Positions 1 through 64,000 of a stretch of DNA of 64,000 nucleotides are shown here, in pieces. Source of the stretch: Shigella phage ESh20; sequence record ON528730; one strand, given 5' to 3'. The position numbers were made by a program, and so were the translations under genes. The notes below the pieces were generated by a model. That model ran no database searches. It had not been told where the DNA came from and was given only the letters and a program-made list of their open reading frames with translations. Numbering within the stretch: the first letter of the stretch is position 1; each line of letters starts with the position of its first letter.

Positions 1-1987
1 CAATTTCATATACATACTTCAACTCTTCATAATCAGGTACAATAAACAGAACGTTACCAGTTGCAGACTTCTTAGTTAAGATGAAGTCACGAATAGGGTA
101 TAGGCCGTTTGTCGTGTTAGTTGCCAGAGAAGAACTCTCATTAGGCATGTAAGCCTCTAACACAGAGTTACGGATACCTCCATTTTCCTTGATTCGCTGT
201 GACAGGTCATCCCAATCATAACGAAGTTTTGCATCGTGCTTTTCATCAATTTTCTTGTTAGCAGTCTTTGGTGGAACCCAACCGTCAGGGTACTTAGTAA
301 ACTGCATGTACTCTGGTACACCACGCTCTTTTGCGAGTCTTAAAGATGCTTCATGCAAGAAGTAAGAGTGCATCTCAGCCAACTCATGAAGTTTAGTTTT
401 ACCAGCCCTTGATGAGTAGTTCACATAGTTCTTCGCAAGGTAATGGGCCACATTAGTAAGACCAATACCAACAGAACGACGTTTCTGAACATGGTTACGC
501 ATTGACGGATACGGATAATCCATAAGGTCAATAACGGAGTCAACCATTGCAAGAGCATAATAAGCAACGTCAGCGTATTCATCTTCTGTGATTCTCCCTG
601 CAACCAAACTAGCTAGGAAGCAAAGAGCAACTTCACCGTCTTCTTTCTTGGCTGTGTAGCTATACAGGTCTCTTTCATCCTCAAAACCATGAACTGGTAA
701 GACAATCTCCATACACAGGTTTGACATTTTCAAAGGCTCTTTGAAAGGTGTATGATAGTTTGCGTTGTTAGTAAAGAACGGGTAAACACGTCCTGTAGCA
801 TAACGTTGTTGAATAAACAACTTGGCAACTTCACGAGCCTTTACACGTTTATGTTTAACACCTGTATGAACTGCGTGACCTACTGCCATAGCAAATTCAT
901 CAGCACTTGCTGTGTAGAACATGTCATACAGTCTTGGTGCATCTTTGTAAGAGAATAGCAACCAATCTGTATCGTACTGTACACATTGCCAGAAGTAATC
1001 ATTTGCACCAAATGAGTAATCCATTTCATTAATACGTTTTGCAGTAACCGTCGTAGGGTGCTTCAAGCGTAGCAAATCCTCAATCTGTGGGTCTAATGCA
1101 GTGAAGAAGTTATTAGCTGAACCACCACGACTCTTCTGCTTATTAGCCTCTACAGCAGCACGTACAAGCTTATAATAAGGGAGTTTTCCCATATGCTCAA
1201 TAGTGTTTTGTCGGATTCCATCACCAATTGTTCTGGTCTCCATCAGCATACCAATACCTGCTTGCTTAGTGGTCATGTCATAAGCTACTTTTGTAGCAAT
1301 GCCAAGAGATTCAGCAGTATCATTTGCTTTAATTAGGCAGCATGAAGCATAGCCAGATTTTGTAGCTCTCAGACCATTCAGATACGGTGTAGGAGCATTA
1401 ATCTTCAGGTCAGATAGATATGTGTAGAGTTTAATAACATCATCTAAACGACGCTGTTTAGGCTGTCTTTCAAAGGCTTTCATAGCCATACCCATGAACA
1501 TAAACTGTGGAGACTCAAATAGCTTACCACTTTTAATGTCACGGATTCCATACTTATCACGGAACTGCTTCAGTACTGCATACCCATAAGAGATATCTTT
1601 TGAATGTACGATGTGACCTTGTAAATAGTCAATATCTTCAGGTGTGTAATCCATGTGTTCCCAAAGCCCCATCTGCTCCATCTTCATCACAAATGGAAGT
1701 AACTGAGGAACCTTTGTAAATCCACCAAAAGCTTCTTTGTAGATAATACCAAGAAGTAGTCTCCCAGCCATATCAGAGTACTCTTGAGTTTGCTTATCAA
1801 TACAAACGTCAATCATAGCTTGGTGCATTTCTTTTGTTGTGCAACCTTCATAGACACGCTTCATAGCCTCCATTACAACCTCTGACCAGATAATTCCTCT
1901 CTTGTCAGCCCATGAAGCCCATTTATTTAAACGTTCTGGTTCGAATGGTACAATCGTACCGTCTGATTTGCGAATAGTAGTAATCAT
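1..1987 (-). CDS. nrdA: Ribonucleoside-diphosphate reductase alpha subunit (class I), partial; C-terminus runs off the window
   Basis: Own translation of minus strand from ATG at 1987: N-terminal ATP-cone-like MITTIRKSDGTIVPFEPERL and class I active-site motif SNLCMEI with conserved Cys/Glu; frame open to position 1. Confidence 0.85.
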   Translation of the reverse strand, partial: MITTIRKSDGTIVPFEPERLNKWASWADKRGIIWSEVVMEAMKRVYEGCTTKEMHQAMIDVCIDKQTQEYSDMAGRLLLGIIYKEAFGGFTKVPQLLPFVMKMEQMGLWEHMDYTPEDIDYLQGHIVHSKDISYGYAVLKQFRDKYGIRDIKSGKLFESPQFMFMGMAMKAFERQPKQRRLDDVIKLYTYLSDLKINAPTPYLNGLRATKSGYASCCLIKANDTAESLGIATKVAYDMTTKQAGIGMLMETRTIGDGIRQNTIEHMGKLPYYKLVRAAVEANKQKSRGGSANNFFTALDPQIEDLLRLKHPTTVTAKRINEMDYSFGANDYFWQCVQYDTDWLLFSYKDAPRLYDMFYTASADEFAMAVGHAVHTGVKHKRVKAREVAKLFIQQRYATGRVYPFFTNNANYHTPFKEPLKMSNLCMEIVLPVHGFEDERDLYSYTAKKEDGEVALCFLASLVAGRITEDEYADVAYYALAMVDSVIDLMDYPYPSMRNHVQKRRSVGIGLTNVAHYLAKNYVNYSSRAGKTKLHELAEMHSYFLHEASLRLAKERGVPEYMQFTKYPDGWVPPKTANKKIDEKHDAKLRYDWDDLSQRIKENGGIRNSVLEAYMPNESSSLATNTTNGLYPIRDFILTKKSATGNVLFIVPDYEELKYVYEI

Positions 1988-2005
1988 TATATTAAATCCT
2001 ACAGG

Positions 2006-2030
2006 TGAAAAAGGGTCTCCGAAGAGACCC
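2006..2030 (-). terminator. Rho-independent terminator-like hairpin
   Basis: Minus strand GGGTCTC-ttcg-GAGACCC followed by TTTTT, between the 2039..2374 gene and nrdA. Confidence 0.55.
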
Positions 2031-2038
2031 CTTAGAGA

Positions 2039-2374
2039 TTAAATGCTAAAAATCTTTTTACTTACCCAGAGTTCAACGAACTTCTGTGATACTTTTGTCA
2101 GTGAACCTTTAGACATTGCATTCATGTACCAGTAACGCATACCATCATCGAATGCCATATCAAGTTTTTCACTAACATCATCTTCAAGTCGTGCAATTGA
2201 GAAGTTGCCACGTACTTTGCAGACAACTCGTCCAAATTTGATATCACTGCGACCTTTGCAATCTTCAGTGTACATTACAAAATCACCATGACGGAGTATC
2301 TCACCAAACTTATCAGTGCCTAATTCTTCGCCAGATTTAATTTCTTCTTTAGTTAACTTTTTATTTTTAGACAT
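2039..2374 (-). CDS. Hypothetical protein (111 aa)
   Basis: ORF track; same-strand operon context. Confidence 0.5.
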   Translation of the reverse strand: MSKNKKLTKEEIKSGEELGTDKFGEILRHGDFVMYTEDCKGRSDIKFGRVVCKVRGNFSIARLEDDVSEKLDMAFDDGMRYWYMNAMSKGSLTKVSQKFVELWVSKKIFSI

Positions 2375-2693
2375 GGTATCTATCCAAGTTTCGTTTCAAG
2401 TAAATCCACTGGTCATCTGTGCGCTCTACACCCATGAACAGGGGGGCTACAACAACTTTACCAAAAGTATTTCTGTGCTGGCAAATCTCGTAAGAGTACG
2501 GTTTATCAATATTTAAGCCATACTTATACAACACTGCTGCTAATACTTGTTCATTATCCAGAATCGTTTCTGGCTTCTCTCCGTACTTGTCTAACAGTGA
2601 ATCATTCATAAACACTGTCATAGAGAGGTTGTAGTTGGAGAAGTGGCTTTTTGCCACCACTTCTTCACCTTTATTAATGTTCTGTGAATCCAT
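2367..2693 (-). CDS. Hypothetical protein (108 aa)
   Basis: ORF track; small overlap with neighbours. Confidence 0.5.
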   Translation of the reverse strand: MDSQNINKGEEVVAKSHFSNYNLSMTVFMNDSLLDKYGEKPETILDNEQVLAAVLYKYGLNIDKPYSYEICQHRNTFGKVVVAPLFMGVERTDDQWIYLKRNLDRYHV

Positions 2694-3429
2694 TATAACC
2701 GACTCCTTTCAACCACTGCTTGAGGTTGATTGCATCATAATTCAATTTCGGATATGAGGTTACATGGAACTTCTCACCATCATAGTACACAATATCCGCA
2801 AGCCATAATCCATTCTCACGGCAGAAGTCTTTATCTGCTTTTGAAGAGATTGGTTCAACTTTAGAAAAGTTTTTAATGCCAAGACTACCAAGACTTCCAA
2901 TCAGTCCTTGGCAGATAACGCATGTGTCAGATGTTACCACAAATAATTCTTTTGCGTCAACTTCTGCAATAAAACTTTCAAGTTGAACTTTTGGAAGATT
3001 AGACTGTTTCATAATCTTACCATCAGACTTGCGAATAATCGCAAACCACTCTTTACCTTCAATAATTGATTGACGCAGGTAACATTCATCACCAGTACGT
3101 TTCTCAATATCAAACATTCGCTGTAAAGCTTCTTGATAGTCGTCTGTGTATTTGAGGTTGTTGTTTTCACAAACAGCCTTGATAGCACCATCATGGTCAT
3201 GCTGTGTCAGGAAAATTAAACCATCAAGTACATACTGCAAATCAGCTTGAGCATCAAGGGTCTCAACAGGGTCTTTGGCTTCTACTGCTGCGACTAACTC
3301 TCTAGCTTCTTCAAGCATACACAGAGATTGACTTTTCAGTGATTCCCAATACTCTGTGCTATATGGTTCTTTTGGGTTATTGCCACAACGTAGATTCCAA
3401 TTTCTTACGGATTCTCTGGAATTAAACAT
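2674..3429 (-). CDS. Hypothetical protein; N-terminal region weakly resembles MazG-like NTP pyrophosphohydrolase
   Basis: Acidic helical motif EEARELVAAVEAKDPVETLDAQADLQYVLDGL recalled as MazG-like; not verified. Confidence 0.35.
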   Translation of the reverse strand: MFNSRESVRNWNLRCGNNPKEPYSTEYWESLKSQSLCMLEEARELVAAVEAKDPVETLDAQADLQYVLDGLIFLTQHDHDGAIKAVCENNNLKYTDDYQEALQRMFDIEKRTGDECYLRQSIIEGKEWFAIIRKSDGKIMKQSNLPKVQLESFIAEVDAKELFVVTSDTCVICQGLIGSLGSLGIKNFSKVEPISSKADKDFCRENGLWLADIVYYDGEKFHVTSYPKLNYDAINLKQWLKGVGYNGFTEH

Positions 3430-3659
3430 TAAGCCTCCTTATCTTCAAACAACTTTTGTTGAGACTCAATATAGTCCATTCGTTCTTTGAGTTCAACACG
3501 TTTGCTTAACAGATGTTGAATTTGTGATTCCAGAGCATCCATCTCAGCTTCTGTAGCTGACTTAGCTTTACTGATAGTTTCCTTCAGTGCTGCTACGCCA
3601 CTCTGGATTTTAGAAACATGGTCATTTTTGATTTTATTAAACATTTTAAACTCTCTCAT
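3429..3659 (-). CDS. Hypothetical coiled-coil protein (76 aa)
   Basis: ORF track; start overlaps upstream stop. Confidence 0.45.
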   Translation of the reverse strand: MREFKMFNKIKNDHVSKIQSGVAALKETISKAKSATEAEMDALESQIQHLLSKRVELKERMDYIESQQKLFEDKEA

Positions 3660-4146
3660 TAAGTTTCATGATTTTAGTGATTCTCTTCTCAGCTTCATCA
3701 TAAGTCTCTTTTGTAAGAAACTTGATTGCTGCAATGTTCGCATTGTAGAAGAGTCGAAGCTGAGAGTCAATCCTTTTTGTCATGACGTCAAACTTATGTT
3801 GTAGGTTAGCTTCGCCATAAACCAAGCCACCTCGCGTATAGTAAGTCTGGATGATGTAGAAGTCAAACTCTTTTTCACCAAAAGATTCAATATCCTTCTT
3901 AATGTACTCAGAAGATGTTTGGTAAGTCATCCAATCACTTTCTTTTGTCACGACTTTACGTCTGGTCTTTCCAGCAACCTTTTTCTTAGTGACGTTATTA
4001 AATTGTTTCTTTCCAATATAATATTGTCCAGTTTTCTTACAGTATACTAAATAGACAAAACCAAAATAGTTAGCGGGGTCAATTTCCCCGCACAGTGAAA
4101 TCCAATGTCCATAAACAGGGCAATTTCCAAATCCTTTAATCTTCAT
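3646..4146 (-). CDS. Putative GIY-YIG family endonuclease
   Basis: N-terminal GFVYLVYCKKTGQYYIGKK resembles the GIY...YIG motif pair. Confidence 0.45.
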   Translation of the reverse strand: MKIKGFGNCPVYGHWISLCGEIDPANYFGFVYLVYCKKTGQYYIGKKQFNNVTKKKVAGKTRRKVVTKESDWMTYQTSSEYIKKDIESFGEKEFDFYIIQTYYTRGGLVYGEANLQHKFDVMTKRIDSQLRLFYNANIAAIKFLTKETYDEAEKRITKIMKLNERV

Positions 4147-5203
4147 TCATAACTGGCTCCCAATTGTATTTTTTAAACGTAAAATCATCTTTAGGATTTC
4201 GTTCTTGATAAGCAATCCAGAAGTGCTGCTCCATTAGTTCTAGTGGAGTTCTTGTCACAATCTGACCATCCCATGATTCATAGGTGTATGACTCTTTCTT
4301 AGCATAAAGCTCATAGATTGCGTCTAAGCACTCTTTGTAGGTAGTTTTACCTTCCAGTGCATTCATCACCGCAACTTTACCAGCACCTTTTAAACCGAAG
4401 TAGTTATCTGCATTATCACCTGCTACAGCTTGATAGCAGAGGAATTTAAAACCTACTCCGACTGTCTTCTTAGCTTTCGGTTTAGATTTGATAGGGCAAT
4501 CCCAAATCTCACCAACGTTATTATCTGCAATGAAAATTAATGGAGCTTTCTCGTAAGTCATATCAATACAGTAAGTTCCTTCAGCTTGACGAAGGTCTTT
4601 ATCAATACTCATCAGAGCAGCTTTTTTACCCATCTTCTCAGCTTTTGCAATAACGATAGAGTCTGCTTCGAAGCCCCCTTTTAAGAGCTTAAACTCTGGT
4701 CGTGACAGAAGATACTCACGACAAGCAACTAGGTGTGTAGGTGTTACAGCTTCTTTTCTGTTACCTTGGTATTGGTGTTCAAGACCTTTGATATCCTTGT
4801 GTTTGTGAACACCTTTCTCAGTAAGGTAACCCATCCATTTGCGTTCTTTACCAACGACTTTCAACCACTCCTGAAGAACTTGCTGTGTAGCCATAATTGC
4901 TTCAGCTTCACTCTTAGCCTCCTTCCAAGTCTGTCTTTCCCATTCATCTTCATCAAAGTCAAGTCCTAACTCTTCAGTTAAAACTCTTTGGTCAGACAGC
5001 CATTGTGCTGCCAGTTTTGCACTATCAAAAGCGTCGGATTCTTCAGCAGTTATTTTATTCACATACTTGTACTTTGCTTTTTCAACTACACAAGCACCTT
5101 TGTAAGCAATGCTATCAGAGTCAATAAAGACGTGTGTAACGCTCTCTGGGAGCTTTGTTAAGGTGTATTGTTCCATTGTACTCTCCATACGAAAAAGCCC
5201 CAT
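4136..5203 (-). CDS. Flap endonuclease / 5'-3' exonuclease (RNase H-like)
   Basis: Motifs VFIDSDSIAYKG, EADSIVIAKA...LMSIDKDLRQ and GDNADNYFGLKGAGKVA match the conserved 5'-3' exonuclease family blocks. Confidence 0.8.
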   Translation of the reverse strand: MGLFRMESTMEQYTLTKLPESVTHVFIDSDSIAYKGACVVEKAKYKYVNKITAEESDAFDSAKLAAQWLSDQRVLTEELGLDFDEDEWERQTWKEAKSEAEAIMATQQVLQEWLKVVGKERKWMGYLTEKGVHKHKDIKGLEHQYQGNRKEAVTPTHLVACREYLLSRPEFKLLKGGFEADSIVIAKAEKMGKKAALMSIDKDLRQAEGTYCIDMTYEKAPLIFIADNNVGEIWDCPIKSKPKAKKTVGVGFKFLCYQAVAGDNADNYFGLKGAGKVAVMNALEGKTTYKECLDAIYELYAKKESYTYESWDGQIVTRTPLELMEQHFWIAYQERNPKDDFTFKKYNWEPVMNED

Positions 5204-5238
5204 ACGTCTGTACAGGGCTTTGTAGTAGTTACTGACTA

Positions 5239-6099
5239 TTACTCGTCGTCAGTTTCGAAATCATCTTCGTCATCATCATCTGGGTTTGGCAGGTCGTCGT
5301 CATCGTCATCACCACCTTTACCTTCATCACCAGAATCTTTTGCATCTTCTTCAGTGATTTCACCGTTGTCTTCAACACCTGCAAGACCAAGCATTGCCAG
5401 TTCATCTTCATCCAGTTCAGTCTCAGTAGCACCACCAGTACCACCAGTGTAAGGAACCAGAGTATCAATGATAAATTGTTCCTGAATTGGCTTGGTCAGA
5501 ACGTTACCTTCAAATGTGTAGAAGTGAGTCGCCAGAATCACACTACCAAATGAGCCGTTACCAACTGCAATATCTGGATGAATTACATCGTAAGTCTTAT
5601 CATCATCGTGCTTATCAGATTTTGCTGCCTTGATTTTCTTCATAGGCTGCTTAACTGCAACACGCTTACCGTTGATTTCTTCAACCAGCATTACAGGGAA
5701 ACTCTGTTTTGCTGACCACACAGCACCGTCTTTATATGCTGCTGAACGGCTAACCTTCAGGATGTGATAGGTGTCAGCTTCAAACGGAGGCTCACAACCA
5801 AACTTCTCTTCGAAGTCATCTGCATCAACAGCCTCTGTAGTAACTTTATCCCAACCTTCAGGACTCTTTTTAGACTTGGTGAACTCTTTAAAGAGCTTGT
5901 TACCATCTTTTGCCAGAATTGAAACGCTGTAGTTACAATCTTTGCCCGGAAAATGCTTATCCACAGATTTACCCTTTTGAGGACGTGGAATAGTGTTCAG
6001 GTAATAGAACCAAACATCTTTCAGTAGGTAACGCAGAGTCTCACGTTCTTGACCATTGTACTTCTCTACCGGAGCTTTCATTTTAACAACTTTAGACAT
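5239..6099 (-). CDS. Putative single-stranded DNA-binding protein
   Basis: 286 aa in replication module with strongly acidic C-terminal tail DDDDDDLPNPDDDDEDDFETDDE typical of phage SSBs. Confidence 0.4.
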   Translation of the reverse strand: MSKVVKMKAPVEKYNGQERETLRYLLKDVWFYYLNTIPRPQKGKSVDKHFPGKDCNYSVSILAKDGNKLFKEFTKSKKSPEGWDKVTTEAVDADDFEEKFGCEPPFEADTYHILKVSRSAAYKDGAVWSAKQSFPVMLVEEINGKRVAVKQPMKKIKAAKSDKHDDDKTYDVIHPDIAVGNGSFGSVILATHFYTFEGNVLTKPIQEQFIIDTLVPYTGGTGGATETELDEDELAMLGLAGVEDNGEITEEDAKDSGDEGKGGDDDDDDLPNPDDDDEDDFETDDE

Positions 6100-6184
6100 T
6101 TTAATACCTCTTTCTCAAATTAACTTTCAACTCAACTATCAAGGAGTACAATCTTACAGACTTCGTACTCCCTTGTCAAACACT

Positions 6185-6322
6185 TTAAGCAGATTTCTTA
6201 GCTGCTTTACGAGCCGTCTTACCCATGCGAACTCGCTTCTGTACATAGTATTCAGCAGGTTTACCAGCAGTTGCTTTCATGGAATCGCCAAATACTTTCT
6301 CGAATGCTTTAGAATGTTTCAT
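6185..6322 (-). CDS. Small basic protein (45 aa), not in ORF track
   Basis: Own translation MKHSKAFEKVFGDSMKATAGKPAEYYVQKRVRMGKTARKAAKKSA; ATGA start/stop overlap with upstream gene. Confidence 0.35.
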   Translation of the reverse strand: MKHSKAFEKVFGDSMKATAGKPAEYYVQKRVRMGKTARKAAKKSA

Positions 6323-6600
6323 GAATCTCTCCGATATATTTCATATTCAAAATGTTTATTAGTCAAGGTAAAGATGTAAACTGTAGATAAACCATCAATC
6401 GCTAATGCAAACTGCTCAACATTATCTTTTGATAAGTGCTCAAACTTTACTTCATGTCCCTTGTTGATGAGTACTTTACCGAACTGCTCTATCTTAGTCA
6501 AGCACTCTTTTACAAATTTTTTTCTACTTTCTTCTGAATAGAAGGGTTCAAAACCCTCCTTCAGATAACTATCAATCAGTTTCGAACGGACAGTCATCAT
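6319..6600 (-). CDS. Hypothetical protein (93 aa)
   Basis: ORF track. Confidence 0.5.
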   Translation of the reverse strand: MMTVRSKLIDSYLKEGFEPFYSEESRKKFVKECLTKIEQFGKVLINKGHEVKFEHLSKDNVEQFALAIDGLSTVYIFTLTNKHFEYEIYRRDS

Positions 6601-8563
6601 TATCCTCGTTAATCACAGGTGGAATGGTGGAGCTTTCACGTTGCTCTTGTGTGTAAATCTCTCCAGATTCACGGTCAAAATCAACATCTTCATAGTGTGG
6701 CATAGAGTCATCATAATGGTCTTCAGCCTCACCAATACCAAACTGCTGACGAATATTCTCTGCTGCACCATCAATATCAACACCACATCCAGCAGCCTTT
6801 ACAAGACGGCCTGTATCTGGATTGTACCAAGTGTGACCAGCAATACCAGTTGATTTACCATGACGACGACATTTCGTTAACTTGATTTTTGTCAAGTTCT
6901 TTTTAACAGGGTCTGGGTCAACCTTGTTACGCATAAGTAAAATGTTGTTCATGGAAATCTGGAAGTATGCACCAGAACCCTTGATATCTTCTTCAGAAAT
7001 ATCACCACCTTCAGAGTTAGCCTTTTGACCACCTGCACTCTTACGAACGTGACACACGTTTACCTGAGCATACTGATAACGCTTACAGCGACGAAGTAAC
7101 TCAGACAGAACTTCTTCTTCATCTGTATCAGAGCGTGACAGCGCCAATGTAATAGGGTCAAGGATGATAATCTTACAATCAAGACTGTTAACCAGATAGT
7201 CAACAAACTCCAGCAGGTTATCTTGGTCAATTGCCCCTTGGTGGTCTACGATGTGGATACGACGACCTTTTGACAACTCAGCATGTGCAACCTTAATCTC
7301 ATCCCAATTACGCTCATCGTAAGGAATCTCTGAAATCTGCTTACTAAGATGGATTGCACAGAGCATTTCCATAAGTTCTTCGTAAGTATCCTCTACAGGA
7401 ATTACACCGATGTTGTACTCAGTATCCTTCCATGCTTTGTAAATCATTTCACGAGTATATGCAGATTTACCTACAGATGAAGGTGCAGCAAGGGTTGTAA
7501 TCTCGCCTAAACCATACCCGCCATAAGTCAGCTTATTCAAATCCCCGAAAGAATCTGGGAAAGGAATTAAAGGAATCTGACCACGATTCTTCATAGCATC
7601 GAAACCATCTGCAAAGTTCTTGATACCAGCAGGGCAGTAACGAGGTGCATTGTAGATTCGTTGTTTAAATCCTTCTAAGACTGTATCTTTGTCTTTGAAG
7701 AACTTAGTCCACCACTCACTAAGGTCTTTAATACCCTCAGGATACTGGAACAGTCTTACTTTCTCAATAGGTAAGATACCAGCAGCTTCCTTAGTTGCTT
7801 TAGCCCCTGCTTCATCATTATCAAAGCATAGGTAAATCTCATCAAAGGAAGTAATATACTGATAGTTCTCTTTGATGGACTTAACATTAGCACCGGATGG
7901 TACAGAAACGTGGCAGTAATTCTTACGTCTAGACTTATCTTTAATTGCTAAAGAAGTCATGTAGATTGCTGTAGCACATTCCATCTCACCTTCCCAGATG
8001 AAAAGACGGTTACCACCTTCTGGAGCAATCCATGAACCGAACATAGCCAGTTCACCTTTAATATCCCCAACACCACCAGAAAAGTCTTTCAACTTCCCAC
8101 GTAAGTGCTCTTTATGATAGTCATCTGGATATTTGTGACGAACACGATAACCTACATGTTGCAACTTCCCATCTTCATCCTTTTTGTATGTTGGATAGAA
8201 ATGTGCATCAATATCACCGTTATCATCAATATCAACTTTAATACCAAGACGCTCAAGGACTTTTGCAGGAATCTTCCTGTCTTTTAAATCCATTGCTTCT
8301 AGGTTTTCTTTCACATCATCTAAATCCATACCACGAAATGTACGGTTTTTATTCTCTGAACCTGAAGTATGAGTACTCACAATCTGCCCTTTATCAAAAT
8401 CCCACTCTGGAAAACCTTTTCCACAACTGAAACATGTCATTGAATATGAACCGTCATCATGACGATATATAGAACCTGCATCTGAAGATAAACATTGAGG
8501 GCGTGGACATGCACAGTGACCTACAAATGTTCCAGCATCTTTCAGTTTTCTCTGTTTAGCCAT
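6572..8563 (-). CDS. DNA primase/helicase (T7 gp4-like)
   Basis: N-terminal Cys4 zinc motif CPRPQC...CFSCGKG, TOPRIM-like FDNDEAGAKA, Walker A APSSVGKSAY, Walker B-like IIILDP. Confidence 0.9.
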   Translation of the reverse strand: MAKQRKLKDAGTFVGHCACPRPQCLSSDAGSIYRHDDGSYSMTCFSCGKGFPEWDFDKGQIVSTHTSGSENKNRTFRGMDLDDVKENLEAMDLKDRKIPAKVLERLGIKVDIDDNGDIDAHFYPTYKKDEDGKLQHVGYRVRHKYPDDYHKEHLRGKLKDFSGGVGDIKGELAMFGSWIAPEGGNRLFIWEGEMECATAIYMTSLAIKDKSRRKNYCHVSVPSGANVKSIKENYQYITSFDEIYLCFDNDEAGAKATKEAAGILPIEKVRLFQYPEGIKDLSEWWTKFFKDKDTVLEGFKQRIYNAPRYCPAGIKNFADGFDAMKNRGQIPLIPFPDSFGDLNKLTYGGYGLGEITTLAAPSSVGKSAYTREMIYKAWKDTEYNIGVIPVEDTYEELMEMLCAIHLSKQISEIPYDERNWDEIKVAHAELSKGRRIHIVDHQGAIDQDNLLEFVDYLVNSLDCKIIILDPITLALSRSDTDEEEVLSELLRRCKRYQYAQVNVCHVRKSAGGQKANSEGGDISEEDIKGSGAYFQISMNNILLMRNKVDPDPVKKNLTKIKLTKCRRHGKSTGIAGHTWYNPDTGRLVKAAGCGVDIDGAAENIRQQFGIGEAEDHYDDSMPHYEDVDFDRESGEIYTQEQRESSTIPPVINEDNDDCPFETD

Positions 8564-8756
8564 TCACACCTCTTCGTTGTAGTTCTGCCTTAAGACCGTT
8601 TTCAATCTTATCAAGCTCATGGATTTCTTCTGCAATCTCTTTCCTTCTTGAAGCGACCCTTTCAAGTCGCTCCATCATAACTTCTTTGGAAAGAGATGAG
8701 AGTTCCACTGTACGGTGGTCAATTACTTTAAAGTTATTCTCTCTCATCTTCAACAC
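8556..8756 (-). CDS. Hypothetical protein (66 aa)
   Basis: ORF track. Confidence 0.4.
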   Translation of the reverse strand: MLKMRENNFKVIDHRTVELSSLSKEVMMERLERVASRRKEIAEEIHELDKIENGLKAELQRRGVNG

Positions 8757-8759
8757 CTT

Positions 8760-9530
8760 TTATAGATTGATAATGGTTTTAAGTTTACTCTCTAACTCTT
8801 CCATCGTTCCGTTATTCTGGATAATATCACGGGAGAAGTTAGTGGAGATACCACGTTCAGAGCTATGGGAAGCCACCTGAATAGCATCTTTTCTTGTAAT
8901 CTCAATTATCTGGCTATCATAGCTTTGAAGGAACTCAGCTTCAATATCAAATCTTAAATCACATATCAGTGCAATACCTATGTGACTTTTCTTAACGCAA
9001 TCACCATAGAATTTTTCAATACGTTCTGCCAAATCTGTAATCCAGAAACGCTCTCCAAGAATTTTACGGATAACCTCACTACCCCAGACTTGCTGTATTT
9101 GTCTTGAGGAAATCATATATTCATTTTTCAAACCAAGCTTTGTAAGCAATGTAGGTTTACCAACTTTCTTTAACTCTTTGATAAGCCTGTCTGTGATTTC
9201 CCCACAAAGTTTTGCATCTTCATGGATGCCCTTACTTTTCATGTTTAGCTGGAAAGCCCATGCCACACGGGAGTTAAGATTGTCAAAATCTAAGCTAAAC
9301 TTTTTAGGTGTTTCTTTCGTATCACCATACAGGTCTTGCCAGTTCAAGTCAAAGATAAATCCAGCAGTTGCTTTTAAGTTATCGGCAAACGCAAACACTT
9401 TAACAGTGTATCCAGCCTCATTCAATAGATTTTTTACAATACTGCAAGACGTATCCTTTCCAGAACGAGCTTTTCCAGTAAATGCAATAACACTTTTCAT
9501 ATCATTCACTCCATAATAAAAAGCCCCCAA
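8760..9530 (-). CDS. Putative deoxynucleoside monophosphate kinase
   Basis: N-terminal P-loop IAFTGKARSGKDT resembles T4 gp1-type dNMP kinases. Confidence 0.55.
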   Translation of the reverse strand: MGAFYYGVNDMKSVIAFTGKARSGKDTSCSIVKNLLNEAGYTVKVFAFADNLKATAGFIFDLNWQDLYGDTKETPKKFSLDFDNLNSRVAWAFQLNMKSKGIHEDAKLCGEITDRLIKELKKVGKPTLLTKLGLKNEYMISSRQIQQVWGSEVIRKILGERFWITDLAERIEKFYGDCVKKSHIGIALICDLRFDIEAEFLQSYDSQIIEITRKDAIQVASHSSERGISTNFSRDIIQNNGTMEELESKLKTIINL

Positions 9531-9557
9531 TTAAGGAGGCTTAAGGGTATGCCACAA

Positions 9558-10352
9558 TTATTGTAGTTTAGAACCAGTGAGTTCACGCTCAGACATTGCT
9601 TCTAACTGCTGAACAAAATCTTCACCGAAGTTGATTGCAATCTTGGTGCTAAGAACTGCTGCACCAGTTTGGCTAAATACATCCCCGAGTGCTGCTGTAT
9701 GAGCACCTTGTGAAATGCTCTCTACAAAGCTTGGGTCAGACTCTAACATTTTTGACACTTCAAGTAAAGCATGGATACCCATGATACTAAAGATAGCGTT
9801 TAACAGTGAAGTTACCTTAACCTGAATAGGGTCTAAAGAGAGACCATTAGTAATCTCTGACAGCTTATTCATTGTCTCATCAGCGTACTGAATTGCCTTG
9901 TCAGAGACTTCATCAAAGCCCCAATCCAGTTTTGCATAACGTGGTGACTTATCATTCATACGCTTCTCTAGCGATGCCATTACAGCAGCAACTGGTGTAC
10001 AAATACCTTTCAGAAGGTCTTCATCACTCATGTTATCAAGTTCTTTAATACCCTGCTCAGTAATCTGGATGTATCCACCTGAATACATTTCATCAAAGAT
10101 GTATGCTGCAAAGGCATCAACACCAATGAAGATGGTCTTCAGAGCATCAGTCTTATTAGACAGCAGGTATTCAACCTCTTTACGGAAATCTTCGTCATTC
10201 TCTACAGCGTTTTTTACAACACGCAGAGATTCAGGGATAAATTTTCCTGACAGTGAGTTGCTACGCATAATGATAGCAAGAGTCTCAACGGTGTTCAGCA
10301 TGAATGCTTCGTCAATACCTTTTTCTTCCAGAATCTCATTTACAGTTTTCAT
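9558..10352 (-). CDS. Hypothetical protein (264 aa)
   Basis: ORF track. Confidence 0.5.
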   Translation of the reverse strand: MKTVNEILEEKGIDEAFMLNTVETLAIIMRSNSLSGKFIPESLRVVKNAVENDEDFRKEVEYLLSNKTDALKTIFIGVDAFAAYIFDEMYSGGYIQITEQGIKELDNMSDEDLLKGICTPVAAVMASLEKRMNDKSPRYAKLDWGFDEVSDKAIQYADETMNKLSEITNGLSLDPIQVKVTSLLNAIFSIMGIHALLEVSKMLESDPSFVESISQGAHTAALGDVFSQTGAAVLSTKIAINFGEDFVQQLEAMSERELTGSKLQ

Positions 10353-10776
10353 CTTTAATCTCTCTCATTTTGTTAATAGTAAGTCGTGACAATCTTAAGC
10401 TTTCTTGTGAAGAGAAGTCAAGTCCTTTTTCAGACCGTGGGAAGTAATTTCTGTCCCAAGTATTCTCTGCATCCTGAAGCAGTTGGGATAGACTATCTAA
10501 GTCCGTTCCATTTTGCAACTTATTTTTTAAGGTATCTATCAAAAAGATTGTGTCTTTCGCTTTACGTCTTTCTGAAGATATCTCTTTCATGTGCTCAAAT
10601 ACAGAACACTTTAAACCTTCGTCGTATCCACTTGATAGTTCTATCTCATGCTGAACATCAACCATTCGACGATGTTGATAAGCATACTCCTTCTGAGCCT
10701 CGATGTAAAGTGCTTCAACTCTTTCTAAAGCTTGGACAAGGTTATTGATATCTGGGTGAACGTACATCCTCTGCAT
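10336..10776 (-). CDS. Hypothetical protein (146 aa)
   Basis: ORF track; first gene of minus-strand block. Confidence 0.5.
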   Translation of the reverse strand: MQRMYVHPDINNLVQALERVEALYIEAQKEYAYQHRRMVDVQHEIELSSGYDEGLKCSVFEHMKEISSERRKAKDTIFLIDTLKNKLQNGTDLDSLSQLLQDAENTWDRNYFPRSEKGLDFSSQESLRLSRLTINKMREIKDENCK

Positions 10777-11035
10777 GATTGCCTCTGTTAAGTATCTATA
10801 AAGATTTTAATCTCTTATCTTTATGTATGTTATACATATAACTTTAAAGCTTTTTAAAAGCTATTAAAAATCTTTTAAGACTTTTAAAGAAACTGTATAG
10901 TTAATCTATAAAGGGAGTCTATTAAGATAAAACCCACTTCGAAAAGACTAACACCTTGTCAAGTAGTTTGTCAACTTGCTTTTTGAAGAAAATTGCTGTA
11001 GGGTATTATCCAGAATGATTTGAGAGGGAGTAAAA
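10777..11035. promoter_or_regulatory. Divergent AT-rich control region between minus-strand and plus-strand early blocks
   Basis: 260 bp non-coding; 7-bp inverted repeat TATGTAT-gtt-ATACATA (10822-10838); TTGTCAAG...TTGTCAAC repeats (10956-10978); TATTAT -10-like at 11004-11009; RBS GAGGGAG before ATG 11036. Confidence 0.45.
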
Positions 11036-13735
11036 ATGGACAATGTAGATTTCGAAAAATTACATTTGGTTGGTGATACAGAAACTGATGGGTTGCTCCT
11101 TGAGTTTACAAAAGCACACGTAATGGCTTTCGCAGACTATAAAGATGACAGTGATGAACCTGCTGTGTGGGTTTTCACTGATGAGCCTATTCTTGGTCAC
11201 AAGTATACAAAATACATCAAAGGTGGTCTGCGTGAAGGTGTTGAGTTTGCACTGAAAGCTAAACGTCTTTGCATACATAATGGTTTAGGTTATGACTGGT
11301 GGGTGTTTAATCACATTGCACCTGACCTGTGGAACTTTGAGAATCCTAAGTGCAAGCCTTGGAGTGACTTCTTTCAGGATTCACTTATCCAATCTCGCGT
11401 ACAGTGGATGGATAGACCTACACCAAAAGGTTACAAAGGTGCTCATGGTTTGGCTGCATGGGGTGCTCGTGTTGGTGTTCGTAAACCAGAGATTGAAGAG
11501 TGGGGTGTCTGGAATGCAGAGATTCTTACTCGTGTTGTAGAAGATATTAAGATTAACGCCAAAACTAAACGTGCTCTTGATAATGAGTACCTCAAGCTTA
11601 AGAAGTGTGGTGTTGACACTTATGAAACCTACATGCGAGCTAAAGAAACATCTTTCTGGATGAGTCAGCAAGCTATCAACGGTTGGAAAGCTGATGTAGA
11701 ACTTATGCAGTTCCACGTTAAAGAGCTTGACAAGTTAACTAATGAGTTGGCTGCTGAGGTTGAACCACACCTTCCACCAACTATTAAGACAAAAGGTAAA
11801 GTCACAGGTGAAGAATTTGCCAAGTCTTGGAATGAGTATGTAGATACATTTGGTCACGTTGACGGTTTAAAAAGGATTACCAAGCACCCTAAGACAAAGT
11901 ATCGTGAACAGATGCGTGAAGGTGAGTTGAAGCAGTACCCTATCAAGCCATATGGTAAGCCAACCACAAAGATTTTTAATGTTGAGAAACGCAACTGCTA
12001 CACTCCAACTAACACGGTCACAAAAGAAGAGTACCCTGAAGGTTTTGTAGCAATGAAAGATGCTCGTGCAGTTTGTAATGAACTGAATGAGAAGATTGGC
12101 AAGAAGTGTAAAGATTGGAAGCCAGTTAAGACTGTGAAAACTGTGAAGTACTACAACGTTCACGTTGTTAATCACTTTGAGTTAGAGTCTAGTCGCTACA
12201 CTGGTTTGATTGATGCACCATTCACACCAATTGAGTTTGAAGTTTCACGAATGACTCAGGTAGCTGTGGTGAAGGATTACTTAAAATCCGTTGGCTGGAT
12301 TCCTGATGATTGGAACTATAAAAAAGATTCTGACGGTCGTCCTATCAAGGTTTGCAGGTTCAAAGACAACAAAAAGATGATTCGCAAACATCCTAAGTGG
12401 GATGAGATGGTTGAACGTTGTGGGTTGAACTATATTGAGCATGAAGGTGTCTACTACATCGAGCATAACTGGTCTGTTAAGAAGTACACAGATGTGCTTG
12501 AACCTTGCTTGATTAGGACTTCACCAAAGCTTACAGAGTCTTCTTATGATACAATCGAAGGTGAGCTTGGACAGAAGATTGCGAAGTACTATACTTTGAT
12601 GCACCGACGCAGGACTATTGAGAACTCAAAGGATGATGAGAAAGGTTGGCTGAACCAGATTCGTCCAGATGGTCGTTTGAGTGCAGGTGCAATGGTGTTT
12701 GGTACTTCTACTGGACGTATGACTCAGTATGGTATTGTAAACGTACCTTCTGGTGCTGCTGTTTACGGTGAGCCAATGAGGGCAGTGTGGATTTGTGAAG
12801 AAGGAACCAACGTAGTATCTGTTGATATGAACTCTGCACAGCTTGTACTACTCTGTAACTTCATGGGTGATAAAGACTTCACCAAAGCGGTAACAGAGGG
12901 TAAAGAAGAGATTGAGTTTGTTCGTCAAGAGGATGGAAGATACTACTGCAAACACTTTGACCAGTATCTGAATCCAGAGATTGACAAGTATCTGCGTTAT
13001 GACTCTGAAAACGATTTGTACGTAGTTTACTCAGGGACTGATGCTCACACTCTGAACAGTATCTACTTCAGCCTTAATGATGAGCAAGATATCTTGACTT
13101 GTCGTGCTACTCAGGATGAGAATCTTCTTCATGAGATTAGCAAGGGACGTAAGAAAGCTAAGAATGGTATCTATGCCCTGTTGTTCGGTGCAGGTGATGA
13201 GAAGTTTGCTAAAACAATTAAAGCAGCAACTACTCAGGAAGGTGCATTGACTAAGCAGACTTACTTTGTGCGTTTGCCGAAGATTAAGAAACTGTTAGAC
13301 AACTTGGAAGCTGATTTCAAAGCAACTAAGAAAGCACTTGAAGAGGTGTTTGGTAAAACTGCTGCGATAGCTAAAGGTGGTTTTGTGAAGGTTGCTGGAG
13401 CTTGGCTGTGGTGTAAGTCTCCACACAAGCTGTTAAATTACCTTTTGATGGGTTCAGAAAGTCAAGTCCAGAATGAAGCAATTAACCTTGCATGTCGTAG
13501 AGCATATGATGAAGGGTTGATGAAACTAAATGGGCGTAAGCCAGCTATTGGAGCTAGACTTCTTCTGGCATACCACGACGAAAATAGTTGGGAATGTCCA
13601 GAAAGTATGACTCAAGAAGTTAAGGCTATTACTGACTGGATGTACGGACAAGCTTCTAAAAACCTTGGACTAAGGAAAGAAACCTTGGTAACAGGTACTG
13701 GTAAAGTTGGTAAGAGCTGGTTGGAAGTTCACTAA
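11036..13735 (+). CDS. DNA polymerase, family A, with 3'-5' exonuclease domain
   Basis: Exo I motif DTETDGL; motif B-like RKKAKNGIYALLFG; motif C HDE. Confidence 0.9.
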   Translation: MDNVDFEKLHLVGDTETDGLLLEFTKAHVMAFADYKDDSDEPAVWVFTDEPILGHKYTKYIKGGLREGVEFALKAKRLCIHNGLGYDWWVFNHIAPDLWNFENPKCKPWSDFFQDSLIQSRVQWMDRPTPKGYKGAHGLAAWGARVGVRKPEIEEWGVWNAEILTRVVEDIKINAKTKRALDNEYLKLKKCGVDTYETYMRAKETSFWMSQQAINGWKADVELMQFHVKELDKLTNELAAEVEPHLPPTIKTKGKVTGEEFAKSWNEYVDTFGHVDGLKRITKHPKTKYREQMREGELKQYPIKPYGKPTTKIFNVEKRNCYTPTNTVTKEEYPEGFVAMKDARAVCNELNEKIGKKCKDWKPVKTVKTVKYYNVHVVNHFELESSRYTGLIDAPFTPIEFEVSRMTQVAVVKDYLKSVGWIPDDWNYKKDSDGRPIKVCRFKDNKKMIRKHPKWDEMVERCGLNYIEHEGVYYIEHNWSVKKYTDVLEPCLIRTSPKLTESSYDTIEGELGQKIAKYYTLMHRRRTIENSKDDEKGWLNQIRPDGRLSAGAMVFGTSTGRMTQYGIVNVPSGAAVYGEPMRAVWICEEGTNVVSVDMNSAQLVLLCNFMGDKDFTKAVTEGKEEIEFVRQEDGRYYCKHFDQYLNPEIDKYLRYDSENDLYVVYSGTDAHTLNSIYFSLNDEQDILTCRATQDENLLHEISKGRKKAKNGIYALLFGAGDEKFAKTIKAATTQEGALTKQTYFVRLPKIKKLLDNLEADFKATKKALEEVFGKTAAIAKGGFVKVAGAWLWCKSPHKLLNYLLMGSESQVQNEAINLACRRAYDEGLMKLNGRKPAIGARLLLAYHDENSWECPESMTQEVKAITDWMYGQASKNLGLRKETLVTGTGKVGKSWLEVH

Positions 13736-13744
13736 GGTGTTGAA

Positions 13745-14272
13745 ATGCTTACAAAAAATCGTTTAAAGGAGCTTTTAGAATATGACCCCGATACAGGGGT
13801 CTTTACTTGGTTACCAAGAGATGGGAATACACGTTCTGTTAAAGTTTTTAATAGTAGGTATGCAGGGAAAGTAGCTGGCAGCATTCAAGTAGACTCTTCA
13901 AAACACAAGCAGTTGGTTATCTATGTTGACAAAAAGAGTTACAAAGCACACAGACTCGCATGGCTGTATATGTATGGTGAACTCCCAGATGGTATAGTTG
14001 ACCACAAAAACGGAGACTCGCTGGATAATAGGTTTGTTAATCTAAGACTTGTTGATGATTATCAAAGTGCATGGAATAAAGGTAAGTTACTGACAAACAA
14101 ATCTGGATTCAAAGGGGTTTCCAGAAAGAAGAGAACTGGAAGGTGGGTTGCACAAATAAGCTACAAAGGTAAGAAGATACATATAGGAACTTATGACACA
14201 CCTGAAGAAGCCCATGAAGCTTACTGTGAAGCTGCTATAAAACTCCACGGGGATTTTGCAAAACTTAGTTGA
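13745..14272 (+). CDS. HNH homing endonuclease with AP2 DNA-binding domain
   Basis: HNH motif AHRLAWLYMYGELPDGIVDHKNGDSLDNRFVNLRL; AP2-like GVSRKKRTGRWVAQISYKGKKIHIGTYDTPEEAHEAY. Confidence 0.8.
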   Translation: MLTKNRLKELLEYDPDTGVFTWLPRDGNTRSVKVFNSRYAGKVAGSIQVDSSKHKQLVIYVDKKSYKAHRLAWLYMYGELPDGIVDHKNGDSLDNRFVNLRLVDDYQSAWNKGKLLTNKSGFKGVSRKKRTGRWVAQISYKGKKIHIGTYDTPEEAHEAYCEAAIKLHGDFAKLS

Positions 14273-14324
14273 CAAGGTGCTCATGGAAGAGTATCTTATA
14301 CTATATATTGTATAGGAGACTTGT

Positions 14325-14525
14325 ATGACTATTTCAGAAATTGAAGTTCAACTGCAATGTGCTGGATATTCTCAAAGTGAGATTGAGGCTATGTGCATCA
14401 TCATTTGCAGTAGCCATAAGCACCTCAAGCTTTCTAATGAAAATCTTCGCAAGGTTGATATTTTTATTGCTGGAGGTAAGATTATCAAGGATAAGACAGG
14501 CTACCTTAAAGGTGAACGTCTATGA
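14325..14525 (+). CDS. Hypothetical protein (66 aa)
   Basis: ORF track; RBS TAGGAGA upstream; ATGA overlap with next gene. Confidence 0.5.
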   Translation: MTISEIEVQLQCAGYSQSEIEAMCIIICSSHKHLKLSNENLRKVDIFIAGGKIIKDKTGYLKGERL

Positions 14526-14731
14526 GCCACCGTGGAAGAACCCATCTCGCCATGATGCAAGGTGCTTCAAAAGAGACTATCAAGAATCGGAAGAAAACTC
14601 TTTTTGACAGAATGAATAGACTCATTGATAATGCAAGCCTACCTAACTCTGAAAAGGTTTTCTTGAAAGGGAATCTGAAGAGTATTGCACAGGAACTTAT
14701 TGACATTGAATTTTGGAGACACCAAAAATGA
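14522..14731 (+). CDS. Hypothetical protein (69 aa)
   Basis: ORF track; ATGA overlaps on both sides. Confidence 0.5.
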   Translation: MSHRGRTHLAMMQGASKETIKNRKKTLFDRMNRLIDNASLPNSEKVFLKGNLKSIAQELIDIEFWRHQK

Positions 14732-14814
14732 CATACGAAGAAGCTCTCGAAGCTATGAAACAGGGCAAGAAAGTTCGAAATGAAAATTTCACATCTGAGA
14801 GTTCTTTGAAATAA
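14728..14814 (+). pseudogene. Truncated or frameshifted small ORF with DUF2829-like N-terminus
   Basis: Own translation MTYEEALEAMKQGKKVRNENFTSESSLK then stop; an overlapping frame stays open 14799-14915. Confidence 0.35.
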
Positions 14815-15037
14815 AAGACGGAAAGGTTGTATGTGAAATGGGTTACCCAATGGCTGCATGGTACAAGGGGGAACCTTGGCAGAAAACTGGATGGAGTATC
14901 TTTAATGAAACTTTATAGCATTTGGGGAAGAGTTGGTGAAGGTTATGACTGGACTCTTCTTAAAACAAATGTTAAAAGTAACGAGATAGCTTACTACAAA
15001 ATCTATTACCATAAAACTTTTAGAGAGGTAGAGTATC

Positions 15038-15289
15038 GTGAGCAATAAAGAGCAAGAAGCTTTAGCAATCTTCAAGAGCGAAGACAAATCAATAGCTTTT
15101 GTCTCAGAGGCTTGGTGCAGGGATTTGGGGTATGATTGGTATATCTTCTTATGCGCTAAGAAAGATGTTAAACCAGTTGATGAAACCCGATTCAAAGAAC
15201 TGTATAATATCTGCCAAGAGGGTTATGAAGAACATTACGAAGGTTCTTTGAATCCTGTAAATTCAAAAGCTTCAGATTTATTTTATTGA
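15038..15289 (+). CDS. Hypothetical protein (83 aa), GTG start
   Basis: ORF track. Confidence 0.45.
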   Translation: MSNKEQEALAIFKSEDKSIAFVSEAWCRDLGYDWYIFLCAKKDVKPVDETRFKELYNICQEGYEEHYEGSLNPVNSKASDLFY

Positions 15290-15299
15290 GAGGTTTGAA

Positions 15300-15545
15300 A
15301 TGTTAAAATTATTGATACCAGCTTTAGTAGTCCTACTGGTTGGATGTAACCCTTCTTATGAGAATAAGGATGCTTCTTACAGACTTCCTCCAGAAATGCA
15401 AGACTGCAAGATTTATAAACTTAATGGTGATGCCATTAGCAGGGATGTTATTGTAGTTCGCTGCCCAAATTCTCAGACGACAACTTCTTACAAGTATGGG
15501 AAGAATAGTCAGTCACACACCACAGTTTTTGATGGGGGATATTAA
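15300..15545 (+). CDS. Putative small lipoprotein
   Basis: Signal peptide with lipobox MLKLLIPALVVLLVGC. Confidence 0.55.
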   Translation: MLKLLIPALVVLLVGCNPSYENKDASYRLPPEMQDCKIYKLNGDAISRDVIVVRCPNSQTTTSYKYGKNSQSHTTVFDGGY

Positions 15546-15546
15546 T

Positions 15547-15753
15547 ATGCAGGTTCTGGTAAACTTTATCTATAAGTATGAAAACATCTTCAGCACTATG
15601 ACTGTAGCTCAACGCAATCCAGTTATTCCACGAGAAGGGGAGACTGTTGGGATTAATGATTGGAACTACAGAGTTGAAGAGGTCAAGCATAAACTTAAAG
15701 ATGGTTATGACCACCAAGTTGTAAATGTGTATTTAAAAGGTAAGTGGCAATGA
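15547..15753 (+). CDS. Hypothetical protein (68 aa)
   Basis: Start moved to ATG 15547 to avoid overlap with lipoprotein gene; ATGA overlap downstream. Confidence 0.4.
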   Translation: MQVLVNFIYKYENIFSTMTVAQRNPVIPREGETVGINDWNYRVEEVKHKLKDGYDHQVVNVYLKGKWQ

Positions 15754-16283
15754 GTGAAAAAAGGTTATTCAAAGAGTCCTACAGTAATCTGAAGATGGGT
15801 TATCAAGGCTACTCAATACCTTGGTATGAAGATAAGAAAAAACAGTATTCAAACCCTTTTATATATCAACCTGTAAAACTCTCTGTACTGGAGTTTTGGC
15901 ATGAAACTGGAGCTACGCCATACCAATTTGACAACATGGAATATGCGCGTATTTGTAAAAGTCTTGGTGCAAGACAAGTTGATAATATCATTGAACATTT
16001 GAAGGATTTGTATAAAGATTTTGCTGGATACTTATACGAGAAACAGTTTGGGGAGTGCTTAAAATACCCAGATGGGTCACTTGTTCTGCTCTCATACATG
16101 TCTAATGGTAACATAAAAATTGCATACAAAGACCTGTGTGATAACTACTATGATTTTTATACTAGATTGAGACTACCATACCCAGATAGCTCCTTTTCCT
16201 TATCTAGCAATGCAATGACGCACTCTGGGAATATTGTTTCTGTTGAAAAATTAAAAAAGACGTGGGAGAAGAAAAATAAATGA
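15750..16283 (+). CDS. Hypothetical protein (about 177 aa)
   Basis: ORF track (ATG at 15750 preferred over GTG 15744). Confidence 0.5.
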   Translation: MSEKRLFKESYSNLKMGYQGYSIPWYEDKKKQYSNPFIYQPVKLSVLEFWHETGATPYQFDNMEYARICKSLGARQVDNIIEHLKDLYKDFAGYLYEKQFGECLKYPDGSLVLLSYMSNGNIKIAYKDLCDNYYDFYTRLRLPYPDSSFSLSSNAMTHSGNIVSVEKLKKTWEKKNK

Positions 16284-17380
16284 CAATTCTGTACAAACAA
16301 AATAAAGATGGTTCTTTCAACGTCTGGTCATGTGTTGCTGTAGGTGATAAAGTCGTCACAACTTATGGTAAAGAAAATGGCAAGATGATGTTTGAAGAGT
16401 ACAAAGCAGAGCCAAAGAACATCGGTAAGAAGAATGAGCGTAATGCTGAACAGCAAGCTCTTTTTGAAGTTGCTGCTAAGTACAAGAAGCAGGTTGACCG
16501 TAAAGGGTATGCTTACACAAAATCTGAAGCAGAGAATGTTGAAAAGGTTGGTGTACAGCTTGCTCAGGATGCTTCCAAGATAAGTCACAAGAAGTATCTG
16601 GTATTTCCTGCCGATGCTCAACCTAAACTTGATGGGGTTCGTTGCAGGATTTCAAGAGATGCTGACTCAGAAAGTTTTACAGCATATTCTCGTGAGAACA
16701 CGGTATACAACATTCCTATAGAGTTGATTCCTGATGTTCTTCTTATGCTGAAACTGCACAAAGATGTTGAGGATTTCGACGGGGAGATTTATGCTCATGG
16801 TTGGGACTTGGAAGATATTGTATCTATGATTAAGAATGCTGACAATCCAGACCGTCACCTTCTTAAATTCTACTGGTATGATATCTGTGACAAGACTAAA
16901 TCTTGGCCTGAGCGTCGTGAAGTTATTGATAATTCACCAATCGTTGAACTCGGTGATGCTTGCAGGGTTGTACCTGTTCAGACAATCCGTGTTAACTCTT
17001 GGGAAGAATTTGATAATGCTCATGACAACTGGGTTAAACTCAAGTTTGAAGGGGCAATGTATCGGTCAATCTCACCAGATTCGTTCTATGAGTGTGGTCA
17101 TCGCTCTTACTTCCTGATTAAGCACAAGAAGATGCACACACAGGAATTTAAAGTAACTGGTGTAAAGACTGATAAACGTGGTCATGGTAAGTTCGTTGTA
17201 GAGACTCTTCCTAACGTCTTTGTAGATGTTTCATGGAAAACTGCACACGAGAAGAAAAAGTATCTTGCTGAACATCCTGAAGAGTTTATCGGGAAGCCTT
17301 TAACGGTTCAGTTCCAGAAGATGACTCGTAAGGGTTCTTTACAGTTCCCTGTTGGGCTAGTAATTCGAGATTATGAATAG
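16280..17380 (+). CDS. ATP-dependent DNA ligase
   Basis: Adenylation motif KLDG in PKLDGVRC; size and context. Confidence 0.8.
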   Translation: MTILYKQNKDGSFNVWSCVAVGDKVVTTYGKENGKMMFEEYKAEPKNIGKKNERNAEQQALFEVAAKYKKQVDRKGYAYTKSEAENVEKVGVQLAQDASKISHKKYLVFPADAQPKLDGVRCRISRDADSESFTAYSRENTVYNIPIELIPDVLLMLKLHKDVEDFDGEIYAHGWDLEDIVSMIKNADNPDRHLLKFYWYDICDKTKSWPERREVIDNSPIVELGDACRVVPVQTIRVNSWEEFDNAHDNWVKLKFEGAMYRSISPDSFYECGHRSYFLIKHKKMHTQEFKVTGVKTDKRGHGKFVVETLPNVFVDVSWKTAHEKKKYLAEHPEEFIGKPLTVQFQKMTRKGSLQFPVGLVIRDYE

Positions 17381-17388
17381 AGGTTAGT

Positions 17389-17538
17389 ATGTTTAGTACA
17401 ATTATCCTGTTTGTTTTTGTTGTTTTATCATTATCTTACTTCATAAGTAAACTGTTAAGTATAACATACAAAGCAGCCTTAGCCCTTACTCTGTTATCAT
17501 TTGCAGTGAATGCAGCAGTTAGGATGTATTTAGTATAA
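17389..17538 (+). CDS. Small hydrophobic membrane protein (49 aa), not in ORF track
   Basis: Own translation MFSTIILFVFVVLSLSYFISKLLSITYKAALALTLLSFAVNAAVRMYLV; RBS AGAGG 7 nt upstream. Confidence 0.4.
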   Translation: MFSTIILFVFVVLSLSYFISKLLSITYKAALALTLLSFAVNAAVRMYLV

Positions 17539-17543
17539 AGTTG

Positions 17544-17571
17544 TTGACATGAGTAACCTGACGGGTATACT
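17544..17571 (+). promoter_or_regulatory. Sigma70-like promoter
   Basis: TTGACA (17544-17549), 16-nt spacer, TATACT (17566-17571); followed by inverted repeat CTGACGGGT...ACCCGTCAG and RBS GGAGGT before ATG 17622. Confidence 0.55.
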
Positions 17572-17621
17572 GCCTATATAGAAAATTATATAGGAACCCG
17601 TCAGAAACCTCGGAGGTAGTT

Positions 17622-18002
17622 ATGAAAAAGTTACTTGTTGGTGTTGTTGCTCTTGGTATGAGTTTTAGTGCAGCAGCTATGAAGATGCCTGAAGCAAACT
17701 TTAATGGTGTTGCTTTAGAATCTTGTAAGATTGTACAGAAAATTGCTTCAAATGCTGGAGAGTTGACTAAACCGTTGTCTGCTCAGACTGTTCAAGAAAT
17801 GACTGATAAGATGGTTGACTACAACTACCATTTTATGGGAGATTACTATGACAGATTGGCAGATGAGATGGTTACTCAGAACGTTGACCTTCTTGATAGC
17901 AAAGGTATTGAGACTGTAGAAGATGTGAAAGACAACTTTATGCGTGAGTCTTTCAAAGGTGTTCAATACTTTATTGAAAATCGTCACTGCATGGGTTTAT
18001 AA
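17622..18002 (+). CDS. Secreted/periplasmic hypothetical protein
   Basis: N-terminal signal peptide MKKLLVGVVALGMSFSAAA. Confidence 0.55.
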   Translation: MKKLLVGVVALGMSFSAAAMKMPEANFNGVALESCKIVQKIASNAGELTKPLSAQTVQEMTDKMVDYNYHFMGDYYDRLADEMVTQNVDLLDSKGIETVEDVKDNFMRESFKGVQYFIENRHCMGL

Positions 18003-18004
18003 TC

Positions 18005-18208
18005 ATGAAGAAGAATATCTGTAGAACAGACTATGGTGAAGTGGTCGATGATGACGGAGTAGTTATTTACAGAGTTTGGGCTAATGATTTTGCAACAGTT
18101 GTAGAGTCTTTAGATAACTACATCAATGGGACTCGTGAAAACGTCAGAGCAACTAATCTTGATTCGTTAATAGACACTTCTCGAAAACGGAGAAAGAAAG
18201 ATGAATGA
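18005..18208 (+). CDS. Hypothetical protein (67 aa)
   Basis: ORF track. Confidence 0.45.
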   Translation: MKKNICRTDYGEVVDDDGVVIYRVWANDFATVVESLDNYINGTRENVRATNLDSLIDTSRKRRKKDE

Positions 18209-18500
18209 AGTCTTTGACCCATATGCACCTCAAGATTCTTGGGAGGCTGATAGAGAGGTTGAAATGGAGAGTTATATCTGTCCAATGGATATAGAAGAGA
18301 TGAAAGATTTTGTATCTTTCAGATTCTCTAAAGAGATTGAGAAGCTAAAACTTTCTCAGGCTCAAGTAGCAACTGTTTGTGAAATCTCACAGAGTCGTGT
18401 GTCAAATATCATTAACGACCCTCAAAAGATTTCTTTAGAGTACATGCTTAATGCTTGTACAAAACTTGGTGTAAATTTTAACTTAAGGCTGGCAGATTAA
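18201..18500 (+). CDS. Putative HTH DNA-binding protein
   Basis: Helix-turn-helix-like LSQAQVATVCEISQSRVSNI. Confidence 0.45.
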   Translation: MNEVFDPYAPQDSWEADREVEMESYICPMDIEEMKDFVSFRFSKEIEKLKLSQAQVATVCEISQSRVSNIINDPQKISLEYMLNACTKLGVNFNLRLAD

Positions 18501-18501
18501 T

Positions 18502-18861
18502 ATGAAACGTGAAAATGCAATCTTTAACGATAACTTTGCAATTGGCTTCTATGGTAAACCAACTCCAGCAGAGAAGCTTTATGGTAATGCAATTCTGGAG
18601 ACCTTGAAAGAGGTTTACACAACTGGTGGTATGAAGCATACTGAAGCAAATCGTGTAAGAGGTTATATGGCAATTGGCTCTGCAATCTCTAACATCAAAC
18701 TTGAAACTACAAGTGCTAAAAAGGTGCGAGACCACTTCATCAAAGAGTTGTCAGAGAACCTAGATGGTGTTGATGTTAAGGCTGTCTGGTTAGATGTTGA
18801 TGGTCACAACTACACAACTTTTGTGTTTAAAAATGAGGATATCAAATGTCTCTTCCCTTAA
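18502..18861 (+). CDS. Hypothetical protein (119 aa)
   Basis: ORF track. Confidence 0.5.
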   Translation: MKRENAIFNDNFAIGFYGKPTPAEKLYGNAILETLKEVYTTGGMKHTEANRVRGYMAIGSAISNIKLETTSAKKVRDHFIKELSENLDGVDVKAVWLDVDGHNYTTFVFKNEDIKCLFP

Positions 18862-19349
18862 AACTCAATTTATACTTTGGGTACAGTGTATTGCAAGGCA
18901 GCATACTGTCACTACCAAAGTCAGATTATCGTTGTGATTTAGGTTCTGTGAAACGTGCATCACACTTTAACAACAACATCTTAGGCTTGCAGACACTTCA
19001 CAGGTGGCTTGAGGAAGATGGACGGTTGAATGAATATCTTCACCAACTAGAACTAGCCAAAGAAGAAGGGCATATGGGTTGGAATTTACTACCCCATCTG
19101 TACAAACCTGCAAGTCCTATGGAGATACGCTATAACGAACAAGCAATTGATAGCTATAACAAATATAATATAACTATTGGCTCAAGACCTTGGAAGGAGT
19201 ATGGAAAGCTCCGTGAAATCATTATACAGACCATTGGAAAGCGTGTAGCAAAAGGTATTGCTTATGATGAAAAGGTTGACTGGAATACACAAAAGTGTAT
19301 AAAATTCTTCAAGTACGATAATGACAAAGATACTTTTGTAGAGGTTTAA
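18846..19349 (+). CDS. Hypothetical protein (167 aa)
   Basis: ORF track. Confidence 0.5.
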   Translation: MSLPLKLNLYFGYSVLQGSILSLPKSDYRCDLGSVKRASHFNNNILGLQTLHRWLEEDGRLNEYLHQLELAKEEGHMGWNLLPHLYKPASPMEIRYNEQAIDSYNKYNITIGSRPWKEYGKLREIIIQTIGKRVAKGIAYDEKVDWNTQKCIKFFKYDNDKDTFVEV

Positions 19350-19350
19350 C

Positions 19351-19866
19351 ATGAAAATTGGAATTACCCTTTGCCAGCCTGAAGCAGAGTTCTTGAAATC
19401 AATGTTGTCTGAGCATATGAAGTCCACAAATCACACTGAGAAGACATTCTTGATTGACACTAACTATGATGCAGGAACTATTGAGTTCATTGATGAAGAC
19501 ACTGCTGATTCTCTGTGTGTTCTTCCTGCTCACTTATTTACTCCAGAGCTACGTGAAAGTCGTTCTATTGAAGTTAATCTGGAGCCAAGTATTGAACTGT
19601 ACTCAGATACACAGTATCCAAGAAGCTTTAAAGCATTGCTAAACATCTTCGTAGCTGATATTGTAGAGATTGTTAAACAGACTGAAGGTGGTCATGTAGT
19701 AACTGCTGAGTATGAACAAGGCACTATCAAACTGACAGGTGACTTTGGTTCTATGAGTTTCTTAGACTTTGTTCCAAAACACTTTGAAGACTTTCTATCA
19801 AGTGAAGTTGATGACCTTGATTTCATACTAAAATTTGAACGCACTTTTAAGGTAAACAAAAAATGA
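19351..19866 (+). CDS. Hypothetical protein (171 aa)
   Basis: ORF track. Confidence 0.5.
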   Translation: MKIGITLCQPEAEFLKSMLSEHMKSTNHTEKTFLIDTNYDAGTIEFIDEDTADSLCVLPAHLFTPELRESRSIEVNLEPSIELYSDTQYPRSFKALLNIFVADIVEIVKQTEGGHVVTAEYEQGTIKLTGDFGSMSFLDFVPKHFEDFLSSEVDDLDFILKFERTFKVNKK

Positions 19867-20135
19867 AAATCTTAAGCGGAGTATCACAGTGTTACATGAA
19901 TGATGGTGAGCCAGTTAAATGCTGCCATTGTGGAGGTGAGAACTTCCAAGGTGAAGTTTCAGAGATTGTCTCTGGCAATATCGCTGAAGAGTACACCCGT
20001 TGCTGTGGATGTGGAAAGATTTTATCTTTTTGGGCTTATGGAAGTTATGAACCACAACCTCACCTTATTTACCATCCAAACAGGATTGTGAAGCGTGTTC
20101 TGAACTGGTTCATTATCAAAGGATTTACAAAATGA
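19863..20135 (+). CDS. Hypothetical zinc-ribbon protein (90 aa)
   Basis: Paired Cys clusters CCHCGG...CCGCGK. Confidence 0.45.
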   Translation: MKILSGVSQCYMNDGEPVKCCHCGGENFQGEVSEIVSGNIAEEYTRCCGCGKILSFWAYGSYEPQPHLIYHPNRIVKRVLNWFIIKGFTK

Positions 20136-20677
20136 TTAAGTTAATTTTTGCAAGTGGTATTAACGGGGAGTTTGGCACAGCTACTGGAATGCCTTGGCCT
20201 CGTAATAAACAAGATATGGCAGAGTTTAAGAAGCAGACTGTTAACCAGTTAATCTTGATGGGTAGCGAAACTTGGAAGACTCTTGGGAGTAAGCCTTTGC
20301 CAAACCGTGAGAACCTTGTCTTGACAAACTCTCTTGACTTTTATGGTCTGGACTTTAAAGATGACTCTCATTGCAAAGCAAGAGTTAAGCCTGAAGCTTT
20401 TGGGGCTTTCCTGAAGTATATTGATAGCTCTATTGAGGAAGATGTTTTAGTAATCGGTGGAGCCAACATCTTAATCTCAGCTTTACCGTATGCTGACGTA
20501 GTTTTCCACAGTGTTATTAAGGAAGTTACTGAAGAGGCTACTGTCAAGCTACCTTATGAGGGTTTCTTCCAGTACTTGTATGACACAGAGTTATTTGCTA
20601 AAGTACAGTCCAAACCTTCAGAAGATAAGTCTGTGGTTTTTGATACCTATGTTCCACAAGTAAGAGGACGTTTCTAA
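20132..20677 (+). CDS. Dihydrofolate reductase
   Basis: N-terminus MIKLIFASGINGEFGTATGMPWPRNKQDMAEFKK matches DHFR family; adjacent to thymidylate synthase. Confidence 0.8.
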   Translation: MIKLIFASGINGEFGTATGMPWPRNKQDMAEFKKQTVNQLILMGSETWKTLGSKPLPNRENLVLTNSLDFYGLDFKDDSHCKARVKPEAFGAFLKYIDSSIEEDVLVIGGANILISALPYADVVFHSVIKEVTEEATVKLPYEGFFQYLYDTELFAKVQSKPSEDKSVVFDTYVPQVRGRF

Positions 20678-20678
20678 T

Positions 20679-21578
20679 ATGTCACAAGCAGATGTAAGCT
20701 ACAAAGCTATTTTAAACCATGTTTTATCAGTTGGTGAGTTGCGTAAAACCCGAACTGGCTCAGTGATTTCAACCTTTGCTCCACCTGAGTTCCGTTTTGA
20801 TATGCGTAGTGGATTTCCATTAATCACCTCAAAACAAACATTCATGCGTCAAGTCCTCGGTGAAGCATTATGGTTTATGAACGGTGAAAACCAACTAGGC
20901 CATTTGCGTTACAGAACTTGGGGAGAGAACGACGGAGAGCGTTGGACTATCTGGACAGATGATTTTAAACGTTGGTTGAAAACAACCTATGCTACAGAGA
21001 ATGATTGGCTGGAGGATGCTGGAGGAAGAATCTATGGAGTCCAATGGAGAGCCTACGAAGGTCATGGTGGCGTTGTTGTAGACCAGTTGAGTAATCTTGT
21101 AGAGAAGATGAGAAAGTCTCCTACAGACCGTTACATGCTCGTTAACGCATGGAATGCAGCAGATATCTCAAGTAACTCTATGGCATTAGCACCTTGCCAT
21201 GTACTTTTTCAGATTTATATCTCGAACACTAATGAGGTGGATTTGAAATGGTATCAGCGTTCTTGTGATACGTTCTTAGGGTTACCATTTAACATTGCTT
21301 CCTATGCCTTTATCTTGGAAGTGTTGTGTAAACTGACGGGATATACACCGCGATATCTGGTAGGGACTTATGGTGATACTCAAATCTATCAGAACCATAT
21401 GTCACAGGTTTTTCAGCTTCTTGGCAATGAAGAGTTCCCAGCACCTAAGTTTGAAATTCATCAAGATTTGAAGTCTCTTGAAGACTTGAGACATATGACA
21501 GCAGATGACTTCCTAGGTGGGTTGAAAGGGTATAAACATGCTGGTAAGATTGAAGCACCTTTATCAGTAGGTAAGTAG
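20679..21578 (+). CDS. Thymidylate synthase
   Basis: Conserved blocks RTGTGSVISTFAPPEFRFDM and catalytic-Cys region LAPCHVLFQIY. Confidence 0.9.
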   Translation: MSQADVSYKAILNHVLSVGELRKTRTGSVISTFAPPEFRFDMRSGFPLITSKQTFMRQVLGEALWFMNGENQLGHLRYRTWGENDGERWTIWTDDFKRWLKTTYATENDWLEDAGGRIYGVQWRAYEGHGGVVVDQLSNLVEKMRKSPTDRYMLVNAWNAADISSNSMALAPCHVLFQIYISNTNEVDLKWYQRSCDTFLGLPFNIASYAFILEVLCKLTGYTPRYLVGTYGDTQIYQNHMSQVFQLLGNEEFPAPKFEIHQDLKSLEDLRHMTADDFLGGLKGYKHAGKIEAPLSVGK

Positions 21579-21586
21579 AAACAAAA

Positions 21587-21615
21587 AAGGCTCCCGTAAA
21601 AAGGAGCCTTAGAAT
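21587..21615. terminator. Bidirectional hairpin terminator between convergent genes
   Basis: AAGGCTCC-cgtaaaa-GGAGCCTT flanked by A-run and T-rich tract. Confidence 0.6.
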
Positions 21616-21989
21616 TATTTCTTTTTAGTGCTTTGGGTATTTTGTTCTGTAATTGCTTGCAAAGCTGATACAGATTGTGCTAAGTTGTTAACACTGTCAG
21701 AGAACTTATCAAGGGTCTTAGTCAACTTAGCGTTTTCTCCCTTAACATTCTCTAGCTGAACTTTCTGGTTCTCCATCCCTAATTGTAGGAGCTTCATATC
21801 AGATTGTAAGTCACGAATAACTGAATAGTTACCTTTTGAGTAACCATCCAACTGCTGTAACTTATTTGTGATAGACACTTCCTGTTTACCATCAGAGACC
21901 TGCATTGTAGTGTACATCCCAATTACACTGAAAATACCTACAACGATTGCACCAATATTATTCTTAAAAGCATCTTCAAGCCACTTCAT
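21615..21989 (-). CDS. Membrane-anchored coiled-coil protein (possible i-spanin-like)
   Basis: N-terminal TM segment IGAIVVGIFSVIGMYTT then coiled-coil periplasmic region; function inferred from topology only. Confidence 0.3.
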   Translation of the reverse strand: MKWLEDAFKNNIGAIVVGIFSVIGMYTTMQVSDGKQEVSITNKLQQLDGYSKGNYSVIRDLQSDMKLLQLGMENQKVQLENVKGENAKLTKTLDKFSDSVNNLAQSVSALQAITEQNTQSTKKK

Positions 21990-22183
21990 TATTTCTCACC
22001 TTTAAAAGCCTTTTCCAAGGTATCTACAAATTCATCATCAATAGGTGTATCTGTTTTACTCGCAAGGTATCTTGCAAGCTTAAAGAACACTTTTTCAATC
22101 ATGTATTCACTGAGAAGAGAAAAAAGAAGCTTCCAAAAGAATGCCCCAAGGTTTTTCATGAGGATTGCTAGAATGGTTGGCAT
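21989..22183 (-). CDS. Small membrane protein (possible holin-like)
   Basis: 64 aa, hydrophobic N-terminus, charged C-terminus; own promoter upstream. Confidence 0.3.
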   Translation of the reverse strand: MPTILAILMKNLGAFFWKLLFSLLSEYMIEKVFFKLARYLASKTDTPIDDEFVDTLEKAFKGEK

Positions 22184-22232
22184 TTAATCACCTTACTTCT
22201 TGAGCCAAGATGGTGAGAATACCTACTAAGAA

Positions 22233-22261
22233 ATATTAACACCATCTTGACAGTTAGTCAA
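22233..22261 (-). promoter_or_regulatory. Sigma70-like promoter (minus strand)
   Basis: Minus-strand TTGACT, 17-nt spacer, TAATAT; overlapped by the 10-bp inverted repeat CAAGATGGTG (22206-22215) / CACCATCTTG (22241-22250). Confidence 0.5.
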
Positions 22262-22269
22262 CAAGGTAA

Positions 22270-24648
22270 TTATGCAGTTCTTACCCAAGCCATTAATTTA
22301 ATGTAAGTGTTAAGAACACTGAATGCTGCACCAGAACCAGTTGCACCAGTGTTACCACTGAATGTATGGTTGTGAGCACCAATACCTACACCGTGACCGT
22401 GAGCACCTACCCAACTTGTTCTTCCTGTCCAAGTTCTTGATGCGTAGAAGTTAACTGGTGTACCATAAGTGAACTGTGAACCAGTGTAACCTCTAGACGC
22501 TTGTGAACCTGAGATAGCAAACGCCCCACTTGCTGTATAAAAGCTGTTTGCGTCACTTCTGAAGAAACCAAAGTCACCAGAGATTTCCATGTTACCTCTG
22601 TCATGGTCGTGAGCACCTTGAGCGTCTGTGTACTTAGTACCATAATCAAAGGTAGTGGTTGTTCCAGAGAAGCTGTGAGTGTGCGCAGGGATATGACCAA
22701 CACTTAATGCAACTGTATCAGCACCACCAAGCCCTTTCACATCGGAACCATTTGCAGAACCAATTCTAATGGTTCTGTTTGCACCCTCTGTCAAGTAAGT
22801 CCAAGTAGTGCCTGGGAAAGCTGTATTTGGGTTGACATTAGAAGCAAAGAACGTCACAATACCAACTGGATACACTTTCTTAAGGTCTGTAGAATCAGTT
22901 ACCGCAGAGGCAATACGTTGGTCTACTTCAGCCTTGGTGTAAGCACCAAGTTCAGCAGGTGTAGGTTTAGCCTTATCTGTATAGATTTTAGACCAAAACT
23001 CTTCAAAACCAAAACTGTCCCTTGCCGTTCTATAGTAGATTCCACCATTTTTGTATTCGAACCTAAGCTGTGCAGAAGGTGTGGATGCGCCAATCCCAAG
23101 GTACATTTGGTAAACTAAGTGAGTTGAACCACCACTTGAACTTGTAACATTGTACAAACCTGTTTTTGCATTCCAAGCAACACCTGTTTCATCACCGACT
23201 TCGGTTCCCGTTCCAGATACACCAGACAACATATATCTTGAGTTTGCAGCAGATTGTGTGTAGTATCTTGAGTCAAAGTTTGACCAATCTGTAGGCTGAA
23301 CCTGACCGGTTACTGATACACTTCTGTTGAACATGAAAGTATCAGCAATTTCTAACTGAACACCACCGCTTGAGTAGTTATACAGGAATAGAGAATTTGG
23401 TCTACTACCTTCACCGTTACCAACATACCAACGTCTGTTGCCGTCTGCATTAGCACCAACAATATACAGTGGTGAATTAGCTGTCCCACTTTGCAATGTG
23501 AAAGCCGCATCTGTAGTAACAATAGTTTGTGGGTTAGTAAAAACGTTTGCAGCATTAGTTCTTGCAAGAACGTTCGTTAAAGAGCTTGGAACATATCTTG
23601 TATCAAAGTTTGCAAAGTCACTTGGTTTTACCTGACCAGATACATTAATAGCTTTGTTAAATGAAAACTCTGTAGCAATTTTCAAGTTAACATTTGTCAT
23701 CTGGTTTGCTAAAACAATCTCAGACTGCGTACCATCTGGTTGACCCACATACCAAGCACCTGTCCCAGCACTGTTGTAACCACGCATAAATAATGCAGCA
23801 TTCTCTGTAGCCGCTCTTAAGTTAAGTGCATTTCTATCTGCAATAACATAAGTCTTCCCGTTGAAGTTGTTAACCCCAACAAAGTTATTACTTGCATTAA
23901 GTCTTGCAAATCTCTGGTCAGCAGCAGTCTGTGTAAAGAATCTTGCATCAAGGTTGTTCCAGTTATTAGGCTGAACCTGACCATTGATTTCAAAGTTCTT
24001 GTCAACACTAACAGAGTTTGTACCAAGAGTCAACGTAGCACCTTTGCTGTTAACTAATGTAACATCAGTACCAGAAGTCAAGTTACCAACTGTGAATCTC
24101 AAAGCATTATTTGAATCTCTTGCTTCAATATATGCTCCACCATCTGGTAAGATGCTTTTAAGTGTTAAACCAACACCGTTGATATTAATGATTTGTCTTG
24201 CCAAGAAGGTATTTTCAGTTTCCTTCATAGCATATCTTGCATCATTTTCAGTATTAGTTCTCATACCTAATTCATTAGGAGATGGTTTATTAAGTGTGTG
24301 ATAAACTGTTGCAGACCTTGTGGCATCATTTACAGTTAATCTTAAAGCACTTGCATTAATTCTAAAGGTCTTGGCAGTGTCACCGAGAATAACTTCAGAA
24401 GAACCTGTTGGGTCTAATAAGTCTTTTCCACCGTATCTTAATTTGACGATGCCAAGATTCCCTGTCATATCCCCACCAGTTAGTTGTAAGAATCTTTCTA
24501 GTTTGAAAGAGGCAAGGAAATTTGCATAGGTCATTTTACGGTCTTCATCACCTAGCATATCAGACCTTTTGATAATTCTTAGGTGAAGTAAATCTTCTGA
24601 GCGAACTGTATCAATACTGTTTAGCTCACTTAGCTTATATTCAGCCAT
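22270..24648 (-). CDS. Tail fibre protein with His-x-His-rich C-terminal tip
   Basis: 792 aa; internal repeats NLDARFFTQTAADQRFARL / NFDTRYVPSSL / NFDSRYYTQSAANSRY; C-terminal HTHS, GAHDHD, GAHGHGVGIGAHNHT motifs. Confidence 0.75.
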   Translation of the reverse strand: MAEYKLSELNSIDTVRSEDLLHLRIIKRSDMLGDEDRKMTYANFLASFKLERFLQLTGGDMTGNLGIVKLRYGGKDLLDPTGSSEVILGDTAKTFRINASALRLTVNDATRSATVYHTLNKPSPNELGMRTNTENDARYAMKETENTFLARQIININGVGLTLKSILPDGGAYIEARDSNNALRFTVGNLTSGTDVTLVNSKGATLTLGTNSVSVDKNFEINGQVQPNNWNNLDARFFTQTAADQRFARLNASNNFVGVNNFNGKTYVIADRNALNLRAATENAALFMRGYNSAGTGAWYVGQPDGTQSEIVLANQMTNVNLKIATEFSFNKAINVSGQVKPSDFANFDTRYVPSSLTNVLARTNAANVFTNPQTIVTTDAAFTLQSGTANSPLYIVGANADGNRRWYVGNGEGSRPNSLFLYNYSSGGVQLEIADTFMFNRSVSVTGQVQPTDWSNFDSRYYTQSAANSRYMLSGVSGTGTEVGDETGVAWNAKTGLYNVTSSSGGSTHLVYQMYLGIGASTPSAQLRFEYKNGGIYYRTARDSFGFEEFWSKIYTDKAKPTPAELGAYTKAEVDQRIASAVTDSTDLKKVYPVGIVTFFASNVNPNTAFPGTTWTYLTEGANRTIRIGSANGSDVKGLGGADTVALSVGHIPAHTHSFSGTTTTFDYGTKYTDAQGAHDHDRGNMEISGDFGFFRSDANSFYTASGAFAISGSQASRGYTGSQFTYGTPVNFYASRTWTGRTSWVGAHGHGVGIGAHNHTFSGNTGATGSGAAFSVLNTYIKLMAWVRTA

Positions 24649-24693
24649 TTATAAATCCTCTTTCTAGGGGCTGTGTAGCCCCTTATAAAATAA

Positions 24694-25869
24694 TTACGCA
24701 GTTCTCTTCCAAACATATACAACATAAGAAGGTTGCTCAATATTAAATGCTTGTCCAGCACCAAATGCACCAGTTGTACCTGAGTGAGTGTGCTCAGAAG
24801 ATTGAACTGTCACAGTACCTGAGTGTCCATGTGAACCAATTGCAACGCTGTGTCCATGTGCTCCGATATACACACTGTGAGAGTGGTTACCACCAACTGA
24901 AGAGTTAACGTTGAAGGTATGTGTGTGAACCCCATCAAAGTCTGTATATGACGCATTACCAACACCTGCATCAGCCGTTGCCGTAATAGCGTTTACACCA
25001 CCCCTGTCAGAACCCCTCAATGGAATCCTGTGGCTGTGACTACCAGCACTGCTTACAGAACCATTAACGTTATGAGCGTGGCTTCCAGAGTCGTTTGTGG
25101 CCTTAGAACCATAATCAAAACTTGATGTGCTCTTAGTTCCATAGTCAAAGCTAGAAATTACTACTGTTGCATTATGGGAGTGTCCACCACCAGTTAACAA
25201 CACAGAGTGTGTGTGACTTGGAATGTTATTTTGTGTAAGTGTTACAGTAGCAGAACCAAATACTGATTCTACAGGTCTTGTATCTGTATCATAACCGACA
25301 AGAGACCTTCCTTTAGAAACTAACTCCCAAGTACCACCACAAAGTAAATATGTAGATGGGTTTGCAGGGTTAACTGACAAATGAATAGTACCAATTGGAT
25401 AGCTATTCTGGATAGCTCTATATAAAGCATTCACAGCTTTTGCAGTAGCATACTTATCAGCATCTTCAGAGTAAGAGTTTGAATATGTCCAGTTTTGAAT
25501 ATTAGACAAACCTACTTGAATCTTGTTAGTGTTGTGAGGGTTATTCTTGTCATTAATGTGATTCTGGATAAGAGCATTAACTTCATCACTTGATAGAATA
25601 TTAAGGTTCTGCCTAGCCTCTTCAACACTAACCACGTCTGACAAGTTATTAGCAGCCACTAATTGGAGTGCGTTAACAACATTACCAAGTTCTACGTGAA
25701 CCTTTGTAACACCGTGTGGGTTATTTCTTAAAGATGCGTGTGGAGCAAGTAATTGCTCAAGTGTGCATCGTTTATCCTCAATACCTTGCTTAAGGTGAAA
25801 GATATCACTTAAATCAATAGGCAACGAGGCTTGAGGTAATGCACTAATTTGAATTTCACCTACTGGCAT
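24694..25869 (-). CDS. Tail fibre protein (second fibre, related C-terminal tip)
   Basis: N-terminal repeats NNPHGVTKVHVELGNV / NNPHNTNKIQVGLSNI; C-terminal HxH repeats; C-terminal end (...VWKRTA) similar to fibre 1 (...AWVRTA). Confidence 0.7.
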   Translation of the reverse strand: MPVGEIQISALPQASLPIDLSDIFHLKQGIEDKRCTLEQLLAPHASLRNNPHGVTKVHVELGNVVNALQLVAANNLSDVVSVEEARQNLNILSSDEVNALIQNHINDKNNPHNTNKIQVGLSNIQNWTYSNSYSEDADKYATAKAVNALYRAIQNSYPIGTIHLSVNPANPSTYLLCGGTWELVSKGRSLVGYDTDTRPVESVFGSATVTLTQNNIPSHTHSVLLTGGGHSHNATVVISSFDYGTKSTSSFDYGSKATNDSGSHAHNVNGSVSSAGSHSHRIPLRGSDRGGVNAITATADAGVGNASYTDFDGVHTHTFNVNSSVGGNHSHSVYIGAHGHSVAIGSHGHSGTVTVQSSEHTHSGTTGAFGAGQAFNIEQPSYVVYVWKRTA

Positions 25870-25871
25870 TA

Positions 25872-26171
25872 TTAGCTCCCTTTATATTCGTATGTGTAAA
25901 GGTTAGTCGTGCTAGTGGGTGCAGTTCCTGTTACTGTGTCAATTAATTCCCAACCATTGGAAACTAAATCAGGTTGCTCCGTAGCAAATGAACGAACCTC
26001 TCCAACCGTACCATTTACTTTGTTAAGCAAATAGTTGATAATATAGTTAAACCACTGACGACCCATAGGTTCACCCCTTAATAGGCCAGTGGCTTGAATT
26101 TCTGGAGGTGGTAAAACTTTAAGCTGGTTACCATCAGCATCAACTGTATCTGTAGACCATGAAAGAGACAT
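25872..26171 (-). CDS. Hypothetical tail/baseplate-associated protein (99 aa)
   Basis: ORF track; synteny. Confidence 0.4.
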
Positions 26172-27067
26172 TATGAACTTCCTTCTTGTTGAGATTTATC
26201 TTTTCTGCCTTTGACGATTTGGGCGACTTCTGCCATAATCCCATAATCACCACCTGCTACTGTTTCTTTACCAGCAATGAAATAGTCGTTGCTATTGTTT
26301 GTTTTGCTGACTTTTAAATAATCTTTACTGGTACTTCCACCAGTTTTATCCACTCTTACATAACCATCTCTTACACCTGCATCTGCAAAACTACCTAATT
26401 TATTTGCTTCTAGAGAGCCACCTGTGTTGTTCGTAATAAGACCCTTGTTAGTGTTTGTTACAAACCAGTTATTGTTCTCATCAGTAATTGCCAGAGATGA
26501 ATCAGCAACCTCTACAGGAGTCCAAGCAGTACCATTTAAGGTAACATCTCTAAGGATAACTGCTGAACCAATAGTTGTTGCAGCAATCTTAGAAAGTGTG
26601 TATGCTGTATCTAACACGTTATTACGAGTGTTTACACGGATAACAATTCCACCAGTCATTGGCGTAATGTGCTCAAAAATCTGACTGAATGATGCGTTGT
26701 AAAGGGTCATAACAGCCCTTTGTAAGAAGCTTGGTGTGGTGTCAGAACGTCTTAAGAAAATTTGAATGTAGAGGATAGCTCTGTAAGTGTCATCATCAGC
26801 ACCAATAGGTCTAGGGACTTTAATCAAAGCCCCGATGTTATCAAGTTGTGTGCCAACACCTACACGAATATTTCTTTCAGTATATAACTGATTACTGATA
26901 TCCTCTAATAATTGTAACTCATCTGTGATAGATTTCAATAGACTTGTGTAAATAAACTTATCTTTGAATTGTGTTACAGTTCTTTCGTCCAATGTTTTCT
27001 CATAAAAGTTTTCAATCTTTTTAAACATTGTTACTCCTTGGTAATTGTATACTGTGAGCTTTCCCAA
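26171..27067 (-). CDS. Putative baseplate/tail fibre attachment protein
   Basis: Position between baseplate genes and tail fibres; no motif verified. Confidence 0.35.
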
Positions 27068-28500
27068 ACAGTGTACTGGTCACCATCAATAGTGATTCTT
27101 GAAGTTGTGTACTGCCCCTCAGCAGGTGGAATTGCTTGGTTATTTGAAAGTGCAACCTTAATCTCATTAATCTCGATACCTTGAATCACATCATAGATAT
27201 GTCCATAGATTCTGTTAGGGATTACATCGTTACCAACTTTCAAAGTTCTACCATAGGCATTAATACCTTGAACAATTCTGTCATGGATATCCTGTTCAGG
27301 GATGTTAAGAGTTTCTTCATCGTAAAGAGAGTAAGTAACCTTGACAAAAACGTATTTAGGCATTGGTCTACTAAAGTAAACGTCGTGAGGGAGAGAGCCT
27401 AAGTCGTATGCAGTCCCAAAGATTGAACCATATGGGCGAATACCAGCAGGTTTCGTGTCCCAGATTGCCTGTGCAATATTATCATTCTGACCACCAACTA
27501 CAACAATCTTAAAGGACTTCGGAGGAAGACCGTCAGAGTTTGTTGTCTCAGTATCATTTTCTACACCAGAAGCATCAGACACACCTTGAACTCTCTTGAC
27601 AGCAGCTACAATAGCATCTAGAGTACCTACACCAGTAACAGCCAGAGATTCTAAGTAACGTTGTCTCAGTTCTGTGTCAGTTTCCTCATCACGACCTGTT
27701 GTCAAGTCATATCTGTTGAAAACACTATCAAGACCATCTACAGTTGTTTCAATCTCAATCAAGGTTCCTGCCAGAGTCTGGATAGCTCCAGTTTCATCTG
27801 CTACAACGTCACTGATTGAAGTAATCTTTGTAAATGTTAAGAATGTCGTTGCAGTAACAACCATAGGGTTAGTTCTGGCAATGATATCTCCAGTGTCTTT
27901 ATAGATTCTTAGAACTGAGCCATCATTAATAACTTCAGCCTTTGCAATAATACCACCATTAATAGCATCTGCAAGTTTCTGTAGCAATGTTGTAATGGTA
28001 TCAGAACTAGTCGGCTGATATGAATACTCAATGTTGTCAATGATAATAACATAGTTTGCATCTGTTCGTAAAGAGTTAACTTCTAAGTTTGCCTCTACAC
28101 AGTAAGATGGAGTCAGTGTGAAAGTTGACACAGGGTAAAAGATATTACCTGCTGTGCTTCTTAATCTTGTAGTGGCTGGTACAGGAGCACCAGAATTACC
28201 AGTGAACTCAGCTTGGCCTCTTGTAGCCTGTGCCACATATCTGTATACAGCATTCAAAGCTGTTACATCATCTAAACTGAATCCTTCAGCTTTGTCAATA
28301 GTACCACCATCATAGATTTCTGACAAGATTTCATGAACGTCTGCAAGACCTCGGCAAACAGAAGCTAAGAATAACCCAAGTTCGCTATCTTCAGAAACAT
28401 CAAGGTTTGGTGAGATATCTCTATACAGACTTGCTTTAACATCATCCAAGATTTCTTGATATCTTTTTGTTTGTAAACCTGTAGTTGTTAATCCAGCCAT
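27031..28500 (-). CDS. Putative baseplate J-like protein
   Basis: 489 aa immediately downstream of the gp25/W-like wedge gene; synteny only. Confidence 0.4.
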
Positions 28501-28915
28501 TAAATGTTTACCTCTGTATTAATTTCAACATCGTCAGCAGTTGTCGTTGCATTAAATCTGACTGACACTTTTCTCATTGCATTATCCATTGTTGAAGAGT
28601 AGTTGTAGATGTTTGTTACATCTCTCGTTTCAACAAGGTAACCTTTCATATAATTATCAAAAATAGAGGTCTTCTGCTTGAACTTAGCAAGCTGTAAATA
28701 AGGGAATCCAGCAGATGTATTAAAGAATACCTCTCCAGCCCTTAGAAGACACCTAATATGTAATCTTTGAGCTACCTGAGTAGCTTTATCGTCTTCTGGG
28801 ATAATTCTAATCTGATTACCCGTAATTTTTAAATCTCCGTGAGCAACGTATACAGAATCATTTCCTAATTTAGCTACGTAGTCACCACCAAGATTGATTG
28901 CAAAATCTGTTTTCA

Positions 28916-28916
<1 letters not shown>
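28500..28916 (-). CDS. Putative baseplate wedge protein (gp25/W-like)
   Basis: Motif [27 protein letters not shown] resembles the conserved gp25/GPW block. Confidence 0.5.
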
Positions 28917-31677
<2,761 letters not shown>

Positions 31678-31678
<1 letters not shown>

Positions 31679-33915
31679 TATTCATCCTCTGGGTAGCTAG
31701 AGTTTAACAGAATATCTTCCTGACTCTTATCAGTGATATCCACCATCTTAGTAGCAATCTGCTTACCATCCAGATTAAAGGAAACGTTAAGCGTCTGCTT
31801 AGTTTGCAATGGTAGTCCAGAAGGAGTCATCATCATAGGTGTCTGGTTAAACTTGTTTGCAAAGTTATTTAGAGACTCAGACAGGTTGTTCATGATAATA
31901 TCCCAATTTGACAAACCATTATCAACTCTCTGAATATTTCCAGAAGTGTCTGTGGTATATTGTGCAAACTGAAGTTGTCCATTCTGGTCAAAGAACATTG
32001 GACGTTTTGGATTAGTGATTCCTGAGATAGCTTCATTGAAAGGATTAGGTGTGTTAACCTCGTTAAATCTCTTTCCAGCATTCTTGTCAACTGAACCAGA
32101 TAACATTAATGCAGAACCACCTACACCAAGAGCCATTCTGGTTGCTGATACACCAGCCGTTGTAGCTGCTGTTTCTGCTGCTGTAGTTAATCCAAACTTC
32201 TGTGCAATCTTAGCTAAGATACCTTCTTCAAAGATACTCTTGACAAATGCTACAGTACCACCAAAGATTTTAGCGACTTTTGTAATAGCTGCAATTGAGA
32301 CACCAATAGCGGTGAACGTAGCAACTAACTCAGCAGAATCCTTGATTAGTTTCTGTTGACTAGCATCTAATTCCTTGAAATAGCCCATTGAGGTATAGTA
32401 CAATGAAGAAATGCGGTACATGATATCTGTCACGAAGTCTAGAAGGTTACTAGCACCTTTTAAAAGGTAACCAATACCTGTACCAAGTGCTTCAGATGTA
32501 CCAAGGGAACCTTGCAAGAACATTGCAACTGAGTTAGAGAGTTGTGAAATACCTTCGCTAGAGTTGTTAAACAAAGCTACAAGGGTGTTATCCCACATTG
32601 CCTTTGCTTGACCCATAGAGGTAGCTGTCTGCTTAGAAACTGCATTCATACCACCTGCTGCTTCAACAAGCTCTCTCATTTTTTCTGAGACTTTTGGTAG
32701 AACGTCTTTTGCAAGAAGCTGACCATCTTTCATCATCTTGTCAAGTTCTTGTGGAGTTTTACCAATAGCATCAGAGAATAACTGAACAGCACCTGCCAAA
32801 CGGTCACCTAACTGTCCACGAAGTTCTTCAGCCTGAATCTTACCTTTAGATGCCATTTGCTGGAAAGCAACCATGATACCTTTCAAGTCTTCATCAGAAG
32901 CACCACGGATACGTGAGAACATAGCAGCATTCTTATAGAACTCTTGAGTCCCTTTAAAACCTAACTCTGGTTGAGCACCAGCAGCGAAGTTTGAGTACTG
33001 CTTCATAGTGTCTGTGTAGTTCTGACCAATCTGGTGAGAGAACGTAGCAGCGAACATTCTAGCTTGCTGTGTATCCCCTCCAAAGATAGCTGTTGAGGCT
33101 AACTGTGCAGACTGTCTCTTTACACCTGCATCAATAGTCTTCTGAGCTAATTCCAACATAGCATACGCTGAAACAAAACCACCTACAAGCTGTCTTAGTG
33201 AAGAGTTTGCTCTGTCTTGTAACCAAGCTGACTCTCTGACTGCCTTAAGTCTAGCATTTTCTGCAATAACCCAACGTTTGGTAGTGTCAATGAGTTTCTT
33301 AACTTCCATTTCATACTCACCGACTTTACCACTACCTTTGTACTTATTATAGATTCCTTGTAAGCTTCCTCTGAAGGAAGTAGCCATTTGGTTACCTTGT
33401 CCACCAATTGTTTCAAGACGACGAGTCAAACCAGAATAGAAGTTGTTATTAAACATTCTTTCCATTTGTCTTTGAGCAATATCAGGTCTAACTCTAGGTG
33501 AACCACCACCCCCAACCGGAGGGATAGTGTTACCACGGCCTCTACCAACTCCACCACGAACATTGACTTTACCTTCAACATTCATAGCTTGTCTTAGAGC
33601 CTTATTAATTTCTTTGGCTGTTTTCTTACCCTGTGTTTCTAATCTACGAAGTGATTTTACACCTTGTGAATCTAAATTCATAGCATTGTTTAGGGATTTA
33701 TTGATTCTGCCTGAAGCAGTCTGAGCGTTTTTTACAAGTCTGTTTAGAGCGTCTTGTGAACTTCTATTAGGCTTCACATCAAAGGCTTTATTGATATTGC
33801 GTTCGATACGTTGAGCAGACTGCATAGCCATTTTCTCAACTCTTTGCAAACCCTTAACAACCTTTTCACTGAATCCAAGTTCAACAATAAAACTATCAAC
33901 TGTATATTGTGCCAT
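31678..33915 (-). CDS. Tail tape measure protein
   Basis: 745 aa, Ala/Gly/Gln-rich with predicted helical N-terminus; follows two small chaperone-like ORFs. Confidence 0.7.
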
Positions 33916-34142
33916 TAAATTTTACCTGCTTTTCTGAGTTCGTTGTAAGCCATTTCTTCTTTATATGACTTCTGGATTTCTAAATACTGACGTAGAGATA
34001 ATAAATCAACGAAGGTCATATCAAAAAGTTGGTTGAGTGTTTCTTTACACCCATCCATACCATAAATAGCAAGCACAAATTTCATCTCATCTGCTTCATC
34101 ATAAGTTGCCTTTACAGCCCCGTCAGTCAGCGGGGTCTGCAT
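33915..34142 (-). CDS. Putative tail assembly chaperone (distal ORF)
   Basis: 75 aa directly upstream of tape measure gene. Confidence 0.35.
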   Translation of the reverse strand: MQTPLTDGAVKATYDEADEMKFVLAIYGMDGCKETLNQLFDMTFVDLLSLRQYLEIQKSYKEEMAYNELRKAGKI

Positions 34143-34150
34143 AGAATAAC

Positions 34151-34552
34151 TTAAGCTTCCTGCTGAGAAGTTAGGCTTTTGAAAATGCTTGCCTCGAAAA
34201 AACTTCCGAAGTTTGCCTCCAAAGCAAATGCTAAGAAGTCAATAAATTCACCGTAGTTCGCTTGGAAGTAACTATCAATTTTCAGTGGGAAGTCGTTAAC
34301 TGTTGCCCCCTGAAATAGTGTCTCTGCCATTGCATCAATATCTAGTTCGTCAACCTTTTCAAAGCAAGCTTCAACGAGTTCTTTAAATGGGATTTTAGCT
34401 TCCCCATCTTTAGAGGTTAAACCAGAGAACATCTGTGCAAATGCTGGTACAACTGCTTTACCAAGTTTCATAGAGATACGGATACCATCTCTTGCTCCAA
34501 GAAGAATAATAGTTACCTTCTTGCCGTTAATCATTTTAGTTTCAGTCTTCAT
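34151..34552 (-). CDS. Putative tail assembly chaperone
   Basis: 133 aa between tube and tape measure genes. Confidence 0.4.
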   Translation of the reverse strand: MKTETKMINGKKVTIILLGARDGIRISMKLGKAVVPAFAQMFSGLTSKDGEAKIPFKELVEACFEKVDELDIDAMAETLFQGATVNDFPLKIDSYFQANYGEFIDFLAFALEANFGSFFEASIFKSLTSQQEA

Positions 34553-34577
34553 TGTGATTCCTTAAAAGTTATGCTAT

Positions 34578-34614
34578 AAAAACACAAAAGGGGAAGACCT
34601 TTTACAGTCTCCCC
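34578..34614 (-). terminator. Hairpin with T-run (minus strand) after putative tube gene
   Basis: Minus strand GGGGGAGAC-tgtaaaa-GGTCTTCCCC followed by TTTTGTGTTTTT. Confidence 0.4.
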
Positions 34615-34628
34615 CTTATTAGGATTTG

Positions 34629-35075
34629 TTAAACGCTTGACGCAGGGATTGTTGAAGTGTAGTCTAACTTCTCACAACCGAAAATCCAAGTTTTCGAGTT
34701 CTGGTCACGACCTAATTCAATCTGTGGAAGCTCTTGCAACCAAGCATTAATACCTGTTGCCAGAACTGAACCAGATGGGTCGTAAATTACAAAGTTAGAT
34801 GAGATATCTTCTTCAAGTTCCATGTCATCTTGTTTAGCTTGAATTGCAGAAAGCATCTGGTTTGATAGAGAAGTCTGCATTAGCTCAATCTCAATCGTAC
34901 CTGTCTTGTCTGCATTTCTTGTCAGAGCTACTTGACCACCTGCACCTACAACTGGCGTAACAAGTGGAGAAGTTCTCTGAAGACGCAAGAATGAGTCTGG
35001 TGCAAAACCTTCAATGGCAATGCCATTCCAGCTACAAACTACATCTTTAGGGGAATATTGCTGATACATAGCCAT
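34629..35075 (-). CDS. Putative tail tube protein
   Basis: 148 aa downstream of sheath-sized gene; synteny. Confidence 0.4.
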   Translation of the reverse strand: MAMYQQYSPKDVVCSWNGIAIEGFAPDSFLRLQRTSPLVTPVVGAGGQVALTRNADKTGTIEIELMQTSLSNQMLSAIQAKQDDMELEEDISSNFVIYDPSGSVLATGINAWLQELPQIELGRDQNSKTWIFGCEKLDYTSTIPASSV

Positions 35076-35089
35076 TCCTAATTACTCCT

Positions 35090-36442
35090 TTATTCGTAAG
35101 CCACTGTGCCTTTCAAGTCAACATCCAAGATAGCCCCTGCAAGAATACCGTGGAAGGTAACGTCTTTCAGGATACGTGCTTTCTTATCTGCCAATGCAAC
35201 TTGTGAGGCTTTAGGAACAGTAACGGTGTAAGTTGACAAAAAGTTTCTGTTAACTGCTCGCTGAAGAGATGTTTCAATGACCTGACGAATACGGGTAATA
35301 CCAGTATCATCATAAGTAATCTTACCACCCTTCTGATTAATTAGCAAGTCTCTCAGAGATGTTTTCAAATCAGATTCAAGCCAATCAACACCACGTACAA
35401 TATCAATCCATTCACCACCAGAAGTGATACCTCTGCGCACTACAGGAACCCCTCCATCAAGGTCAATGAAGTTACAGCTACGGGTATCCAAAGCTGACTT
35501 CTGAATGCTTGTCAGTGGTCTCTGGTTAGCAGGTTGTAGGGATGCTGCAACACCAGTTAACTGAGCGTTACCCCAAGCAATTGAACCTGCATCGTATGGA
35601 GCACCATATGCAATGTAAGCCATTTCTGGGTAGTCAAACTCGGCTGTGTGATGCCACAAGCAAACTGTACGAGTGTACTTGCTCTTAGCTAACTGTGCCG
35701 GAACATCTGTTGCAGAGGTCAAATCAGTGCCTTGCAGAGCCTTAACGTCAGCATTAGCTGTGAAGAAAATCTTCTTACGAGCCTGAATCTCTGAAGCCAT
35801 TGCTAAGACAAACTGTTGAGTTCTGTCTTCTGCTGAGATGAAGTACCAATCTGTTGAATATGTCTCAATGGATGCCAGAGCAGCGGAAGCCGTGTCAGCA
35901 GTTGTTGCTGCAATAGACGTTGTAGGTGTAATAGATGTTACTTTTACGAAGTCATTATCACCAGCTTTAGTAATAATCATCGTCGCAGAAGCACCAGTAC
36001 CTGTTACACTAGCATTAACACCATCTTTAATTGTTGGGCTTGCTTCAATCTGTGATTTAAACTCATTCAAGACAATAAGTGCTGTGTCGTTTTCTTTTGC
36101 AGTGTATTGGAATGGCTGAGAAACACCACCACCGATAGCAACTGTCAATGAATATTCACTTCCTTCAGCCACTGTGTCAGGAATAGAAACAGTATATTGC
36201 ATAGTTCTTCTACCAATATACAGTTGAGTTACTTTTGGAGTTTGGCTCCATAGCTGTTTTGCAGCTTTATACGCAGCAGTACTTTCATCAAAGTCTTCAG
36301 CTACTTCTGTTAATGAAGTATAACCACGGATTCTTTCTTCAAAGTTATCTGTTGAAGCAAGGAATAATGGTAAACCAAAACCTTCTCTTGTAGTTCCTGC
36401 TGTGTTCAATGTAATATCTACATTAACAATTGGATTCCACAT
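35090..36442 (-). CDS. Putative tail sheath protein
   Basis: 450 aa preceding tube-sized gene and gp25/J-type baseplate; synteny only. Confidence 0.4.
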   Translation of the reverse strand: MWNPIVNVDITLNTAGTTREGFGLPLFLASTDNFEERIRGYTSLTEVAEDFDESTAAYKAAKQLWSQTPKVTQLYIGRRTMQYTVSIPDTVAEGSEYSLTVAIGGGVSQPFQYTAKENDTALIVLNEFKSQIEASPTIKDGVNASVTGTGASATMIITKAGDNDFVKVTSITPTTSIAATTADTASAALASIETYSTDWYFISAEDRTQQFVLAMASEIQARKKIFFTANADVKALQGTDLTSATDVPAQLAKSKYTRTVCLWHHTAEFDYPEMAYIAYGAPYDAGSIAWGNAQLTGVAASLQPANQRPLTSIQKSALDTRSCNFIDLDGGVPVVRRGITSGGEWIDIVRGVDWLESDLKTSLRDLLINQKGGKITYDDTGITRIRQVIETSLQRAVNRNFLSTYTVTVPKASQVALADKKARILKDVTFHGILAGAILDVDLKGTVAYE

Positions 36443-37042
36443 TTATTTTACCCCTTTGGAGTCTACATCTAGATGGATAGTATATTCTGGTGGCTCCTGT
36501 CCTTCCTCATAAACCAATTCACCATCCACAATGACACGTTCAATAATACTTCCACGTTCATCTTTTAATACTGAATTTTTTACAAGGGTTACAACAAGAG
36601 GTGCAGAATTTTCAAAATCTGTGTTGAGATAAGTATAATCATTCGGGATAGTCCCTGTATCAAGTACTGAAGCACCTGTCATGTCAGCTAGATAATCTCT
36701 TGTAGTACTCATCTCTAATCTTTGTTTTAGCTCAAGCATAATACTGTGAGCACCTTTACCATTTACAGTAATCAGTACAGGAATCTGGAAAGCAATTCTA
36801 TAACAAACTACATCATCTTCCACGAACTTATCAAGAACCCAACCATAAGGTGTGGTAGCATCTTGACAGTATACTGTAATAAAAGGTTGGTCTGGTTTCA
36901 GACCTTTATCATTGGAATTATCTGAAGGGTAAGCCCTAATAACGTTTGGTCTGTTATTCTTGTCTCTCGCTAAACGGTGACCAATAACATCAACCAAAAC
37001 TCGGACAATACCTTTCTCAAGTTCTGCTGTTTCTAACTGCAT
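36443..37042 (-). CDS. Hypothetical head-tail joining/tail completion protein
   Basis: ORF track; position between capsid and tail genes. Confidence 0.35.
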   Translation of the reverse strand: MQLETAELEKGIVRVLVDVIGHRLARDKNNRPNVIRAYPSDNSNDKGLKPDQPFITVYCQDATTPYGWVLDKFVEDDVVCYRIAFQIPVLITVNGKGAHSIMLELKQRLEMSTTRDYLADMTGASVLDTGTIPNDYTYLNTDFENSAPLVVTLVKNSVLKDERGSIIERVIVDGELVYEEGQEPPEYTIHLDVDSKGVK

Positions 37043-37418
37043 TCATCTTATCCCTTCTAATAATGATATACTCATAATGGGATGTGTGAGCTAATTGTTC
37101 AGACCAATCCATTGTCATAAAGACTTCGTATTCGTGTCCCTTAATCATGACAATATCAGCTTCAGTCCAATCAACATCATCAGACGTTCTTAACTCAGCT
37201 ACAGTGAAAAGGATTCTTGTATCTGTCAGTCTGATACCTTCAGGTAAAACAATCTGTGTACCATTCTTTACAGAACCCTTAATATAAGGTTGAATATTAC
37301 CTTTACAGTTAATTGATACAATATCCTGTGAAGCTACCCAATCACCATCTTCATTGTAATGACCATCTTCAGATACCTTTCTTTTAACTACAAAGCTGTG
37401 TCTATTTAAGAGTCTCAT
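37017..37418 (-). CDS. Hypothetical head-tail joining protein
   Basis: ORF track; synteny. Confidence 0.35.
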   Translation of the reverse strand: MRLLNRHSFVVKRKVSEDGHYNEDGDWVASQDIVSINCKGNIQPYIKGSVKNGTQIVLPEGIRLTDTRILFTVAELRTSDDVDWTEADIVMIKGHEYEVFMTMDWSEQLAHTSHYEYIIIRRDKMNAVRNSRT

Positions 37419-37897
37419 TTTTTAATACCTTTCTTAGTAGAGATTTTATAAGCAAGGTTATCTCGTAAATCTCCAGTTTCTACAAGAGGGGCATTGAAGC
37501 CTTTCTTTTTAACTGTAGATGGAGCGTTAGGAGGCAATATAGCCGTATTACCAAAACCTCTTTTAATTGCTTTCTGAGCACTCTTTGCAAATGCTTCTAA
37601 AGTATCTGAGGGGTCAGTATTAAGACTGTTTAATTGCTTATAGAGATTCTTCTTAGTCTGCTCTAACAAGGTCTGTCTGTGTAACATCATAGTAATTTCA
37701 AACAACCTACGATATACTTTACCTGAAGCTGCTGGTACACCAATAACTTCATGCAAGTACATTAAAGCAGAGTAAGAAAAACCAGAGCTATGTTGACCTT
37801 GTTCCTGAAAATACCCAACTTGAGCATTAGCCGTATGCAAGTTCTTCATAGCCCCGACTAATTTAGCTCTAGCGGGGTGAATAACCCTTTTAACCAT
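37415..37897 (-). CDS. Hypothetical head-tail joining protein
   Basis: ORF track; synteny. Confidence 0.35.
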   Translation of the reverse strand: MVKRVIHPARAKLVGAMKNLHTANAQVGYFQEQGQHSSGFSYSALMYLHEVIGVPAASGKVYRRLFEITMMLHRQTLLEQTKKNLYKQLNSLNTDPSDTLEAFAKSAQKAIKRGFGNTAILPPNAPSTVKKKGFNAPLVETGDLRDNLAYKISTKKGIKK

Positions 37898-38346
37898 TAT
37901 TCATCTCGCTCGATAATAAATACACCATTGACACGTTCACAGTAATCTCTACCGTAGTATCTAACAGCATCGCCATATTCAGTATATTTCTTGACAGAGC
38001 AAGGATTTTGACGACGCATGTCAATATCACACTGGTTAATACCACCCGCATAAGGGAGGCCACTAACAGAGCTTTTAACTAGGTCGTCATAGACAGCTTT
38101 CAGAGATTTGAATCTGGAAGAGTTTCGTAAATAAACACCACCAACTTTCTCATCTCCCATCTTGGCTACTTGAAAGAGTAAATATTTAAGAGCTTTGATG
38201 GCTGCTTTCTTTTCATCCTTTCCAGATTCTTGGTAGAACCACTCTAGCACCGATTGGTCAATGAGGATTTCATTGTTGTCAGTATCGGTGCAGAGGATTC
38301 GAACTCTATCAAGAGGGTTATTAGCGGGGTCGCCTGTATAACACAT
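37897..38346 (-). CDS. Hypothetical head-tail connector protein
   Basis: ORF track; synteny. Confidence 0.35.
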   Translation of the reverse strand: MCYTGDPANNPLDRVRILCTDTDNNEILIDQSVLEWFYQESGKDEKKAAIKALKYLLFQVAKMGDEKVGGVYLRNSSRFKSLKAVYDDLVKSSVSGLPYAGGINQCDIDMRRQNPCSVKKYTEYGDAVRYYGRDYCERVNGVFIIERDE

Positions 38347-38368
38347 TTATAACCCTCCTTTCAAGTTA

Positions 38369-39472
38369 TTACTCAGCGTCTGAACGAACGTCAACAAGCA
38401 GTTGAGGACGTGTGCAGTATGGCAGCATGTAAGAGTGGGCTTCGAAGTCAATACCTTCGTCACGGTCTTTCTCATATTCGAACACATACAGTTCCTGACC
38501 CAGAGTGTTTGCATAACCCATCTTAGGACATGGAGCGTAAGCAACTTCGAAGATGTTGTTAGCTTCACCTAACATTGCTACGTTAGGGAATGCGTGACCT
38601 ACACCAACATTAGTATCAGATACACCGTCAATGCTAACCAGAGTATGAGTCTTACCACGCTTATCTTTGAACTTACCGTTGTACTGTACGAATACAACAC
38701 CACCGTAGTAGAAGCGGTTCATGTGAGCCTGAACACCATCAGTACCACCAGTTCTCAGAGAACCAGTAATCTGTTGCCAAGCCAGCGGAGTCTGTTGTGC
38801 AAGGTATGCGTCACGAATCTTAGGATGCTTGATAAGCTTGCTGAAGAAAGTTCTGTCAACAACGATGTGAATTTCTTCACCGTTGATTACAGTACCCGTC
38901 TTAGCTTCATCTTCCATGTGCATACGCAGGTCTTCGATGTGTGCATCGATATCAGAGTTCGGGTTGTCCAAGTCGAAGTAGATAGTCTTCTTAGTTACAT
39001 CAAACTGCTTGTACAGGTCTGCGTACAGAACACCGTTAGCGTCGATAACTTTACCCTTCAGAGCTTGCATAAACAAGAACTCACGAGTAATATCAAACTT
39101 GGTACGAATCTTCATCAGCTTCTTAGCACGTACAACTGCTTCAGTAGTCAGTTCATTTGCAGTGCCTGGCTGACGAACACCCTGAATCTCATCAGGAGTG
39201 ATGCTTTCAACTTCCTTGAAGTACATCATCGGGAAGCTAATCTGACGAACACGCTCAGGAGCGCTAGTCTCAGCTTTACGGCTGGTACGGTCTACCGCAT
39301 CCAGTAAGCTGATATCCCAATCAGTCAAGTCCATCAGGAAAGTAGTCTGTGTTTGTGGAGCAGAACGGAACAGTCCCAGACCAGAGATATATCCGTAAGT
39401 ATTTGGAATAGACTGGACTTCACCAGTTAAGTCAGCAAGGAAAAATCTGCTTTTTTCAGAATTAGTCAACAT
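38369..39472 (-). CDS. Major capsid protein (lambda gpE-like arrangement)
   Basis: 367 aa following decoration-like and protease/scaffold genes. Confidence 0.6.
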   Translation of the reverse strand: MLTNSEKSRFFLADLTGEVQSIPNTYGYISGLGLFRSAPQTQTTFLMDLTDWDISLLDAVDRTSRKAETSAPERVRQISFPMMYFKEVESITPDEIQGVRQPGTANELTTEAVVRAKKLMKIRTKFDITREFLFMQALKGKVIDANGVLYADLYKQFDVTKKTIYFDLDNPNSDIDAHIEDLRMHMEDEAKTGTVINGEEIHIVVDRTFFSKLIKHPKIRDAYLAQQTPLAWQQITGSLRTGGTDGVQAHMNRFYYGGVVFVQYNGKFKDKRGKTHTLVSIDGVSDTNVGVGHAFPNVAMLGEANNIFEVAYAPCPKMGYANTLGQELYVFEYEKDRDEGIDFEAHSYMLPYCTRPQLLVDVRSDAE

Positions 39473-39503
39473 TGTAAAATTCTCCAGAATGTCTTATTAT
39501 TAA

Positions 39504-39881
39504 TTACAGGCCAGTTGGGACGAAATCAATACCTTTCGCCTTAAGAGCAGACTTGACAGCAGCAGCATCAACACTATCTGCCAGAGTTAGCATGTCTTTC
39601 AGTTCAGCGTCACGGTAAATACCAACAACTTTTAACTGACCGTGGTAAGACAGTTGTAGGTCTGCGTAGAAGTTAACGATACATACAGAATCTGCCTGAG
39701 CTTCTTCACCTGCTGCGACTTTAGTACCATCAGCTTTCAGAACTTCACCTACACGATACTCAGTGCTGGCTACTGGAGCGTACTCTTTACGAGAGTGACC
39801 AGTTGGTGTAATCTGTTCCCAAAGGATGATATCGTTCAGAGGTTCTCTGTTACCTAATTTAGTAAAACCTTGATATGCCAT
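39504..39881 (-). CDS. Putative head decoration protein
   Basis: 125 aa between protease/scaffold and capsid genes (lambda D-like position). Confidence 0.45.
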   Translation of the reverse strand: MAYQGFTKLGNREPLNDIILWEQITPTGHSRKEYAPVASTEYRVGEVLKADGTKVAAGEEAQADSVCIVNFYADLQLSYHGQLKVVGIYRDAELKDMLTLADSVDAAAVKSALKAKGIDFVPTGL

Positions 39882-39893
39882 TATTTGTGTTCC

Positions 39894-41240
39894 TTATTTG
39901 ATAAGAGTTTTCAAAGCATTCTGGAGAGCCAGTTTGCGTTGGTCAGCGTTAGCATTAGCATTTGCTTCTGGAGCGGTGTCTTTACCGTCATCCACTTCTG
40001 CTTCGCCGTCATTGCCAAGTTCTTCCATAGCGTTTGAGTGTTCCAGAACAGCACCAGCAGCTTCTTTCAGCTTAGTGATTTCAGAATCCTTCTCAGACAT
40101 GGCAGAAGCATGGGACGCGATAGTTTCATTAAGTTTCTGGTTAGCACCTTCCATAGCATTCATAAACAGAACACTCAGAGGGTTGCCAAGACCAGCACCT
40201 AAAATAGCTGTTGCAGCTTCTTTTGCATCAAACCCAAAAGCTTCAGCAGATGCAGAAATCTTACCAGTTAAATCTGTAAGAACTGCTTCCTGTTCCTTAG
40301 CTTTCATTTGAGCAACCTGAAGACGCAGAGCTTCTAGTTCTTGCTTTTCTTGTTCAGTCATTTCTTCACCTGAATTGTTTGTGTTTAAACTTACAGGAGC
40401 TTCTTCAGAACCTTGTAAGTAATTTAAGAAATCATCTTGAGACATGATAGAGTTAATTAAACCAAGTTCAAGAGCTTCCTGAGCAGAATAAACATTCGCC
40501 TCAGTATTCTTTACAGCTTCTTCAGAGATATTACGAGCTTCAGCTACAAAACCTGTAAAGGTTGCGTAGGTATCATTAATTCTCTTTTGAAGTCTTTCTT
40601 TGCTTTCTTCTGAGAGTGCTTGGAATGGTGAACCCATACCTTTAAACTCACCAGCTTTGATGACGTTAATTGTTACGCCATTCTTTTCAAATGCCTTAGT
40701 TAATTCCTGATGAACCATGATTACACCAATTGAACCAACATCTGCATCTGGTGATGCAATAATTTCTTCAGCGGAAGATGCAAGAGCGTATGCAGCAGAG
40801 CAAGCAAACTCATCTACATAAGCAATAATTTTCTTTTGGCCTCTTGAAGCCATGATGTGACGTGCCAACTCAAAACAACCTGACGCTTCACCACCACCTG
40901 AATCAACGTGCAGCACGATAGTCTTAATAGACTCATCTGCTAGGGCTTCGTCAAAGCCTCTGCGTAAACCTTCATAAGAACTTAGCCCACCAGTACACAT
41001 TGCATCCATGAAGGTCATACGATGTGTTAGGCCGCCCATAATAGGGATGATAGCAATGTCTTCTTTAACTTTTAAAAGACTTCTTGCTTCACCTTTTGGC
41101 TTATCGAAGTTTACTGCTGCTTGTACCTCACCTAACAAGCGGTTATTAACATAAGTCGCTGCTGAGTGGGCTAATGATTCTGTAGCTAGTAAAGGTTGGT
41201 TGAATAATCTGTCAGCAAGTCTGAAGATATTCGAACTCAT
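39894..41240 (-). CDS. Prohead protease (S49/ClpP-like) fused to scaffold-like helical C-terminal domain
   Basis: Motifs IVLHVDSGGGEASG and AYVDEFACSAAYALASSAEEIIASP resemble S49 peptidases; Ala/Glu-rich helical C-terminus. Confidence 0.6.
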   Translation of the reverse strand: MSSNIFRLADRLFNQPLLATESLAHSAATYVNNRLLGEVQAAVNFDKPKGEARSLLKVKEDIAIIPIMGGLTHRMTFMDAMCTGGLSSYEGLRRGFDEALADESIKTIVLHVDSGGGEASGCFELARHIMASRGQKKIIAYVDEFACSAAYALASSAEEIIASPDADVGSIGVIMVHQELTKAFEKNGVTINVIKAGEFKGMGSPFQALSEESKERLQKRINDTYATFTGFVAEARNISEEAVKNTEANVYSAQEALELGLINSIMSQDDFLNYLQGSEEAPVSLNTNNSGEEMTEQEKQELEALRLQVAQMKAKEQEAVLTDLTGKISASAEAFGFDAKEAATAILGAGLGNPLSVLFMNAMEGANQKLNETIASHASAMSEKDSEITKLKEAAGAVLEHSNAMEELGNDGEAEVDDGKDTAPEANANANADQRKLALQNALKTLIK

Positions 41241-41251
41241 TTTTACTCACC

Positions 41252-41584
41252 CTATTTATTTAAGTCAATGGATACTGAAGATATAACATAAATTCCTTCT
41301 TCAGCAAAGAACTGAGGGCTACTTAGAGCACCTGTTGCCACGCACTTAGAGTTGTCATCCCATAAGCTAAAATGAGAAACTGTAGCAGAAGCCGGAACAG
41401 TAATATTAACTGTGTCTTCTGAGGCAATTAATCCATTATTAGGTTCTGAGAAGAAGATAGCCACTGGCTGAGTAACCTTGTTTGCTGTAGGGTCTGCCGT
41501 TGGGTCTACATTGTGTAATACAATAGTTGTTGGGGTTAGTGTGGCTAGGATTTTATTCTTACCATCAATCGTTAATGTTCCCAT
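41252..41584 (-). CDS. Hypothetical head protein (110 aa)
   Basis: ORF track. Confidence 0.4.
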   Translation of the reverse strand: MGTLTIDGKNKILATLTPTTIVLHNVDPTADPTANKVTQPVAIFFSEPNNGLIASEDTVNITVPASATVSHFSLWDDNSKCVATGALSSPQFFAEEGIYVISSVSIDLNK

Positions 41585-42084
41585 TAATTAAACCTTACTT
41601 TTTGTTTAAGGATTGTTGAATGGTTACCAGATTCATCTACCACATTTACAATCATATCATAAACTTTACCTTTGACAAGTACTTTGTAATCATTTTGTGA
41701 AAAAATGTACTCAAGTCTGTTAGACTCTTTATTTACTGTCATTGGAGATTGAAATGCTGTATCAATGGTAATGAATGCAGCTTCAACACTATTAACGTTA
41801 ACACGTTTATTCTCACAGTTATATAACTTTACACCCAAAAGGCATGAACTGTCAAATGGAATTTTAACAATTTCGTTACAATTGTTTGAAATAAACTGTT
41901 TTCCGTTCATTGGAGCATCAAGTAACCTGCAAATAGTGAAAACGTCAGAGGTTCCACCATCACTAACATACCCTGAAAGGCTGACCCTTGAGCCAGCCTC
42001 TACAGTTAATTCATCAGTGATAATTAAGACACCCCTATAAGAATGCACTCGCGTAGCATTGGAAATAGAGATAACTTCTGCCAT
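41584..42084 (-). CDS. Hypothetical head protein (166 aa)
   Basis: ORF track. Confidence 0.4.
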   Translation of the reverse strand: MAEVISISNATRVHSYRGVLIITDELTVEAGSRVSLSGYVSDGGTSDVFTICRLLDAPMNGKQFISNNCNEIVKIPFDSSCLLGVKLYNCENKRVNVNSVEAAFITIDTAFQSPMTVNKESNRLEYIFSQNDYKVLVKGKVYDMIVNVVDESGNHSTILKQKVRFN

Positions 42085-43550
42085 TATTTGTTTGCCTTAT
42101 TAGCTGTACTTGGGTCTCTAGCTGAAGGAGTATTAGCAGTCCCTTCTCCAGCAGTTTTATAACCATCACCAGAACGACTTTGAGTGTTTGGAGATAGTTT
42201 CTCAGATACTGGTTTAGACTCATCAGCAGGTTCAAGGTCAAGATATTCTCTAAGCTTGTCAGACAATGGCTTGTCAACTTCCAGAGCACCAACTGCAACT
42301 GTTTTCTGAATGAATGATGCAATAGCTTCAAGGTCTGGTGTCTCAATATCATCATACACAATTTCTACGTGTTCTTCATCATCCCACATATTTAGTGCAT
42401 AAGTCTGAGCAACCAAATCACGGTTAATTACATTCTTCACTTGCTTCAGAAGAATATCAACTGACATTGCCAGTAAGCTTGTCTTAGAATCTGCCAGAGA
42501 GAATGAGCCATACTTTGACTGTCCCATAGCAAGAACATCAGACATAAACGCCATCATAATCTGCTTAGAGTATCTATCAATGATAGAACCTGTATCATAA
42601 GCTTTAGCACCCTGTCGAGAAACTAATGAGAACTCAAAGATATCTTCTTTAGTTTCTGGGTCGATAAATCTAGGCCAAATTAAACCTGCTCTGTCATTAG
42701 CAATTAAATCATTTACTACTTCTTGGCAGTATTTAACAAAAGCTTTCTTTTCAGGTTCTGCATCTTCACCTAAGTAATCAGGTGGAAGACCAATCTTTGG
42801 CATACCTACTAAGTCTCTGGAAACACCAACTGCTTCAAACTCTTCAATTTGAACTTTGTATTTCCAAGGAACATAAGCATTAAGCAATGGTGAACGTCCC
42901 TCTGGGTTTCCGTATTCATCATCATACTTGAACAATAAGAATTTACTTCTAGGAAGCTTTCTTGTCAATGGCTGTTCACCAAGATTAATTGCTCCTGCAA
43001 TATGGGAAACATTACGCAGGTTCTGTCTAACACCAATAACTTTTCTATAGTCAGAGTCAAAGTACCATTTGTCTAATGTAGTCTGATTACGGATTGGTAA
43101 TTTAGCCCAACCAATTAAACCATCATTATATTTTGAAGGGTACTTACCTTTCTTACCTTGACGTTTCTTATAAACTTTCTCGTTTACACAGAAACCGTAA
43201 GTACAGAATGACATTACAGAGTTAATAAAGTCAGCCCAATCGTGCTCCATGTCATTCATTAGTGAGTTAAAGAAATTAGCCCTTTCAATCATTTTGGCAT
43301 CTTTCTCTTTTCCCTTCGGTGGTACGAATCTCCAGTTAACCTTTCTGACAAACATCTTAATAATATTTACAGAGGCTGCTACTGAAGGGTCTCTCATCAT
43401 AAGTTGGAAAGTCTTAATACTTTCTGGGAATCTTAAAGCCTGTCTAGGTTCTTCATAGATTCTTCCTGAGCGAACTTTAAGGCCAAGACTCCCAACCTCA
43501 CCCATTCTGAATGGAGGAAGGCTTTCTTGTGTTTCTGTGATATCTGCCAT
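42084..43550 (-). CDS. Portal protein
   Basis: 488 aa immediately downstream of large terminase. Confidence 0.6.
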   Translation of the reverse strand: MADITETQESLPPFRMGEVGSLGLKVRSGRIYEEPRQALRFPESIKTFQLMMRDPSVAASVNIIKMFVRKVNWRFVPPKGKEKDAKMIERANFFNSLMNDMEHDWADFINSVMSFCTYGFCVNEKVYKKRQGKKGKYPSKYNDGLIGWAKLPIRNQTTLDKWYFDSDYRKVIGVRQNLRNVSHIAGAINLGEQPLTRKLPRSKFLLFKYDDEYGNPEGRSPLLNAYVPWKYKVQIEEFEAVGVSRDLVGMPKIGLPPDYLGEDAEPEKKAFVKYCQEVVNDLIANDRAGLIWPRFIDPETKEDIFEFSLVSRQGAKAYDTGSIIDRYSKQIMMAFMSDVLAMGQSKYGSFSLADSKTSLLAMSVDILLKQVKNVINRDLVAQTYALNMWDDEEHVEIVYDDIETPDLEAIASFIQKTVAVGALEVDKPLSDKLREYLDLEPADESKPVSEKLSPNTQSRSGDGYKTAGEGTANTPSARDPSTANKANK

Positions 43551-43562
43551 TCTTTCTACCTA

Positions 43563-45179
43563 TTAGCGTCTTAGCCCCTGATATGGATTACTCTTCATAA
43601 TATCTGTATGAGCACCCATTGAAGGTGGCTTGAATAGTTTAACTTCGTTTAGACTGTTGAAAGCATCACTGGTAGCATCCACTTGGTCATCCTTAGTACG
43701 ACCATCACCACAAAAACCTTCTAGTTCTTGGAAATATGCTTCATTCCAAGAGCCTCTAACAATTTTGACAAGTCCTGCCTCAGAAGCAGCAGAGAAACCC
43801 GCAAAACGGGTGACTTTATCTTTATTTGTTGGTTTAGCTCTTGCTCGGAAACCTTTCTCAGCAAGTTTTCTAATAAGGGAGGTTGCGTAGGATTTACCAG
43901 CAGCGCCGGGGTCTTGAGGGATAAAAATACCTGTGCGCTTACCATCACCTTCAGCAGTTTGGTTAATTTGTGTTTCAACTCCAGAAGGTCTATCTCTAAA
44001 TCTTACTACGTTAATCACATAATAGCAACCATCTTTTTTAGATTTACCCATTTTAACACCTGCTGTCCAGTCAGGGTTAGGGTTAACCTCAGAAGGTAAT
44101 GTTGCTGCTAAGTCCCATGCTCTTACGTCAAATACGTCTGCTGGAACACTATCAACAATTTCACACCATTGCCTTTGCCAGTAGTTTGAACCTTCAGCAC
44201 GAGCTTTCCAGTTACCAAAACGTAAACGTGCAACGTTAACTGGTGTGTTGTTTTCTAATTTACCACGATACTTAGGTTCAAGGAAATCTAGAATAGGGTT
44301 GTCATCAATTGTACCGGAAATAAAGGTATATGTTTGAGGAATCTCAAGAGGGAACATTTCAAGAATTTTATCTCTATCCCAATCAGAAACCATGACACCA
44401 TCATTCATAACATACCAACGAATCCTACCGCACTTCTCTGGGTCTGGATATCCAGCATCATCTAGGAAAGGTTCTACCCAATCATAAATAAAGTGGTCTC
44501 TATCTGGGTTCATTGAGATTTTCATATATGAGTCACCTTCAGCACCAGAACGTAAACGTGTCTGAAGATATGAAATCTGTGAAGCCGAGAAGTGTGTACC
44601 TTCGTCGAAATAAATAGCTGAGTATTCGATACCTTGGTGACCTTCTGAGTGTTTCTCAAGTTCCAAATAAGTAAACTTGATAGTTGCTCCAGAAGGGAAA
44701 GTGATAGTCATTTTCTGTTCATGTGGAACTCCACCAAACTTACCAAATAACTTCTTAGCCGCAGGCCATAGACCACCTTGTAACTGTGTTGTATTTCGAC
44801 GGAAATAAACAGCATTATAGTTTGGGTCTTCAATGAACCTTAGTGAGTCCATTAATAGGGCAGCAGTCTTACCAGCACCAGCAGCACCACCATATAGTAC
44901 CAAGTCAGCATTAGTGTTCAAGAATACCTCTTGAGAGCCAGGCTGTGGAGCTACATAGTTCTTGTCAGTCATCAATTTAAAGATGAGTCTTACTTGGTCT
45001 GGGGTGTATCTTAATAAAGTCAGAATTTGAGTTGGAAGGAATTTAGAGGGGTCTTTACCAAAGGATTTGATAATATCTTTTACTTCTTCAGAAAGCCCCA
45101 ACTCACCTGCTAGGACTTTCCTTACATCTTCCACTCGCTTCTGCTTAATAACATTTAAGTCCATTAAGCACCTCTGCAA
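43563..45179 (-). CDS. Terminase large subunit
   Basis: Walker A LYGGAAGAGKT near N-terminus; size 538 aa; adjacent to portal. Confidence 0.85.
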   Translation of the reverse strand: MQRCLMDLNVIKQKRVEDVRKVLAGELGLSEEVKDIIKSFGKDPSKFLPTQILTLLRYTPDQVRLIFKLMTDKNYVAPQPGSQEVFLNTNADLVLYGGAAGAGKTAALLMDSLRFIEDPNYNAVYFRRNTTQLQGGLWPAAKKLFGKFGGVPHEQKMTITFPSGATIKFTYLELEKHSEGHQGIEYSAIYFDEGTHFSASQISYLQTRLRSGAEGDSYMKISMNPDRDHFIYDWVEPFLDDAGYPDPEKCGRIRWYVMNDGVMVSDWDRDKILEMFPLEIPQTYTFISGTIDDNPILDFLEPKYRGKLENNTPVNVARLRFGNWKARAEGSNYWQRQWCEIVDSVPADVFDVRAWDLAATLPSEVNPNPDWTAGVKMGKSKKDGCYYVINVVRFRDRPSGVETQINQTAEGDGKRTGIFIPQDPGAAGKSYATSLIRKLAEKGFRARAKPTNKDKVTRFAGFSAASEAGLVKIVRGSWNEAYFQELEGFCGDGRTKDDQVDATSDAFNSLNEVKLFKPPSMGAHTDIMKSNPYQGLRR

Positions 45180-45185
45180 ATAGAA

Positions 45186-45392
45186 TTATTCAGAAACTTC
45201 TTCAGATTCCTGTTTAGGTTCTACACCAAACTTTTCATCTACTAAATTAAGAAGTTTATCCATCGTTGCTTCTTGTGGGTTAATACCAGTTGCAACAATT
45301 AAACGTTCAGCCACAGCCATTACAGTTGCCTGAAGCATCTGAGCCTGTTTCTGAGTTTCATATAGTTCTTTGTAAACATTAGTCTCGTTCAT
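45186..45392 (-). CDS. Hypothetical protein (68 aa)
   Basis: ORF track. Confidence 0.4.
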   Translation of the reverse strand: MNETNVYKELYETQKQAQMLQATVMAVAERLIVATGINPQEATMDKLLNLVDEKFGVEPKQESEEVSE

Positions 45393-45430
45393 TGTATTTC
45401 TCCAAAATTAAAGTTATAGTGATTCTCCTG

Positions 45431-45454
45431 AAAAAAGACGGTGCAGAGACCGTC
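45431..45454 (-). terminator. Rho-independent terminator (minus strand) closing the tRNA array
   Basis: Minus strand GACGGT-ctctgc-ACCGTC followed by TTTTTT. Confidence 0.55.
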
Positions 45455-45611
45455 AAGGAGAAACCACAATGTATGCCAGAGACATACTGTATAGGTCTTC
45501 CCATAAAGTATAACTCTATAAAAAAGCCCTGTCTAAAAATACTCTCCGGTAGCGAAAGGGAGAATACTCATAGCAGGGCATAATAACTTTGAGAGAGATA
45601 TTAATATAAAT

Positions 45612-45687
45612 TGGAGTATCGGAAGGGACTCGAACCCTCATAAACCTGTTTTGCAGACAGGCACATAACCATTTCTGACACCGACAC
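45612..45687 (-). tRNA. tRNA-Cys (anticodon GCA)
   Basis: Acceptor GTGTCGG/CCGATAC, discriminator U, anticodon loop CUGCAAA, T-arm GAGGG-TTCGAGT-CCCTT, CCA encoded. Confidence 0.7.
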
Positions 45688-45693
45688 ATAATT

Positions 45694-45786
45694 TGGAGGA
45701 AGATACCAGACTTGAACTGGTACGCCGATTTCTCGGTTACTGGCAGTTTAGCAAACTGCTCCCTTACCTTTTAGGGTTAATCTTCC
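45694..45786 (-). tRNA. tRNA-Ser (anticodon GCT), type II
   Basis: 7-bp acceptor, T-arm ACCAG-TTCAAGT-CTGGT, long variable arm, anticodon loop TTGCTAA, 3-bp D stem. Confidence 0.65.
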
Positions 45787-45787
45787 A

Positions 45788-46522
45788 TTATTTGTTCAGA
45801 GCTTCTTTCATCTCTGGAGTTGCGATAGTATCAATCACACCAGTTTTACATGAATCATCAAACCAGCTTGGTAGAACATTCGCAAGGAAACCATTAATAT
45901 TTGTTTTCAGGTATTCTGCAATCAGTGCTGCTTCATCTGCAATCATCTGAGTTACTTCATTAGCATATGCAGTAATCTTTGCAATACCCTCATTAATCGC
46001 TGTAACGGCCTGTGTAGCGAGTTCAGAGATTGTATCTAGTCCTTGGTCGATTGCATCTTGCAAATCGCTTAGAACGCTATTTACAGCGTCTATGGAGGTA
46101 TTAATCAAATCCATCGCTTTATTACCGTACTCGGTAGCTACGCCCATGATACCGCTAAACGGTGTACATCCAACCTGTTCACCTGCTGCCCCCATAACGT
46201 TAGAGTAACCTTTAGCCACTTGCATACGTTGTGAAAACTCATCTACAGACTTTTGTCCATACTCAGTAAGTGTACTTGTCGTTGAAGTTGTACTTCCAAG
46301 GCTTGTTGTGAAGCTTCCTAATAAGGCTGTTGTCAGTCCAGCAGCAACTAAAATCTGTTGTGTAGCTGGGTCTGTTACAGAACTAATTGAGTTAACTAAT
46401 GATTGAGAGGCAGCTATAGTACCACCAAGAACTGCTGCACCAGTAATAAGAGGGTTTGAGAAACCATTACCAGTTTTAAGGAGATTAAAAATCTCTTTAC
46501 TTTGTTCTGTCATCTCTTTCAT
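45788..46522 (-). CDS. Hypothetical protein embedded in tRNA array (about 244 aa)
   Basis: ORF track frame; start moved to ATG 46522 to avoid overlap with tRNA at 46539. Confidence 0.45.
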   Translation of the reverse strand: MKEMTEQSKEIFNLLKTGNGFSNPLITGAAVLGGTIAASQSLVNSISSVTDPATQQILVAAGLTTALLGSFTTSLGSTTSTTSTLTEYGQKSVDEFSQRMQVAKGYSNVMGAAGEQVGCTPFSGIMGVATEYGNKAMDLINTSIDAVNSVLSDLQDAIDQGLDTISELATQAVTAINEGIAKITAYANEVTQMIADEAALIAEYLKTNINGFLANVLPSWFDDSCKTGVIDTIATPEMKEALNK

Positions 46523-46538
46523 TATGCACCTATAAAGT

Positions 46539-46614
46539 TGGTAGCCCATCGGGATTTGAACCCTGTTCTCATGTTTTTCAGACACGCGCTTTAACCATAT
46601 AAGCTAATTGAGCT
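46539..46614 (-). tRNA. tRNA-like gene, tentative tRNA-Phe (anticodon GAA), imperfect T-stem
   Basis: Anticodon arm CGTGT-CTGAAAA-ACATG, T-loop TTCAAAT with only 3 clean stem pairs, acceptor pairing 6/7. Confidence 0.4.
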
Positions 46615-46621
46615 ATTAAAT

Positions 46622-46698
46622 TGGGGTGACCTACGGGAATCGAACCCGTATAGACCATGTTCACAGCATGGGTCATTATCCATTTATGATAAGGCCAC
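46622..46698 (-). tRNA. tRNA-His (anticodon GTG)
   Basis: Acceptor GTGGCCT/AGGTCAC, discriminator C, T-arm ACGGG-TTCGATT-CCCGT, anticodon loop CTGTGAA. Confidence 0.7.
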
Positions 46699-46729
46699 AT
46701 TTAAGGACTCTCGTAAGAACCCTTAGAAG

Positions 46730-46805
46730 TGGCAGCAGTATAAGGATTTGAACCTTAATCTTTCAGCTTCAGAGGCTGGAGCATTGCCAGTTATGCTATA
46801 CTGCT
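46730..46805 (-). tRNA. tRNA-Gln (anticodon CTG)
   Basis: Perfect 7-bp acceptor, T-arm TAAGG-TTCAAAT-CCTTA, anticodon loop CTCTGAA. Confidence 0.6.
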
Positions 46806-46811
46806 AATATT

Positions 46812-46890
46812 TGGTACTCCATATCGGATTCGAACCGATACATAACACAGATTTTAAATCTGGCCTCTCTGCCAATTGGAGTAATGGAGC
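46812..46890 (-). tRNA. tRNA with Leu-type anticodon TAA (tentative), short variable region
   Basis: T-arm ATCGG-TTCGAAT-CCGAT, anticodon loop TTTAAAA, Leu-like D-loop containing CCAATTGG. Confidence 0.45.
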
Positions 46891-46892
46891 AT

Positions 46893-46968
46893 TGGCGGGG
46901 GATGATGGAATTGAACCATCTTCTTCGATTTCAAAGACCGAGGTTTTAACCTTGTAAACTAATCCCCT
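46893..46968 (-). tRNA. tRNA-Gln (anticodon TTG)
   Basis: T-arm GATGG-TTCAATT-CCATC, anticodon arm TCGGT-CTTTGAA-ATCGA, A1:C72 mismatch at acceptor end. Confidence 0.55.
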
Positions 46969-47194
46969 AACGAACTCTTGAAAGAATATATGCGTTATTG
47001 CAAGTATCCTTATTTTCAGGTAGTGATGTTTCGAAGATAACTTGCTTAAGTTCTAATCCAGCAAAGTTATAAACAATCTTTCTAACTTCTAACGGGTCAC
47101 ATTGCCAACCAACCGCTATAAAGAAAGTATCTCCAAATCTACCTGTTTCAATCTTGTGGTCATCTTTATGTTTTTCAACTATGAGTTTATACAT
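46967..47194 (-). CDS. Hypothetical protein within tRNA array (75 aa)
   Basis: ORF track; fills gap between two tRNAs. Confidence 0.35.
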   Translation of the reverse strand: MYKLIVEKHKDDHKIETGRFGDTFFIAVGWQCDPLEVRKIVYNFAGLELKQVIFETSLPENKDTCNNAYILSRVR

Positions 47195-47212
47195 AATGTT
47201 ACCTATTAAATT

Positions 47213-47289
47213 TGGTGCAGAATAGAGGATTCGAACCTCTAACTAACAACTTCGTAGGTTGCTGCTCTATCCATTTGAACTAATTCTGC
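47213..47289 (-). tRNA. tRNA-Arg (anticodon ACG)
   Basis: Perfect acceptor GCAGAAT, T-arm AGAGG-TTCGAAT-CCTCT, anticodon loop CTACGAA. Confidence 0.7.
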
Positions 47290-47467
47290 AATATCCTTTT
47301 GAGATTCCTGTCTAGCTCTCTTCTTATCTCTTCTGAGAAAGCGTTTACGATGGTCTGTACGCCATTTGTAATAATCTTCTTCACCATCATGTGCTGCACA
47401 GCAGCCACAACTTGCAATTTCAACTTTACCATGTCTACCATAAGGCTTCATAGGAATCTCCTAAAAT

Positions 47468-47545
47468 TGGTGTTCCAAGACGGATTCGAACCGTCACTAA
47501 TACAAGGTTTGAGCTTGCATCCTCTGCCAATTGGGATACTGGAAC
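47468..47545 (-). tRNA. tRNA with Leu-type anticodon CAA (tentative), short variable region
   Basis: T-arm GACGG-TTCGAAT-CCGTC, anticodon arm GCAAG-CTCAAAC-CTTGT, D-loop with CCAATTGG. Confidence 0.45.
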
Positions 47546-47546
47546 T

Positions 47547-47621
47547 TGGTACTCGCTGAAGGACTTGAACCTTCTTCACCAACTTGTAAGGATGGAGCTT
47601 TACCATATAAACTAAGCGAGC
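47547..47621 (-). tRNA. tRNA-Val (anticodon TAC)
   Basis: T-arm GAAGG-TTCAAGT-CCTTC, anticodon loop CTTACAA. Confidence 0.55.
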
Positions 47622-47716
47622 TTTGAAGAGGTCTGAAGCTGTGCCGCTAACTCAACTCCGTGGAATTTGTTACGGTCTTCAGTTGACTCAAGCGGTCTTT
47701 CACTTGACCTCAAAAT

Positions 47717-47792
47717 TGGTGCTCCCACAAGGATTCGAACCCTGATAAGTTGCTTACAAGGCAACCGTAATAGCCAATTATACGATAAGAGC
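47717..47792 (-). tRNA. tRNA-Thr (anticodon TGT)
   Basis: T-loop TTCGAAT, anticodon arm GTTGC-CTTGTAA-GCAAC, acceptor with two G:U pairs. Confidence 0.55.
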
Positions 47793-47798
47793 ATTATT

Positions 47799-47873
47799 TG
47801 GAGCATCCAGAGGGAATCGAACCCTCAACCTCAGTTTGGAAGACTGTAATTTTCCCGTTTAAACTATGGATGC
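47799..47873 (-). tRNA. tRNA-Gly (anticodon TCC)
   Basis: Perfect acceptor GCATCCA, T-arm GAGGG-TTCGATT-CCCTC, anticodon loop CTTCCAA. Confidence 0.7.
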
Positions 47874-47879
47874 ACTAAT

Positions 47880-47955
47880 TGGTGGAGAAGCAGGGAATTG
47901 AACCCTGTACTTAAGTTTGCAAAACTTATGTTTTAACCATGTAAACTACATCCCC
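47880..47955 (-). tRNA. tRNA-Ala (anticodon TGC)
   Basis: T-arm CAGGG-TTCAATT-CCCTG, anticodon loop TTTGCAA, G3:U70 wobble pair characteristic of tRNA-Ala. Confidence 0.7.
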
Positions 47956-47961
47956 ATTGTT

Positions 47962-48037
47962 TGGTACAGGTGGAGGGAATTGAACCCATCATCTTACTGA
48001 TTAAGAGTCAGCCGCATAACCATTTTGCTACACCTGC
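47962..48037 (-). tRNA. tRNA-Lys (anticodon CTT), T-stem with only 3 clean pairs
   Basis: Acceptor GCAGGTG/CACCTGT, anticodon arm CTGA-CTCTTAA-TCAG, T-loop TTCAATT. Confidence 0.5.
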
Positions 48038-48043
48038 ATTAAT

Positions 48044-48120
48044 TTGGTACACCTAGAGAGATTCGAACTCACACTGAGCAGATTCTAAGTCTGCTGCCTC
48101 TTCCAATTGGGCTATAGGTG
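48044..48120 (-). tRNA. tRNA with Leu-type anticodon TAG (tentative), short variable region
   Basis: Anticodon arm GCAGA-CTTAGAA-TCTGC, 3-bp D stem with loop CAATTGGAAGA. Confidence 0.45.
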
Positions 48121-48376
48121 CATTAAATCTTTGTAGAGAACTGCTAAGACGCCAAAGCAACAATGGTATCAAATGCCTTAACAATTCTCTAAAAAGACCT
48201 ATTGGCCTTTGCATAGTCTTGCTTAATCCGGTGACTAGAACCTTTGGAGAGCTTGATACTATCTCTTCTCCGTGACACCTACTAGGTGCTTTACCAGTGC
48301 CGTGTACGCCAATACACGAAGAGGAAACCTGAAACACTTGCTCGAACAAATAGTCTCAGCTTTAAATCTTATTAGG

Positions 48377-48464
48377 CGGTAGATAAAGGAGTCGAACCCT
48401 CACCGTATCTCTACAATGGCAATAGTTTTCAAGACTATTTGGCTTCCATTAGCCGCTACCTACC
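48377..48464 (-). tRNA. tRNA-Ser (anticodon TGA), type II, CCA not encoded
   Basis: T-loop TTCGACT, long variable region, anticodon arm ATAGT-CTTGAAA-ACTAT, acceptor GGTAGGT/ATCTACC. Confidence 0.5.
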
Positions 48465-48477
48465 CCTAATAAGACTT

Positions 48478-48560
48478 TGGCATGGGACGGAGGATTCGAA
48501 CCCCTTTGAGTAAGTTTTGGAGGCTTACGCACATGCCTTAGTGTCTTAACATCGTCCCAT
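48478..48560 (-). tRNA. tRNA-Trp (anticodon CCA), enlarged D region
   Basis: Perfect 7-bp acceptor ATGGGAC/GTCCCAT, T-loop TTCGAAT, anticodon loop CTCCAAA, about 8 extra nt in D region. Confidence 0.5.
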
Positions 48561-48724
48561 ACTATATTTCGAAGCTTACCCTGTTATCTCAACACTGTCA
48601 AGCTTCTTCTCAGATTATTTACATGTTCTGGAAAACATGAGATACAGACCACCTCCTTATGAGATTGACTCTTTCAAGTCAATGCGGAGACCCATAAAGG
48701 TCGTCATAGTAATCTGCTAACTAA

Positions 48725-48843
48725 TTGGCAGTCAAGGTAGGAGTCGAACCTACTTACTATTAAAGGGAGCTACCCTTCAGCAACTATCCGACTTTCGTTT
48801 ATCTCTTAACGCGTATCCAAGATAACTTACTCGTGTTGTCTTG
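48725..48843 (-). ncRNA. tRNA-like element with about 40-nt internal insertion (not a canonical tRNA)
   Basis: CCA-rc and 7-bp acceptor AGTCAAG paired with CTTGACC 119 nt apart; canonical T-arm GTAGG-TTCGACT-CCTAC; no canonical anticodon arm identified. Confidence 0.4.
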
Positions 48844-48854
48844 ACCATTAAAAT

Positions 48855-48931
48855 TGGCACACCCTACAGGATTCGAACCTGTAACTGACGGTTTAGAAGA
48901 CCGTTGCTCTATCCGTTTGAACTAAGGGTGC
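48855..48931 (-). tRNA. tRNA-Arg (anticodon TCT)
   Basis: T-arm ACAGG-TTCGAAT-CCTGT, anticodon arm ACGGT-CTTCTAA-ACCGT. Confidence 0.7.
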
Positions 48932-49178
48932 ATTATCTTTAAAGGCTCTCTTAGAAAACCCTTAAAGATGCCCACTTTATTAATCATACCGTGGGCTAGT
49001 ACGCCAAATTCTTTAACAGGGAGTTGGAATACCCTGCTGGTGTTTAGCCTATTAAGCTACTGCCAGAAAAACATTATCGTTTGCATTTATTTTTAAGTTT
49101 TTAAAATAGACGCTACGCTAACGAAAACTAAGGTTATCTTAAAGTGGTCACATCTGAATGTCAACAACTTTATGAAAT

Positions 49179-49254
49179 TTGGTACTGGTAGGTGGAATCG
49201 AACCACCGATATTCCCTTATCAGGGGAGTGTTATAACCTTCTTAACTATACCAG
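49179..49254 (-). tRNA. tRNA-Ile (anticodon GAT)
   Basis: T-arm GGTGG-TTCGATT-CCACC, anticodon loop CTGATAA. Confidence 0.65.
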
Positions 49255-49256
49255 CA

Positions 49257-49333
49257 TTGGAGGTTCAGGTGGGAATCAAACCCACATTCATAGGGCTTAT
49301 GAAACCCTTGCATTACCTTATCTGCGACTGAAC
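49257..49333 (-). tRNA. tRNA-Met (anticodon CAT), elongator-type (G1:C72 paired)
   Basis: Perfect acceptor GGTTCAG, T-arm GTGGG-TTTGATT-CCCAC, anticodon loop TTCATAA. Confidence 0.6.
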
Positions 49334-49415
49334 CATTATAAGTTGCCCCTTTGTAGAGAACTGATTGAGTGGGTGTTTCCAGCCGCGCATGTGTTCTTCA
49401 GTTAAGGGGCGAATT

Positions 49416-49491
49416 TGGTAGAAGTGGAGGGATTCGAACCCGTCGCCTGTCAGATTAAAAGTCTGCCGCATCACCATTCTGCTACACTTCC
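49416..49491 (-). tRNA. tRNA-Lys (anticodon TTT), same T-stem pattern as Lys(CTT)
   Basis: Anticodon arm CAGA-CTTTTAA-TCTG, T-loop TTCGAAT with 3 G:C pairs. Confidence 0.5.
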
Positions 49492-49914
49492 ATTAAATCA
49501 TCTTTGCAGTAACCTACGCAAACCTTGCTAAAGGGTTTGTAGAGTCATCTCTTATAAGCTAATCTAGAATCATGCTCAAGAGACTCTTCGGCACTCATGG
49601 GACGACTGGTTAGCTCCATAAGTCACTGCAAAGAGGATTACCAGACCGTATTTATCTTAAGTGCTTCCATTACACCAACACGCCGTAACGTGTGAAGGAA
49701 TCGAACCTTCGCCTTTTCTTTATAAGAGAAATAGATTGTTTATTGTTTGCTGTAAACGGTCTTCTGTAAAATTGTTGGAACCAGACCAAGTTTTAAATTT
49801 TTCAAATTAAATTGGCTTGAAATATTAAAATTGCTTGCTGTATTTGGTCTTCTGCTCCTTTAAAGAATACTCGTAAGAACTCTTTAAGGGAGGGGCTAAA
49901 AAGCCCTCTCAAAT

Positions 49915-49991
49915 TTGGCGGTTACGAAGGGATTCGAACCCTCATCATCCTCCGTGACAGGGAGGTATTTTGACCAGTTAAACTACATAAC
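49915..49991 (-). tRNA. tRNA-Asp (anticodon GTC)
   Basis: T-loop TTCGAAT, anticodon arm CCTCC-CTGTCAC-GGAGG. Confidence 0.7.
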
Positions 49992-49997
49992 CTTTAT

Positions 49998-50085
49998 TTG
50001 GTGCGCCGTGAAGGAGTCGAACCTCCCGAGTCATAATGACAAGTGATTTACAGTCACCACCGCTTCCATCTACGGGATAACGACG
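49998..50085 (-). tRNA. tRNA-Tyr (anticodon GTA), type II
   Basis: T-loop TTCGACT, long variable arm hairpin, anticodon loop CTGTAAA, 3-bp D stem. Confidence 0.6.
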
Positions 50086-50154
50086 CATTTTATTCTATTC
50101 AGGCTAAGGACTTGCACCTTACAAATCGGTGAGCAATCGCTTCTCTCCCAAATC

Positions 50155-50231
50155 TTGGCGGTTAGTCAGGGATTCGAACCCTGTACCATTCGGTTAACAG
50201 CCGACCGCACATGCCTTATGTGCTTCCTAAC
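50155..50231 (-). tRNA. tRNA-Asn (anticodon GTT)
   Basis: T-arm CAGGG-TTCGAAT-CCCTG, anticodon arm TCGG-CTGTTAA-CCGA. Confidence 0.65.
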
Positions 50232-50315
50232 CATGTTAGTATTACCAGACCGTATCTTTTCATTTTTTGCCTATAAAAAATTTTAAGTGTTTGCTGTAAA
50301 CGGCCTTCTGTAAAT

Positions 50316-50392
50316 TTGGAGGCGGGTGTAGGAGTCGAACCTACCGATAACATGCTAATGAGACATGTGAGACACCCTTTCTCTATACCCGC
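50316..50392 (-). tRNA. tRNA with CAT anticodon and unpaired position 1:72 (initiator-like or Ile2-like)
   Basis: T-arm GTAGG-TTCGACT-CCTAC, anticodon loop CTCATTA closed by T:G pair, U1:C72 mismatch. Confidence 0.5.
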
Positions 50393-50479
50393 AATTCTTA
50401 ATGACCAGACCAAATCTTTTTTGGATTTCTATGCGCGAAATTGAAAAGTTTGTTTGCTGTAATTGGTCTTCTGTCAAAA

Positions 50480-50557
50480 CTGGCATTCCCGAAGGGACTT
50501 GAACCCTCAAACCACACCTTGAAAGGGTGTTGACTTTACCTAATTTGTCTACGGGAA
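50480..50557 (-). tRNA. tRNA-Glu (anticodon TTC)
   Basis: Perfect acceptor CGGGAAT/ATTCCCG, T-loop TTCAAGT, anticodon arm ACACC-CTTTCAA-GGTGT. Confidence 0.7.
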
Positions 50558-50563
50558 TATAAT

Positions 50564-50643
50564 TTGGTCTCCGTTGAAGGATTTGAACCTTCGACCCCTT
50601 GCTCCCAAAGCAAGTGCTGCTAAACCAAACTGAGCTAAACGGA
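50564..50643 (-). tRNA. tRNA-Pro (anticodon TGG)
   Basis: Perfect acceptor, T-arm GAAGG-TTCAAAT-CCTTC, anticodon arm CTTGC-TTTGGGA-GCAAG. Confidence 0.7.
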
Positions 50644-50775
50644 GATAATCTTTTTAACAACCTATGTAACAACTATAACACTATTTTTTAGTGTCTGTCA
50701 AGAGGTTTTTTAAAATAATTTGATTTATTTCAGAAAACTTCTTTTTCGTTTCTATGTAGAACATATTAAAGGGTA

Positions 50776-50806
50776 TTAAACACTTTGTCAATACCCTTTT
50801 TAAAAC
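50776..50806. terminator. Hairpin between vWA gene and tRNA array
   Basis: AAGGGTATT-aaacactttgtca-AATACCCTT followed by TTT. Confidence 0.4.
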
Positions 50807-50809
50807 TTT

Positions 50810-52225
50810 TTACCAATCGTAGCGTTCAATAATTACTGCTTTGAGCATTACGCTGATAGGGTCAAACTTCTCACCACCAAGCAAAGCTTTTAAAGTGGCT
50901 GGAGAGAAACCAGATACCATCGCTACACCGTTATCCTTTACAGACACTTCGCAAGTACCGTTACGGTTTGCTAAGTACCAGAATACCAGTTGTGGCATCT
51001 CATATCCAGCTTTCTTGTACTTTTCTTGAATTGCTTCAAAGTTAGTACGACCATCTGCTCCATCAACCTGATTAAACTGCATATCAGAGAAGATGATAAG
51101 CTTACTAGGCATCTCTTTCTGAGTCAAGTTGTTTTTAACACCAGTCTCAAGGATTCTTGCAAAAGCAGCTTGTAGGTCAGTTGAACCATACTCTACATGA
51201 CTCTTCACTTGACGTAAGCGAGTCTGTAAATCACCACTCAATGTGATGAAGTGAGGTCTGCTAGAGTAAACCATCAATTCATCTTTAAAGCAACCTGTAT
51301 TACGTTCTGAAACGTACAGGGCTAAAGATACACCAATGTCTAGCGCTGTAACAGAACCATGTCGCTCCCAAGTCATAGATGAAGATACATCTGCCATGCA
51401 CAGAATGTTCTCACCCTCTTTCATCCAGTTTGGTAAAGCTTTCCACTGCTCATTTGCAACGGTTGCATTACCATAACCGACTGACTTTGTAATGTCATAA
51501 GGGTAGACTGCACCAGCATTAATCTTTGTCTCACCTTTAGTCAGTGCTGCAATGTATGCTGCATAACGCTCACCATCTTTACGACTGAAGAGTTTTTGAT
51601 AACGTGCAGCAGCCAGTGAAGGAAGCTTGCTGTAATCAATCTCTCCGAACTCATTTGCTGAAATCTTTTGTTCAACAGTATCAGACAGTGCTGACAGAAG
51701 AACTCGATACTGCTTCTCTGAAAGATTTGCAAACTTACAGAAACGACGAACAAAACGCATGTGTCGTGATTTTACTCGTGGTAACCATTTTGCTGCCAGA
51801 GCCGATGTTGCAGGGTCTAACAGTGCAGCTTCTAAATGCTTGAAAGCATCTGTTTCGTAACGTGTACCAACAAAGATTTTAAAGTCGTCATAACGACCTA
51901 AATCAGAAATCTTGTCCATGATACGTAACACTTGGAACTCATCAAGAATCCCGTCAGAGATTGCTTTAGTAAGAGTATAACGGAACGCTTTACGCTCACC
52001 CATACCTTCTCGTGCATCTCGCATATGTAACAGGATTCGAACTGCTACATCAATATCTTCTCGCATTGCCTTGTAAAACAAGTTTGGAAGAACTTCTACG
52101 TTTGTTCTGCTTGAACCAGCAGCTTTGTAGAAATCTACCAGTGCAGACATTGAAGAGGTGTGGTTAACAGCACCGTTTTCAGTTAAACCTGCATGTAAAT
52201 GCGAGTGTTTAAATAATTCGCTCAT
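50810..52225 (-). CDS. vWA-domain protein with N-terminal domain of unknown function
   Basis: MIDAS-like DxSxS motif in ILCMADVSSSMTWERHG at about residue 279; 471 aa; adjacent to tRNA array. Confidence 0.55.
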   Translation of the reverse strand: MSELFKHSHLHAGLTENGAVNHTSSMSALVDFYKAAGSSRTNVEVLPNLFYKAMREDIDVAVRILLHMRDAREGMGERKAFRYTLTKAISDGILDEFQVLRIMDKISDLGRYDDFKIFVGTRYETDAFKHLEAALLDPATSALAAKWLPRVKSRHMRFVRRFCKFANLSEKQYRVLLSALSDTVEQKISANEFGEIDYSKLPSLAAARYQKLFSRKDGERYAAYIAALTKGETKINAGAVYPYDITKSVGYGNATVANEQWKALPNWMKEGENILCMADVSSSMTWERHGSVTALDIGVSLALYVSERNTGCFKDELMVYSSRPHFITLSGDLQTRLRQVKSHVEYGSTDLQAAFARILETGVKNNLTQKEMPSKLIIFSDMQFNQVDGADGRTNFEAIQEKYKKAGYEMPQLVFWYLANRNGTCEVSVKDNGVAMVSGFSPATLKALLGGEKFDPISVMLKAVIIERYDW

Positions 52226-52301
52226 ATTAATTCTCTCTCGTTAGAATGTTTTGGTGAGACAGACTCTAGCGTTTAATTTAGAACCTGTCAACACCTTTTT
52301 A

Positions 52302-52673
52302 TTATTTTTTCAGAGTTGCTACAGCAGAGAACGTTGGTTTGTTCTCCTGTGCTCCCTGCCCTCCATTTTCAGAAGGTTTTTTACTATCTGCTGCAATTGC
52401 TTTCATCTCACCTGCTGAGTGAGTCATGATGGTTTTACCAGCTTCCATCATGGACTTTAAGTTTACATCTTCAGCCTTTAATCCGAACTCTGCAAGCTTG
52501 TCAGCATTACGTGTGACAATGGCCTCAAACAGCTTTGCAGCATACTCTGCTGAGTTATCAATAGTCAACTGTGCCTTGACCAGTGAACTCTTGTTACGTG
52601 AGCCTTTGGGTCTACCTGATGGGTTACCAGATTGACCTTTCTTGAATTGGCCTTTGTTTGTTCGTTTCGTCAT
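52302..52673 (-). CDS. Small basic protein with GNPSGRPKG motif (possible DNA-binding or terminase small subunit-like)
   Basis: N-terminal KGQSGNPSGRPKGSRNK; function not verified. Confidence 0.3.
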   Translation of the reverse strand: MTKRTNKGQFKKGQSGNPSGRPKGSRNKSSLVKAQLTIDNSAEYAAKLFEAIVTRNADKLAEFGLKAEDVNLKSMMEAGKTIMTHSAGEMKAIAADSKKPSENGGQGAQENKPTFSAVATLKK

Positions 52674-52920
52674 TCTTCACCTCTTTTAAGACCTCTTAAA
52701 AGGCTTTTAAGATAAGAGATAGATATCCAGAAAGATATCTGTTTAAATAGCCTTTTTAGAAGAGTCTTTTAAGTAATCTTCTAAGTATTTATTAGGCTAC
52801 ACGTTGTCAAGAGGAATGTCAAGTAAATTTTTTAGTTGCAATACTTCTTGACTTGTTGTATGGATTACTGTACCATCTTACTAAAGCTGTAGGTCTGCCT
52901 TTATCTACAAAGGAGACTTA

Positions 52921-53082
52921 ATGAGAAACAATTCAAAATTGAAGACAGGTAATAATACCAATCACTGTAAGGAATCAAAGCGGGTAGAATTACTCTATTA
53001 CAAATCCTCTGAAATTGGTTTGTACCTATACTTTCAAAATTATAGACGACAAGAGGATTATTTATGTGTAGCTCCCAACTAG
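52921..53082 (+). CDS. Small ORF (53 aa), not in ORF track
   Basis: AAGGAG RBS 5 nt upstream of ATG 52921; overlaps next gene by 19 nt. Confidence 0.25.
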   Translation: MRNNSKLKTGNNTNHCKESKRVELLYYKSSEIGLYLYFQNYRRQEDYLCVAPN

Positions 53083-53297
53083 AAATCACAGATATTATTG
53101 ATTTATACCAAACTGCAAAGAGTCATGGGTATATCACTTCAATTGGAAAGAATAAGCACTATGATGCACTAACTGGTATGTATTTCAGAGCAATAGCTCA
53201 ATCTAGTGAACAGGTTCTAATGGTTTCTTCCAGTGAATTTGCTTCATTTCTCTATTGCAGCAAGATTATCAATCGTAGGAGAACTGATAAATGCTAA
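53064..53297 (+). CDS. Hypothetical protein (77 aa)
   Basis: ORF track; RBS AAGAGGA upstream. Confidence 0.45.
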   Translation: MCSSQLEITDIIDLYQTAKSHGYITSIGKNKHYDALTGMYFRAIAQSSEQVLMVSSSEFASFLYCSKIINRRRTDKC

Positions 53298-53881
53298 ACG
53301 TGAGTTTTAATTATAATGGTGACGGGTCTGTATCAATCACTTCACCATATTCTGATGACCTTCTTAAAGAGTTGGTTAATCAATGTGAAAGAGGTATGCA
53401 CTATGTACCTAATTCATTTAAACAGAAAACAATTGCAAATAACTTGATGCGTGTTACTGTTCAGTCAATGAACCCAGATTATAACATTGATGGTGAAAGC
53501 CCATACTCACTTATGGCTTTAGGTGCTAATAGTGAATTTAAACTGGTGTGTCATGATTCAGAAACATTCTTCAAAGTATTCTCAAATCTTATCCACAATG
53601 CTAAATACAGTTATGTAGCTGGTTCAACATCATTCTCTCCAGCAAACTACACATGTGTTGTGATTGATAACCTCAGAGAGTCTGAAGATACTTCCACAGA
53701 GATTTCTTTCGATGTGAACACCTCTCCAGAGTCCACTCCAAGTAATGACTTCGACATGAACTATGCGTTATCTCTGAGTAAGAAATCTGATTTCATTGAG
53801 TACGTCAATGGATTTGGATTTAAGTTGGATGAGACAATGAATCTCAAAAAACTTAAAAACATGCTTAAGACTATGGCTTAA
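53291..53881 (+). CDS. Hypothetical protein (196 aa)
   Basis: ORF track. Confidence 0.5.
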   Translation: MLNVSFNYNGDGSVSITSPYSDDLLKELVNQCERGMHYVPNSFKQKTIANNLMRVTVQSMNPDYNIDGESPYSLMALGANSEFKLVCHDSETFFKVFSNLIHNAKYSYVAGSTSFSPANYTCVVIDNLRESEDTSTEISFDVNTSPESTPSNDFDMNYALSLSKKSDFIEYVNGFGFKLDETMNLKKLKNMLKTMA

Positions 53882-53888
53882 GTTTTAT

Positions 53889-53910
53889 GGGGCGAAAGCC
53901 CCTTTTATTT
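53889..53910 (+). terminator. Rho-independent terminator
   Basis: GGGGC-gaaa-GCCCC followed by TTTTATTT. Confidence 0.65.
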
Positions 53911-53924
53911 GTTAAGGATAGATA

Positions 53925-54293
53925 ATGAAAGCAAAGAGTGGAAAAGACTTTTATTGCTTCCTGCAATCTTATGTCCAAAGTGTTCAAGAAGGTGACAGGT
54001 ATAATCTTGATGATGTACTTCCGACACCCTTAACATGGCGTGATAGTAAATGGCCTGAAAAGGATATCAACCCTACCGAAACATATTTCGAATACACACC
54101 TAAAATCCCTCTACCAGATACTGAAGAACTTCTTTACCCGATGTTTCATATCGTTGGTCTTGGTACATTTTTGATGGATATTCAATATGTGATGGGTAAA
54201 GGCTATAAGATTGACGGAGTTGTTGTAGGTGACGTTTCACCGCAACACAAAGGTTATTTTAGACTAAACGCAAGATTAGAGGCTAAGAAATGA
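53925..54293 (+). CDS. Hypothetical protein, paralogous to N-terminal domain of next gene
   Basis: Shares the blocks EELLY and FFMDLQYA / FLMDIQYV with the first 120 aa of the 54290..55174 product. Confidence 0.5.
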   Translation: MKAKSGKDFYCFLQSYVQSVQEGDRYNLDDVLPTPLTWRDSKWPEKDINPTETYFEYTPKIPLPDTEELLYPMFHIVGLGTFLMDIQYVMGKGYKIDGVVVGDVSPQHKGYFRLNARLEAKK

Positions 54294-55174
54294 TTAAAGC
54301 AAAGACATATCCAGATTTTAAAGAGTTCGTTAAAAACTTTGTAGCGAATGTTAAAGCTGGCAAAAGATACGACTTCAGAAAGTATCAAGAGGCCGTTCTG
54401 CCTCTGACATATAGCTCACCGTGGCCTGAGTCTGATATTCCAGAAGTTACTGACTTCAATTACACACCAGACTACACAGTTCCATTTAGTGAAGAACTTT
54501 TATATTCAGTTGGTGCTCAGATGAGGACTGCTGACTTCTTCATGGACTTGCAGTATGCAATCATCAATGGGAAGGATGTTGACACAGTTTATTGTGAATG
54601 GTTGGCAAGGGTTAAACCTTTCTCCATGCTTAATGCAAAGTTGAAGGATGCAATCACACCTCCAGTTATTACACAGCAGCCAACTGACCAAACTGTTAAC
54701 GAGGGTGGAACACTTACACTTTCAGTTGTTGCTACTGGTGCAACTGGTTATCAGTGGAAGAAAGGTGCATCAAACATCTCTGGAGCAACCTCTGCAACAT
54801 ATACTAAGAATGGCGTAGTCCCTACTGATGCTGGCGCATACACCTGTGTAGTTTCTGGTGAAGGTGGCTCAAGTGTTAATTCCAACGCTGCCACAGTAAC
54901 TGTGAATGCACTGCCTGTGATTACACAGCAACCTACTAACCAAGAGATTACAGAGGGAGATACACTCACCCTTAGCATCGTAGCCACTGGTGCAACTGGT
55001 TATCAGTGGAAGAAAGATGATGTAGATATCCCTTCAGCAACATCTGCAACATATGAAAAGACACCGACTTCTAAAGCTGATGATGAAGGTACTTACTCTT
55101 GTGTTGTAACTGGTGTAGGTGGCTCAATCACATCCCAATCTGCCAAGGTGGTTATTAACGCAGTAGGAGGTTGA
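54290..55174 (+). CDS. Protein with two tandem Ig-like domains
   Basis: Two about 85-aa repeats each with ITQQPT...TLTLS..ATGATGYQWKK...GATSATY...Y.CVV.G.GGS. Confidence 0.6.
   Translation: MIKAKTYPDFKEFVKNFVANVKAGKRYDFRKYQEAVLPLTYSSPWPESDIPEVTDFNYTPDYTVPFSEELLYSVGAQMRTADFFMDLQYAIINGKDVDTVYCEWLARVKPFSMLNAKLKDAITPPVITQQPTDQTVNEGGTLTLSVVATGATGYQWKKGASNISGATSATYTKNGVVPTDAGAYTCVVSGEGGSSVNSNAATVTVNALPVITQQPTNQEITEGDTLTLSIVATGATGYQWKKDDVDIPSATSATYEKTPTSKADDEGTYSCVVTGVGGSITSQSAKVVINAVGG
54650..55160. repeat. Tandem duplication (about 255 bp x2) encoding the Ig-like domains
   Basis: Identical 31-mer ACTGGTGCAACTGGTTATCAGTGGAAGAAAG in both copies; approximate boundaries. Confidence 0.55.
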
Positions 55175-55641
55175 TAATGCAACTCTCAAGTAAAGGCTTA
55201 GAAGCCATTAAGTTCTTTGAAGGGCTTCGTTTAGAAGCCTATAAAGACTCTGCTGGAATCCCTACAATTGGTTATGGAACAATCCGTATCAACGGAAAAC
55301 CTGTAACAATGGGGATGAAGATTACTGCTGAACAAGCTGTTCAATATCTCCTTGCAGATGTTGAAAACTATGTAGGTGCAGTAAACAAAGCAATCAAGGT
55401 TCCAACTACACAGAACGAATTTGATGCACTTGTTGTAGAGACTTACAACATCGGTATCAATGCTATGCAGGATTCAACTTTTATCAAGCGTCACAATGCT
55501 GGTAACAAAGCTGGTTGCGCAGAAGCTATGCAGTGGTGGAACAAGATTACAGTGAATGGTCAAAAAGTAACTTCCAAGGGTCTACAAAATAGGCGTAGTT
55601 TGGAAGCCAAAATTTACCTTGACGCTGTTTATCCAAAATAG
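55171..55641 (+). CDS. Endolysin, T4-type lysozyme (GH24-like)
   Basis: N-terminal KGLEAIKFFEGLRLEAYKDSAGIPTIGYGT with catalytic Glu/Asp/Thr spacing. Confidence 0.85.
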   Translation: MIMQLSSKGLEAIKFFEGLRLEAYKDSAGIPTIGYGTIRINGKPVTMGMKITAEQAVQYLLADVENYVGAVNKAIKVPTTQNEFDALVVETYNIGINAMQDSTFIKRHNAGNKAGCAEAMQWWNKITVNGQKVTSKGLQNRRSLEAKIYLDAVYPK

Positions 55642-55651
55642 TAGATTAAGA

Positions 55652-55677
55652 GGCTCCTTCGGGAGCCTTTTTTATTT
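55652..55677 (+). terminator. Rho-independent terminator
   Basis: GGCTCC-ttcg-GGAGCC followed by TTTTTTATTT. Confidence 0.7.
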
Positions 55678-55679
55678 CT

Positions 55680-56090
55680 ATGGAGAAAACTATGAAGCTT
55701 TGGGCAAATGATAATGGTACTTTCAAGTACACAAGAAGTGGTATGAAGGTTCGTATTGCAGGAACCAAGTTGATTACGATGGGTGACAAGGTGTTCACAA
55801 AGTTTGTTGTTGAGGTCATTGAACGCTCACCTATCACAATGGCTAACAAGGGTTTCTTTGCTGGTGAACTGTACAACGTTGATGACAATGGCATGTTCTC
55901 ACCTTTAGGTGAAAGTTCTCTTGATATTATTTCAGAGCACCCCTTGACAAGAGAGCAGTTATCAGGTTACTATAAATTTCTACTTGAGCAGAAGAAGAAG
56001 TTACACCAGAGTGAGGCTACATACCATAACAATGAGTGTATTAAACTTCTGGATAAAATTGAGAAAGCTGAGAGAGGTTATTATGAATAA
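55680..56090 (+). CDS. Hypothetical protein (136 aa)
   Basis: ORF track. Confidence 0.5.
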   Translation: MEKTMKLWANDNGTFKYTRSGMKVRIAGTKLITMGDKVFTKFVVEVIERSPITMANKGFFAGELYNVDDNGMFSPLGESSLDIISEHPLTREQLSGYYKFLLEQKKKLHQSEATYHNNECIKLLDKIEKAERGYYE

Positions 56091-56466
56091 AGAGATTCAA
56101 GTCAAAGTTGACACTTCGCGTCATGGTGTTCAAGATTTGGAATTAGTTGATGCTTCCATCTATGAACGTGATGGGGAGCTTTTCCTTCATTTTACAAAGG
56201 CTGATAATGAGCTTATCCGTGTACGTGATGATGAAGATGGTTGCCCTGTTTTTGGTTGGTATGGTGTTGATTTCCCGTTATACGCTTACCACTACCCAGA
56301 TGGTCAGGAAGATTGGACTACACAAGCTATCTTTGATGAACTGAATGGTGTACCTCTGGAAGATGAGGTTACAGAACCAACTCTTCTAACTTTCACCTTC
56401 ATCAAAGAAGAAAAAGTCGGTGATATCTCCGTAACAGAAGCGTTGCAAGTTACACAGGTACTTTGA
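56087..56466 (+). CDS. Hypothetical protein (about 126 aa)
   Basis: ORF track frame; start set to ATG 56087 with RBS AGAGAGG. Confidence 0.45.
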
Positions 56467-56467
56467 T

Positions 56468-56761
56468 ATGAGTAAAGTACAGGTTATCTTTCCGATTAAT
56501 GACTTTAGCTATGAAGCTGAGTTTGACCTGTACGAAGAACTCACTGATGATGTTATCTGGAGCGTGGTATCAAAGGCCATTAAGAAACTCTATGGTGGCC
56601 TTTTAAACCCTAATAACCCAAAAGTGTCAACAAAGCAAGTTTCCGAGCCATACACAAGCTATGATGCTGAAAAGAGTAAGTTCGAAATTACTTGCTATGA
56701 CCTTCTGGTATCTGATAACAAAATCAACTACTTCTTCGTCAGAGAATATGCAGATGCTTAA
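56468..56761 (+). CDS. Hypothetical protein (97 aa)
   Basis: ORF track. Confidence 0.5.
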   Translation: MSKVQVIFPINDFSYEAEFDLYEELTDDVIWSVVSKAIKKLYGGLLNPNNPKVSTKQVSEPYTSYDAEKSKFEITCYDLLVSDNKINYFFVREYADA

Positions 56762-57098
56762 GCTCCACATCGTTGTTTATAAGAATTTTGCAGATATACA
56801 AGAAGCCCTGTCATCAAGGCTGGACAAATGTCAGCAAAGACTATTTCTGATGTTTGATATGCTTGACTATAAACAACCTGATAAGCTTGTGTATAAAGAT
56901 GGTACAGTAATCTTTAAAAGTGAAGAGTCAGTGACCATCTTTGTTAAGCATGATATGCCAGCTAAAAATATAGGGATGCTTGAGTTCTACATCTACCAAT
57001 CCACAGGTATGCGTGGTGAGAGCATCAAAATAGATTCTATTGAGGTCTTTGAAAAACCGAAGACACCACTTAAAAAGTATTTAGTGAGGAAGTTATAG
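56754..57098 (+). CDS. Hypothetical protein (about 114 aa)
   Basis: ORF track frame; start trimmed to ATG near upstream stop. Confidence 0.4.
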   Translation: MLKLHIVVYKNFADIQEALSSRLDKCQQRLFLMFDMLDYKQPDKLVYKDGTVIFKSEESVTIFVKHDMPAKNIGMLEFYIYQSTGMRGESIKIDSIEVFEKPKTPLKKYLVRKL

Positions 57099-57099
57099 T

Positions 57100-57693
57100 A
57101 TGAGTGTACACATTAAAGAAAAGGGTGGAGTTGATTCTCCACAAGTTGCATTAGTCCAACATTACGGTAATGTTCAGGGTGTGCTTGCTGCGTTCCAGCC
57201 AAACATTAACTCACCAGCAAAAGTTGTCAAATTGACTATGGATGTGAACAATATCTCTGCATGTGTCATTGAAGATGTGCAGTACTTTAAGTTCTCATCT
57301 AAAGAAGTTGATGAAGCACTTCTGAAGTATCGTTTAGACCTTGAGAAAGACATTAACCACCAAGAGGTTGTGAAACTGTTTGGTGACCTACATGATATGC
57401 TTGATAAAGTCCACAAGCGTACATATTACATGAATGGTGGTTCAGTTATCACTACGTACACTTCCCCATTCACTAAAGAGGTCATCTTAACCGATGATGA
57501 GCAGTTCTTTGTTATGACTGCTTCAAGCTCAGATTGGTGGGTGAAGAACACAGGAATGAAGACGATTATTGAAGCTATTCGTCAACACATCCCAAACTTC
57601 AGCCCTTGGAAGGGTGCTTCTGATGACTTCATAGCTATCCTTGAAGATGTTCGAAGCAGAAAAAGTAAATTACTGCCTAGAAAATATACTTGA
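57100..57693 (+). CDS. Hypothetical protein (197 aa)
   Basis: ORF track. Confidence 0.5.
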   Translation: MSVHIKEKGGVDSPQVALVQHYGNVQGVLAAFQPNINSPAKVVKLTMDVNNISACVIEDVQYFKFSSKEVDEALLKYRLDLEKDINHQEVVKLFGDLHDMLDKVHKRTYYMNGGSVITTYTSPFTKEVILTDDEQFFVMTASSSDWWVKNTGMKTIIEAIRQHIPNFSPWKGASDDFIAILEDVRSRKSKLLPRKYT

Positions 57694-57719
57694 CAGTAAT
57701 ATCTAGAATTTTGTATGAT
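57690..57719 (+). promoter_or_regulatory. Sigma70-like promoter
   Basis: TTGACA (57690-57695), 18-nt spacer, TATGAT (57714-57719), upstream of gene at 57764. Confidence 0.5.
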
Positions 57720-57763
57720 GGGAGCTATCGAAAGGTGGTTCCCTTTTTTATTGGAGAGATAAA

Positions 57764-58504
57764 ATGGTTAAAGTTAAAGAGACAGACACAATTTACATTT
57801 ATGTAAAGGCTTCACCAGCCCAAAGAACTAAGGCATTTGTTACGTATGTGTCTGATAGCGGGGTTGTGTACTTCCGACCTATGAAGACATTACATTTCAA
57901 GATTTATCCAGCAACATCACTTGGTCCAGAAGCACACTTATGGGCTGGTAAAGTCTATTCGACCACTGATATTGAAAACTTAACCTTCACAGGAAGCTTC
58001 AGAAAGCTTCTGGGTATTTCTTTACAAGATACTGTGGTAGGGGATGAAGAAGAAACTGAAAAGGCAACTTTTGAGGCAACTCCGACTCTGAAGAAAGAGG
58101 CAACTCCAAAGGTTAGAACGATTGATGTTACTATAGAGGCTCCTACACACAGACTTGCAGATGTACCTGAGCAAGAGTCTCGATACCAAACTAAAGAAGA
58201 TGGTCATCAAACTCTGGTTGTAGATAACGTCAGAGATTACTTCAAGTATTTCTGTGATGCAAATCCACATAGTCATGCTTGGACTACACCACAAAAGAAA
58301 TTTAACTCCATGTTGACCAGCGCTTGTGAAGATGCTAAAAAGAATGTGGAAGAGTTAAAAGAAGCAATCAGTGTCACAGACCATGTGGTTAATAAGAATG
58401 ACATTGAGTACACAGTAAGAATGATGTTAAAAGCTGGTTTCACACCTTATCAGATTGCTGAAGAGATTCAAAGGCAATTCTACAACGCAATGGTGAAAGA
58501 ATGA
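57764..58504 (+). CDS. Hypothetical protein (246 aa)
   Basis: ORF track. Confidence 0.5.
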   Translation: MVKVKETDTIYIYVKASPAQRTKAFVTYVSDSGVVYFRPMKTLHFKIYPATSLGPEAHLWAGKVYSTTDIENLTFTGSFRKLLGISLQDTVVGDEEETEKATFEATPTLKKEATPKVRTIDVTIEAPTHRLADVPEQESRYQTKEDGHQTLVVDNVRDYFKYFCDANPHSHAWTTPQKKFNSMLTSACEDAKKNVEELKEAISVTDHVVNKNDIEYTVRMMLKAGFTPYQIAEEIQRQFYNAMVKE

Positions 58505-58719
58505 AAAAGTTTACAACTCTAGGTGAATACTGGAAGCTCTCTGTTTCTGAGCAGTACAGACGAGCTAAGAAGACTAAACAGTGCTATGGCAAGTTTGCCA
58601 GAGGTGATATTCTGGTATGTACTGAAGAGTCACTTAAGAATGTTACTCCAAGAGGTAAGACATTCCAGAGAATGATTGACAGAGAGTGGAATGCACGATT
58701 AAAGAGGATTGAACAATGA
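58501..58719 (+). CDS. Hypothetical protein (72 aa)
   Basis: ORF track. Confidence 0.45.
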   Translation: MKKFTTLGEYWKLSVSEQYRRAKKTKQCYGKFARGDILVCTEESLKNVTPRGKTFQRMIDREWNARLKRIEQ

Positions 58720-59222
58720 TTTATGAAGATTCAAGAGACCAGATTTCTTATGAGAAGTCAAGACACCATGTATCTTTCAAGATTGTGAAAGCAAACGGTG
58801 AAGAAGGAACTATTTCACACTTCGGAGGTGAAAATTGGTTTGGTACAGGATGCTTTGAAGGTTACAGCAGAGAGTATTTGAAAGCTTTCTACAGAGACTT
58901 CTCAGCAGACTACAATGAACTTATCAATCTTGAAAATAAGCGTAGAAATGCTGAGTATAACACCAGAGGATGGGCAGGTCTAGCAATTATGGTCTCTGTA
59001 GTTCTTGCTATGATTTGTATCATCTCTTTTGGAAGTGTGTACATGCAAGATTTAACCTTTAACCAAGCTGAGAAGAAGATTTCTGAGATTTGGTACTTGT
59101 TTGTACTGCCAATAGTTGGTATCATACTTTCATATTGGAGAATGACGACTTACAAGAAGAAGATTGTAGAGTCTGAGAAGAAGTTTGAAGAGGTAAGTAG
59201 AGAATGCAACCTAAAATTTTAG
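58716..59222 (+). CDS. Membrane protein with two predicted TM helices
   Basis: Hydrophobic segments WAGLAIMVSVVLAMICIISFG and IWYLFVLPIVGIILSYW. Confidence 0.5.
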   Translation: MIYEDSRDQISYEKSRHHVSFKIVKANGEEGTISHFGGENWFGTGCFEGYSREYLKAFYRDFSADYNELINLENKRRNAEYNTRGWAGLAIMVSVVLAMICIISFGSVYMQDLTFNQAEKKISEIWYLFVLPIVGIILSYWRMTTYKKKIVESEKKFEEVSRECNLKF

Positions 59223-59292
59223 TAATTTGTATCCGCTATGCTATTGCGGAAATGATTAACCAGAAAATCTTAAAAGATATCTCGGAGGGTAA

Positions 59293-59502
59293 ATGATTAG
59301 AACACCTGTCAAGCCTTTTGGCTTTAACACTCTGGAAGAGTTCAAAGAGTACCTTGAGAAAGGTTTCTACAACGAACAACCAGTAACAGTGATTAAATCT
59401 GACTTAGCACAGCTTGTTGACATTGCTATTGCAGCAACTGAGCCTAAGAAGAAAGAGAAAAAGGCTTCTTCAAAGAAAGATAAAGAATCTGTTGAAGAGT
59501 AA
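59293..59502 (+). CDS. Hypothetical protein (69 aa), Lys-rich C-terminus
   Basis: ORF track. Confidence 0.45.
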   Translation: MIRTPVKPFGFNTLEEFKEYLEKGFYNEQPVTVIKSDLAQLVDIAIAATEPKKKEKKASSKKDKESVEE

Positions 59503-59545
59503 TCTGTCAAGGGGTGTAAAAGCCCCTGTTTAGAGGTAGCGAAAA

Positions 59546-59839
59546 ATGAGTTTAAATTTGAAAGAAGGTCAGAAGGTTGTTATTGTTGACTACGACACAA
59601 AAAGCCTATTAACAAAAGGTGTGGTTACTGATATTGGTTCATCAGGAAATTACCCTATTGGTGTTAAAATTGATGAACCCTTTGTAATAGGTTCTGATGA
59701 CAAAGATGAGTTGTCTTTTCTCACAGGTGAGAGACTAACTTTCAACGGAGAATACCTATACCGTGGACATGTACATGAAGACCACAAGAAATGGGATTTA
59801 GAAGTGTTATCCGAAGAATACTATAACAAAAATTATTGA
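59546..59839 (+). CDS. Hypothetical protein (97 aa)
   Basis: ORF track. Confidence 0.5.
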   Translation: MSLNLKEGQKVVIVDYDTKSLLTKGVVTDIGSSGNYPIGVKIDEPFVIGSDDKDELSFLTGERLTFNGEYLYRGHVHEDHKKWDLEVLSEEYYNKNY

Positions 59840-59848
59840 GGCAAAACT

Positions 59849-60145
59849 ATGACTCCACAATCCAGAGGTGTTAAAGGTATCCACCCTCCAAAGGGTGGTT
59901 GGAAAGATAACACTTTCTACATCGTTGAAGTTGCTTACAAGCCACTTAACATGATTCATAAAGCGATGTTCTACACAGGGTTCTGTGATGATAATGGTGT
60001 ACCTGCTGGTTACAACTGGCTTATGAATGGTGGTTATGAAGAACTTTGCAATATTCAAGAAGCTTATTACTTGAAAGCTATTGCAGAGTTACCTGATGAG
60101 TTTCAAATTGAGAGAGATGAGGATTGGAAAGATGAAGAATGTTAA
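59849..60145 (+). CDS. Hypothetical protein (98 aa)
   Basis: ORF track. Confidence 0.5.
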   Translation: MTPQSRGVKGIHPPKGGWKDNTFYIVEVAYKPLNMIHKAMFYTGFCDDNGVPAGYNWLMNGGYEELCNIQEAYYLKAIAELPDEFQIERDEDWKDEEC

Positions 60146-60566
60146 AGAGACAGTACGCAAAGCTATGCTTAACAATGGTACTAAAGATGATATGTATAAA
60201 GATATCGTCGAAGACCTTGGTTGTTCAAGACATGCTGCAAAGGTTCTTCTTCATAGCTTTATCTGGGAGTGTTCAGAAGCTTACATGCAATCTGTAATAA
60301 CTGAAGGGCTTGATATGTCTCTACCTGAACGCTTCAAAGAAGAGACTAAGGCTAGTTCCATAAAGCTAAACACACTCTATATTGTAGAAACCGTTGATAC
60401 AGGTGAACCAGTAGGCACAATACATATTGAAAGTATGTGTGATGGTAAGTTCCTTGGTTATGGTGAAGCAAACGCATATAGTGCATTCTCAACCGCACAC
60501 TGGATAGTTGAAAATGATGGGTATATTCAGGTCAATGGTAAAAATACTTTCAAACTTAAGATGTGA
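60132..60566 (+). CDS. Hypothetical protein (about 144 aa)
   Basis: ORF track frame; start set to ATG 60132. Confidence 0.45.
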   Translation: MKNVKETVRKAMLNNGTKDDMYKDIVEDLGCSRHAAKVLLHSFIWECSEAYMQSVITEGLDMSLPERFKEETKASSIKLNTLYIVETVDTGEPVGTIHIESMCDGKFLGYGEANAYSAFSTAHWIVENDGYIQVNGKNTFKLKM

Positions 60567-61234
60567 TTATGGGACACCTACTGAAGAAGAGTTGGAAGAA
60601 CTTAACAGATATGGTTCCCCATCTGAAGAGGGAGAGAAAGAACTCAGAAGAATGGGAAGCAATTACTAAGAAATGTTTTAAGGATTTGATAGAGATGAAA
60701 AAGTTTGAACTTGAAAGAAAGTATCTGGTACTTAGCCTAGATGATATCAACACACATCTTGACGAAAGTGAGAAGTGGTCTTTAGACTTACTTGTTAATC
60801 GACTTAAGATGGAACGAGAAGATTCAGGTAAAGAGCCACTTGAAGGTGTCTTTGTCAAGAAGTCTTATCCGTTCTATGAAGATACTTTGAAGAAACTTGA
60901 GATGTATGTTAAGCAGCAGAACCGTAAAGAGTTCTCTATGATTTCTCTTGGTGGACAACAAATGCTGGTTATGGAAGATATAAACCCTAAGAGAACCAAC
61001 AAAGGTGTTTGTATCAAGGTCACAGGTAAAGAAGAATTTGTTGAATATGACATACTCAGACACATTATAGATGGTTTGGGTGTTGTACTGAACATGAATG
61101 AATACCATATTAGTTCACACCCGATTAAGGGTGACCAGATAATGATTCAGGTAAGAGAACGTCATAATGGGTTCACACACTTCTTCCAGACTTCTAAAAC
61201 TTCATTGCAAACTATGCTTAGTGAAGTGATGTAA
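60563..61234 (+). CDS. Hypothetical protein (223 aa)
   Basis: ORF track. Confidence 0.5.
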   Translation: MIMGHLLKKSWKNLTDMVPHLKRERKNSEEWEAITKKCFKDLIEMKKFELERKYLVLSLDDINTHLDESEKWSLDLLVNRLKMEREDSGKEPLEGVFVKKSYPFYEDTLKKLEMYVKQQNRKEFSMISLGGQQMLVMEDINPKRTNKGVCIKVTGKEEFVEYDILRHIIDGLGVVLNMNEYHISSHPIKGDQIMIQVRERHNGFTHFFQTSKTSLQTMLSEVM

Positions 61235-61242
61235 AACTATAC

Positions 61243-61267
61243 AGCCCCTTAATTGGGGCTTTTTATT
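61243..61267 (+). terminator. Rho-independent terminator ending the plus-strand block
   Basis: AGCCCC-ttaatt-GGGGCT followed by TTTTTATT. Confidence 0.7.
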
Positions 61268-61269
61268 GA

Positions 61270-62842
61270 GTAAAATTTACGAAATTTATAATTTTTATAA
61301 AATTTGGGATTCACTCCGTTCATCTTGGGTCACCATGATATGTGATAAAATATCTATACCCTTCTAAACACCCTCTCTAAGCATCATCTCTATATAGTAT
61401 TATATAGTATCTATATAGCCTCTTAGTCCCTAAATAGTGCTCTCTATATAGCCCTCTATAAAGCCTTCTAAGCCTCCCATTAATCAACCCTATACAATCA
61501 CCTTCCTAACCTCTTCCTAGCCCCTTAGGAGCCCCTATACTCATCTTAATCTCTAGGTAAACGATAGTACCCTATATAGCAGAATCACTAGGTATTACTA
61601 AGCCTCTATATAGACTGTTATATAACACTAAACAGGTATTCCCTGTAAAGGCTTATCCTACAAGGTCTAACACGGCACTAACAAGGTCTCTTATAAGCCT
61701 GTTAATTCCTGTTTTATATAAGATAGTGTATAGATAGTTATTCAGAATTATAAAATTTTTATAAAATAGACTAGGTAGTGTTTATTTAGGGGTCTTTGGA
61801 GAATCTGAAAAATATCTACTTAGGATGTATATCTGCTTGGTAGCCCTTAACAGCCCTGTAACATCCCCTTTGCAAAATCTTAAAATATCATTAACAATCT
61901 CTTAACAACTCTCCCAAGCTCTTAACATCTCTTCAAAGTTCTTAACAGTCTCTTAACAGAACTAACAAGAGCTTAACAAGTCTGTAACATTGCTTACAAG
62001 AGTCTAACAAGTTGCTTATAAGTTGCTAAATAGTTAAATCTTAAGAGTTATTTTGTTAAGATAATTAACAAGATGCTAACAAGTTCTAAACCTTTTTAAC
62101 AAGCTATTAACATGGTCACAGTGGTTGTTTACAAACACAACTTCTCTTGGTCTATAGCTCCCTATGCTTCTTAGTGATTCTCTATAAAGCCCTCTTAAAA
62201 GCTCTGTATAGCTCTGTATAGCCTCTTCTAAGGTTCTCCCTAGTAACTACACCCCAACTACCTGTATAGCTCTTTATAGGGCTTTCTAGGGGCTTATACA
62301 GGGACTTCAAAGAGTCTAACAAGCTTTTAACATACCACTAACAAGGATTTAACAAGGGGCTAACAAGTCTCTAATAAGCATAACTATGTAGCATTTGTTA
62401 AGATTTTGTTAAGAGAATGTAAAGGGGGCTAACTTTTACGTTACTTTTACGTTACTTTTACGTTACTTTTACGTTACTTTTACGTTACTTTTAAGCTCTT
62501 TTTAGTTCCCCATAACACATTACTAAGTAACTAGCAAGCCCCCTGTTTAACTATTCACAAGATTCTATCCAGCTTATAAGCTTATACCCTTATAAGATTC
62601 TTTTAAGGCTCTGGAAAGCTCTATAAAGGGCTTTTAAGAGTAGGTTAATATGATTGCTTAAGATGAGATGATAAGCCCGTATAGAGCGTTATAGAGCGTT
62701 TTAGGGATTGCCCTTCCCTTTCGGGTTATGGGCTTATATTTAAGTTGATTTGATAAGAGGATATAGAGTAAGCTATAGAGTTATTGTTCTAAATGTATGA
62801 GATAGATTCTATCGAATCAATGGTAAGATTCTAGGAAGACGT
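61270..62842. repeat. Repeat-dense non-coding region (candidate origin / packaging region)
   Basis: About 1.6 kb without long ORFs; recurring CTATATAG, CTCTATAAAGCC, TTAACA and CTAACAAG motifs, AT-rich near-palindromes, tandem 11-mers. Confidence 0.6.
62432..62493. repeat. Tandem repeat, 11-bp unit ACTTTTACGTT x about 5.6
   Basis: Read directly: aacttttacgttacttttacgttacttttacgttacttttacgttacttttaa. Confidence 0.85.
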
Positions 62843-62864
62843 AAAAAAGCCCCATCTAAGGGGC
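62843..62864 (-). terminator. Rho-independent terminator (minus strand)
   Basis: Minus strand GCCCC-ttagat-GGGGC followed by TTTTTT, downstream of gene ending at 62907. Confidence 0.65.
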
Positions 62865-62906
62865 TGTAAAGGTGTCTGGGGCTATTTGCCCCGTTGCGGC
62901 GACTTG

Positions 62907-63158
62907 TTAGTTATTGAAGCCGTCAACTTCATAGTAAAGCGTGATAAGAGAATCACCCCAATAGTAAGAGGATTTGCCATCCTTTAAGACTTCTTGTTTT
63001 ACTTCTTTCCAGAACCACTCAGATTGATTGTAGTCCTGAATAGTTGCTTTTAGACACATATCAACCATGCCAAAAACATCGCCAGTTCCAACCATATCAA
63101 ATTTAACATCTAATACATGGAAGCCAAAATTGTTAACAGTTGCGTGGATAGTAGCCAT
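62907..63158 (-). CDS. Hypothetical protein (83 aa)
   Basis: ORF track. Confidence 0.5.
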   Translation of the reverse strand: MATIHATVNNFGFHVLDVKFDMVGTGDVFGMVDMCLKATIQDYNQSEWFWKEVKQEVLKDGKSSYYWGDSLITLYYEVDGFNN

Positions 63159-63164
63159 TTTCAG

Positions 63165-63230
63165 ATTCTCCAGTTTAGGAATTTAGGTTAGTGGGGAAGT
63201 CTCCCTCCCCGTTGAAAGTAATATTAATTC
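63165..63230 (-). promoter_or_regulatory. Conserved intergenic element, copy 1
   Basis: Shares TCTCCAGTTTAGGA...GGGGAAG.TC..CCTCCCCGTTGA.AAGTA with copy 2; contains hairpin-forming GGGGAAG/CCTCCCC. Confidence 0.45.
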
Positions 63231-63487
63231 ATTGCTGCATAAGTTGCAAGTCTTTTTTCATTGTATTTTGTAAGAATCTCACAAGATAAAACGTCATATT
63301 TTGCAACGGCTTCAGATTTAGTTAAACCAAAATGGCTTACAATTTCACCATTCATGAATCCGACTACTTCATAAGATTCTGCGATGATTTCACCGTTGAA
63401 CCAATCACTTTCAATACGTTTGCAAAGTTGGATATCTTCTTTGTCAGTACCGATTTGTAACAGGATAGTGATTTCTTGATTATTCAT
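63224..63487 (-). CDS. Hypothetical protein (87 aa)
   Basis: ORF track. Confidence 0.5.
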   Translation of the reverse strand: MNNQEITILLQIGTDKEDIQLCKRIESDWFNGEIIAESYEVVGFMNGEIVSHFGLTKSEAVAKYDVLSCEILTKYNEKRLATYAAMN

Positions 63488-63494
63488 TTTCTAG

Positions 63495-63560
63495 TCTCCA
63501 GTTTAGGATTGTTGGGGAAGGTCATTCCCTCCCCGTTGATAAGTACTTTATAGATTTGTG
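63495..63560 (-). promoter_or_regulatory. Conserved intergenic element, copy 2
   Basis: Same motif set as copy 1, in the equivalent position upstream of the next minus-strand gene. Confidence 0.45.
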
Positions 63561-63898
63561 ATGATTTCGTCAAGGGAATTTTCTAAGTTTTTTAAAGATT
63601 GTTCGTAAAGCCTAATTCCCCTATTTAATGCTTCCCCTAACGTAATTTTAAAATTAGTTGTTGGGTAGTCACTTGTAAAGATGTTTTCCACTTCATAGAG
63701 TGGGTATTGTTGGTTACCCGTTCCCATAGCATACATCCCTGTATAATGGATTGCAATAAAAAGATTATGGGACTTAATAGAGCGCTCATAAGCCATTTTA
63801 AAGCGGTTTAACTCGTTTTTAGTTGCCTTAATAGCCATTTCGTGAATTTCTGCGACTATAGCCATATAATCATTCAGAATGAGAGAAATAGCCCCCAT
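63548..63898 (-). CDS. Hypothetical protein (116 aa or longer; frame stays open upstream to window edge)
   Basis: ORF track; the 102 nt upstream of ATG 63898 are in-frame without a stop. Confidence 0.45.
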   Translation of the reverse strand: MGAISLILNDYMAIVAEIHEMAIKATKNELNRFKMAYERSIKSHNLFIAIHYTGMYAMGTGNQQYPLYEVENIFTSDYPTTNFKITLGEALNRGIRLYEQSLKNLENSLDEIITNL

Positions 63899-64000
63899 AA
63901 AGTTGTTAGCTGTTACCGCTTTTACATTTGGTCGGTGTACATAAAACTTCTTATCTTCCCCTTTTGTGATAACTGCAAAAACTTTGCTCTTTAAGGTAAA

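Follow-up and report, generated by a model that had tools for sequence, protein, structure and literature searches.

A probable HNH-AP2 homing endonuclease gene beside the DNA polymerase gene of Shigella phage ESh20, acquired from an Sf13-like donor

Described relatives of the locus

Homing endonucleases that join an HNH or HNN nuclease to an AP2 domain form an established class, with reported members in phages, cyanobacteria and also protists (Magnani 2004, cited in both PMC10448857 and PMC2248197). The HNN-AP2 enzymes of the Xanthomonas phages Xp10, OP1 and Xop411 (PMC2248197) and the IPA-HNH enzymes gp59 and gp209 of ICP1 (PMC10448857) share with the protein studied here an N-terminal His-Me finger and a C-terminal AP2 domain. 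As in the phage ESh20, the genes of these enzymes are free-standing, variable in their presence and often located beside DNA polymerase genes: 29% of the IPA-HNH genes adjoin polymerase genes, and the nuclease genes lie at boundaries of genetic exchange (Barth et al. 2023, PMC10448857). Unlike the IPA-HNH proteins of ICP1 (PMC10448857), the ESh20 protein gives a direct match to the Pfam HNH_3 profile. The Xanthomonas genes are scattered without site fidelity (PMC2248197), whereas in the present case many alleles use a single site.

Among solved structures, sequence similarity to the nuclease half of the ESh20 protein was detected for one alone, that of I-HmuI, the HNH nicking endonuclease of Bacillus phage SPO1 (PDB 1u3e). 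The match is weak (E 0.16), with VDHK aligned on VDHK and the NLR box aligned as well. I-HmuI is intron-encoded and targets the polymerase gene itself, whereas the ESh20 region is without an intron; the C-terminal DNA-binding module of I-HmuI also differs from AP2. Other precedents are the free-standing homing endonucleases exemplified by the seg and mob genes of T4, which are the basis of the mechanism proposed below. SegF, SegG and MobE (T4-type) and F-CphI are encoded by free-standing genes in spacers beside conserved essential genes, and they cut the neighbour gene of the empty allele away from the insertion point, co-converting the flanking markers. Behavior of this kind is what the mosaic tract of ESh20 would suggest by analogy. 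SegF and SegG are GIY-YIG enzymes and MobE is an HNH enzyme; none of these proteins, F-CphI included, is known to have an AP2 domain.

The stretch of DNA that we analyzed, hereafter the window, comprises 64,000 nucleotides of Shigella phage ESh20, a Mooglevirus (Ounavirinae, Felix O1-like). The phage (ON528730) came from sewage and was isolated for a therapeutic cocktail against Shigella, and its description makes no mention of homing (PMC9686686). The polymerase protein of the window has an exact match only in ESh20 (URY12483.1; one contig, 89,515 bp). The nuclease protein has exact matches in Sf13 (ATE85904.1 / YP_009612715.1) and in URY12484.1, the accession adjoining the ESh20 polymerase entry. 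The Sf13 product, gp104, was deposited as a 'putative HNH homing endonuclease', and its annotation adds 'putative transcriptional regulator'; the nuclease gene is therefore already deposited and annotated publicly, and the element is ordinary in kind. In both phages the polymerase gene is followed, at the same position, by an identical gene of 528 nt for an identical protein of 175 residues. The backbone, however, differs, that of ESh20 being Sf15/3HA14-like.

The nuclease gene and the occupancy of its site

The coordinates of the features are collected in Table 1. The original prediction had described an ORF that starts 10 bp past the stop codon of a DNA polymerase gene, carries both an HNH motif and an AP2-type domain and thereby has the hallmark of a free-standing homing endonuclease, and our analysis agrees with it on each of these points. 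The upstream gene is a family-A DNA polymerase gene according to both Pfam and PHROG. The ATG of the nuclease ORF is the first start after an in-frame stop, and it is separated from the polymerase TAA (13733-13735) by nine bases, GGTGTTGAA, beginning at the 10th base after the stop. The domain searches returned HNH_3 with an E-value of 2.9e-15 (56.1 bits against a cut-off of 24.8) and AP2 with 2.7e-14 (53.6 bits against a cut-off of 33.3), and PHROG 99 'HNH endonuclease' matches over the full length of the protein (E 7.9e-71). With both domains, a separate ORF and a polymorphic site, which is described below, the reading as a free-standing homing endonuclease gene is supported.

Table 1. Features of the polymerase-nuclease region of ESh20 (positions in the window)
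Feature	Position	Strand	Remarks
Family-A DNA polymerase gene	11036..13735	+	899 aa; Pfam DNA_pol_A E 1.4e-14; PHROG 17 E 7e-113
Sf13-type tract, maximal extent	13256..14306		minimal extent 13399-14267; from informative sites, Sf15 vs Sf13
Shine-Dalgarno-like AAGGTG	13734..13739	+	overlaps the polymerase stop; the nuclease ATG follows after 5 nt
DNA absent from the empty allele (Sf15 and others)	13736..14267		ends ambiguous by a few nt
HNH(HNN)-AP2 gene, free-standing, probable homing endonuclease	13745..14272	+	175 aa; DNA 100% identical to Sf13 gp104
GC-rich hairpin GACCCC-GATACA-GGGGTC	13784..13801	+	codons D14 P15 .. G18 V19, 5' coding region
HNH_3 (His-Me finger) nuclease domain	13940..14053	+	aa 66-103; Pfam
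AP2-type DNA-binding domain	14102..14251	+	aa 120-169; Pfam
3' block with almost no synonymous variation	14207..14263	+	codons 155-173, all allele classes; abuts a conserved intergenic block
Promoter-like block TTGACA-17 nt-TATCTT	14269..14297	+	for downstream small genes; conserved in filled and empty sites

The HRLAW, D/H, DNR and NLR boxes known from the Xanthomonas phages are all found in the ESh20 nuclease. Residues D86 and H87 of the catalytic core are encoded at 14000-14005 and, together with N95, N99, L100, R101 and N111, are invariant in 21 alleles whose pairwise identities range from 37 to 99%. Judged from these residues, the nuclease core is intact. The AP2 half matches the plant AP2/ERF structures 7wq5 (E 6.5e-10), 5wx9, 7et4 and 1gcc, with E-values from 6.5e-10 to 0.014. 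A single-sequence AlphaFold2 model of the protein has a low mean pLDDT of 44.5; residues 121-160, which reach 64-75 in this low-confidence model, form a strand-strand-strand-helix arrangement compatible with AP2.

An Rfam scan of 10800-15000 gave no family at E<=1, so that no group I or group II intron was detected in this region, and the nuclease gene is free-standing rather than intron-encoded. It forms a separate ORF with its own ATG and Shine-Dalgarno-like sequence, and the polymerase, a conserved essential gene which the element abuts, is one uninterrupted ORF. When paralogues of the nuclease protein were sought in the window by tblastn, the gene itself was the sole match. Since a promoter scan found no promoter-like site between the two genes, the Shine-Dalgarno-like sequence lies at the polymerase stop and the alleles of one class (class C) overlap that stop, the nuclease gene is probably expressed by read-through from the polymerase transcript.

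To survey the site, positions 12500-15500 were compared by megablast with 50,697 phage records, which yielded 265 related records. In the nearest backbone relatives, Sf15, 3HA14, SFPB, Sf17, Sf18, KMM2 and Mordin, the site is empty and its flanks are conserved. These genomes align in two pieces, the record span being about 528 bp shorter than the query, and in the annotation of the gene-less relatives the polymerase gene is followed directly by small hypothetical genes. The empty site has the sequence pol-TAA + TAGTGTTGACAAGG..., the same flanks being parted by the gene in the window; in the alignment it reads pol-TAA + TAGTGTTGACAAGGTGCTCATGG... A short GTTGA / TAGT repeat is present at both ends, and the boundaries of the insertion are therefore ambiguous by a few nucleotides. 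At 99% identity or above, the nuclease gene occurs in Sf13 records only.

A sample from IMG/VR, anchored on the C-terminus of the polymerase and unbiased with respect to the nuclease gene, consisted of 31 distinct viral contigs. The site directly after the polymerase stop is occupied in 17 of them and empty in the other 14. Presence/absence polymorphism at this junction, which had been put forward as a check, is thus real, and the gene is not universal between its conserved flanks. The HNH-AP2 alleles of the occupied sites form at least four divergent classes (100% or 72-76%, 52-54%, 45-48% and 42-44% identical to the window protein), and all of them start within ~0-18 nt of the polymerase stop. 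Across three genera, the same site holds one of at least four classes or nothing, and the classes may differ in specificity. The 271-nt spacers of some empty genomes were considered as degraded nuclease remnants and rejected, as they contain a different small gene (a phrog_5180 homologue).

Downstream of the site, Mordin and Michonne, two phages of one species, match at 100% over 2.4 kb. The nuclease gene distinguishes them, as do an adjoining small gene that has been swapped and the polymerase, which is ~95% identical throughout, so that the site marks a boundary between differently related segments. The mosaic around the site is too untidy for the two to serve as a second clean pair of donor and recipient.

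The Sf13-type tract and its likely origin

Over 25 kb, the window is 98.4% identical to Sf15 at 98% coverage, and Sf13 is ~92% identical there. Over the full 64 kb, the identities are 98.3% to Sf15, whose position 22335 corresponds to position 1 of the window, and 95.5% to Sf13. Informative substitutions between the two relatives reveal a sharp exception around the nuclease gene. From 11000 to 13255, 324 are of the Sf15 type and 19 of the Sf13 type; from 13256 to 14306, all 76 are of the Sf13 type; and from 14307 to 15000, the Sf15 type returns with 93 against 2. Put as shares of the informative sites, the Sf13 type has 19 of 346 to the left of the tract, 76 of 76 within it and 2 of 96 to the right. 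The Sf13-type tract measures 869-1051 bp and consists of 337-480 bp of the 3' end of the polymerase gene and the nuclease gene, plus no more than 39 bp beyond it. Its left crossover lies within 13256-13398, a block of 143 nt that is identical in both parents, and its right crossover within 14268-14306, in the conserved promoter-like block.

As a control, the whole window was scanned in 200-nt bins for identity to Sf13 and Sf15. The bins from 13401 to 14200 are 100% identical to Sf13, and to Sf15 they are 76-83% identical or have no counterpart, which makes them the strongest Sf13-over-Sf15 patch of the window. The first 46 kb contain no insertion relative to Sf15 other than the nuclease gene. 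The only other marked Sf13-type patch, at 22801-23200 in the tail-fibre region, is 99.5% identical to Sf13 against 85-95% to Sf15 and is without a nuclease gene. Farther along, the segments 46970-47201, 48752-48851, 59549-59845 and 60288-60555 have no Sf15 counterpart, and the first three have none or a partial one in Sf13 as well.

The polymerase protein is accordingly chimeric, being of the Sf15 type to about residue 740 and of the Sf13 type from about residue 788. It differs from that of Sf15 at 12 residues, 10 of which fall within residues 809-888, and from that of Sf13 at none after residue 779. A comparable case is KPS64, in which an Sf17-like backbone is combined with another nuclease allele at this site and the polymerase 3' end turns Sf13-like from ~13499. 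A gene identical to that of Sf13 inside an Sf15/3HA14-like backbone reveals a transfer, and the pattern of substitutions indicates that the gene arrived recently by recombination from an Sf13-like donor. Sf13 and Sf15 were both obtained from the same river sediment, so phages of these kinds do co-occur. The expectation that such elements mark recombination-prone sites is also upheld by this tract of ~0.9-1.05 kb, which holds the gene within a genome otherwise of the Sf15 type.

We consider it likely that the gene belongs to the HNH (HNN-type His-Me finger) plus AP2 class of free-standing homing endonuclease genes. The form of the tract is what homing would be expected to leave, the 3' end of the polymerase gene being co-converted. 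By analogy with the T4-type systems, the enzyme would cut or nick the gene-less allele in a mixed infection, in or near the 3' end of the polymerase gene or at the empty junction. The break would then be resected and repaired from the gene-carrying genome, whereby the gene is copied and the flanking markers are co-converted, and the crossovers would resolve in the nearest blocks of perfect identity, 13256-13398 and 14268-14306. The asymmetry of the tract, with several hundred base pairs on the left and at most 39 bp on the right, is compatible with breakage in the 3' end of the polymerase gene or at the junction.

A search for the target site compared the C-terminal haplotypes of the polymerase in 38 loci by class of nuclease gene and found no clean association. 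The carriers dune and SUSP1/2 have an 'empty-type' haplotype, and the empty genomes L034-L036 have a window-like one. Since the haplotype does not segregate with the presence of the gene across genera, no resistant-target polymorphism can be named. G4/C4 tracts were also inspected as possible AP2 sites near the empty junction, with no consistent pattern.

The same tract might have been left by a passenger, that is, a gene that ordinary homologous recombination carried along in a co-infection, its product making no break and being perhaps inactive or without a target. We regard this as unlikely, even though it accounts for several observations. Each crossover falls in the nearest perfectly identical stretch, of 143 nt at the left and ~39 nt at the right, a pattern that ordinary recombination gives as well; the Sf13-type patch in the tail-fibre region has no nuclease gene; and the polymerase haplotype fails to track the gene across genera. 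However, the invariance of the catalytic residues in alleles down to 37% identity argues for continued selection on nuclease activity. The tract also hugs the gene, coinciding with the strongest Sf13-type patch in 64 kb and with the sole insertion in the first 46 kb, and the alternation of at least four allele classes with empty sites in three genera is typical of repeated invasion.

Still less probable, in our estimate, is that the protein has been domesticated and, instead of propagating itself by homing, serves chiefly as a transcription regulator of the AP2 type or as a weapon against rival phages or satellites. I-TevI is a precedent of an endonuclease that also autorepresses. The Sf13 annotation cited above names a regulator, and the only GACCCC-N6-GGGGTC inverted repeat in the 64 kb (0.01 expected) sits inside the nuclease gene. 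AP2 domains are said to favour GC-rich DNA, and the co-option of homing-endonuclease domains has been described (PMC10448857). Such a role, however, agrees poorly with a gene that is dispensable, being absent from close relatives, that has conserved nuclease residues and whose mobility is documented by the mosaic tract. As for the weapon, the cutting of competitor genomes would look the same as homing on present evidence. A role in packaging, as an HNH terminase cofactor of the HK97 gp74 type, can practically be dismissed: phage HNH proteins sometimes have such a role (PMC5304195), but this gene adjoins the polymerase gene in the replication module, the terminase gene being expected, by the Sf15 map, ~43 kb downstream in the window, and its product has an AP2 domain, belongs to the HNH_3/HNN group and is absent from many viable relatives.

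Conserved ends of the element and other nuclease loci

The inverted repeat mentioned above forms a hairpin near the start of the nuclease ORF. It is a stable local fold in both the MFE and the centroid structures, and a terminator scan flags it as well. The wider region of 121 nt folds no better than shuffled sequences (z = 0.21), so that the local stem alone is robust. In an unbiased set of 20 unique alleles at the site, with amino acid identities of 37-99%, the codons of the stem are almost fixed: GAC, CCC and GTC are each found in 20/20 and GGG in 19/20. In four large genes of the window, the shares of these codons in their codon families are 0% for CCC, 10% for GTC, 13% for GGG and 30% for GAC. 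Elsewhere in this alignment, the codons of invariant Gly, Pro and Ala residues are free to vary (0.9-1.9 bits), and the loop and the adjoining Tyr codon are variable among alleles.

The YDPxTGV peptide itself does not force the hairpin, since a perfect stem occurs in only three of 62 distant relatives that were retrieved by degenerate peptide patterns. All three are Ounavirinae contigs; the stem is absent from the 59/59 relatives outside the Ounavirinae, and the idea of a family-wide feature was rejected for this reason. These results indicate lineage-specific selection on the hairpin at the nucleotide level. Placed 40 nt into the ORF, the conserved GC hairpin may limit the read-through expression of the nuclease. 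Whether it works as an attenuator or processing site or as an AP2 operator is a guess on our part.

The second conserved element is the 3' block. The alleles of the window and KPS64 are 97% identical over 14200-14299 and near-identical in the first ~90 nt, and in the middle of the gene they are 52-59% identical. This alignment suggests that the core of the gene may be exchanged between conserved ends. We propose, tentatively and as a possibility that we hold to be doubtful, that the element may carry two cis features maintained in all Ounavirinae alleles at the site. One would be the rare-codon hairpin, which might dampen read-through as an attenuator or processing site, or serve as an AP2 operator; the other would be the 3' block, which together with the conserved 5' end may serve as a homology arm for replacement of the core at an occupied site. 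Beyond the 3' block, the TGA stop of the nuclease gene lies inside the TTGACA (-35-like hexamer) of the promoter-like block. A C->T change at 14294, private to the window, gives the -10-like TATCTT, which is nearer to the consensus than the TACCTT of the relatives.

A second nuclease gene, predicted at 3646-4146 as GIY-YIG-like, was identified as such: the minus-strand gene matches Pfam SegE_GIY-YIG with an E-value of 7.9e-28. It adjoins the exonuclease gene and is present in Sf15 and Sf13. Many Felixounaviruses are without a DNA match to this region, and Felix O1 has an annotated HNH gene beside its exonuclease gene instead; Mijalis and CHB7 have an additional HNH gene at the exonuclease site. 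The locus next to the exonuclease gene is thus a second variable nuclease site. Felix O1 as a whole has been noted with six HNH genes (PMC3185647).

Introns are also found among the relatives. In the Felixounaviruses REP8-12 and pSJ21, the polymerase gene is split in the region encoding motif B by a group I intron that contains no ORF; that of Escherichia phage REP12 (locus 2117-2400, ~13170 of the window) matches Rfam RF00028 with 61.7 bits and an E-value of 3.4e-15. The intron-bearing Felixounaviruses have a homologous nuclease gene just after the polymerase gene, and in the genome paper of Felix O1 introns were reported to be absent. 'Collaborative homing' with an intron was rejected for ESh20: the intron site at ~13170 is outside the tract, seven Sf15-type sites at 13186-13255 lie between them, and the window is intron-free. 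In an unrelated virus, the IMG/VR contig 3300010396_000197 encodes at 6034-6840 a relative of 269 residues in which the N-terminal YDPxxG + HNH module is duplicated in tandem ahead of a single AP2 domain.

ESh20 offers a clean worked example of a datable footprint of homing-type transfer, for which both donor-like (Sf13) and recipient-like (Sf15/3HA14) genomes are sequenced. The transfer produced a chimeric DNA polymerase with 10 amino acid replacements within residues 809-888. Elements of this kind shuffle essential genes among phages that are under development for therapy, the ESh phages having been isolated for a cocktail against Shigella (PMC9686686). With a carrier and its gene-less siblings, the same collection also makes a ready experimental system, and the hairpin conserved at synonymous sites and the 3' end conserved at the nucleotide level provide small new leads on the regulation and exchange of such genes.

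Follow-up and report, generated by a model that had tools for sequence, protein, structure and literature searches.

A one-nucleotide frameshift in a small Tad2-like accessory gene of Shigella phage ESh20

We analysed a stretch of 64,000 nucleotides from Shigella phage ESh20 (record ON528730), referred to here as the window, which belongs to the genus Mooglevirus (Ounavirinae) and shares ~98.4% identity with Shigella phage Sf15 over 12 kb (megablast). At the locus under study the ATG of a small gene (14728-14730) overlaps the TGA (14729-14731) of an upstream 69-codon ORF (14522-14731), forming the tetranucleotide ATGA (14728-14731). The frame that begins at this ATG (frame 0) reads MTYEEALEAMKQGKKVRNENFTSESSLK and runs for 28 codons to a TAA at 14812-14814. 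The -1 frame has a TGA at 14796-14798, is then open from 14799 to 14915, ends in a TAG at 14916-14918 and reads EFFEIKDGKVVCEMGYPMAAWYKGEPWQKTGWSIFNETL; the two frames overlap by 13 nt (14799-14811). A preliminary description, made from the letters only, had reported the ORF at 14728 with its ATGA coupling, its early stop and the other open frame, and all of these statements were correct. The features of the locus are listed in Table 1.

Table 1. Position of the broken gene, its fragments and its neighbours in the window
Feature	Position	Strand	Remarks
Upstream gene, Sf15 gp56 homologue	14522..14731	+	69 aa, PHROG 5180, function not assigned
5' fragment of the Tad2-like gene	14728..14814	+	28 codons + TAA
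Two-gene accessory cassette	14731..15040	+	310 nt here, 311 nt in Sf15
Canonical-looking slippery heptamer A_AAT_TTC	14784..14790	+	codons N20-F21
Lesion	14798..14799	+	one nucleotide missing between the two bases, codon 24 (Asp or Glu)
3' fragment, -1 frame	14799..14918	+	39 codons + TAG
G5 run	14867..14871	+	G4 at the equivalent site in Citrobacter phage KMM2
gp58 homologue, second cassette gene	14905..15048	+	47 aa, PHROG 2381, intact
gp59 homologue, downstream of the cassette	15038..15289	+	83 aa, PHROG 9065

Comparison of the orthologous region, which the preliminary description had proposed as a check, showed that the close relatives inspected carry the gene in a single frame and that the short 28-codon ORF occurs in none of them. 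The gene has 63 codons at the same place in Sf15 (gp57), Sf17, Sf18, 3HA14, SFPB and KPS64, and 67 codons in Mordin, Michonne and Maleficent. An intact ORF of 63-70 codons was present in the public gene-carrying relatives inspected, with four exceptions (KMM2, ECO95 1-6-1, S.Kent 1-2-1 and vB_SflM_004) that are described below. The direct orthologues are Sf15 gp57, Michonne gp40 and PHROG 3474, a group of uncharacterised enterobacterial phage proteins of 60-70 aa; the match to PHROG 3474 had an E value of 3e-33. They occupy the same site, after the gp56 homologue and between the genes for DNA polymerase and DNA ligase, and are intact, whereas the window copy carries a 1-nt deletion.

A five-way DNA alignment contained exactly one gap, which removes 1 nt of codon 24 after position 14798: Sf15, KMM2 and others read TCTGATGAG at this site, Mordin and Michonne read CCTGAAGAG, and the window reads TCTGA-GAG. 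The closest phage records in GenBank are all one base longer than the window across the site. The 5' fragment agrees with Sf15 gp57 over residues 1-23, which comprise helix 1 and strand 1, and then runs out of frame for its final five residues (ESSLK); the 3' fragment, whose first in-frame start is the ATG at 14838, is identical to Sf15 gp57 residues 25-63. With one T restored after 14798, the encoded protein matches Sf15 gp57 at 100% identity, and the surrounding 351 nt show no further difference between the window and Sf15. Because the rest of this region matches Sf15 completely, the lesion is either very recent or not real. The earlier reading of a DUF2829-like ORF interrupted by a frameshift, as a pseudogene or through a sequencing error, is supported.

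Among eight intact orthologues from phages of Mooglevirus and Suspvirus, pairwise Nei-Gojobori dN/dS was mostly 0.08-0.19 and reached 0.26-0.47 only in three Suspvirus pairs of low divergence. By tblastn, the protein was found in 455 of 50,697 phage records, mainly from phages of Klebsiella (169), Escherichia (110) and Salmonella (74), and in 451 of the 455 a single place accounted for 80% or more of the query. Searched with a profile, 1.84 billion cluster representatives yielded 232 clusters at E<0.001, most of them of 59-70 residues and aligned end to end. Within this short family M1, A6, G13, F21, E25, E37 and W56 are nearly invariant.

The only Pfam family matched was PF11195 (Tad2-like, formerly DUF2829), to which the preliminary description had likened the N-terminus. 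The 28-residue fragment matched it with an E value of 1.9e-4 (22.3 bits), while the 39-residue piece of the -1 frame alone and the neighbouring small genes gave no Pfam match. The joined window protein, Sf15 gp57 and Mordin gp41 scored 24.8, 24.6 and 24.9 bits, marginal values that miss the gathering score of 25 bits by 0.1-0.4 bit, and the match spans only profile positions 1-40 of 73. At E<0.01 the profile matched 22 of 57 family members, with a best value of 1.5e-5. The likeness goes beyond chance, since the joined frames reproduce exactly a conserved 63-residue protein of the relatives; the DUF2829 resemblance is real but weak at the sequence level, where it stays below the gathering score.

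Aligned by hhalign with three solved Tad2 sequences, the profile of the short family gave a probability of 79% and an E value of 1.6e-5 over the N-terminal 30 columns. In the PDB, HMM profiles built from 9 and 57 members reached Tad2 only at E ~0.4-1, and chance matches to LIM domains ranked higher. Sequence alone was therefore too weak to reach the solved structures, and the link to Tad2 needed a comparison of folds. An AlphaFold2 model of an orthologue (pLDDT 90, pTM 0.74) was matched by Foldseek to solved Tad2 with probabilities of 0.91-1.00 and TM scores of 0.62-0.74 normalised to the query; the best 13 PDB matches were all Tad2 chains, and the probability collapsed beyond them. Some relatives of 60-63 residues in the BFVD viral library and UniProt are already labelled DUF2829 or Tad2-like. 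The model thus shows for the intact protein a predicted Tad2/AcrIIA7 (DUF2829) fold, in which an antiparallel beta sheet packs against the N-terminal helix.

The founding Thoeris anti-defence 2 protein is SPO1 Tad2 (gp34.65 of Bacillus phage SPO1, 89 aa, PDB 8SME/8SMF/8SMG), a tetramer of V-shaped dimers that are built through helix alpha2 and strand beta2; it holds gcADPR via W25, N26, W73 and D79 at a two-protomer interface (10.1101/2023.05.01.538930). Both it and the 63-aa short protein are small phage accessory proteins, and they share the N-terminal motif xxxEAlxAmkxGkKV and the order of an N-terminal helix followed by an antiparallel sheet with a C-terminal ...W-I-V-E-like strand. They differ in the beta2-beta3 insertion of SPO1 Tad2 (residues 36-59) with its dimer-forming helix alpha2, most of which is missing from the short protein; its model has only short helical turns at 42-44 and 50-52 and no room for an insertion of 24-41 residues. 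In the hhalign alignment, F21 and T22 occupy the places of W25 and N26 of SPO1 Tad2 (W and N in the GWNGKG loop), and in HMM alignments W73 lies tentatively opposite W45, while D79 faces variable residues and has no conserved counterpart. The residues of the gcADPR pocket are thus not matched in the short protein, in which the aromatic character is kept but the polar contacts are not. Conversely, Tad2 has no equivalent of E25 and E37, which are nearly invariant in the short family.

Two further Tad2 proteins were compared. ModTad2 from a Myroides odoratus prophage (PDB 8V3E/9EIB) soaks up His-ADPR, the signal of type II Thoeris (10.1101/2024.01.03.573942); its GWNGKG loop and its extra flanking strands, which make a second pocket, are both missing from the short family. 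AcrIIA7/HgmTad2 (PDB 8KBI, 8WJC and others) belongs to DUF2829 and binds gcADPR as well as cyclic dinucleotides, and in HgmTad2 and SptTad2 the binding of cyclic dinucleotides depends on a 35-41-residue insertion between beta2 and beta5 (10.1101/2023.11.15.567273). Because the 41-residue insertion of HgmTad2 (residues 32-72) is absent from the short protein, by that criterion the latter is not expected to bind cyclic dinucleotides. No paper connecting Tad2 with Ounavirinae, Felixounavirus or Mooglevirus turned up in a search of the literature. We class the short protein as a compact member of the Tad2 fold. By homology we infer that an immune-signal sponge is its most likely mechanism; both this function and the ligand are put forward as putative, because the PF11195 match is marginal, F21 and T22 stand in place of W25 and N26, and the insertion that forms the dimer interface is mostly missing.

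Together with the 47-codon gp58 homologue, which in intact relatives overlaps its end by 14 nt, the Tad2-like gene forms a 311-nt cassette that is inserted exactly after the ATG of the gp59 homologue of cassette-free genomes. In those genomes the ATGA of the upstream gene directly starts the gp59 homologue, which begins with ATG there and with GTG in the window. The cassette is missing as a unit from many Mooglevirus genomes, including ESh19, Sf13, Sf14, Sf16, mistaenkt and others. Each of ten contigs with an identical upstream protein either lacked the cassette or carried the Tad2-like gene intact, as a 63-aa form or a 70-aa fusion. Dispensable but conserved wherever it occurs, the gene thus shows a pattern typical of counter-defence cargo.

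The site that follows the gp56 homologue is a hot spot for cassettes, and the junction lies exactly at the start codon (ATG|cassette|AGCAAT...). Its alleles (window 14731-15040 and our comparison sequences L005, L006, L016 and L020) comprise the 311-nt pair of Tad2-like gene and gp58 homologue, nothing at all, a divergent 85-aa gp59 variant, and a 70-aa fusion of the Tad2-like protein to the gp59 tail; this 70-residue version occurs in Suspvirus phages and one metagenomic contig. The gp58 homologue has DNA matches of ~72% in many Felix O1-like phages without an adjoining Tad2-like gene, so the two cassette genes differ in distribution.

Independent changes in the same gene account for the four exceptions among the relatives. 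In KMM2 (929-1249 of L002) a G is lost from the G5 run, a separate 1-nt deletion that fuses the first 47 residues of the Tad2-like copy to the gp58 frame in a 106-aa ORF annotated as one hypothetical protein; the change could be either a second null allele or a sequencing error in the homopolymer. Escherichia phage ECO95 1-6-1 (~601-779 of L015) has a homologue of ~66% identity that is frameshifted at a different site, after ...EMHNGVMV, and Salmonella phage S.Kent 1-2-1, judged from match figures alone, gives a two-piece match with the same figures; both records are unannotated, and that of ECO95 is unverified. Shigella phage vB_SflM_004 (927-1178 of L007) encodes a chimeric 83-aa version of the protein, in which an unrelated 33-residue N-terminus, MTYADVIQQLHDNCYTPELIQEMCIVVMPSKFV, replaces the first 13 residues (helix 1), MTYEEALEAMKQG; a Pfam search of this chimera gave no Tad2-like match.

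The best overall explanation of the locus, which we hold with moderate confidence, is a knocked-out copy of a small conserved accessory gene, the 63-aa orthologue of Sf15 gp57. The deletion at 14798/14799 itself is probably, though by no means certainly, genuine rather than an error in the consensus. To the contrary, the phage could have an intact 63-codon gene from whose sequence or assembly one T was dropped, and we give this an appreciable minority chance. A single inserted T is all that separates the 351-nt region from Sf15, and isolated frameshifts in the same small gene occur in a few other records, two of which are unverified assemblies. In addition, the allele was found in no other public sequence searched: an exact 26-mer over the lesion had 0 matches in IMG/VR, JGI metagenome contigs and GTDB genome contigs, and the allele was seen nowhere else in the phage collection. 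A private allele is, however, expected from a private mutation and from an error alike. Against an error, the missing base lies outside any homopolymer (CTGA[T]GAG), the sole run of at least five in the gene being the G5 at 14867. Nor was the window assembly found to be generally prone to indels when checked against Sf15 across 64 kb by BLAST: every other coding gap belongs to a compensating +1/-1 pair in a divergent patch, and the remaining unpaired gaps lie in intergenic or tRNA regions. When 244 stop-to-stop ORFs were compared, gp57 was the only annotated Sf15 gene split in the window. An error-prone assembly would look different, and we therefore consider a genuine, recent null allele the likelier reading, on the grounds that the base is not in a homopolymer, the lesion is the sole unpaired coding indel and gp57 the sole split gene.

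It is very improbable that the 28-codon ORF is a functional micro-gene, possibly accompanied by a 26-residue peptide restarted at ATG 14838. Its coupled start is kept, and this ATG in the downstream frame has a weak purine-rich stretch 11 nt upstream, but the short ORF has no counterpart in the relatives, and the fragment amounts to helix 1 and strand 1 of a five-stranded fold, without the nearly invariant E25, E37 and W56; even both peptides together would be without residues 24-37.

Scarcely credible is a programmed -1 ribosomal frameshift or other recoding that joins the two frames into a full-length protein, an option raised in the preliminary description and now refuted: despite the 13-nt overlap and the nearby canonical heptamer, the two-frame arrangement is not conserved, the intact orthologues inspected having a single-frame gene, and a -1 slip at A_AAT_TTC would meet the TGA at 14796-14798, upstream of the deletion, and rescue nothing. 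No X_XXY_YYZ site was found within the rescue interval (14799-14811), and the gene has no long A or T run for transcriptional slippage. The predicted RNA fold of 14800-14880 was unexceptional as a stimulatory structure (-15.2 kcal/mol against a shuffle mean of -16.1, z = 0.31).

If the favoured reading of a knocked-out gene is right, ribosomes coupled from the upstream gene would make a 28-residue peptide and stop at 14812, leaving the remaining 39 codons unread in the -1 frame. This product should be non-functional, because it keeps helix 1 and strand 1 only and loses E25, E37 and W56. The gp58 homologue is probably still expressed, as it has its own Shine-Dalgarno sequence (GGAG, 8 nt upstream of its ATG). 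The deletion would be genuine and very recent, since Sf15 and the window still agree fully over the rest of the gene, and it would be tolerated because the gene lies in a dispensable two-gene cassette that is missing from about half of the genus. Judged by its fold, the intact protein may form an oligomeric sponge for a nucleotide-derived immune signal, a step with precedent in the sequestration of gcADPR, His-ADPR or cyclic dinucleotides by Tad2; should this hold, the window phage would have lost that counter-defence. An annotation of this genome should label the locus as a Tad2-like (pseudo)gene with a frameshift. If real, the deletion is a natural knockout of a putative counter-defence gene with near-isogenic intact relatives (Sf15, Sf17 and 3HA14), and such a pair could be used to probe the function of short Tad2-like proteins in enterobacterial phages. 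In other respects the case is ordinary: one accessory gene that the phage can do without carries a private loss-of-function lesion.

A more speculative proposal, which we consider rather improbable, is that the 60-70-aa proteins of the Sf15 gp57 type form a core-only branch of the Tad2 fold that sequesters an immune signal other than gcADPR, His-ADPR or cyclic dinucleotides or works by another route, and that their repeated loss stems from a host-dependent cost or counter-selection and not from simple neglect. It draws on the missing insertion domain, the F and T in place of W and N, and the family's own E25, E37 and W56; the losses considered are the window deletion, the frameshifts of KMM2 and ECO95, the N-terminal swap of vB_SflM_004 and the absence of the cassette from ~half of Mooglevirus. 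Outside the window, Sf15 encodes a nicotinamide phosphoribosyltransferase and a ribose-phosphate pyrophosphokinase (12284-15027 of L009) and a macro-domain protein (3934-4728 of L009); such proteins are linked to rebuilding NAD+ and handling ADP-ribose. If they serve these ends here, the lineage may cope otherwise with NAD-depleting TIR-type defences, even without the Tad2-like gene.

Elsewhere in the window, a gene for a 175-aa homing endonuclease with HNH_3 and AP2 domains (13745-14272, + strand; Pfam E values of 3e-15 and 3e-14) separates the DNA polymerase gene from the gp55 homologue. It is absent from Sf15, and Michonne, Sf13, SUSP1/2 and some metagenomic contigs have one. Compared with the rest of the polymerase gene, its adjacent end (13500-13743, the last ~240 nt) differs far more from Sf15, a pattern that resembles co-conversion during homing. 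The most diverged long block relative to Sf15 is the tRNA-cluster region at 47202-48730 (94.8% identity, 19 small gaps). Five short segments have no Sf15 match (46970-47201, 48731-48851, 56091-56224, 59549-59845 and 60288-60557) and so represent replaced or inserted segments. Several unpaired indels relative to Sf15 fall in 60558-62469, where Sf15 has no annotated CDS, and the area of 62065-62142 carries insertions of 11, 8 and 11 nt.

Follow-up and report, generated by a model that had tools for sequence, protein, structure and literature searches.

The gene for a predicted exported protein of Shigella phage ESh20 (sequence record ON528730) is preceded by a conserved host-type promoter that is straddled by a covarying RNA hairpin, a well-supported variation on the promoter-inside-hairpin theme. 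In the model that we favor, the promoter is embedded in a hairpin that can form only in RNA reading through from the upstream genes and that is probably an RNase III-like processing or stability site, with an AT-rich element of the leader constituting a separate module; as a whole, this model is tentative, with a probability of about 0.42.

The analyzed stretch of 64,000 nucleotides (hereinafter, the window) is a Mooglevirus genome (Ounavirinae, Felix O1-like myoviruses), and its positions 17300-18700 show 98.8% identity to the Shigella phages Sf16, Sf14 and Sf15 of the same genus. The site lies in a plus-strand block of genes that runs from DNA polymerase through ligase and dihydrofolate reductase to thymidylate synthase and ends at a bidirectional terminator (21587-21610). 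No plus-strand intrinsic terminators were predicted between 13.8 and 21.6 kb by the terminator scan, so that read-through from upstream is plausible. The bidirectional intrinsic terminator itself (AAGGCTCC...GGAGCCTT), located between thymidylate synthase and the convergent holin and tail-fiber block, matches the Felix O1 terminators t79/t80. Between the ligase gene and the promoter, there is a 49-aa ORF with two hydrophobic segments, the stop codon of which is 5 nt 5' of the -35 hexamer; wV8 contains a similar ORF in the equivalent location, and in Sf16 the slot is unannotated. In other lineages, this slot is occupied by a different small ORF, of 20 aa (L164), 54 aa (L318) or about 64 aa (L036/L037), the stop codon of the latter overlapping the -35 hexamer.

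Downstream of the promoter, the order of genes is conserved, with the gene for an XRE-type regulator always found in the third position of the operon (Table 1). The exported-protein gene belongs to the replication and nucleotide-metabolism transcription unit, and its ortholog in Felix O1, ORF87, reaches maximal expression at 25 min, in the 'middle' class, along with ligase, polymerase and td (PMC3185647); the assignment of this gene to the early region in the initial annotation was, accordingly, loose. Literature searches found no transcript-end or functional data on this locus, and no experimental start site, RNA-end or RNase III data on any Ounavirinae phage.

Table 1. Features of the promoter-hairpin locus and its surroundings in the window, and variants of the outer arms across lineages
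Feature	Coordinates	Strand	Remarks
Lipoprotein, 81 aa	15300..15545	+	Lipobox LVGC (residues 13-16), Cys16, Asn at +2
Small hydrophobic ORF, 49 aa	17389..17538	+	From the ORF list; phrog_22006, E 2e-7
-35 hexamer TTGACA	17544..17549	+	Unchanged in nine orthologous regions
Outer stem, 5' arm CTGACGGGT	17558..17566	+	In the promoter spacer, overlapping the first T of -10
-10 hexamer TATACT	17566..17571	+	Unchanged in nine orthologous regions
Inner AT-rich palindrome CCTATATA-GAAAAT-TATATAGG	17573..17594	+	Sequence-conserved leader element
Outer stem, 3' arm ACCCGTCAG	17596..17604	+	About +19 to +27 of the predicted transcript
Shine-Dalgarno GGAGG	17612..17616	+	5 nt before ATG (17622)
Exported-protein gene, 126 aa (phrog_4332)	17622..18002	+	Sf16 gp71, Michonne gp48, Felix O1 ORF87
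ORF, 67 aa (phrog_4473)	18005..18208	+	Always second in the operon, after the exported-protein gene
XRE/Cro-type HTH regulator, 99 aa	18201..18500	+	Pfam HTH_3, E 2.9e-8
ORF, 119 aa (phrog_4116)	18502..18861	+	Next conserved operon member after the XRE regulator
Arm variant 1: CTGACGGGT/ACCCGTCAG			Window, Michonne, L036, L043
Arm variant 2: TAGTGGGT/ACCCACTA plus U.G pair			L164
Arm variant 3: TCCGGTAGTT/AACTACCGGA			PC79-13, L040
Arm variant 4: AAACATAGCAAGT/ACTTGCTATGTTT			Sf13
Arm variant 5: AACCTAGTAGGT/ACTTACTAGGTT, internal G.U			L037
Arm variant 6: TTGGTGAGTA/TACTCACCAG			wV8, Felix O1

The promoter is of the sigma-70 type (TTGACA-16-TATACT, 17544-17571), with 11 of the 12 hexamer positions matching the consensus and a 16-nt spacer. 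The near-consensus promoter, the 9-bp inverted repeat, the strong ribosome-binding site and the classical signal peptide that were described in the initial annotation were all recovered. From the sequence of the window alone, neither the promoter nor the repeat is remarkable: the pattern TTGACA-N15-18-TATAMT occurs once in the 64 kb compared to 0.13 expected occurrences, with at least one found in 12% of the shuffled sequences, and inverted repeats of this kind (9 nt or longer, arms no more than 45 nt apart) number 53 in the window. It is the comparison with the sequences of relatives that lifts both features above chance. In the alignment of nine divergent orthologous regions, the hexamers (columns 1-6 and 23-28) are invariant whereas the spacer is variable. 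Transcription is predicted to start around position 17578, about 7 nt 3' of the -10 hexamer.

The arms of the repeat are complementary in all 9 positions and are 29 nt apart, and this is the only promoter in the 64-kb window with a repeat that extends from the spacer to the leader. We collected upstream regions from GenBank phages, IMG/VR, one metagenome scan and public assemblies, and aligned nine distinct regions with the same layout as in the window (hereinafter, type A). L164 is the one genuinely new variant to come from the metagenome scan; little was gained from two loosely patterned viral scans, with mostly unrelated promoters among the matches listed. The nine type A regions contain five different arm sequences and a sixth is shared by wV8 and Felix O1; in all of these, the arms pair. 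Changes on both sides were detected in 7 of the 9 outer pairs, and neither the observed covariation score nor the percentage of paired positions was reached in any of 500 shuffles; as a control, the partners were slid by 1 to 3 columns, upon which the covariation signal vanished. The cells that were scored as unpaired come from PC79-13 and L040, both of which pair perfectly one column out of register. Between Sf13 and L037, there are two compensatory double changes and one replacement of an A-U pair by G.U, and between the window and L164, three compensatory double changes and one replacement of C-G by U.G.

The same outer stem was recovered by RNAalifold and is part of the minimum-energy fold of every lineage that was folded. 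The stem consists of 9 to 15 bp and 5 to 8 bp separated by a 6-by-1 loop, for a hairpin of 17 to 21 bp, and the read-through RNA of the window folds with an energy of -30 kcal/mol (z-score of -4.0). Three internal G.U pairs (in L037 and L318) and no internal A.C pairs were observed, although these numbers are very small. A search of Rfam with positions 17200-17800 produced no match at the gathering score, only sub-threshold chance matches. Given that the pairing of the arms is kept through replacement of their sequences while the hexamers remain invariant, the comparison points to the outer repeat being the base of a plus-strand RNA hairpin of 17 to 21 bp.

In most variants, the first T of the -10 hexamer is the last base of the 5' arm, in wV8 and Felix O1 the arm extends over TA, and the remainder of the hexamer forms the internal loop of the folded RNA; the AT-rich element forms the apical stem, where the predicted start falls. 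The arms occupy exactly the positions that are left free by the promoter function. With the 5' arm in the spacer and the start in the apical stem, RNA initiated at this promoter cannot form either stem, and only RNA reading through from the ligase side can contain the hairpin. The RNA that starts at the predicted +1 is predicted to be less structured than shuffled sequences (z-score of +1.7). The location of the repeat over the -10 element and the leader, as initially annotated, stands as far as the position is concerned, but the 5' arm lies upstream of the -10 element and is absent from the promoter's own leader. In Sf13 and PC79-13, the entire intergenic region is only 85 nt long, and lack of room is the probable reason for the overlap between the stem and the promoter.

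A second module, which we denote type B, has the promoter TTGACA-17-TATTTT directly 5' of the exported-protein gene and was identified in Felixounavirus, SUSP1/2, Moogle, Sf17 and the distant lineage L318. Here, a 13-bp repeat (AAATAAGCTATAA/TTATAGCTTATTT) brackets the -35 hexamer, and the hairpin consists of 13 and 5 bp; in L318, the repeat (AAAGGCUGUAAAA/UUUUAUGGCCUAU) differs by one compensatory change and two G.U changes. Because the Moogle- and Sf17-type phages have replaced the hairpin with this other module, the exact structure is dispensable for the expression of the exported protein. In Felix O1, both modules are present in tandem at a distance of 190 nt, with TATGCT in type A, and in wV8, the two promoters are separated by a cassette of two genes with GGT-rich repeats on its flanks. 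In these two phages, the type A promoter and its hairpin are found 190 to 400 nt from the next start codon, and the hairpin lacks the AT-rich core and has no nearby ribosome-binding site. In both, the AT-rich element is retained in the leader of the exported-protein gene; the outer hairpin therefore belongs to the promoter and the AT-rich element to the leader.

The GGT-rich repeats are quasi-periodic and map to positions 740-1000 and 2130-2400 of the wV8 locus (L005) and to positions 3700-3830, on the minus strand, of the Felix O1 locus (L322). Together with 58-bp direct repeats annotated as DR_4, they flank the cassette in wV8, Sf17, Moogle and vB_SflM_004; the two genes of this cassette produced no Pfam match. 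Approximately 100 nt immediately 5' of the exported-protein gene are almost identical across genera in which the proteins themselves share no more than 33% identity, a pattern suggestive of recent horizontal spread.

Nested inside the outer repeat is a perfect palindrome (CCTATATA, 17573-17580, and TATATAGG, 17587-17594) that had been missed in the initial annotation. In this inner element, the sequence is kept, with no covariation and with some of the pairs broken. The motif (A/T)TATA(C/G)AAAAT..T.ATATA(G/A) is conserved 3' of TATAC in both promoter types as well as in L318, and is unique in the window, being neither repeated nor enriched. The recognition helix of the XRE regulator (SQ[SA][RQ]VSNI) is kept across the lineages alongside the inner element. 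The inner element is a candidate operator for the XRE regulator encoded in the operon, or else may be an element of the leader or the initially transcribed region; the tie to the regulator is circumstantial.

We propose that the host sigma-70 promoter behind the ligase gene and the small membrane ORF drives a conserved block of genes, of which the first would encode a Sec-exported, probably disulfide-bonded three-helix protein and which includes the XRE-type regulator. The hairpin would mark the RNA that reads through from the upstream genes and would function as a site of endonucleolytic processing or stabilization, RNase III-like, as between the genes of phage T7. Such processing could uncouple the ligase message from the downstream operon, and the 5' end left by the cleavage would lie near the position at which the promoter itself starts transcription. 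The RNase III-like role is our best guess and is based on analogy: the hairpin amounts to about two turns of dsRNA with an internal loop, the shape of an RNase III site.

The intercistronic RNase III sites of phage T7 (R1.1, R3.8, R6.5 and others) are located downstream of promoters and are carried by all transcripts. The structure described here resembles these sites in that it is a hairpin of about 20 bp with an asymmetric internal loop, located between genes of a phage polycistronic unit and beside a promoter, but differs in being predicted on the read-through RNA only. In the retroregulation of phage lambda through sib, the site is present on one of two transcript forms, which differ at the 3' end. 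Similarly, the hairpin in our case is predicted to be carried by only one of two transcript forms, although these would differ at the 5' end.

The known cases of a promoter located in the 5' strand of an inhibitory RNA hairpin are T4 genes e, soc, 49, I-TevI and segB and the mobE gene of Aeh1 (PMC3014915, PMC2988022). As in T4 genes e and I-TevI, the proximal promoter is inside the 5' half of the hairpin, such that the proximal transcripts lack the 5' arm and the read-through RNA folds, and this shared layout is an argument for translational masking of the type characterized in T4. There are additional observations that are compatible with masking: the minimum-energy fold of the read-through RNA of the window reaches codons 3-6 and encloses the ribosome-binding site in a multiloop; the Shine-Dalgarno region of both PC79-13 and L040 is matched by a complementary sequence in the 5' part of the spacer, with the two varying in step (CTTCTCC/GGAGAAG versus TCTTTCC/GGAAAGA); and only 2 nt separate the stem from the Shine-Dalgarno sequence in Sf13 and L037. 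However, the T4 hairpins sequester the Shine-Dalgarno sequence or the AUG whereas this hairpin ends 2 to 12 nt upstream of the Shine-Dalgarno sequence (in the window, the outer 3' arm ends at position -18, 5' of it). Furthermore, partition-function accessibilities calculated for eight lineages reveal no consistent difference in the unpaired probability of the Shine-Dalgarno sequence and AUG between the read-through RNA and the promoter-started RNA, with the site being more open in the read-through RNA in two of the eight, and we accordingly rejected consistent masking of the ribosome-binding site. In wV8 and Felix O1, unlike in T4, the hairpin is hundreds of nucleotides from any gene, indicating that the stem goes with the promoter and not with the ribosome-binding site. 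The promoters also differ in kind, being of the host sigma-70 type here and late or middle promoters in T4. We consider masking unlikely. The closest published anomaly is seg43(25) of Aeromonas phage 25, where a stable hairpin is located just 5' of an unsequestered ribosome-binding site (PMC2988022). An unrelated viral contig (L234, IMGVR_UViG_3300021400_003551; minus strand, around position 5953) carries the same promoter as here (AGTTGTTGACA-N17-TATACT), with a spacer (CTCTTCCTCCTGAT) that is complementary to the downstream AGGAGG ribosome-binding site, and looks like a textbook masking hairpin of the T4 gene e type.

The other alternatives to an RNase III-like site place the function of the repeat in DNA or in termination. 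A hairpin or cruciform in DNA, or in a transiently single-stranded plus strand, could expose or hide the -10 hexamer, making the promoter activity dependent on supercoiling or replication. In agreement with this possibility, in every variant the 5' arm stops at the edge of the -10 hexamer or slightly inside it, with the rest of the hexamer in a loop; the perfect AT-rich palindrome at the core would nucleate extrusion; G.T is the mildest mismatch in DNA; and the preference for G.U over A.C involves three internal pairs only. Nevertheless, cruciform extrusion is disfavored by the 6-by-1 internal loop and by the 29-nt distance that separates the arms, the plus-strand internal G.U pairs of L037 and L318 would correspond to A.C mismatches in the second arm of a cruciform, and the hairpin of the other promoter type is placed differently, around the -35 hexamer, so that we regard a DNA-level structure as quite improbable. 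In a related and even less probable version, the promoter would be structure-gated, with a strand-specific hairpin holding the -10 hexamer in an internal loop (in the sister module, the -35 hexamer in the terminal loop) and with the supercoiling, replication or single-strandedness of the phage DNA acting as the switch for initiation by the host RNA polymerase. A terminator or attenuator, halting transcription that arrives from the replication genes immediately ahead of the operon's promoter, would fit a stable hairpin located about 20 nt past the stop codon of the upstream gene and the U-rich stretch that comes after the 3' arm, or overlaps it, in Sf13, L037 and the type B hairpin. The terminator scan did not call it, though, no U-tract follows the stem in the window, PC79-13, L164 or wV8, and the loops are 21 to 29 nt long; we consider such a role to be about as improbable as a cruciform and rejected an intrinsic terminator, the scan being silent and the U-tract missing in most variants. 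Finally, the arms could be the two half-sites of an operator at which a dimeric DNA-binding protein, of the phage or of the host, represses the promoter, given that a repeat over the spacer, the -10 hexamer and the early transcribed region occupies the classical position of a repressor site and that the gene for the XRE-type regulator is located 600 nt downstream. This is the least credible of the readings: six unrelated arm sequences contrast with the essentially constant recognition helix of the regulator, on which grounds we rejected the outer repeat as an operator; the centers of the half-sites are 38 bp apart; changes of the G.U type make no sense for a symmetric DNA site; and the arm motif does not recur, with both of its exact copies in the window found at the promoter. 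The earlier suggestion of dedicated regulation is supported at the level of the locus but is not supported for the repeat as a protein operator, the arms having been replaced wholesale with their pairing, including G.U, retained.

The family of the exported protein includes 258 phage records, essentially all from Ounavirinae (Mooglevirus, Suspvirus and Felixounavirus), with identities from 100% down to 31%. The predicted signal peptide (approximately residues 1-19) consists of MKK, a hydrophobic core of 12 to 14 residues (KD 2.5-2.8), the sequence of which is free to vary among orthologs, and a site of the A-x-A type. In a rule-based check, which was passed by six orthologs, a cleavage-type site was detected after residue 18-20 in these six and in two distant relatives, and the six orthologs contained no further hydrophobic segments. 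Cysteines C35 and C123 are invariant, which is compatible with a periplasmic disulfide between the two. AlphaFold2 confidently predicts a three-helix bundle (pLDDT 87.8; helices 30-44, 54-85 and 93-120) with a disordered N-terminus.

Searches of Pfam, NCBIfam and PDB sequences and fold searches identified no informative relative of this protein in either fold or sequence. The role of a host-envelope effector or superinfection-exclusion factor that was put forward in the initial annotation is possible but unsupported. The sole Pfam match, to PRA-PH (E 0.012), was below the threshold and was treated as noise; NCBIfam yielded nothing; and every match among the PDB sequences was above E 0.02. Apart from the family itself, a profile search of 1.84 billion proteins retrieved only two distant relatives and one LRR repeat protein from a plant, a spurious match. 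The protein of L318 is a distant relative (E 2e-6). Another, of 130 aa and with a signal peptide and both cysteines, is encoded at positions 3001-3393 of L320/L321, where the gene adjoins a resolvase gene and the Ounavirinae gene order of the other loci is absent. Spackle (gp61.3) and the RI antiholin of phage T4 are small, helical, exported early proteins. The protein described here is similar to these in being a small, all-helical protein of a virulent myovirus with an N-terminal export signal and pre-late expression, but the sequence searches (Pfam, NCBIfam and PDB sequences) and the fold searches detected no homology to Spackle or RI, so that a Spackle-like or RI-like function is possible but unsupported.

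In the same replication gene block, the product of the gene at 15300-15545, which had been proposed to be a small lipoprotein, indeed contains the lipobox LVGC with Cys16. It belongs to the phage family phrog_902, and its homologs have precomputed matches to PF16225/DUF4884.

We also examined a potential link between the promoter site and a distant region of the genome. Five CTATATAG boxes are located at positions 61390-61613, within a 1.65-kb non-coding region, and their clustering is real. A single copy is found elsewhere in the 64 kb, which equals the chance expectation, and the exact box is absent from the Felixounavirus leaders; the link is thus statistically weak and no more than a lead. 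The non-coding region (61240-62900) lacks ORFs over 1.65 kb and is packed with short repeats, including many iteron-like CTTAACA and CTAACAAG units at 61840-62380 and a perfect 11-bp tandem repeat (ACTTTTACGTT, 5.6 copies) at 62432-62493. It is present, mostly unannotated, in 255 Ounavirinae records with 77 to 94% identity; its possible roles include those of an origin, terminus or regulatory region.

Felix O1-like phages encode no RNA polymerase of their own and no recognized sigma or promoter-specificity factor (PMC3185647). If the promoter were structure-gated after all, a phage lacking its own polymerase and sigma factor could time its middle genes in this manner. Under the preferred model of a read-through-only hairpin that is probably processed, the locus offers a testable handle on the timing of transcription in Felix O1-like phages: it contains one of the few consensus host promoters of the genome, overlapped by a covarying RNA structure and adjoined by a conserved regulator gene, and the hairpin separates read-through RNA from RNA started locally. 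Several Ounavirinae phages are used in typing and biocontrol of Salmonella, E. coli and Shigella, and if the exported protein is directed at the envelope, with a role in exclusion or lysis timing, it would be of practical relevance for such phages. The element is of a familiar general type and changes no paradigm, but it represents a modest and real addition to an almost unstudied phage regulatory system.

What the first reader, a model, noticed from the sequence alone, without database searches (positions are those of the whole stretch)
22184..22269. Promoter overlapped by a perfect 10-bp inverted repeat upstream of two small membrane-protein genes
On the minus strand a near-consensus promoter (TTGACT, 17 nt, TAATAT) is overlapped by the inverted repeat CAAGATGGTG / CACCATCTTG (22206-22215 and 22241-22250), arranged like an operator. 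The downstream genes encode a 64-aa membrane protein and a membrane-anchored coiled-coil protein, which could be holin/spanin-like. They lie 33 kb from the endolysin gene on the opposite strand.
Basis: partly seen in the sequence, partly recalled or inferred. Interest (0 to 1): 0.45.

Follow-up and report, generated by a model that had tools for sequence, protein, structure and literature searches.

The report
Promoter buried inside an RNA hairpin
In a Felix O1-type phage, a conserved host-type promoter in front of two small membrane-protein genes sits inside a strong RNA hairpin, so the inverted repeat is more likely a device that tells read-through messages from promoter-started ones than a repressor-binding operator.

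Summary
The window is an Ounavirinae (Mooglevirus) phage, 99% identical to Shigella phage Sf15. The promoter-like site (TTGACT, 17 nt, TGnTAATAT) and the perfect 10-bp inverted repeat are real; the second arm is 22240-22249, one base off.

Neither feature is rare alone. Their geometry is: the left arm ends at the -10, so the predicted start lies in the loop. Both are conserved far above synonymous sites in about 40 Felix-, Moogle- and Suspvirus genomes.

As sense RNA the repeat extends to a 12+7 bp hairpin (-23 kcal/mol, z -6.8). It is 7-11 kcal/mol weaker on the antisense strand.

The same architecture recurs at 17544-17604 and 19276-19339. At 17544 the arms take four unrelated but complementary forms in relatives, while the phage's HTH regulator keeps its recognition helix. 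That argues against a shared operator.

At the reported site, the hairpin's 3' half also complements the ribosome-binding region of the 64-aa gene (P 0.002-0.01), which could explain why its arms are frozen.

Best reading: a transcript-origin-specific RNA switch, related to T4 gene e control but wired differently. Operator: not supported. The holin label for the 124-aa protein is topological only, and the spanins lie elsewhere. No transcription start has been mapped.

The parts
22270..24648 (-). Tail-fibre gene (792 aa). It is the last large gene of the late structural operon and the source of read-through transcripts entering the element.
   Evidence: ORF list; PHROG 4277 and Pfam gp37_trimer/gp37_C; Sf15 gp75 annotation.
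22256..22261 (-). -35 hexamer TTGACT.
   Evidence: Mean pairwise identity 0.989 in 29 distinct relatives. It is TTAACT in only two loci.
22233..22241 (-). Extended -10, TGtTAATAT. It forms the junction of the outer and inner stems on the 5' side of the hairpin.
   Evidence: the scan reports TG before the second hexamer. One variant, TAACAT, among 16 unique sequences.
22204..22251 (-). Hairpin in sense RNA. Outer stem 22251-22240 pairs with 22215-22204 (12 bp including G-U pairs; the core is the 10-bp repeat). Then a 2x2 internal loop. Inner stem 22237-22231 pairs with 22224-22218. Apical loop 22230-22225.
   Evidence: -23.1 kcal/mol, z -6.76, 0 of 200 shuffles fold as well; consensus structure in 16 sequences; the inner closing pair is C-G in 8 and U-A in 3; antisense RNA only -12 to -16 kcal/mol.
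22225..22228 (-). Predicted transcription start (A 22227 or G 22226, 6-7 nt after the -10), inside the apical loop. Transcripts from this promoter would lack the 5' half of the hairpin.
   Evidence: Inferred from the usual spacing between the -10 and the start. Not mapped experimentally.
22204..22224 (-). 3' half of the hairpin (AGGTATTCTCACCATCTTGGC). It is also complementary to the downstream translation-initiation region: GGUAUU pairs with AAUGCC, UCACC with GGUGA, and UCUUG with CAAGA.
   Evidence: Duplex energies are -16.4, -15.4 and -14.5 kcal/mol, against -6.5 +/- 2.4 for random genomic 20-mers (P 0.0016-0.0098). The control sites are not significant.
22181..22203 (-). Translation-initiation region of the 64-aa gene: CAAGA, SD AAGGTGA at 22194-22188, ATG at 22183-22181.
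22260..22270 (-). ATTACCTTGTT, directly after the tail-fibre stop codon. In the predicted fold of the long transcript it pairs with the SD region. This basal stem is weakly conserved and uncertain.
   Evidence: Mismatches in L005, L008 and L027. The column pairs are mostly one-sided changes.
21989..22183 (-). 64-aa gene: hydrophobic N-terminal segment and a conserved KTDTPIDDEFV motif. PHROG 402, function unknown.
   Evidence: A homologue lies between the gp38-like adhesin and the T holin in Krischvirus.
21615..21989 (-). 124-aa gene: one N-terminal transmembrane segment plus a coiled-coil region. Its start overlaps the upstream stop as TAATG. PHROG 4038. Labelled 'putative holin' in relatives.
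21587..21610 (.). Bidirectional intrinsic terminator that closes the unit, facing the thymidylate synthase gene.
   Evidence: It corresponds to terminators t79 and t80 of Felix O1 (PMC3185647).
17544..17604 (+). Second instance of the same architecture. TTGACA, 16 nt, TATACT. Repeat CTGACGGGT/ACCCGTCAG, with the left arm ending at the -10 and the right arm 7 nt before SD GGAGG of the gene at 17622.
   Evidence: The arms covary in relatives.
19276..19339 (+). Third instance. TTGACT, 16 nt, TATAAA. Repeat ACAAAAGT/ACTTTTGT abutting SD AGAGG of the gene at 19351.
   Evidence: Unchanged in the two relatives examined.

Best explanation
The inverted repeat works as RNA, not as a protein-binding operator.

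Anatomy. A host-type (sigma-70) promoter is built into the 5' half of a strong hairpin. The left arm fills the -35/-10 spacer. The -10 lies at the junction of the two stems. The predicted start lies in the apical loop.

Two messages therefore cover the 64-aa and 124-aa genes:
- Read-through transcripts come from the tail-fibre gene, the end of the late operon. They contain both halves and form the hairpin.
- Transcripts started at the embedded promoter contain only the 3' half.

The switch. At this site the 3' half is also complementary to the Shine-Dalgarno sequence and start codon of the 64-aa gene. So three segments are involved: 5' half (A), 3' half (B) and initiation region (C).
- With A present, A:B forms and C is predicted to be more open.
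- Without A, B:C forms and C is predicted to be closed.

The most likely consequence is that translation of the two small membrane proteins depends on where the message started. The 124-aa gene is probably coupled to the 64-aa gene through the TAATG overlap. Expression would be low from the gene pair's own promoter and higher once late read-through arrives. The logic is that of T4 genes e, soc, 49 and I-TevI, but with a host-type promoter, an indirect (three-segment) connection to the ribosome-binding site, and probably the opposite polarity.

Shown: the sequence anatomy, conservation, strand asymmetry, recurrence of the architecture, covariation at the second site, and B:C complementarity.

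Inferred: promoter activity, the position of the start, existence of read-through, any effect on translation and its direction, and the role of the proteins.

The general part (an RNA-level, transcript-origin-specific hairpin rather than an operator) I put at about 0.7. The specific three-segment translational switch I put at about 0.45.
For: Element and conservation
- The promoter and repeat are as described, and the -35, the -10 and both hairpin halves are conserved far above synonymous sites.
- The arms are invariant in about 40 Felixounavirus, Mooglevirus and Suspvirus contigs from IMG/VR and metagenomes.

RNA rather than DNA
- The sense RNA hairpin is -23.1 kcal/mol with z -6.8 and ranks 6th in the window.
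- Sense folds are -23.1, -23.7 and -21.7 kcal/mol; antisense folds are -15.9, -12.8 and -12.2. The difference comes from conserved G-U pairs.
- The loop varies in length and sequence. The inner closing pair switches between U-A and C-G.

Recurrence of the architecture
- Three of about 29 TTGAC[AT] promoter-like sites in the window carry a repeat of 8 bp or more in this geometry, each just upstream of an SD. The null is 0.0054 per site.
- At 17544 the same promoter (AAAGTTGTTGACAT, 15 nt, TATACT) has four unrelated arm pairs in relatives, all complementary: CCTGACGGGT, TAGTGGGT, TCCGGTAGTT and TTGGTGAGTA.
- The HTH regulator's recognition helix ISQ(S/A)RVSNI is conserved across those phages.

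Link to translation
- The 3' half against the initiation region gives -14.5 to -16.4 kcal/mol, P 0.0016-0.0098 against random 20-mers. The other two sites give P 0.64-0.80. This fits frozen arms here and free covariation there.
- The predicted energy to open -18..+12 is 12.4-15.6 kcal/mol in the short transcript. It is 4.4-11.6 kcal/mol in the long transcript with a ribosome at the tail-fibre stop.

Context
- Erwinia (Roscha1) and Hafnia (Zyzzx) relatives carry an intrinsic terminator at the same position. This junction is therefore an expression boundary in the whole subfamily.
- Published RT-PCR in Felix O1 puts the ORF78 and ORF79 maxima at 25 and 5 min, but ORF76 and ORF77 at 60 min. That is consistent with a separate promoter (PMC3185647).
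- The T4 precedent is documented in PMC3014915.
Against: - No transcription start, transcript or reporter data exist for any Felix O1-like phage that I could find.
- The arms at this site never vary, so there is no covariation in the main stem. Invariance is equally what a sequence-specific protein site would show.
- The SD is not inside the hairpin, unlike the T4 cases.
- The fold of the short transcript is not significantly more stable than shuffles: z -1.0 to -1.9, with 5-15% of shuffles folding as well.
- Predicted SD accessibility does not separate long from short transcripts cleanly. A competing basal stem may also close the SD in long transcripts.
- The predicted polarity makes a conserved promoter that produces a poorly translated message. 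That is hard to rationalise.
- The duplex test was designed after seeing the pairing.
- The RT-PCR series is semi-quantitative and also calls several capsid and tail genes 'early'.
Confidence: 0.45

Rival explanations
1. The hairpin acts only on the upstream message. It would be a 3'-end stabiliser, an RNase III or RNase E processing site, or a decayed terminator for tail-fibre/late transcripts. The promoter is overlapped with it simply to save space. There is no control of translation of the small genes.
For: - Relatives have a true terminator at this junction.
- The 12+7 bp helix with an internal loop has the size of an RNase III substrate.
- At 17544 and 19276 the 3' arm shows no complementarity to the initiation region, and opening energies do not differ consistently. 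So the shared function of the class need not be translational.
- In wV8 the orthologue of the 17544 promoter is not followed by a gene at all.
Against: - It does not explain why the left arm always ends exactly at the -10, which excludes the hairpin from promoter-started transcripts.
- It does not explain why the arms are frozen at this site yet free at 17544.
- It does not explain the significant complementarity of the 3' half to the SD and AUG.
- There is no U-tract after the hairpin.
- Some variants at 17544 are too short for RNase III.
Confidence: 0.25
2. The inverted repeat is a DNA operator. A phage (or host) repressor dimer or tetramer binds the two arms and shuts the promoter, for example the Cro/cI-type HTH protein encoded at 18201-18500.
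For: - One arm lies in the spacer and the other at about +12 to +21, so a bound protein would block RNA polymerase.
- The arms are invariant in all relatives, and the HTH regulator's recognition helix is invariant too.
- An HTH_3/HTH_37 protein is encoded 4 kb away.
Against: - Centre-to-centre spacing is 34 bp, against roughly 10-21 bp for known dimeric HTH operators.
- There is no other copy or half-site pair in the 64-kb window or in the remaining 24 kb of Sf15. All near matches lie in coding sequence.
- The outermost position is C in Mooglevirus and T in the other genera. That gives U-G in RNA but a mismatch in a DNA palindrome.
- The inner 'half-sites' AATATT and GGTATT are consistently asymmetric, giving G-U pairs.
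- The analogous repeat at 17544 changes sequence four times with an unchanged regulator.
Confidence: 0.15
3. The promoter-like hexamers are not used. All transcription of the two genes is read-through, and the hairpin is a conserved structural element of the late polycistronic RNA. The -10-like TAATAT would be a by-product of the AT-rich inner stem.
For: - Promoter-like matches occur at the chance level in this AT-rich genome.
- The -10 lies within the inner stem, so its conservation is explained by the hairpin.
- The Felix O1 and wV8 authors did not list a promoter here.
Against: - The -35 TTGACT lies outside the stems, exactly 17 nt from the -10. It is 0.989 conserved while its flanks vary.
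- The same geometry occurs three times.
- The RT-PCR timing of ORF78 and ORF79 differs from ORF77.
Confidence: 0.1

Closest known systems
T4 genes e (lysozyme), soc, 49 and I-TevI: hairpins that sequester the ribosome-binding site in long early transcripts, with a late promoter in the 5' strand of the hairpin (PMC3014915)
   Same: A promoter is embedded in the 5' strand of a hairpin, so transcripts started there lack that strand. Two message populations of one gene differ in structure near the ribosome-binding site. In gene e the controlled gene belongs to the lysis system.
   Different: - Here the promoter is a host sigma-70 type, not a T4 late TATAAATA promoter.
- The read-through comes from late genes rather than early ones.
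- The SD and AUG are not in the hairpin. They are complementary to its 3' half, which makes a three-segment switch.
- Predicted polarity is the opposite: read-through open, promoter-started closed.
- Nothing has been tested experimentally.
Three-segment alternative-pairing leaders (anti-SD / anti-anti-SD logic, as in attenuators and riboswitch expression platforms)
   Same: A middle segment can pair either with an upstream segment or with the ribosome-binding region.
   Different: The choice would be made by where transcription starts (presence or absence of the upstream segment), not by a ligand, a stalled ribosome or a tRNA.
Lambda sib retroregulation of int
   Same: A hairpin exists only in transcripts of one origin and changes the fate of that message.
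   Different: sib lies downstream of the gene and depends on antitermination and RNase III. Here the hairpin is upstream and depends on the transcription start.
Repressor operators overlapping sigma-70 promoters (lambda OR/OL, lac O1, LexA boxes)
   Same: Dyad symmetry overlapping the spacer and early transcribed region of a promoter.
   Different: Arm spacing is 34 bp. The site is single-copy. The symmetry is better in RNA (G-U pairs) than in DNA. The sister element covaries without a change in the regulator.
Intrinsic terminators at the same junction in Erwinia phage Roscha1 and Hafnia phage Zyzzx (Ounavirinae)
   Same: A stable hairpin lies directly after the last tail-fibre or adhesin gene and before the same pair of small genes.
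   Different: Those hairpins are followed by a T-run and have no embedded promoter with this geometry. The Felix, Moogle and Susp hairpin has no T-run.

Membership tests
Repressor operator overlapping a promoter | Dyad-symmetric half-sites spaced for a dimer (about 10-21 bp centre to centre) | tested here: not met
   The 10-bp arms are 34 bp apart centre to centre, with 24 bp between them.
Repressor operator overlapping a promoter | Overlap with the -35, spacer, -10 or start site | tested here: met
   The left arm lies in the spacer at 22249-22240. The right arm lies at about +12 to +21.
Repressor operator overlapping a promoter | A cognate sequence-specific DNA-binding protein | not testable with these tools
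   An HTH_3/HTH_37 protein is encoded at 18201-18500, but there are no binding data. At the sister site, the arms change while its recognition helix does not.
Repressor operator overlapping a promoter | Further copies of the site (regulon or autoregulation) | tested here: not met
   There are no other paired copies. Near matches occur only in coding sequence of the window and of the rest of Sf15.
T4-type transcript-specific RBS-sequestering hairpin (e, soc, 49, I-TevI) | A promoter within the 5' strand, so that its transcripts lack that strand | tested here: met
   The -10 is at 22238-22233 in the 5' half, and the predicted start at 22227/22226 is in the apical loop. The start is predicted, not mapped.
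T4-type transcript-specific RBS-sequestering hairpin (e, soc, 49, I-TevI) | The SD and/or AUG form part of the 3' strand of the hairpin | tested here: not met
   The hairpin ends at 22204. The SD is at 22194-22188 and the AUG at 22183.
T4-type transcript-specific RBS-sequestering hairpin (e, soc, 49, I-TevI) | Upstream transcription reads into the hairpin | tested here: inconclusive
   A same-strand tail-fibre gene ends 18 nt upstream with no terminator between. No transcript data exist.
T4-type transcript-specific RBS-sequestering hairpin (e, soc, 49, I-TevI) | Long transcripts are poorly translated and short ones well translated | tested here: inconclusive
   Predicted opening energies point the other way (short 12.4-15.6, long 4.4-17.2 kcal/mol). 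Predicted SD pairing is ambiguous.
Three-segment alternative-pairing RNA switch | The middle segment is complementary both to an upstream segment and to the translation-initiation region | tested here: met
   A:B is -23 kcal/mol. B:C is -14.5 to -16.4 kcal/mol, P 0.0016-0.0098. The controls are not significant. The short-transcript fold z is only -1 to -1.9.
Intrinsic (Rho-independent) terminator | A GC-rich hairpin followed by a U-tract | tested here: not met
   The hairpin is followed by GGCUCAAGAAG, and the scan reports no terminator here. Relatives Roscha1 and Zyzzx do have one.
RNase III processing site (T7 R1.1-like) | About two turns of dsRNA, often with an internal loop; cleavage by RNase III | not testable with these tools
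   The shape is compatible: 12 bp, a 2x2 loop and 7 bp. Cleavage is unknown. Some sister-site variants are too short.
Class III holin (T4 T-like) - 124-aa protein | A single transmembrane domain, N-in/C-out, with a periplasmic C-terminal domain | tested here: inconclusive
   There is one hydrophobic segment at about residues 11-30 (Kyte-Doolittle 1.62), followed by a coiled-coil-like region. Orientation was not predicted.
Class III holin (T4 T-like) - 124-aa protein | Sequence membership of a holin family, or lethal hole formation | tested here: not met
   No holin family matched in Pfam, PHROGs (phrog_4038, function unknown) or NCBIfam. Function is untested. The label in GenBank records is 'putative'.
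Two-component spanin - 124-aa protein as i-spanin | A partner o-spanin lipoprotein gene that is embedded, overlapping or adjacent | tested here: not met
   There is no lipobox ORF within or after 21615-21989. Sf15 annotates the i- and o-spanin as gp17 and gp16, outside the window.

The most novel reading that the evidence does not exclude
Felix O1-type phages may use a class of 'promoter-in-hairpin' elements that make the fate of a message depend on where it started.

The copy in front of the 64-aa/124-aa pair would be a three-segment switch. It would keep the putative holin module nearly untranslated from its own early or constitutive promoter. It would unlock the module only when RNA polymerase has read through the very last late gene, the tail fibre.

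That would be a lysis timer wired to completion of late transcription. It would also bear on the open question of how these phages achieve temporal control, since Whichard et al. found no phage RNA polymerase and no protein that modifies host polymerase specificity.
Probability: 0.2. Interest if true: 0.7.

Novelty: new variant of a known kind. Interest (0 to 1): 0.5.

Why it matters
Whichard et al. (2010) found no phage RNA polymerase and no protein that modifies host polymerase specificity in Felix O1, and stated that its temporal regulation is unknown (PMC3185647). These phages are widely used for Salmonella and E. coli typing, biocontrol and therapy.

A conserved, recurring way of separating read-through from promoter-started messages would be one concrete post-transcriptional layer of that control. 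It sits at the genes most often proposed as the missing holin. It is directly testable with a handful of fusions and 5'-end mapping.

It also warns annotators that a dyad over a promoter in these genomes should not be read as an operator by default.

Tried and rejected
- Rfam scan of 21400-22500: only two sub-threshold chance hits, none at the element.
- Search for variants of the arms by pattern scans of IMG/VR and metagenomes: about 40 relatives, all with identical arms, plus a few unrelated chance hits. No covariation test is therefore possible at this site.
- RNAalifold on 16 unique sequences: it supports the hairpin, but the covariation term is only -0.56.
- Basal stem pairing the sequence after the tail-fibre stop with the SD: predicted in the window and wV8 but degraded in L005, L008 and L027, and it would be melted by a terminating ribosome. 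Not relied on.
- SD unpaired probabilities, long against short: inconclusive at all three sites.
- Candidate fourth site at 52291 (-): only a 6-bp repeat in Sf15, with a mismatch in the window. Dropped.
- Formal pair counting at 17544: MAFFT puts the Suspvirus arms one column out of register. The four arm families are therefore reported from the sequences themselves.
- Literature searches for transcriptomes or mapped starts of Felix O1-like phages: none found.
- Genomic context of the 64-aa family in other phages: mixed. It is next to the T holin in Krischvirus but inside structural modules in Lahexavirus and Moazamivirus, and among uncharacterised genes downstream of recombination genes in a Vibrio phage. 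There is no firm functional inference.
- Structure prediction and the large protein searches were not used, because they would not bear on the regulatory element.
Full report
**Identity of the window.** The region 21500-22700 is 99.4% identical to Shigella phage Sf15 (Ounavirinae, Mooglevirus). It is 80-98% identical to about 260 Felix O1-like phages. Window coordinates coincide with Sf15 coordinates minus 21807. The minus strand from about 45.4 kb down to 21.6 kb is the structural (late) operon. It runs terminase, capsid, tail, baseplate, two tail-fibre genes, then a 64-aa and a 124-aa gene. A bidirectional terminator at 21587-21610 closes it, facing thymidylate synthase.

**Checking the observation.** Reading the minus strand:
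- tail-fibre stop TAA at 22272-22270
- TTGACT at 22261-22256
- a 17-nt spacer
- TGtTAATAT at 22241-22233
- SD AAGGTGA at 22194-22188
- ATG at 22183

The repeat is CAAGATGGTG at 22206-22215 and CACCATCTTG at 22240-22249 on the + strand.

It extends to 16-nt arms at 14/16. As sense RNA it gives a 12-bp outer stem, a 2x2 internal loop, a 7-bp inner stem and a hexaloop over 22251-22204. The energy is -23.1 kcal/mol with z -6.76.

**Is it more than chance?**
- The parts alone are not. Perfect 10-bp repeats with short loops are expected about 4 times in such a window, and 2 are seen.
- Promoter-like matches are at the shuffled level.
- The combination is unusual. With the left arm ending at the -10 and a loop of 12-40 nt, random positions reach 10 bp with P = 0.0002.
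- The fold is the 6th most stable 56-mer of the window on either strand.

**Conservation.** I used thirty IMG/VR loci and about 15 metagenomic contigs from Felixounavirus, Mooglevirus and Suspvirus. All share TTGACT, 17 nt, TAATAT and the arms AAGATGGTG/CACCATCTT. The apical loop, the spacer next to the -35, the stretch after the stop codon and the stretch before the SD all vary.

| Region | Mean pairwise identity |
|---|---|
| Third-codon positions, tail fibre | 0.71 |
| Third-codon positions, 64-aa gene | 0.80 |
| -35 hexamer | 0.989 |
| Hairpin 5' half | 0.954 |
| Hairpin 3' half | 0.975 |

More distant Ounavirinae keep the gene pair between the tail-fibre module and thymidylate synthase. 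These are Erwinia phage Roscha1 and Hafnia phage Zyzzx. They have a canonical terminator (hairpin plus T-run) at this junction instead.

**DNA site or RNA structure?** Four observations favour RNA.

1. The extended helix uses G-U pairs, so it is strand-specific. Sense folds are -23.1, -23.7 and -21.7 kcal/mol, against -15.9, -12.8 and -12.2 for the antisense strand in three genera. As DNA the two strands fold equally, at about -10 kcal/mol.
2. The only change in the outer stem turns C-G into U-G (C in Mooglevirus, T elsewhere). The inner closing pair alternates between U-A and C-G.
3. The arms are 34 bp apart centre to centre. No other copy exists in the window or in the rest of Sf15.
4. The architecture recurs with different sequences:
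   - At 17544-17604 (+), TTGACA, 16 nt, TATACT carries CTGACGGGT/ACCCGTCAG. The left arm ends at the -10 and the right arm lies 7 nt before the SD of the next gene.
   - At 19276-19339 (+), TTGACT, 16 nt, TATAAA carries ACAAAAGT/ACTTTTGT abutting an SD.
   - So three of about 29 TTGAC[AT] promoter-like sites show a repeat of 8 bp or more in this geometry. The per-site null is 0.0054, giving about 0.16 expected.

**Covariation at the 17544 promoter.** Its core (AAAGTTGTTGACAT, 15 nt, TATACT) is constant in relatives. The arms form four unrelated complementary pairs:

| Arm pair | Found in |
|---|---|
| CCTGACGGGT / ACCCGTCAGG | Sf15-type Mooglevirus |
| TAGTGGGT / ACCCACTA | Mooglevirus ESh22 |
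| TCCGGTAGTT / AACTACCGGA | Suspvirus PC79-13 |
| TTGGTGAGTA / TACTCACCAA | Felixounavirus such as wV8 |

The only annotated DNA-binding protein is the 99-aa HTH_3/HTH_37 regulator at 18201-18500. It keeps its recognition helix ISQ(S/A)RVSNI across these phages. A common operator, or an operator of that regulator at 17544, is therefore unlikely. Pairing, not sequence, is what selection keeps there.

**Why are the arms frozen at the reported site?**
- The 3' half (AGGUAUUCUCACCAUCUUGG) is also complementary to the initiation region of the 64-aa gene. GGUAUU pairs with AAUGCC, which includes the AUG. UCACC pairs with GGUGA, the SD.
- In addition, UCUUG pairs with CAAGA in Mooglevirus, and AUC pairs with GAU in the other genera.
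- Duplex energies are -16.4, -15.4 and -14.5 kcal/mol, against -6.5 +/- 2.4 for random genomic 20-mers (P 0.0016-0.0098).
- The same test at the other two sites gives P 0.64-0.80.
- A segment that must pair with two partners cannot drift, particularly when one partner is fixed by the SD, the start codon and the Met-Pro codons. A segment with one partner can. This matches invariance here and covariation at 17544.
- Caveats: the duplex test was post hoc. The whole short-transcript fold is not significantly better than shuffles (z -1.0 to -1.9).

**Likely mechanism.**
- The -10 lies in the 5' half and the predicted start (22227/22226) lies in the apical loop. Promoter-started RNA would therefore lack the 5' half.
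- Read-through RNA from the tail-fibre gene would form the hairpin. No terminator intervenes. The hairpin between the two fibre genes has no T-run here.
- This is the anatomy described for T4 genes e, soc, 49 and I-TevI (PMC3014915).
- Two differences stand out. The SD is outside the hairpin. Predictions also favour the opposite polarity. Opening -18..+12 costs 12.4-15.6 kcal/mol in short RNA. It costs 4.4-11.6 kcal/mol in long RNA when a ribosome occupies the tail-fibre stop.
- Simple SD-unpaired probabilities are ambiguous, and a poorly conserved basal stem may also close the SD in long RNA.
- I therefore commit to a transcript-origin-specific RNA switch and leave the polarity open.
- Published RT-PCR for Felix O1 has ORF79 maximal at 5 min and ORF78 at 25 min, but ORF76 and ORF77 at 60 min. 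That fits an independent promoter, although the series is noisy.
- The authors listed five sigma-70-like promoters, none of them here, and stated that temporal control is unknown.

**The proteins.**
- The 64-aa product (PHROG 402, function unknown) has a hydrophobic N-terminal segment and a conserved KTDTPIDDEFV motif.
- Homologues occur in Erwinia and Hafnia Ounavirinae at the same place. In Krischvirus a homologue lies between the gp38-like adhesin and the T holin. In Lahexavirus and Moazamivirus it lies inside structural modules.
- The 124-aa product (PHROG 4038) has one transmembrane segment and a coiled-coil-like remainder. It matches no holin family.
- The 'putative holin' label in relatives follows Center for Phage Technology announcements of a class III holin by topology.
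- Spanins are annotated elsewhere in Sf15 (gp16 and gp17). The lysozyme is at 55171-55641.
- Neither small protein was detected in Felix O1 virions.

**Verdict.**
- The operator interpretation is not supported.
- The holin suggestion is plausible but unproven, and the spanin suggestion is rejected.
- The element is best described as a promoter embedded in a conserved RNA hairpin. It is one of at least three in this genome. This copy additionally carries an anti-ribosome-binding-site function in its 3' half.
- It is a new variant of a known kind of phage post-transcriptional control, of moderate interest until a transcription start is mapped.

Noticed in passing
window 17544-17604 (+): A second promoter-in-hairpin (TTGACA, 16 nt, TATACT; arms CTGACGGGT/ACCCGTCAG) lies upstream of the operon that includes the HTH regulator. 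The arms take four different complementary forms in relatives while the promoter core stays constant.
   Followed up: yes
window 19276-19339 (+): A third instance lies inside the 3' end of the 167-aa gene. TTGACT, 16 nt, TATAAA carries the repeat ACAAAAGT/ACTTTTGT, which abuts the SD of the gene starting at 19351. It is unchanged in the two relatives examined.
   Followed up: partly
window 36014-36027 (-): An exact 14-nt copy of the 5' arm plus inner stem (AAGATGGTGTTAAT) lies inside the DUF3383 tail gene. About 5e-4 such matches are expected by chance in the window. Its meaning is unknown.
   Followed up: no
window 45525-45580 (-): The most stable local fold in the window (-28.1 kcal/mol), followed by a T-run. 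It lies between the tRNA cluster and the first late gene and is probably a strong terminator guarding entry into the late operon. A second terminator-like hairpin follows at about 45440-45460.
   Followed up: no
window 62260-62930 (both strands): A cluster of GC-rich hairpins and repeated CTTGTTA motifs in a non-coding stretch. It could be iterons, an origin or a regulatory region.
   Followed up: no
L163 (wV8 58500-61000), about 2380-2501 and 870-1060: In Felixounavirus the orthologue of the 17544 promoter is followed not by a gene but by a further 10-bp hairpin and a GGT-rich direct-repeat region (annotated DR_4, present twice). The window's phage lacks this arrangement at the equivalent place.
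   Followed up: partly
L035 (Escherichia phage kvi, Krischvirus) 2998-3927: A homologue of the 64-aa protein (RB49 'Dc5') sits between the gp38-like receptor-recognition protein and the T-type holin. This mirrors the order tail fibre, small protein, putative holin seen in the window.
   Followed up: partly
window 24649-24693 (-): The hairpin GGGGCTacacAGCCCC lies between the two tail-fibre genes. It is annotated as a terminator in Felix O1 and wV8, but in this phage it has no T-run, so read-through is likely.
   Followed up: no
window 52233-52291 (-): TTGACA, 17 nt, TAGAGT lies upstream of the 471-aa gene, with a short repeat ending at the SD. The repeat is 6-7 bp in Sf15 and is interrupted by a mismatch in the window. 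It may be a decayed member of the same class.
   Followed up: partly
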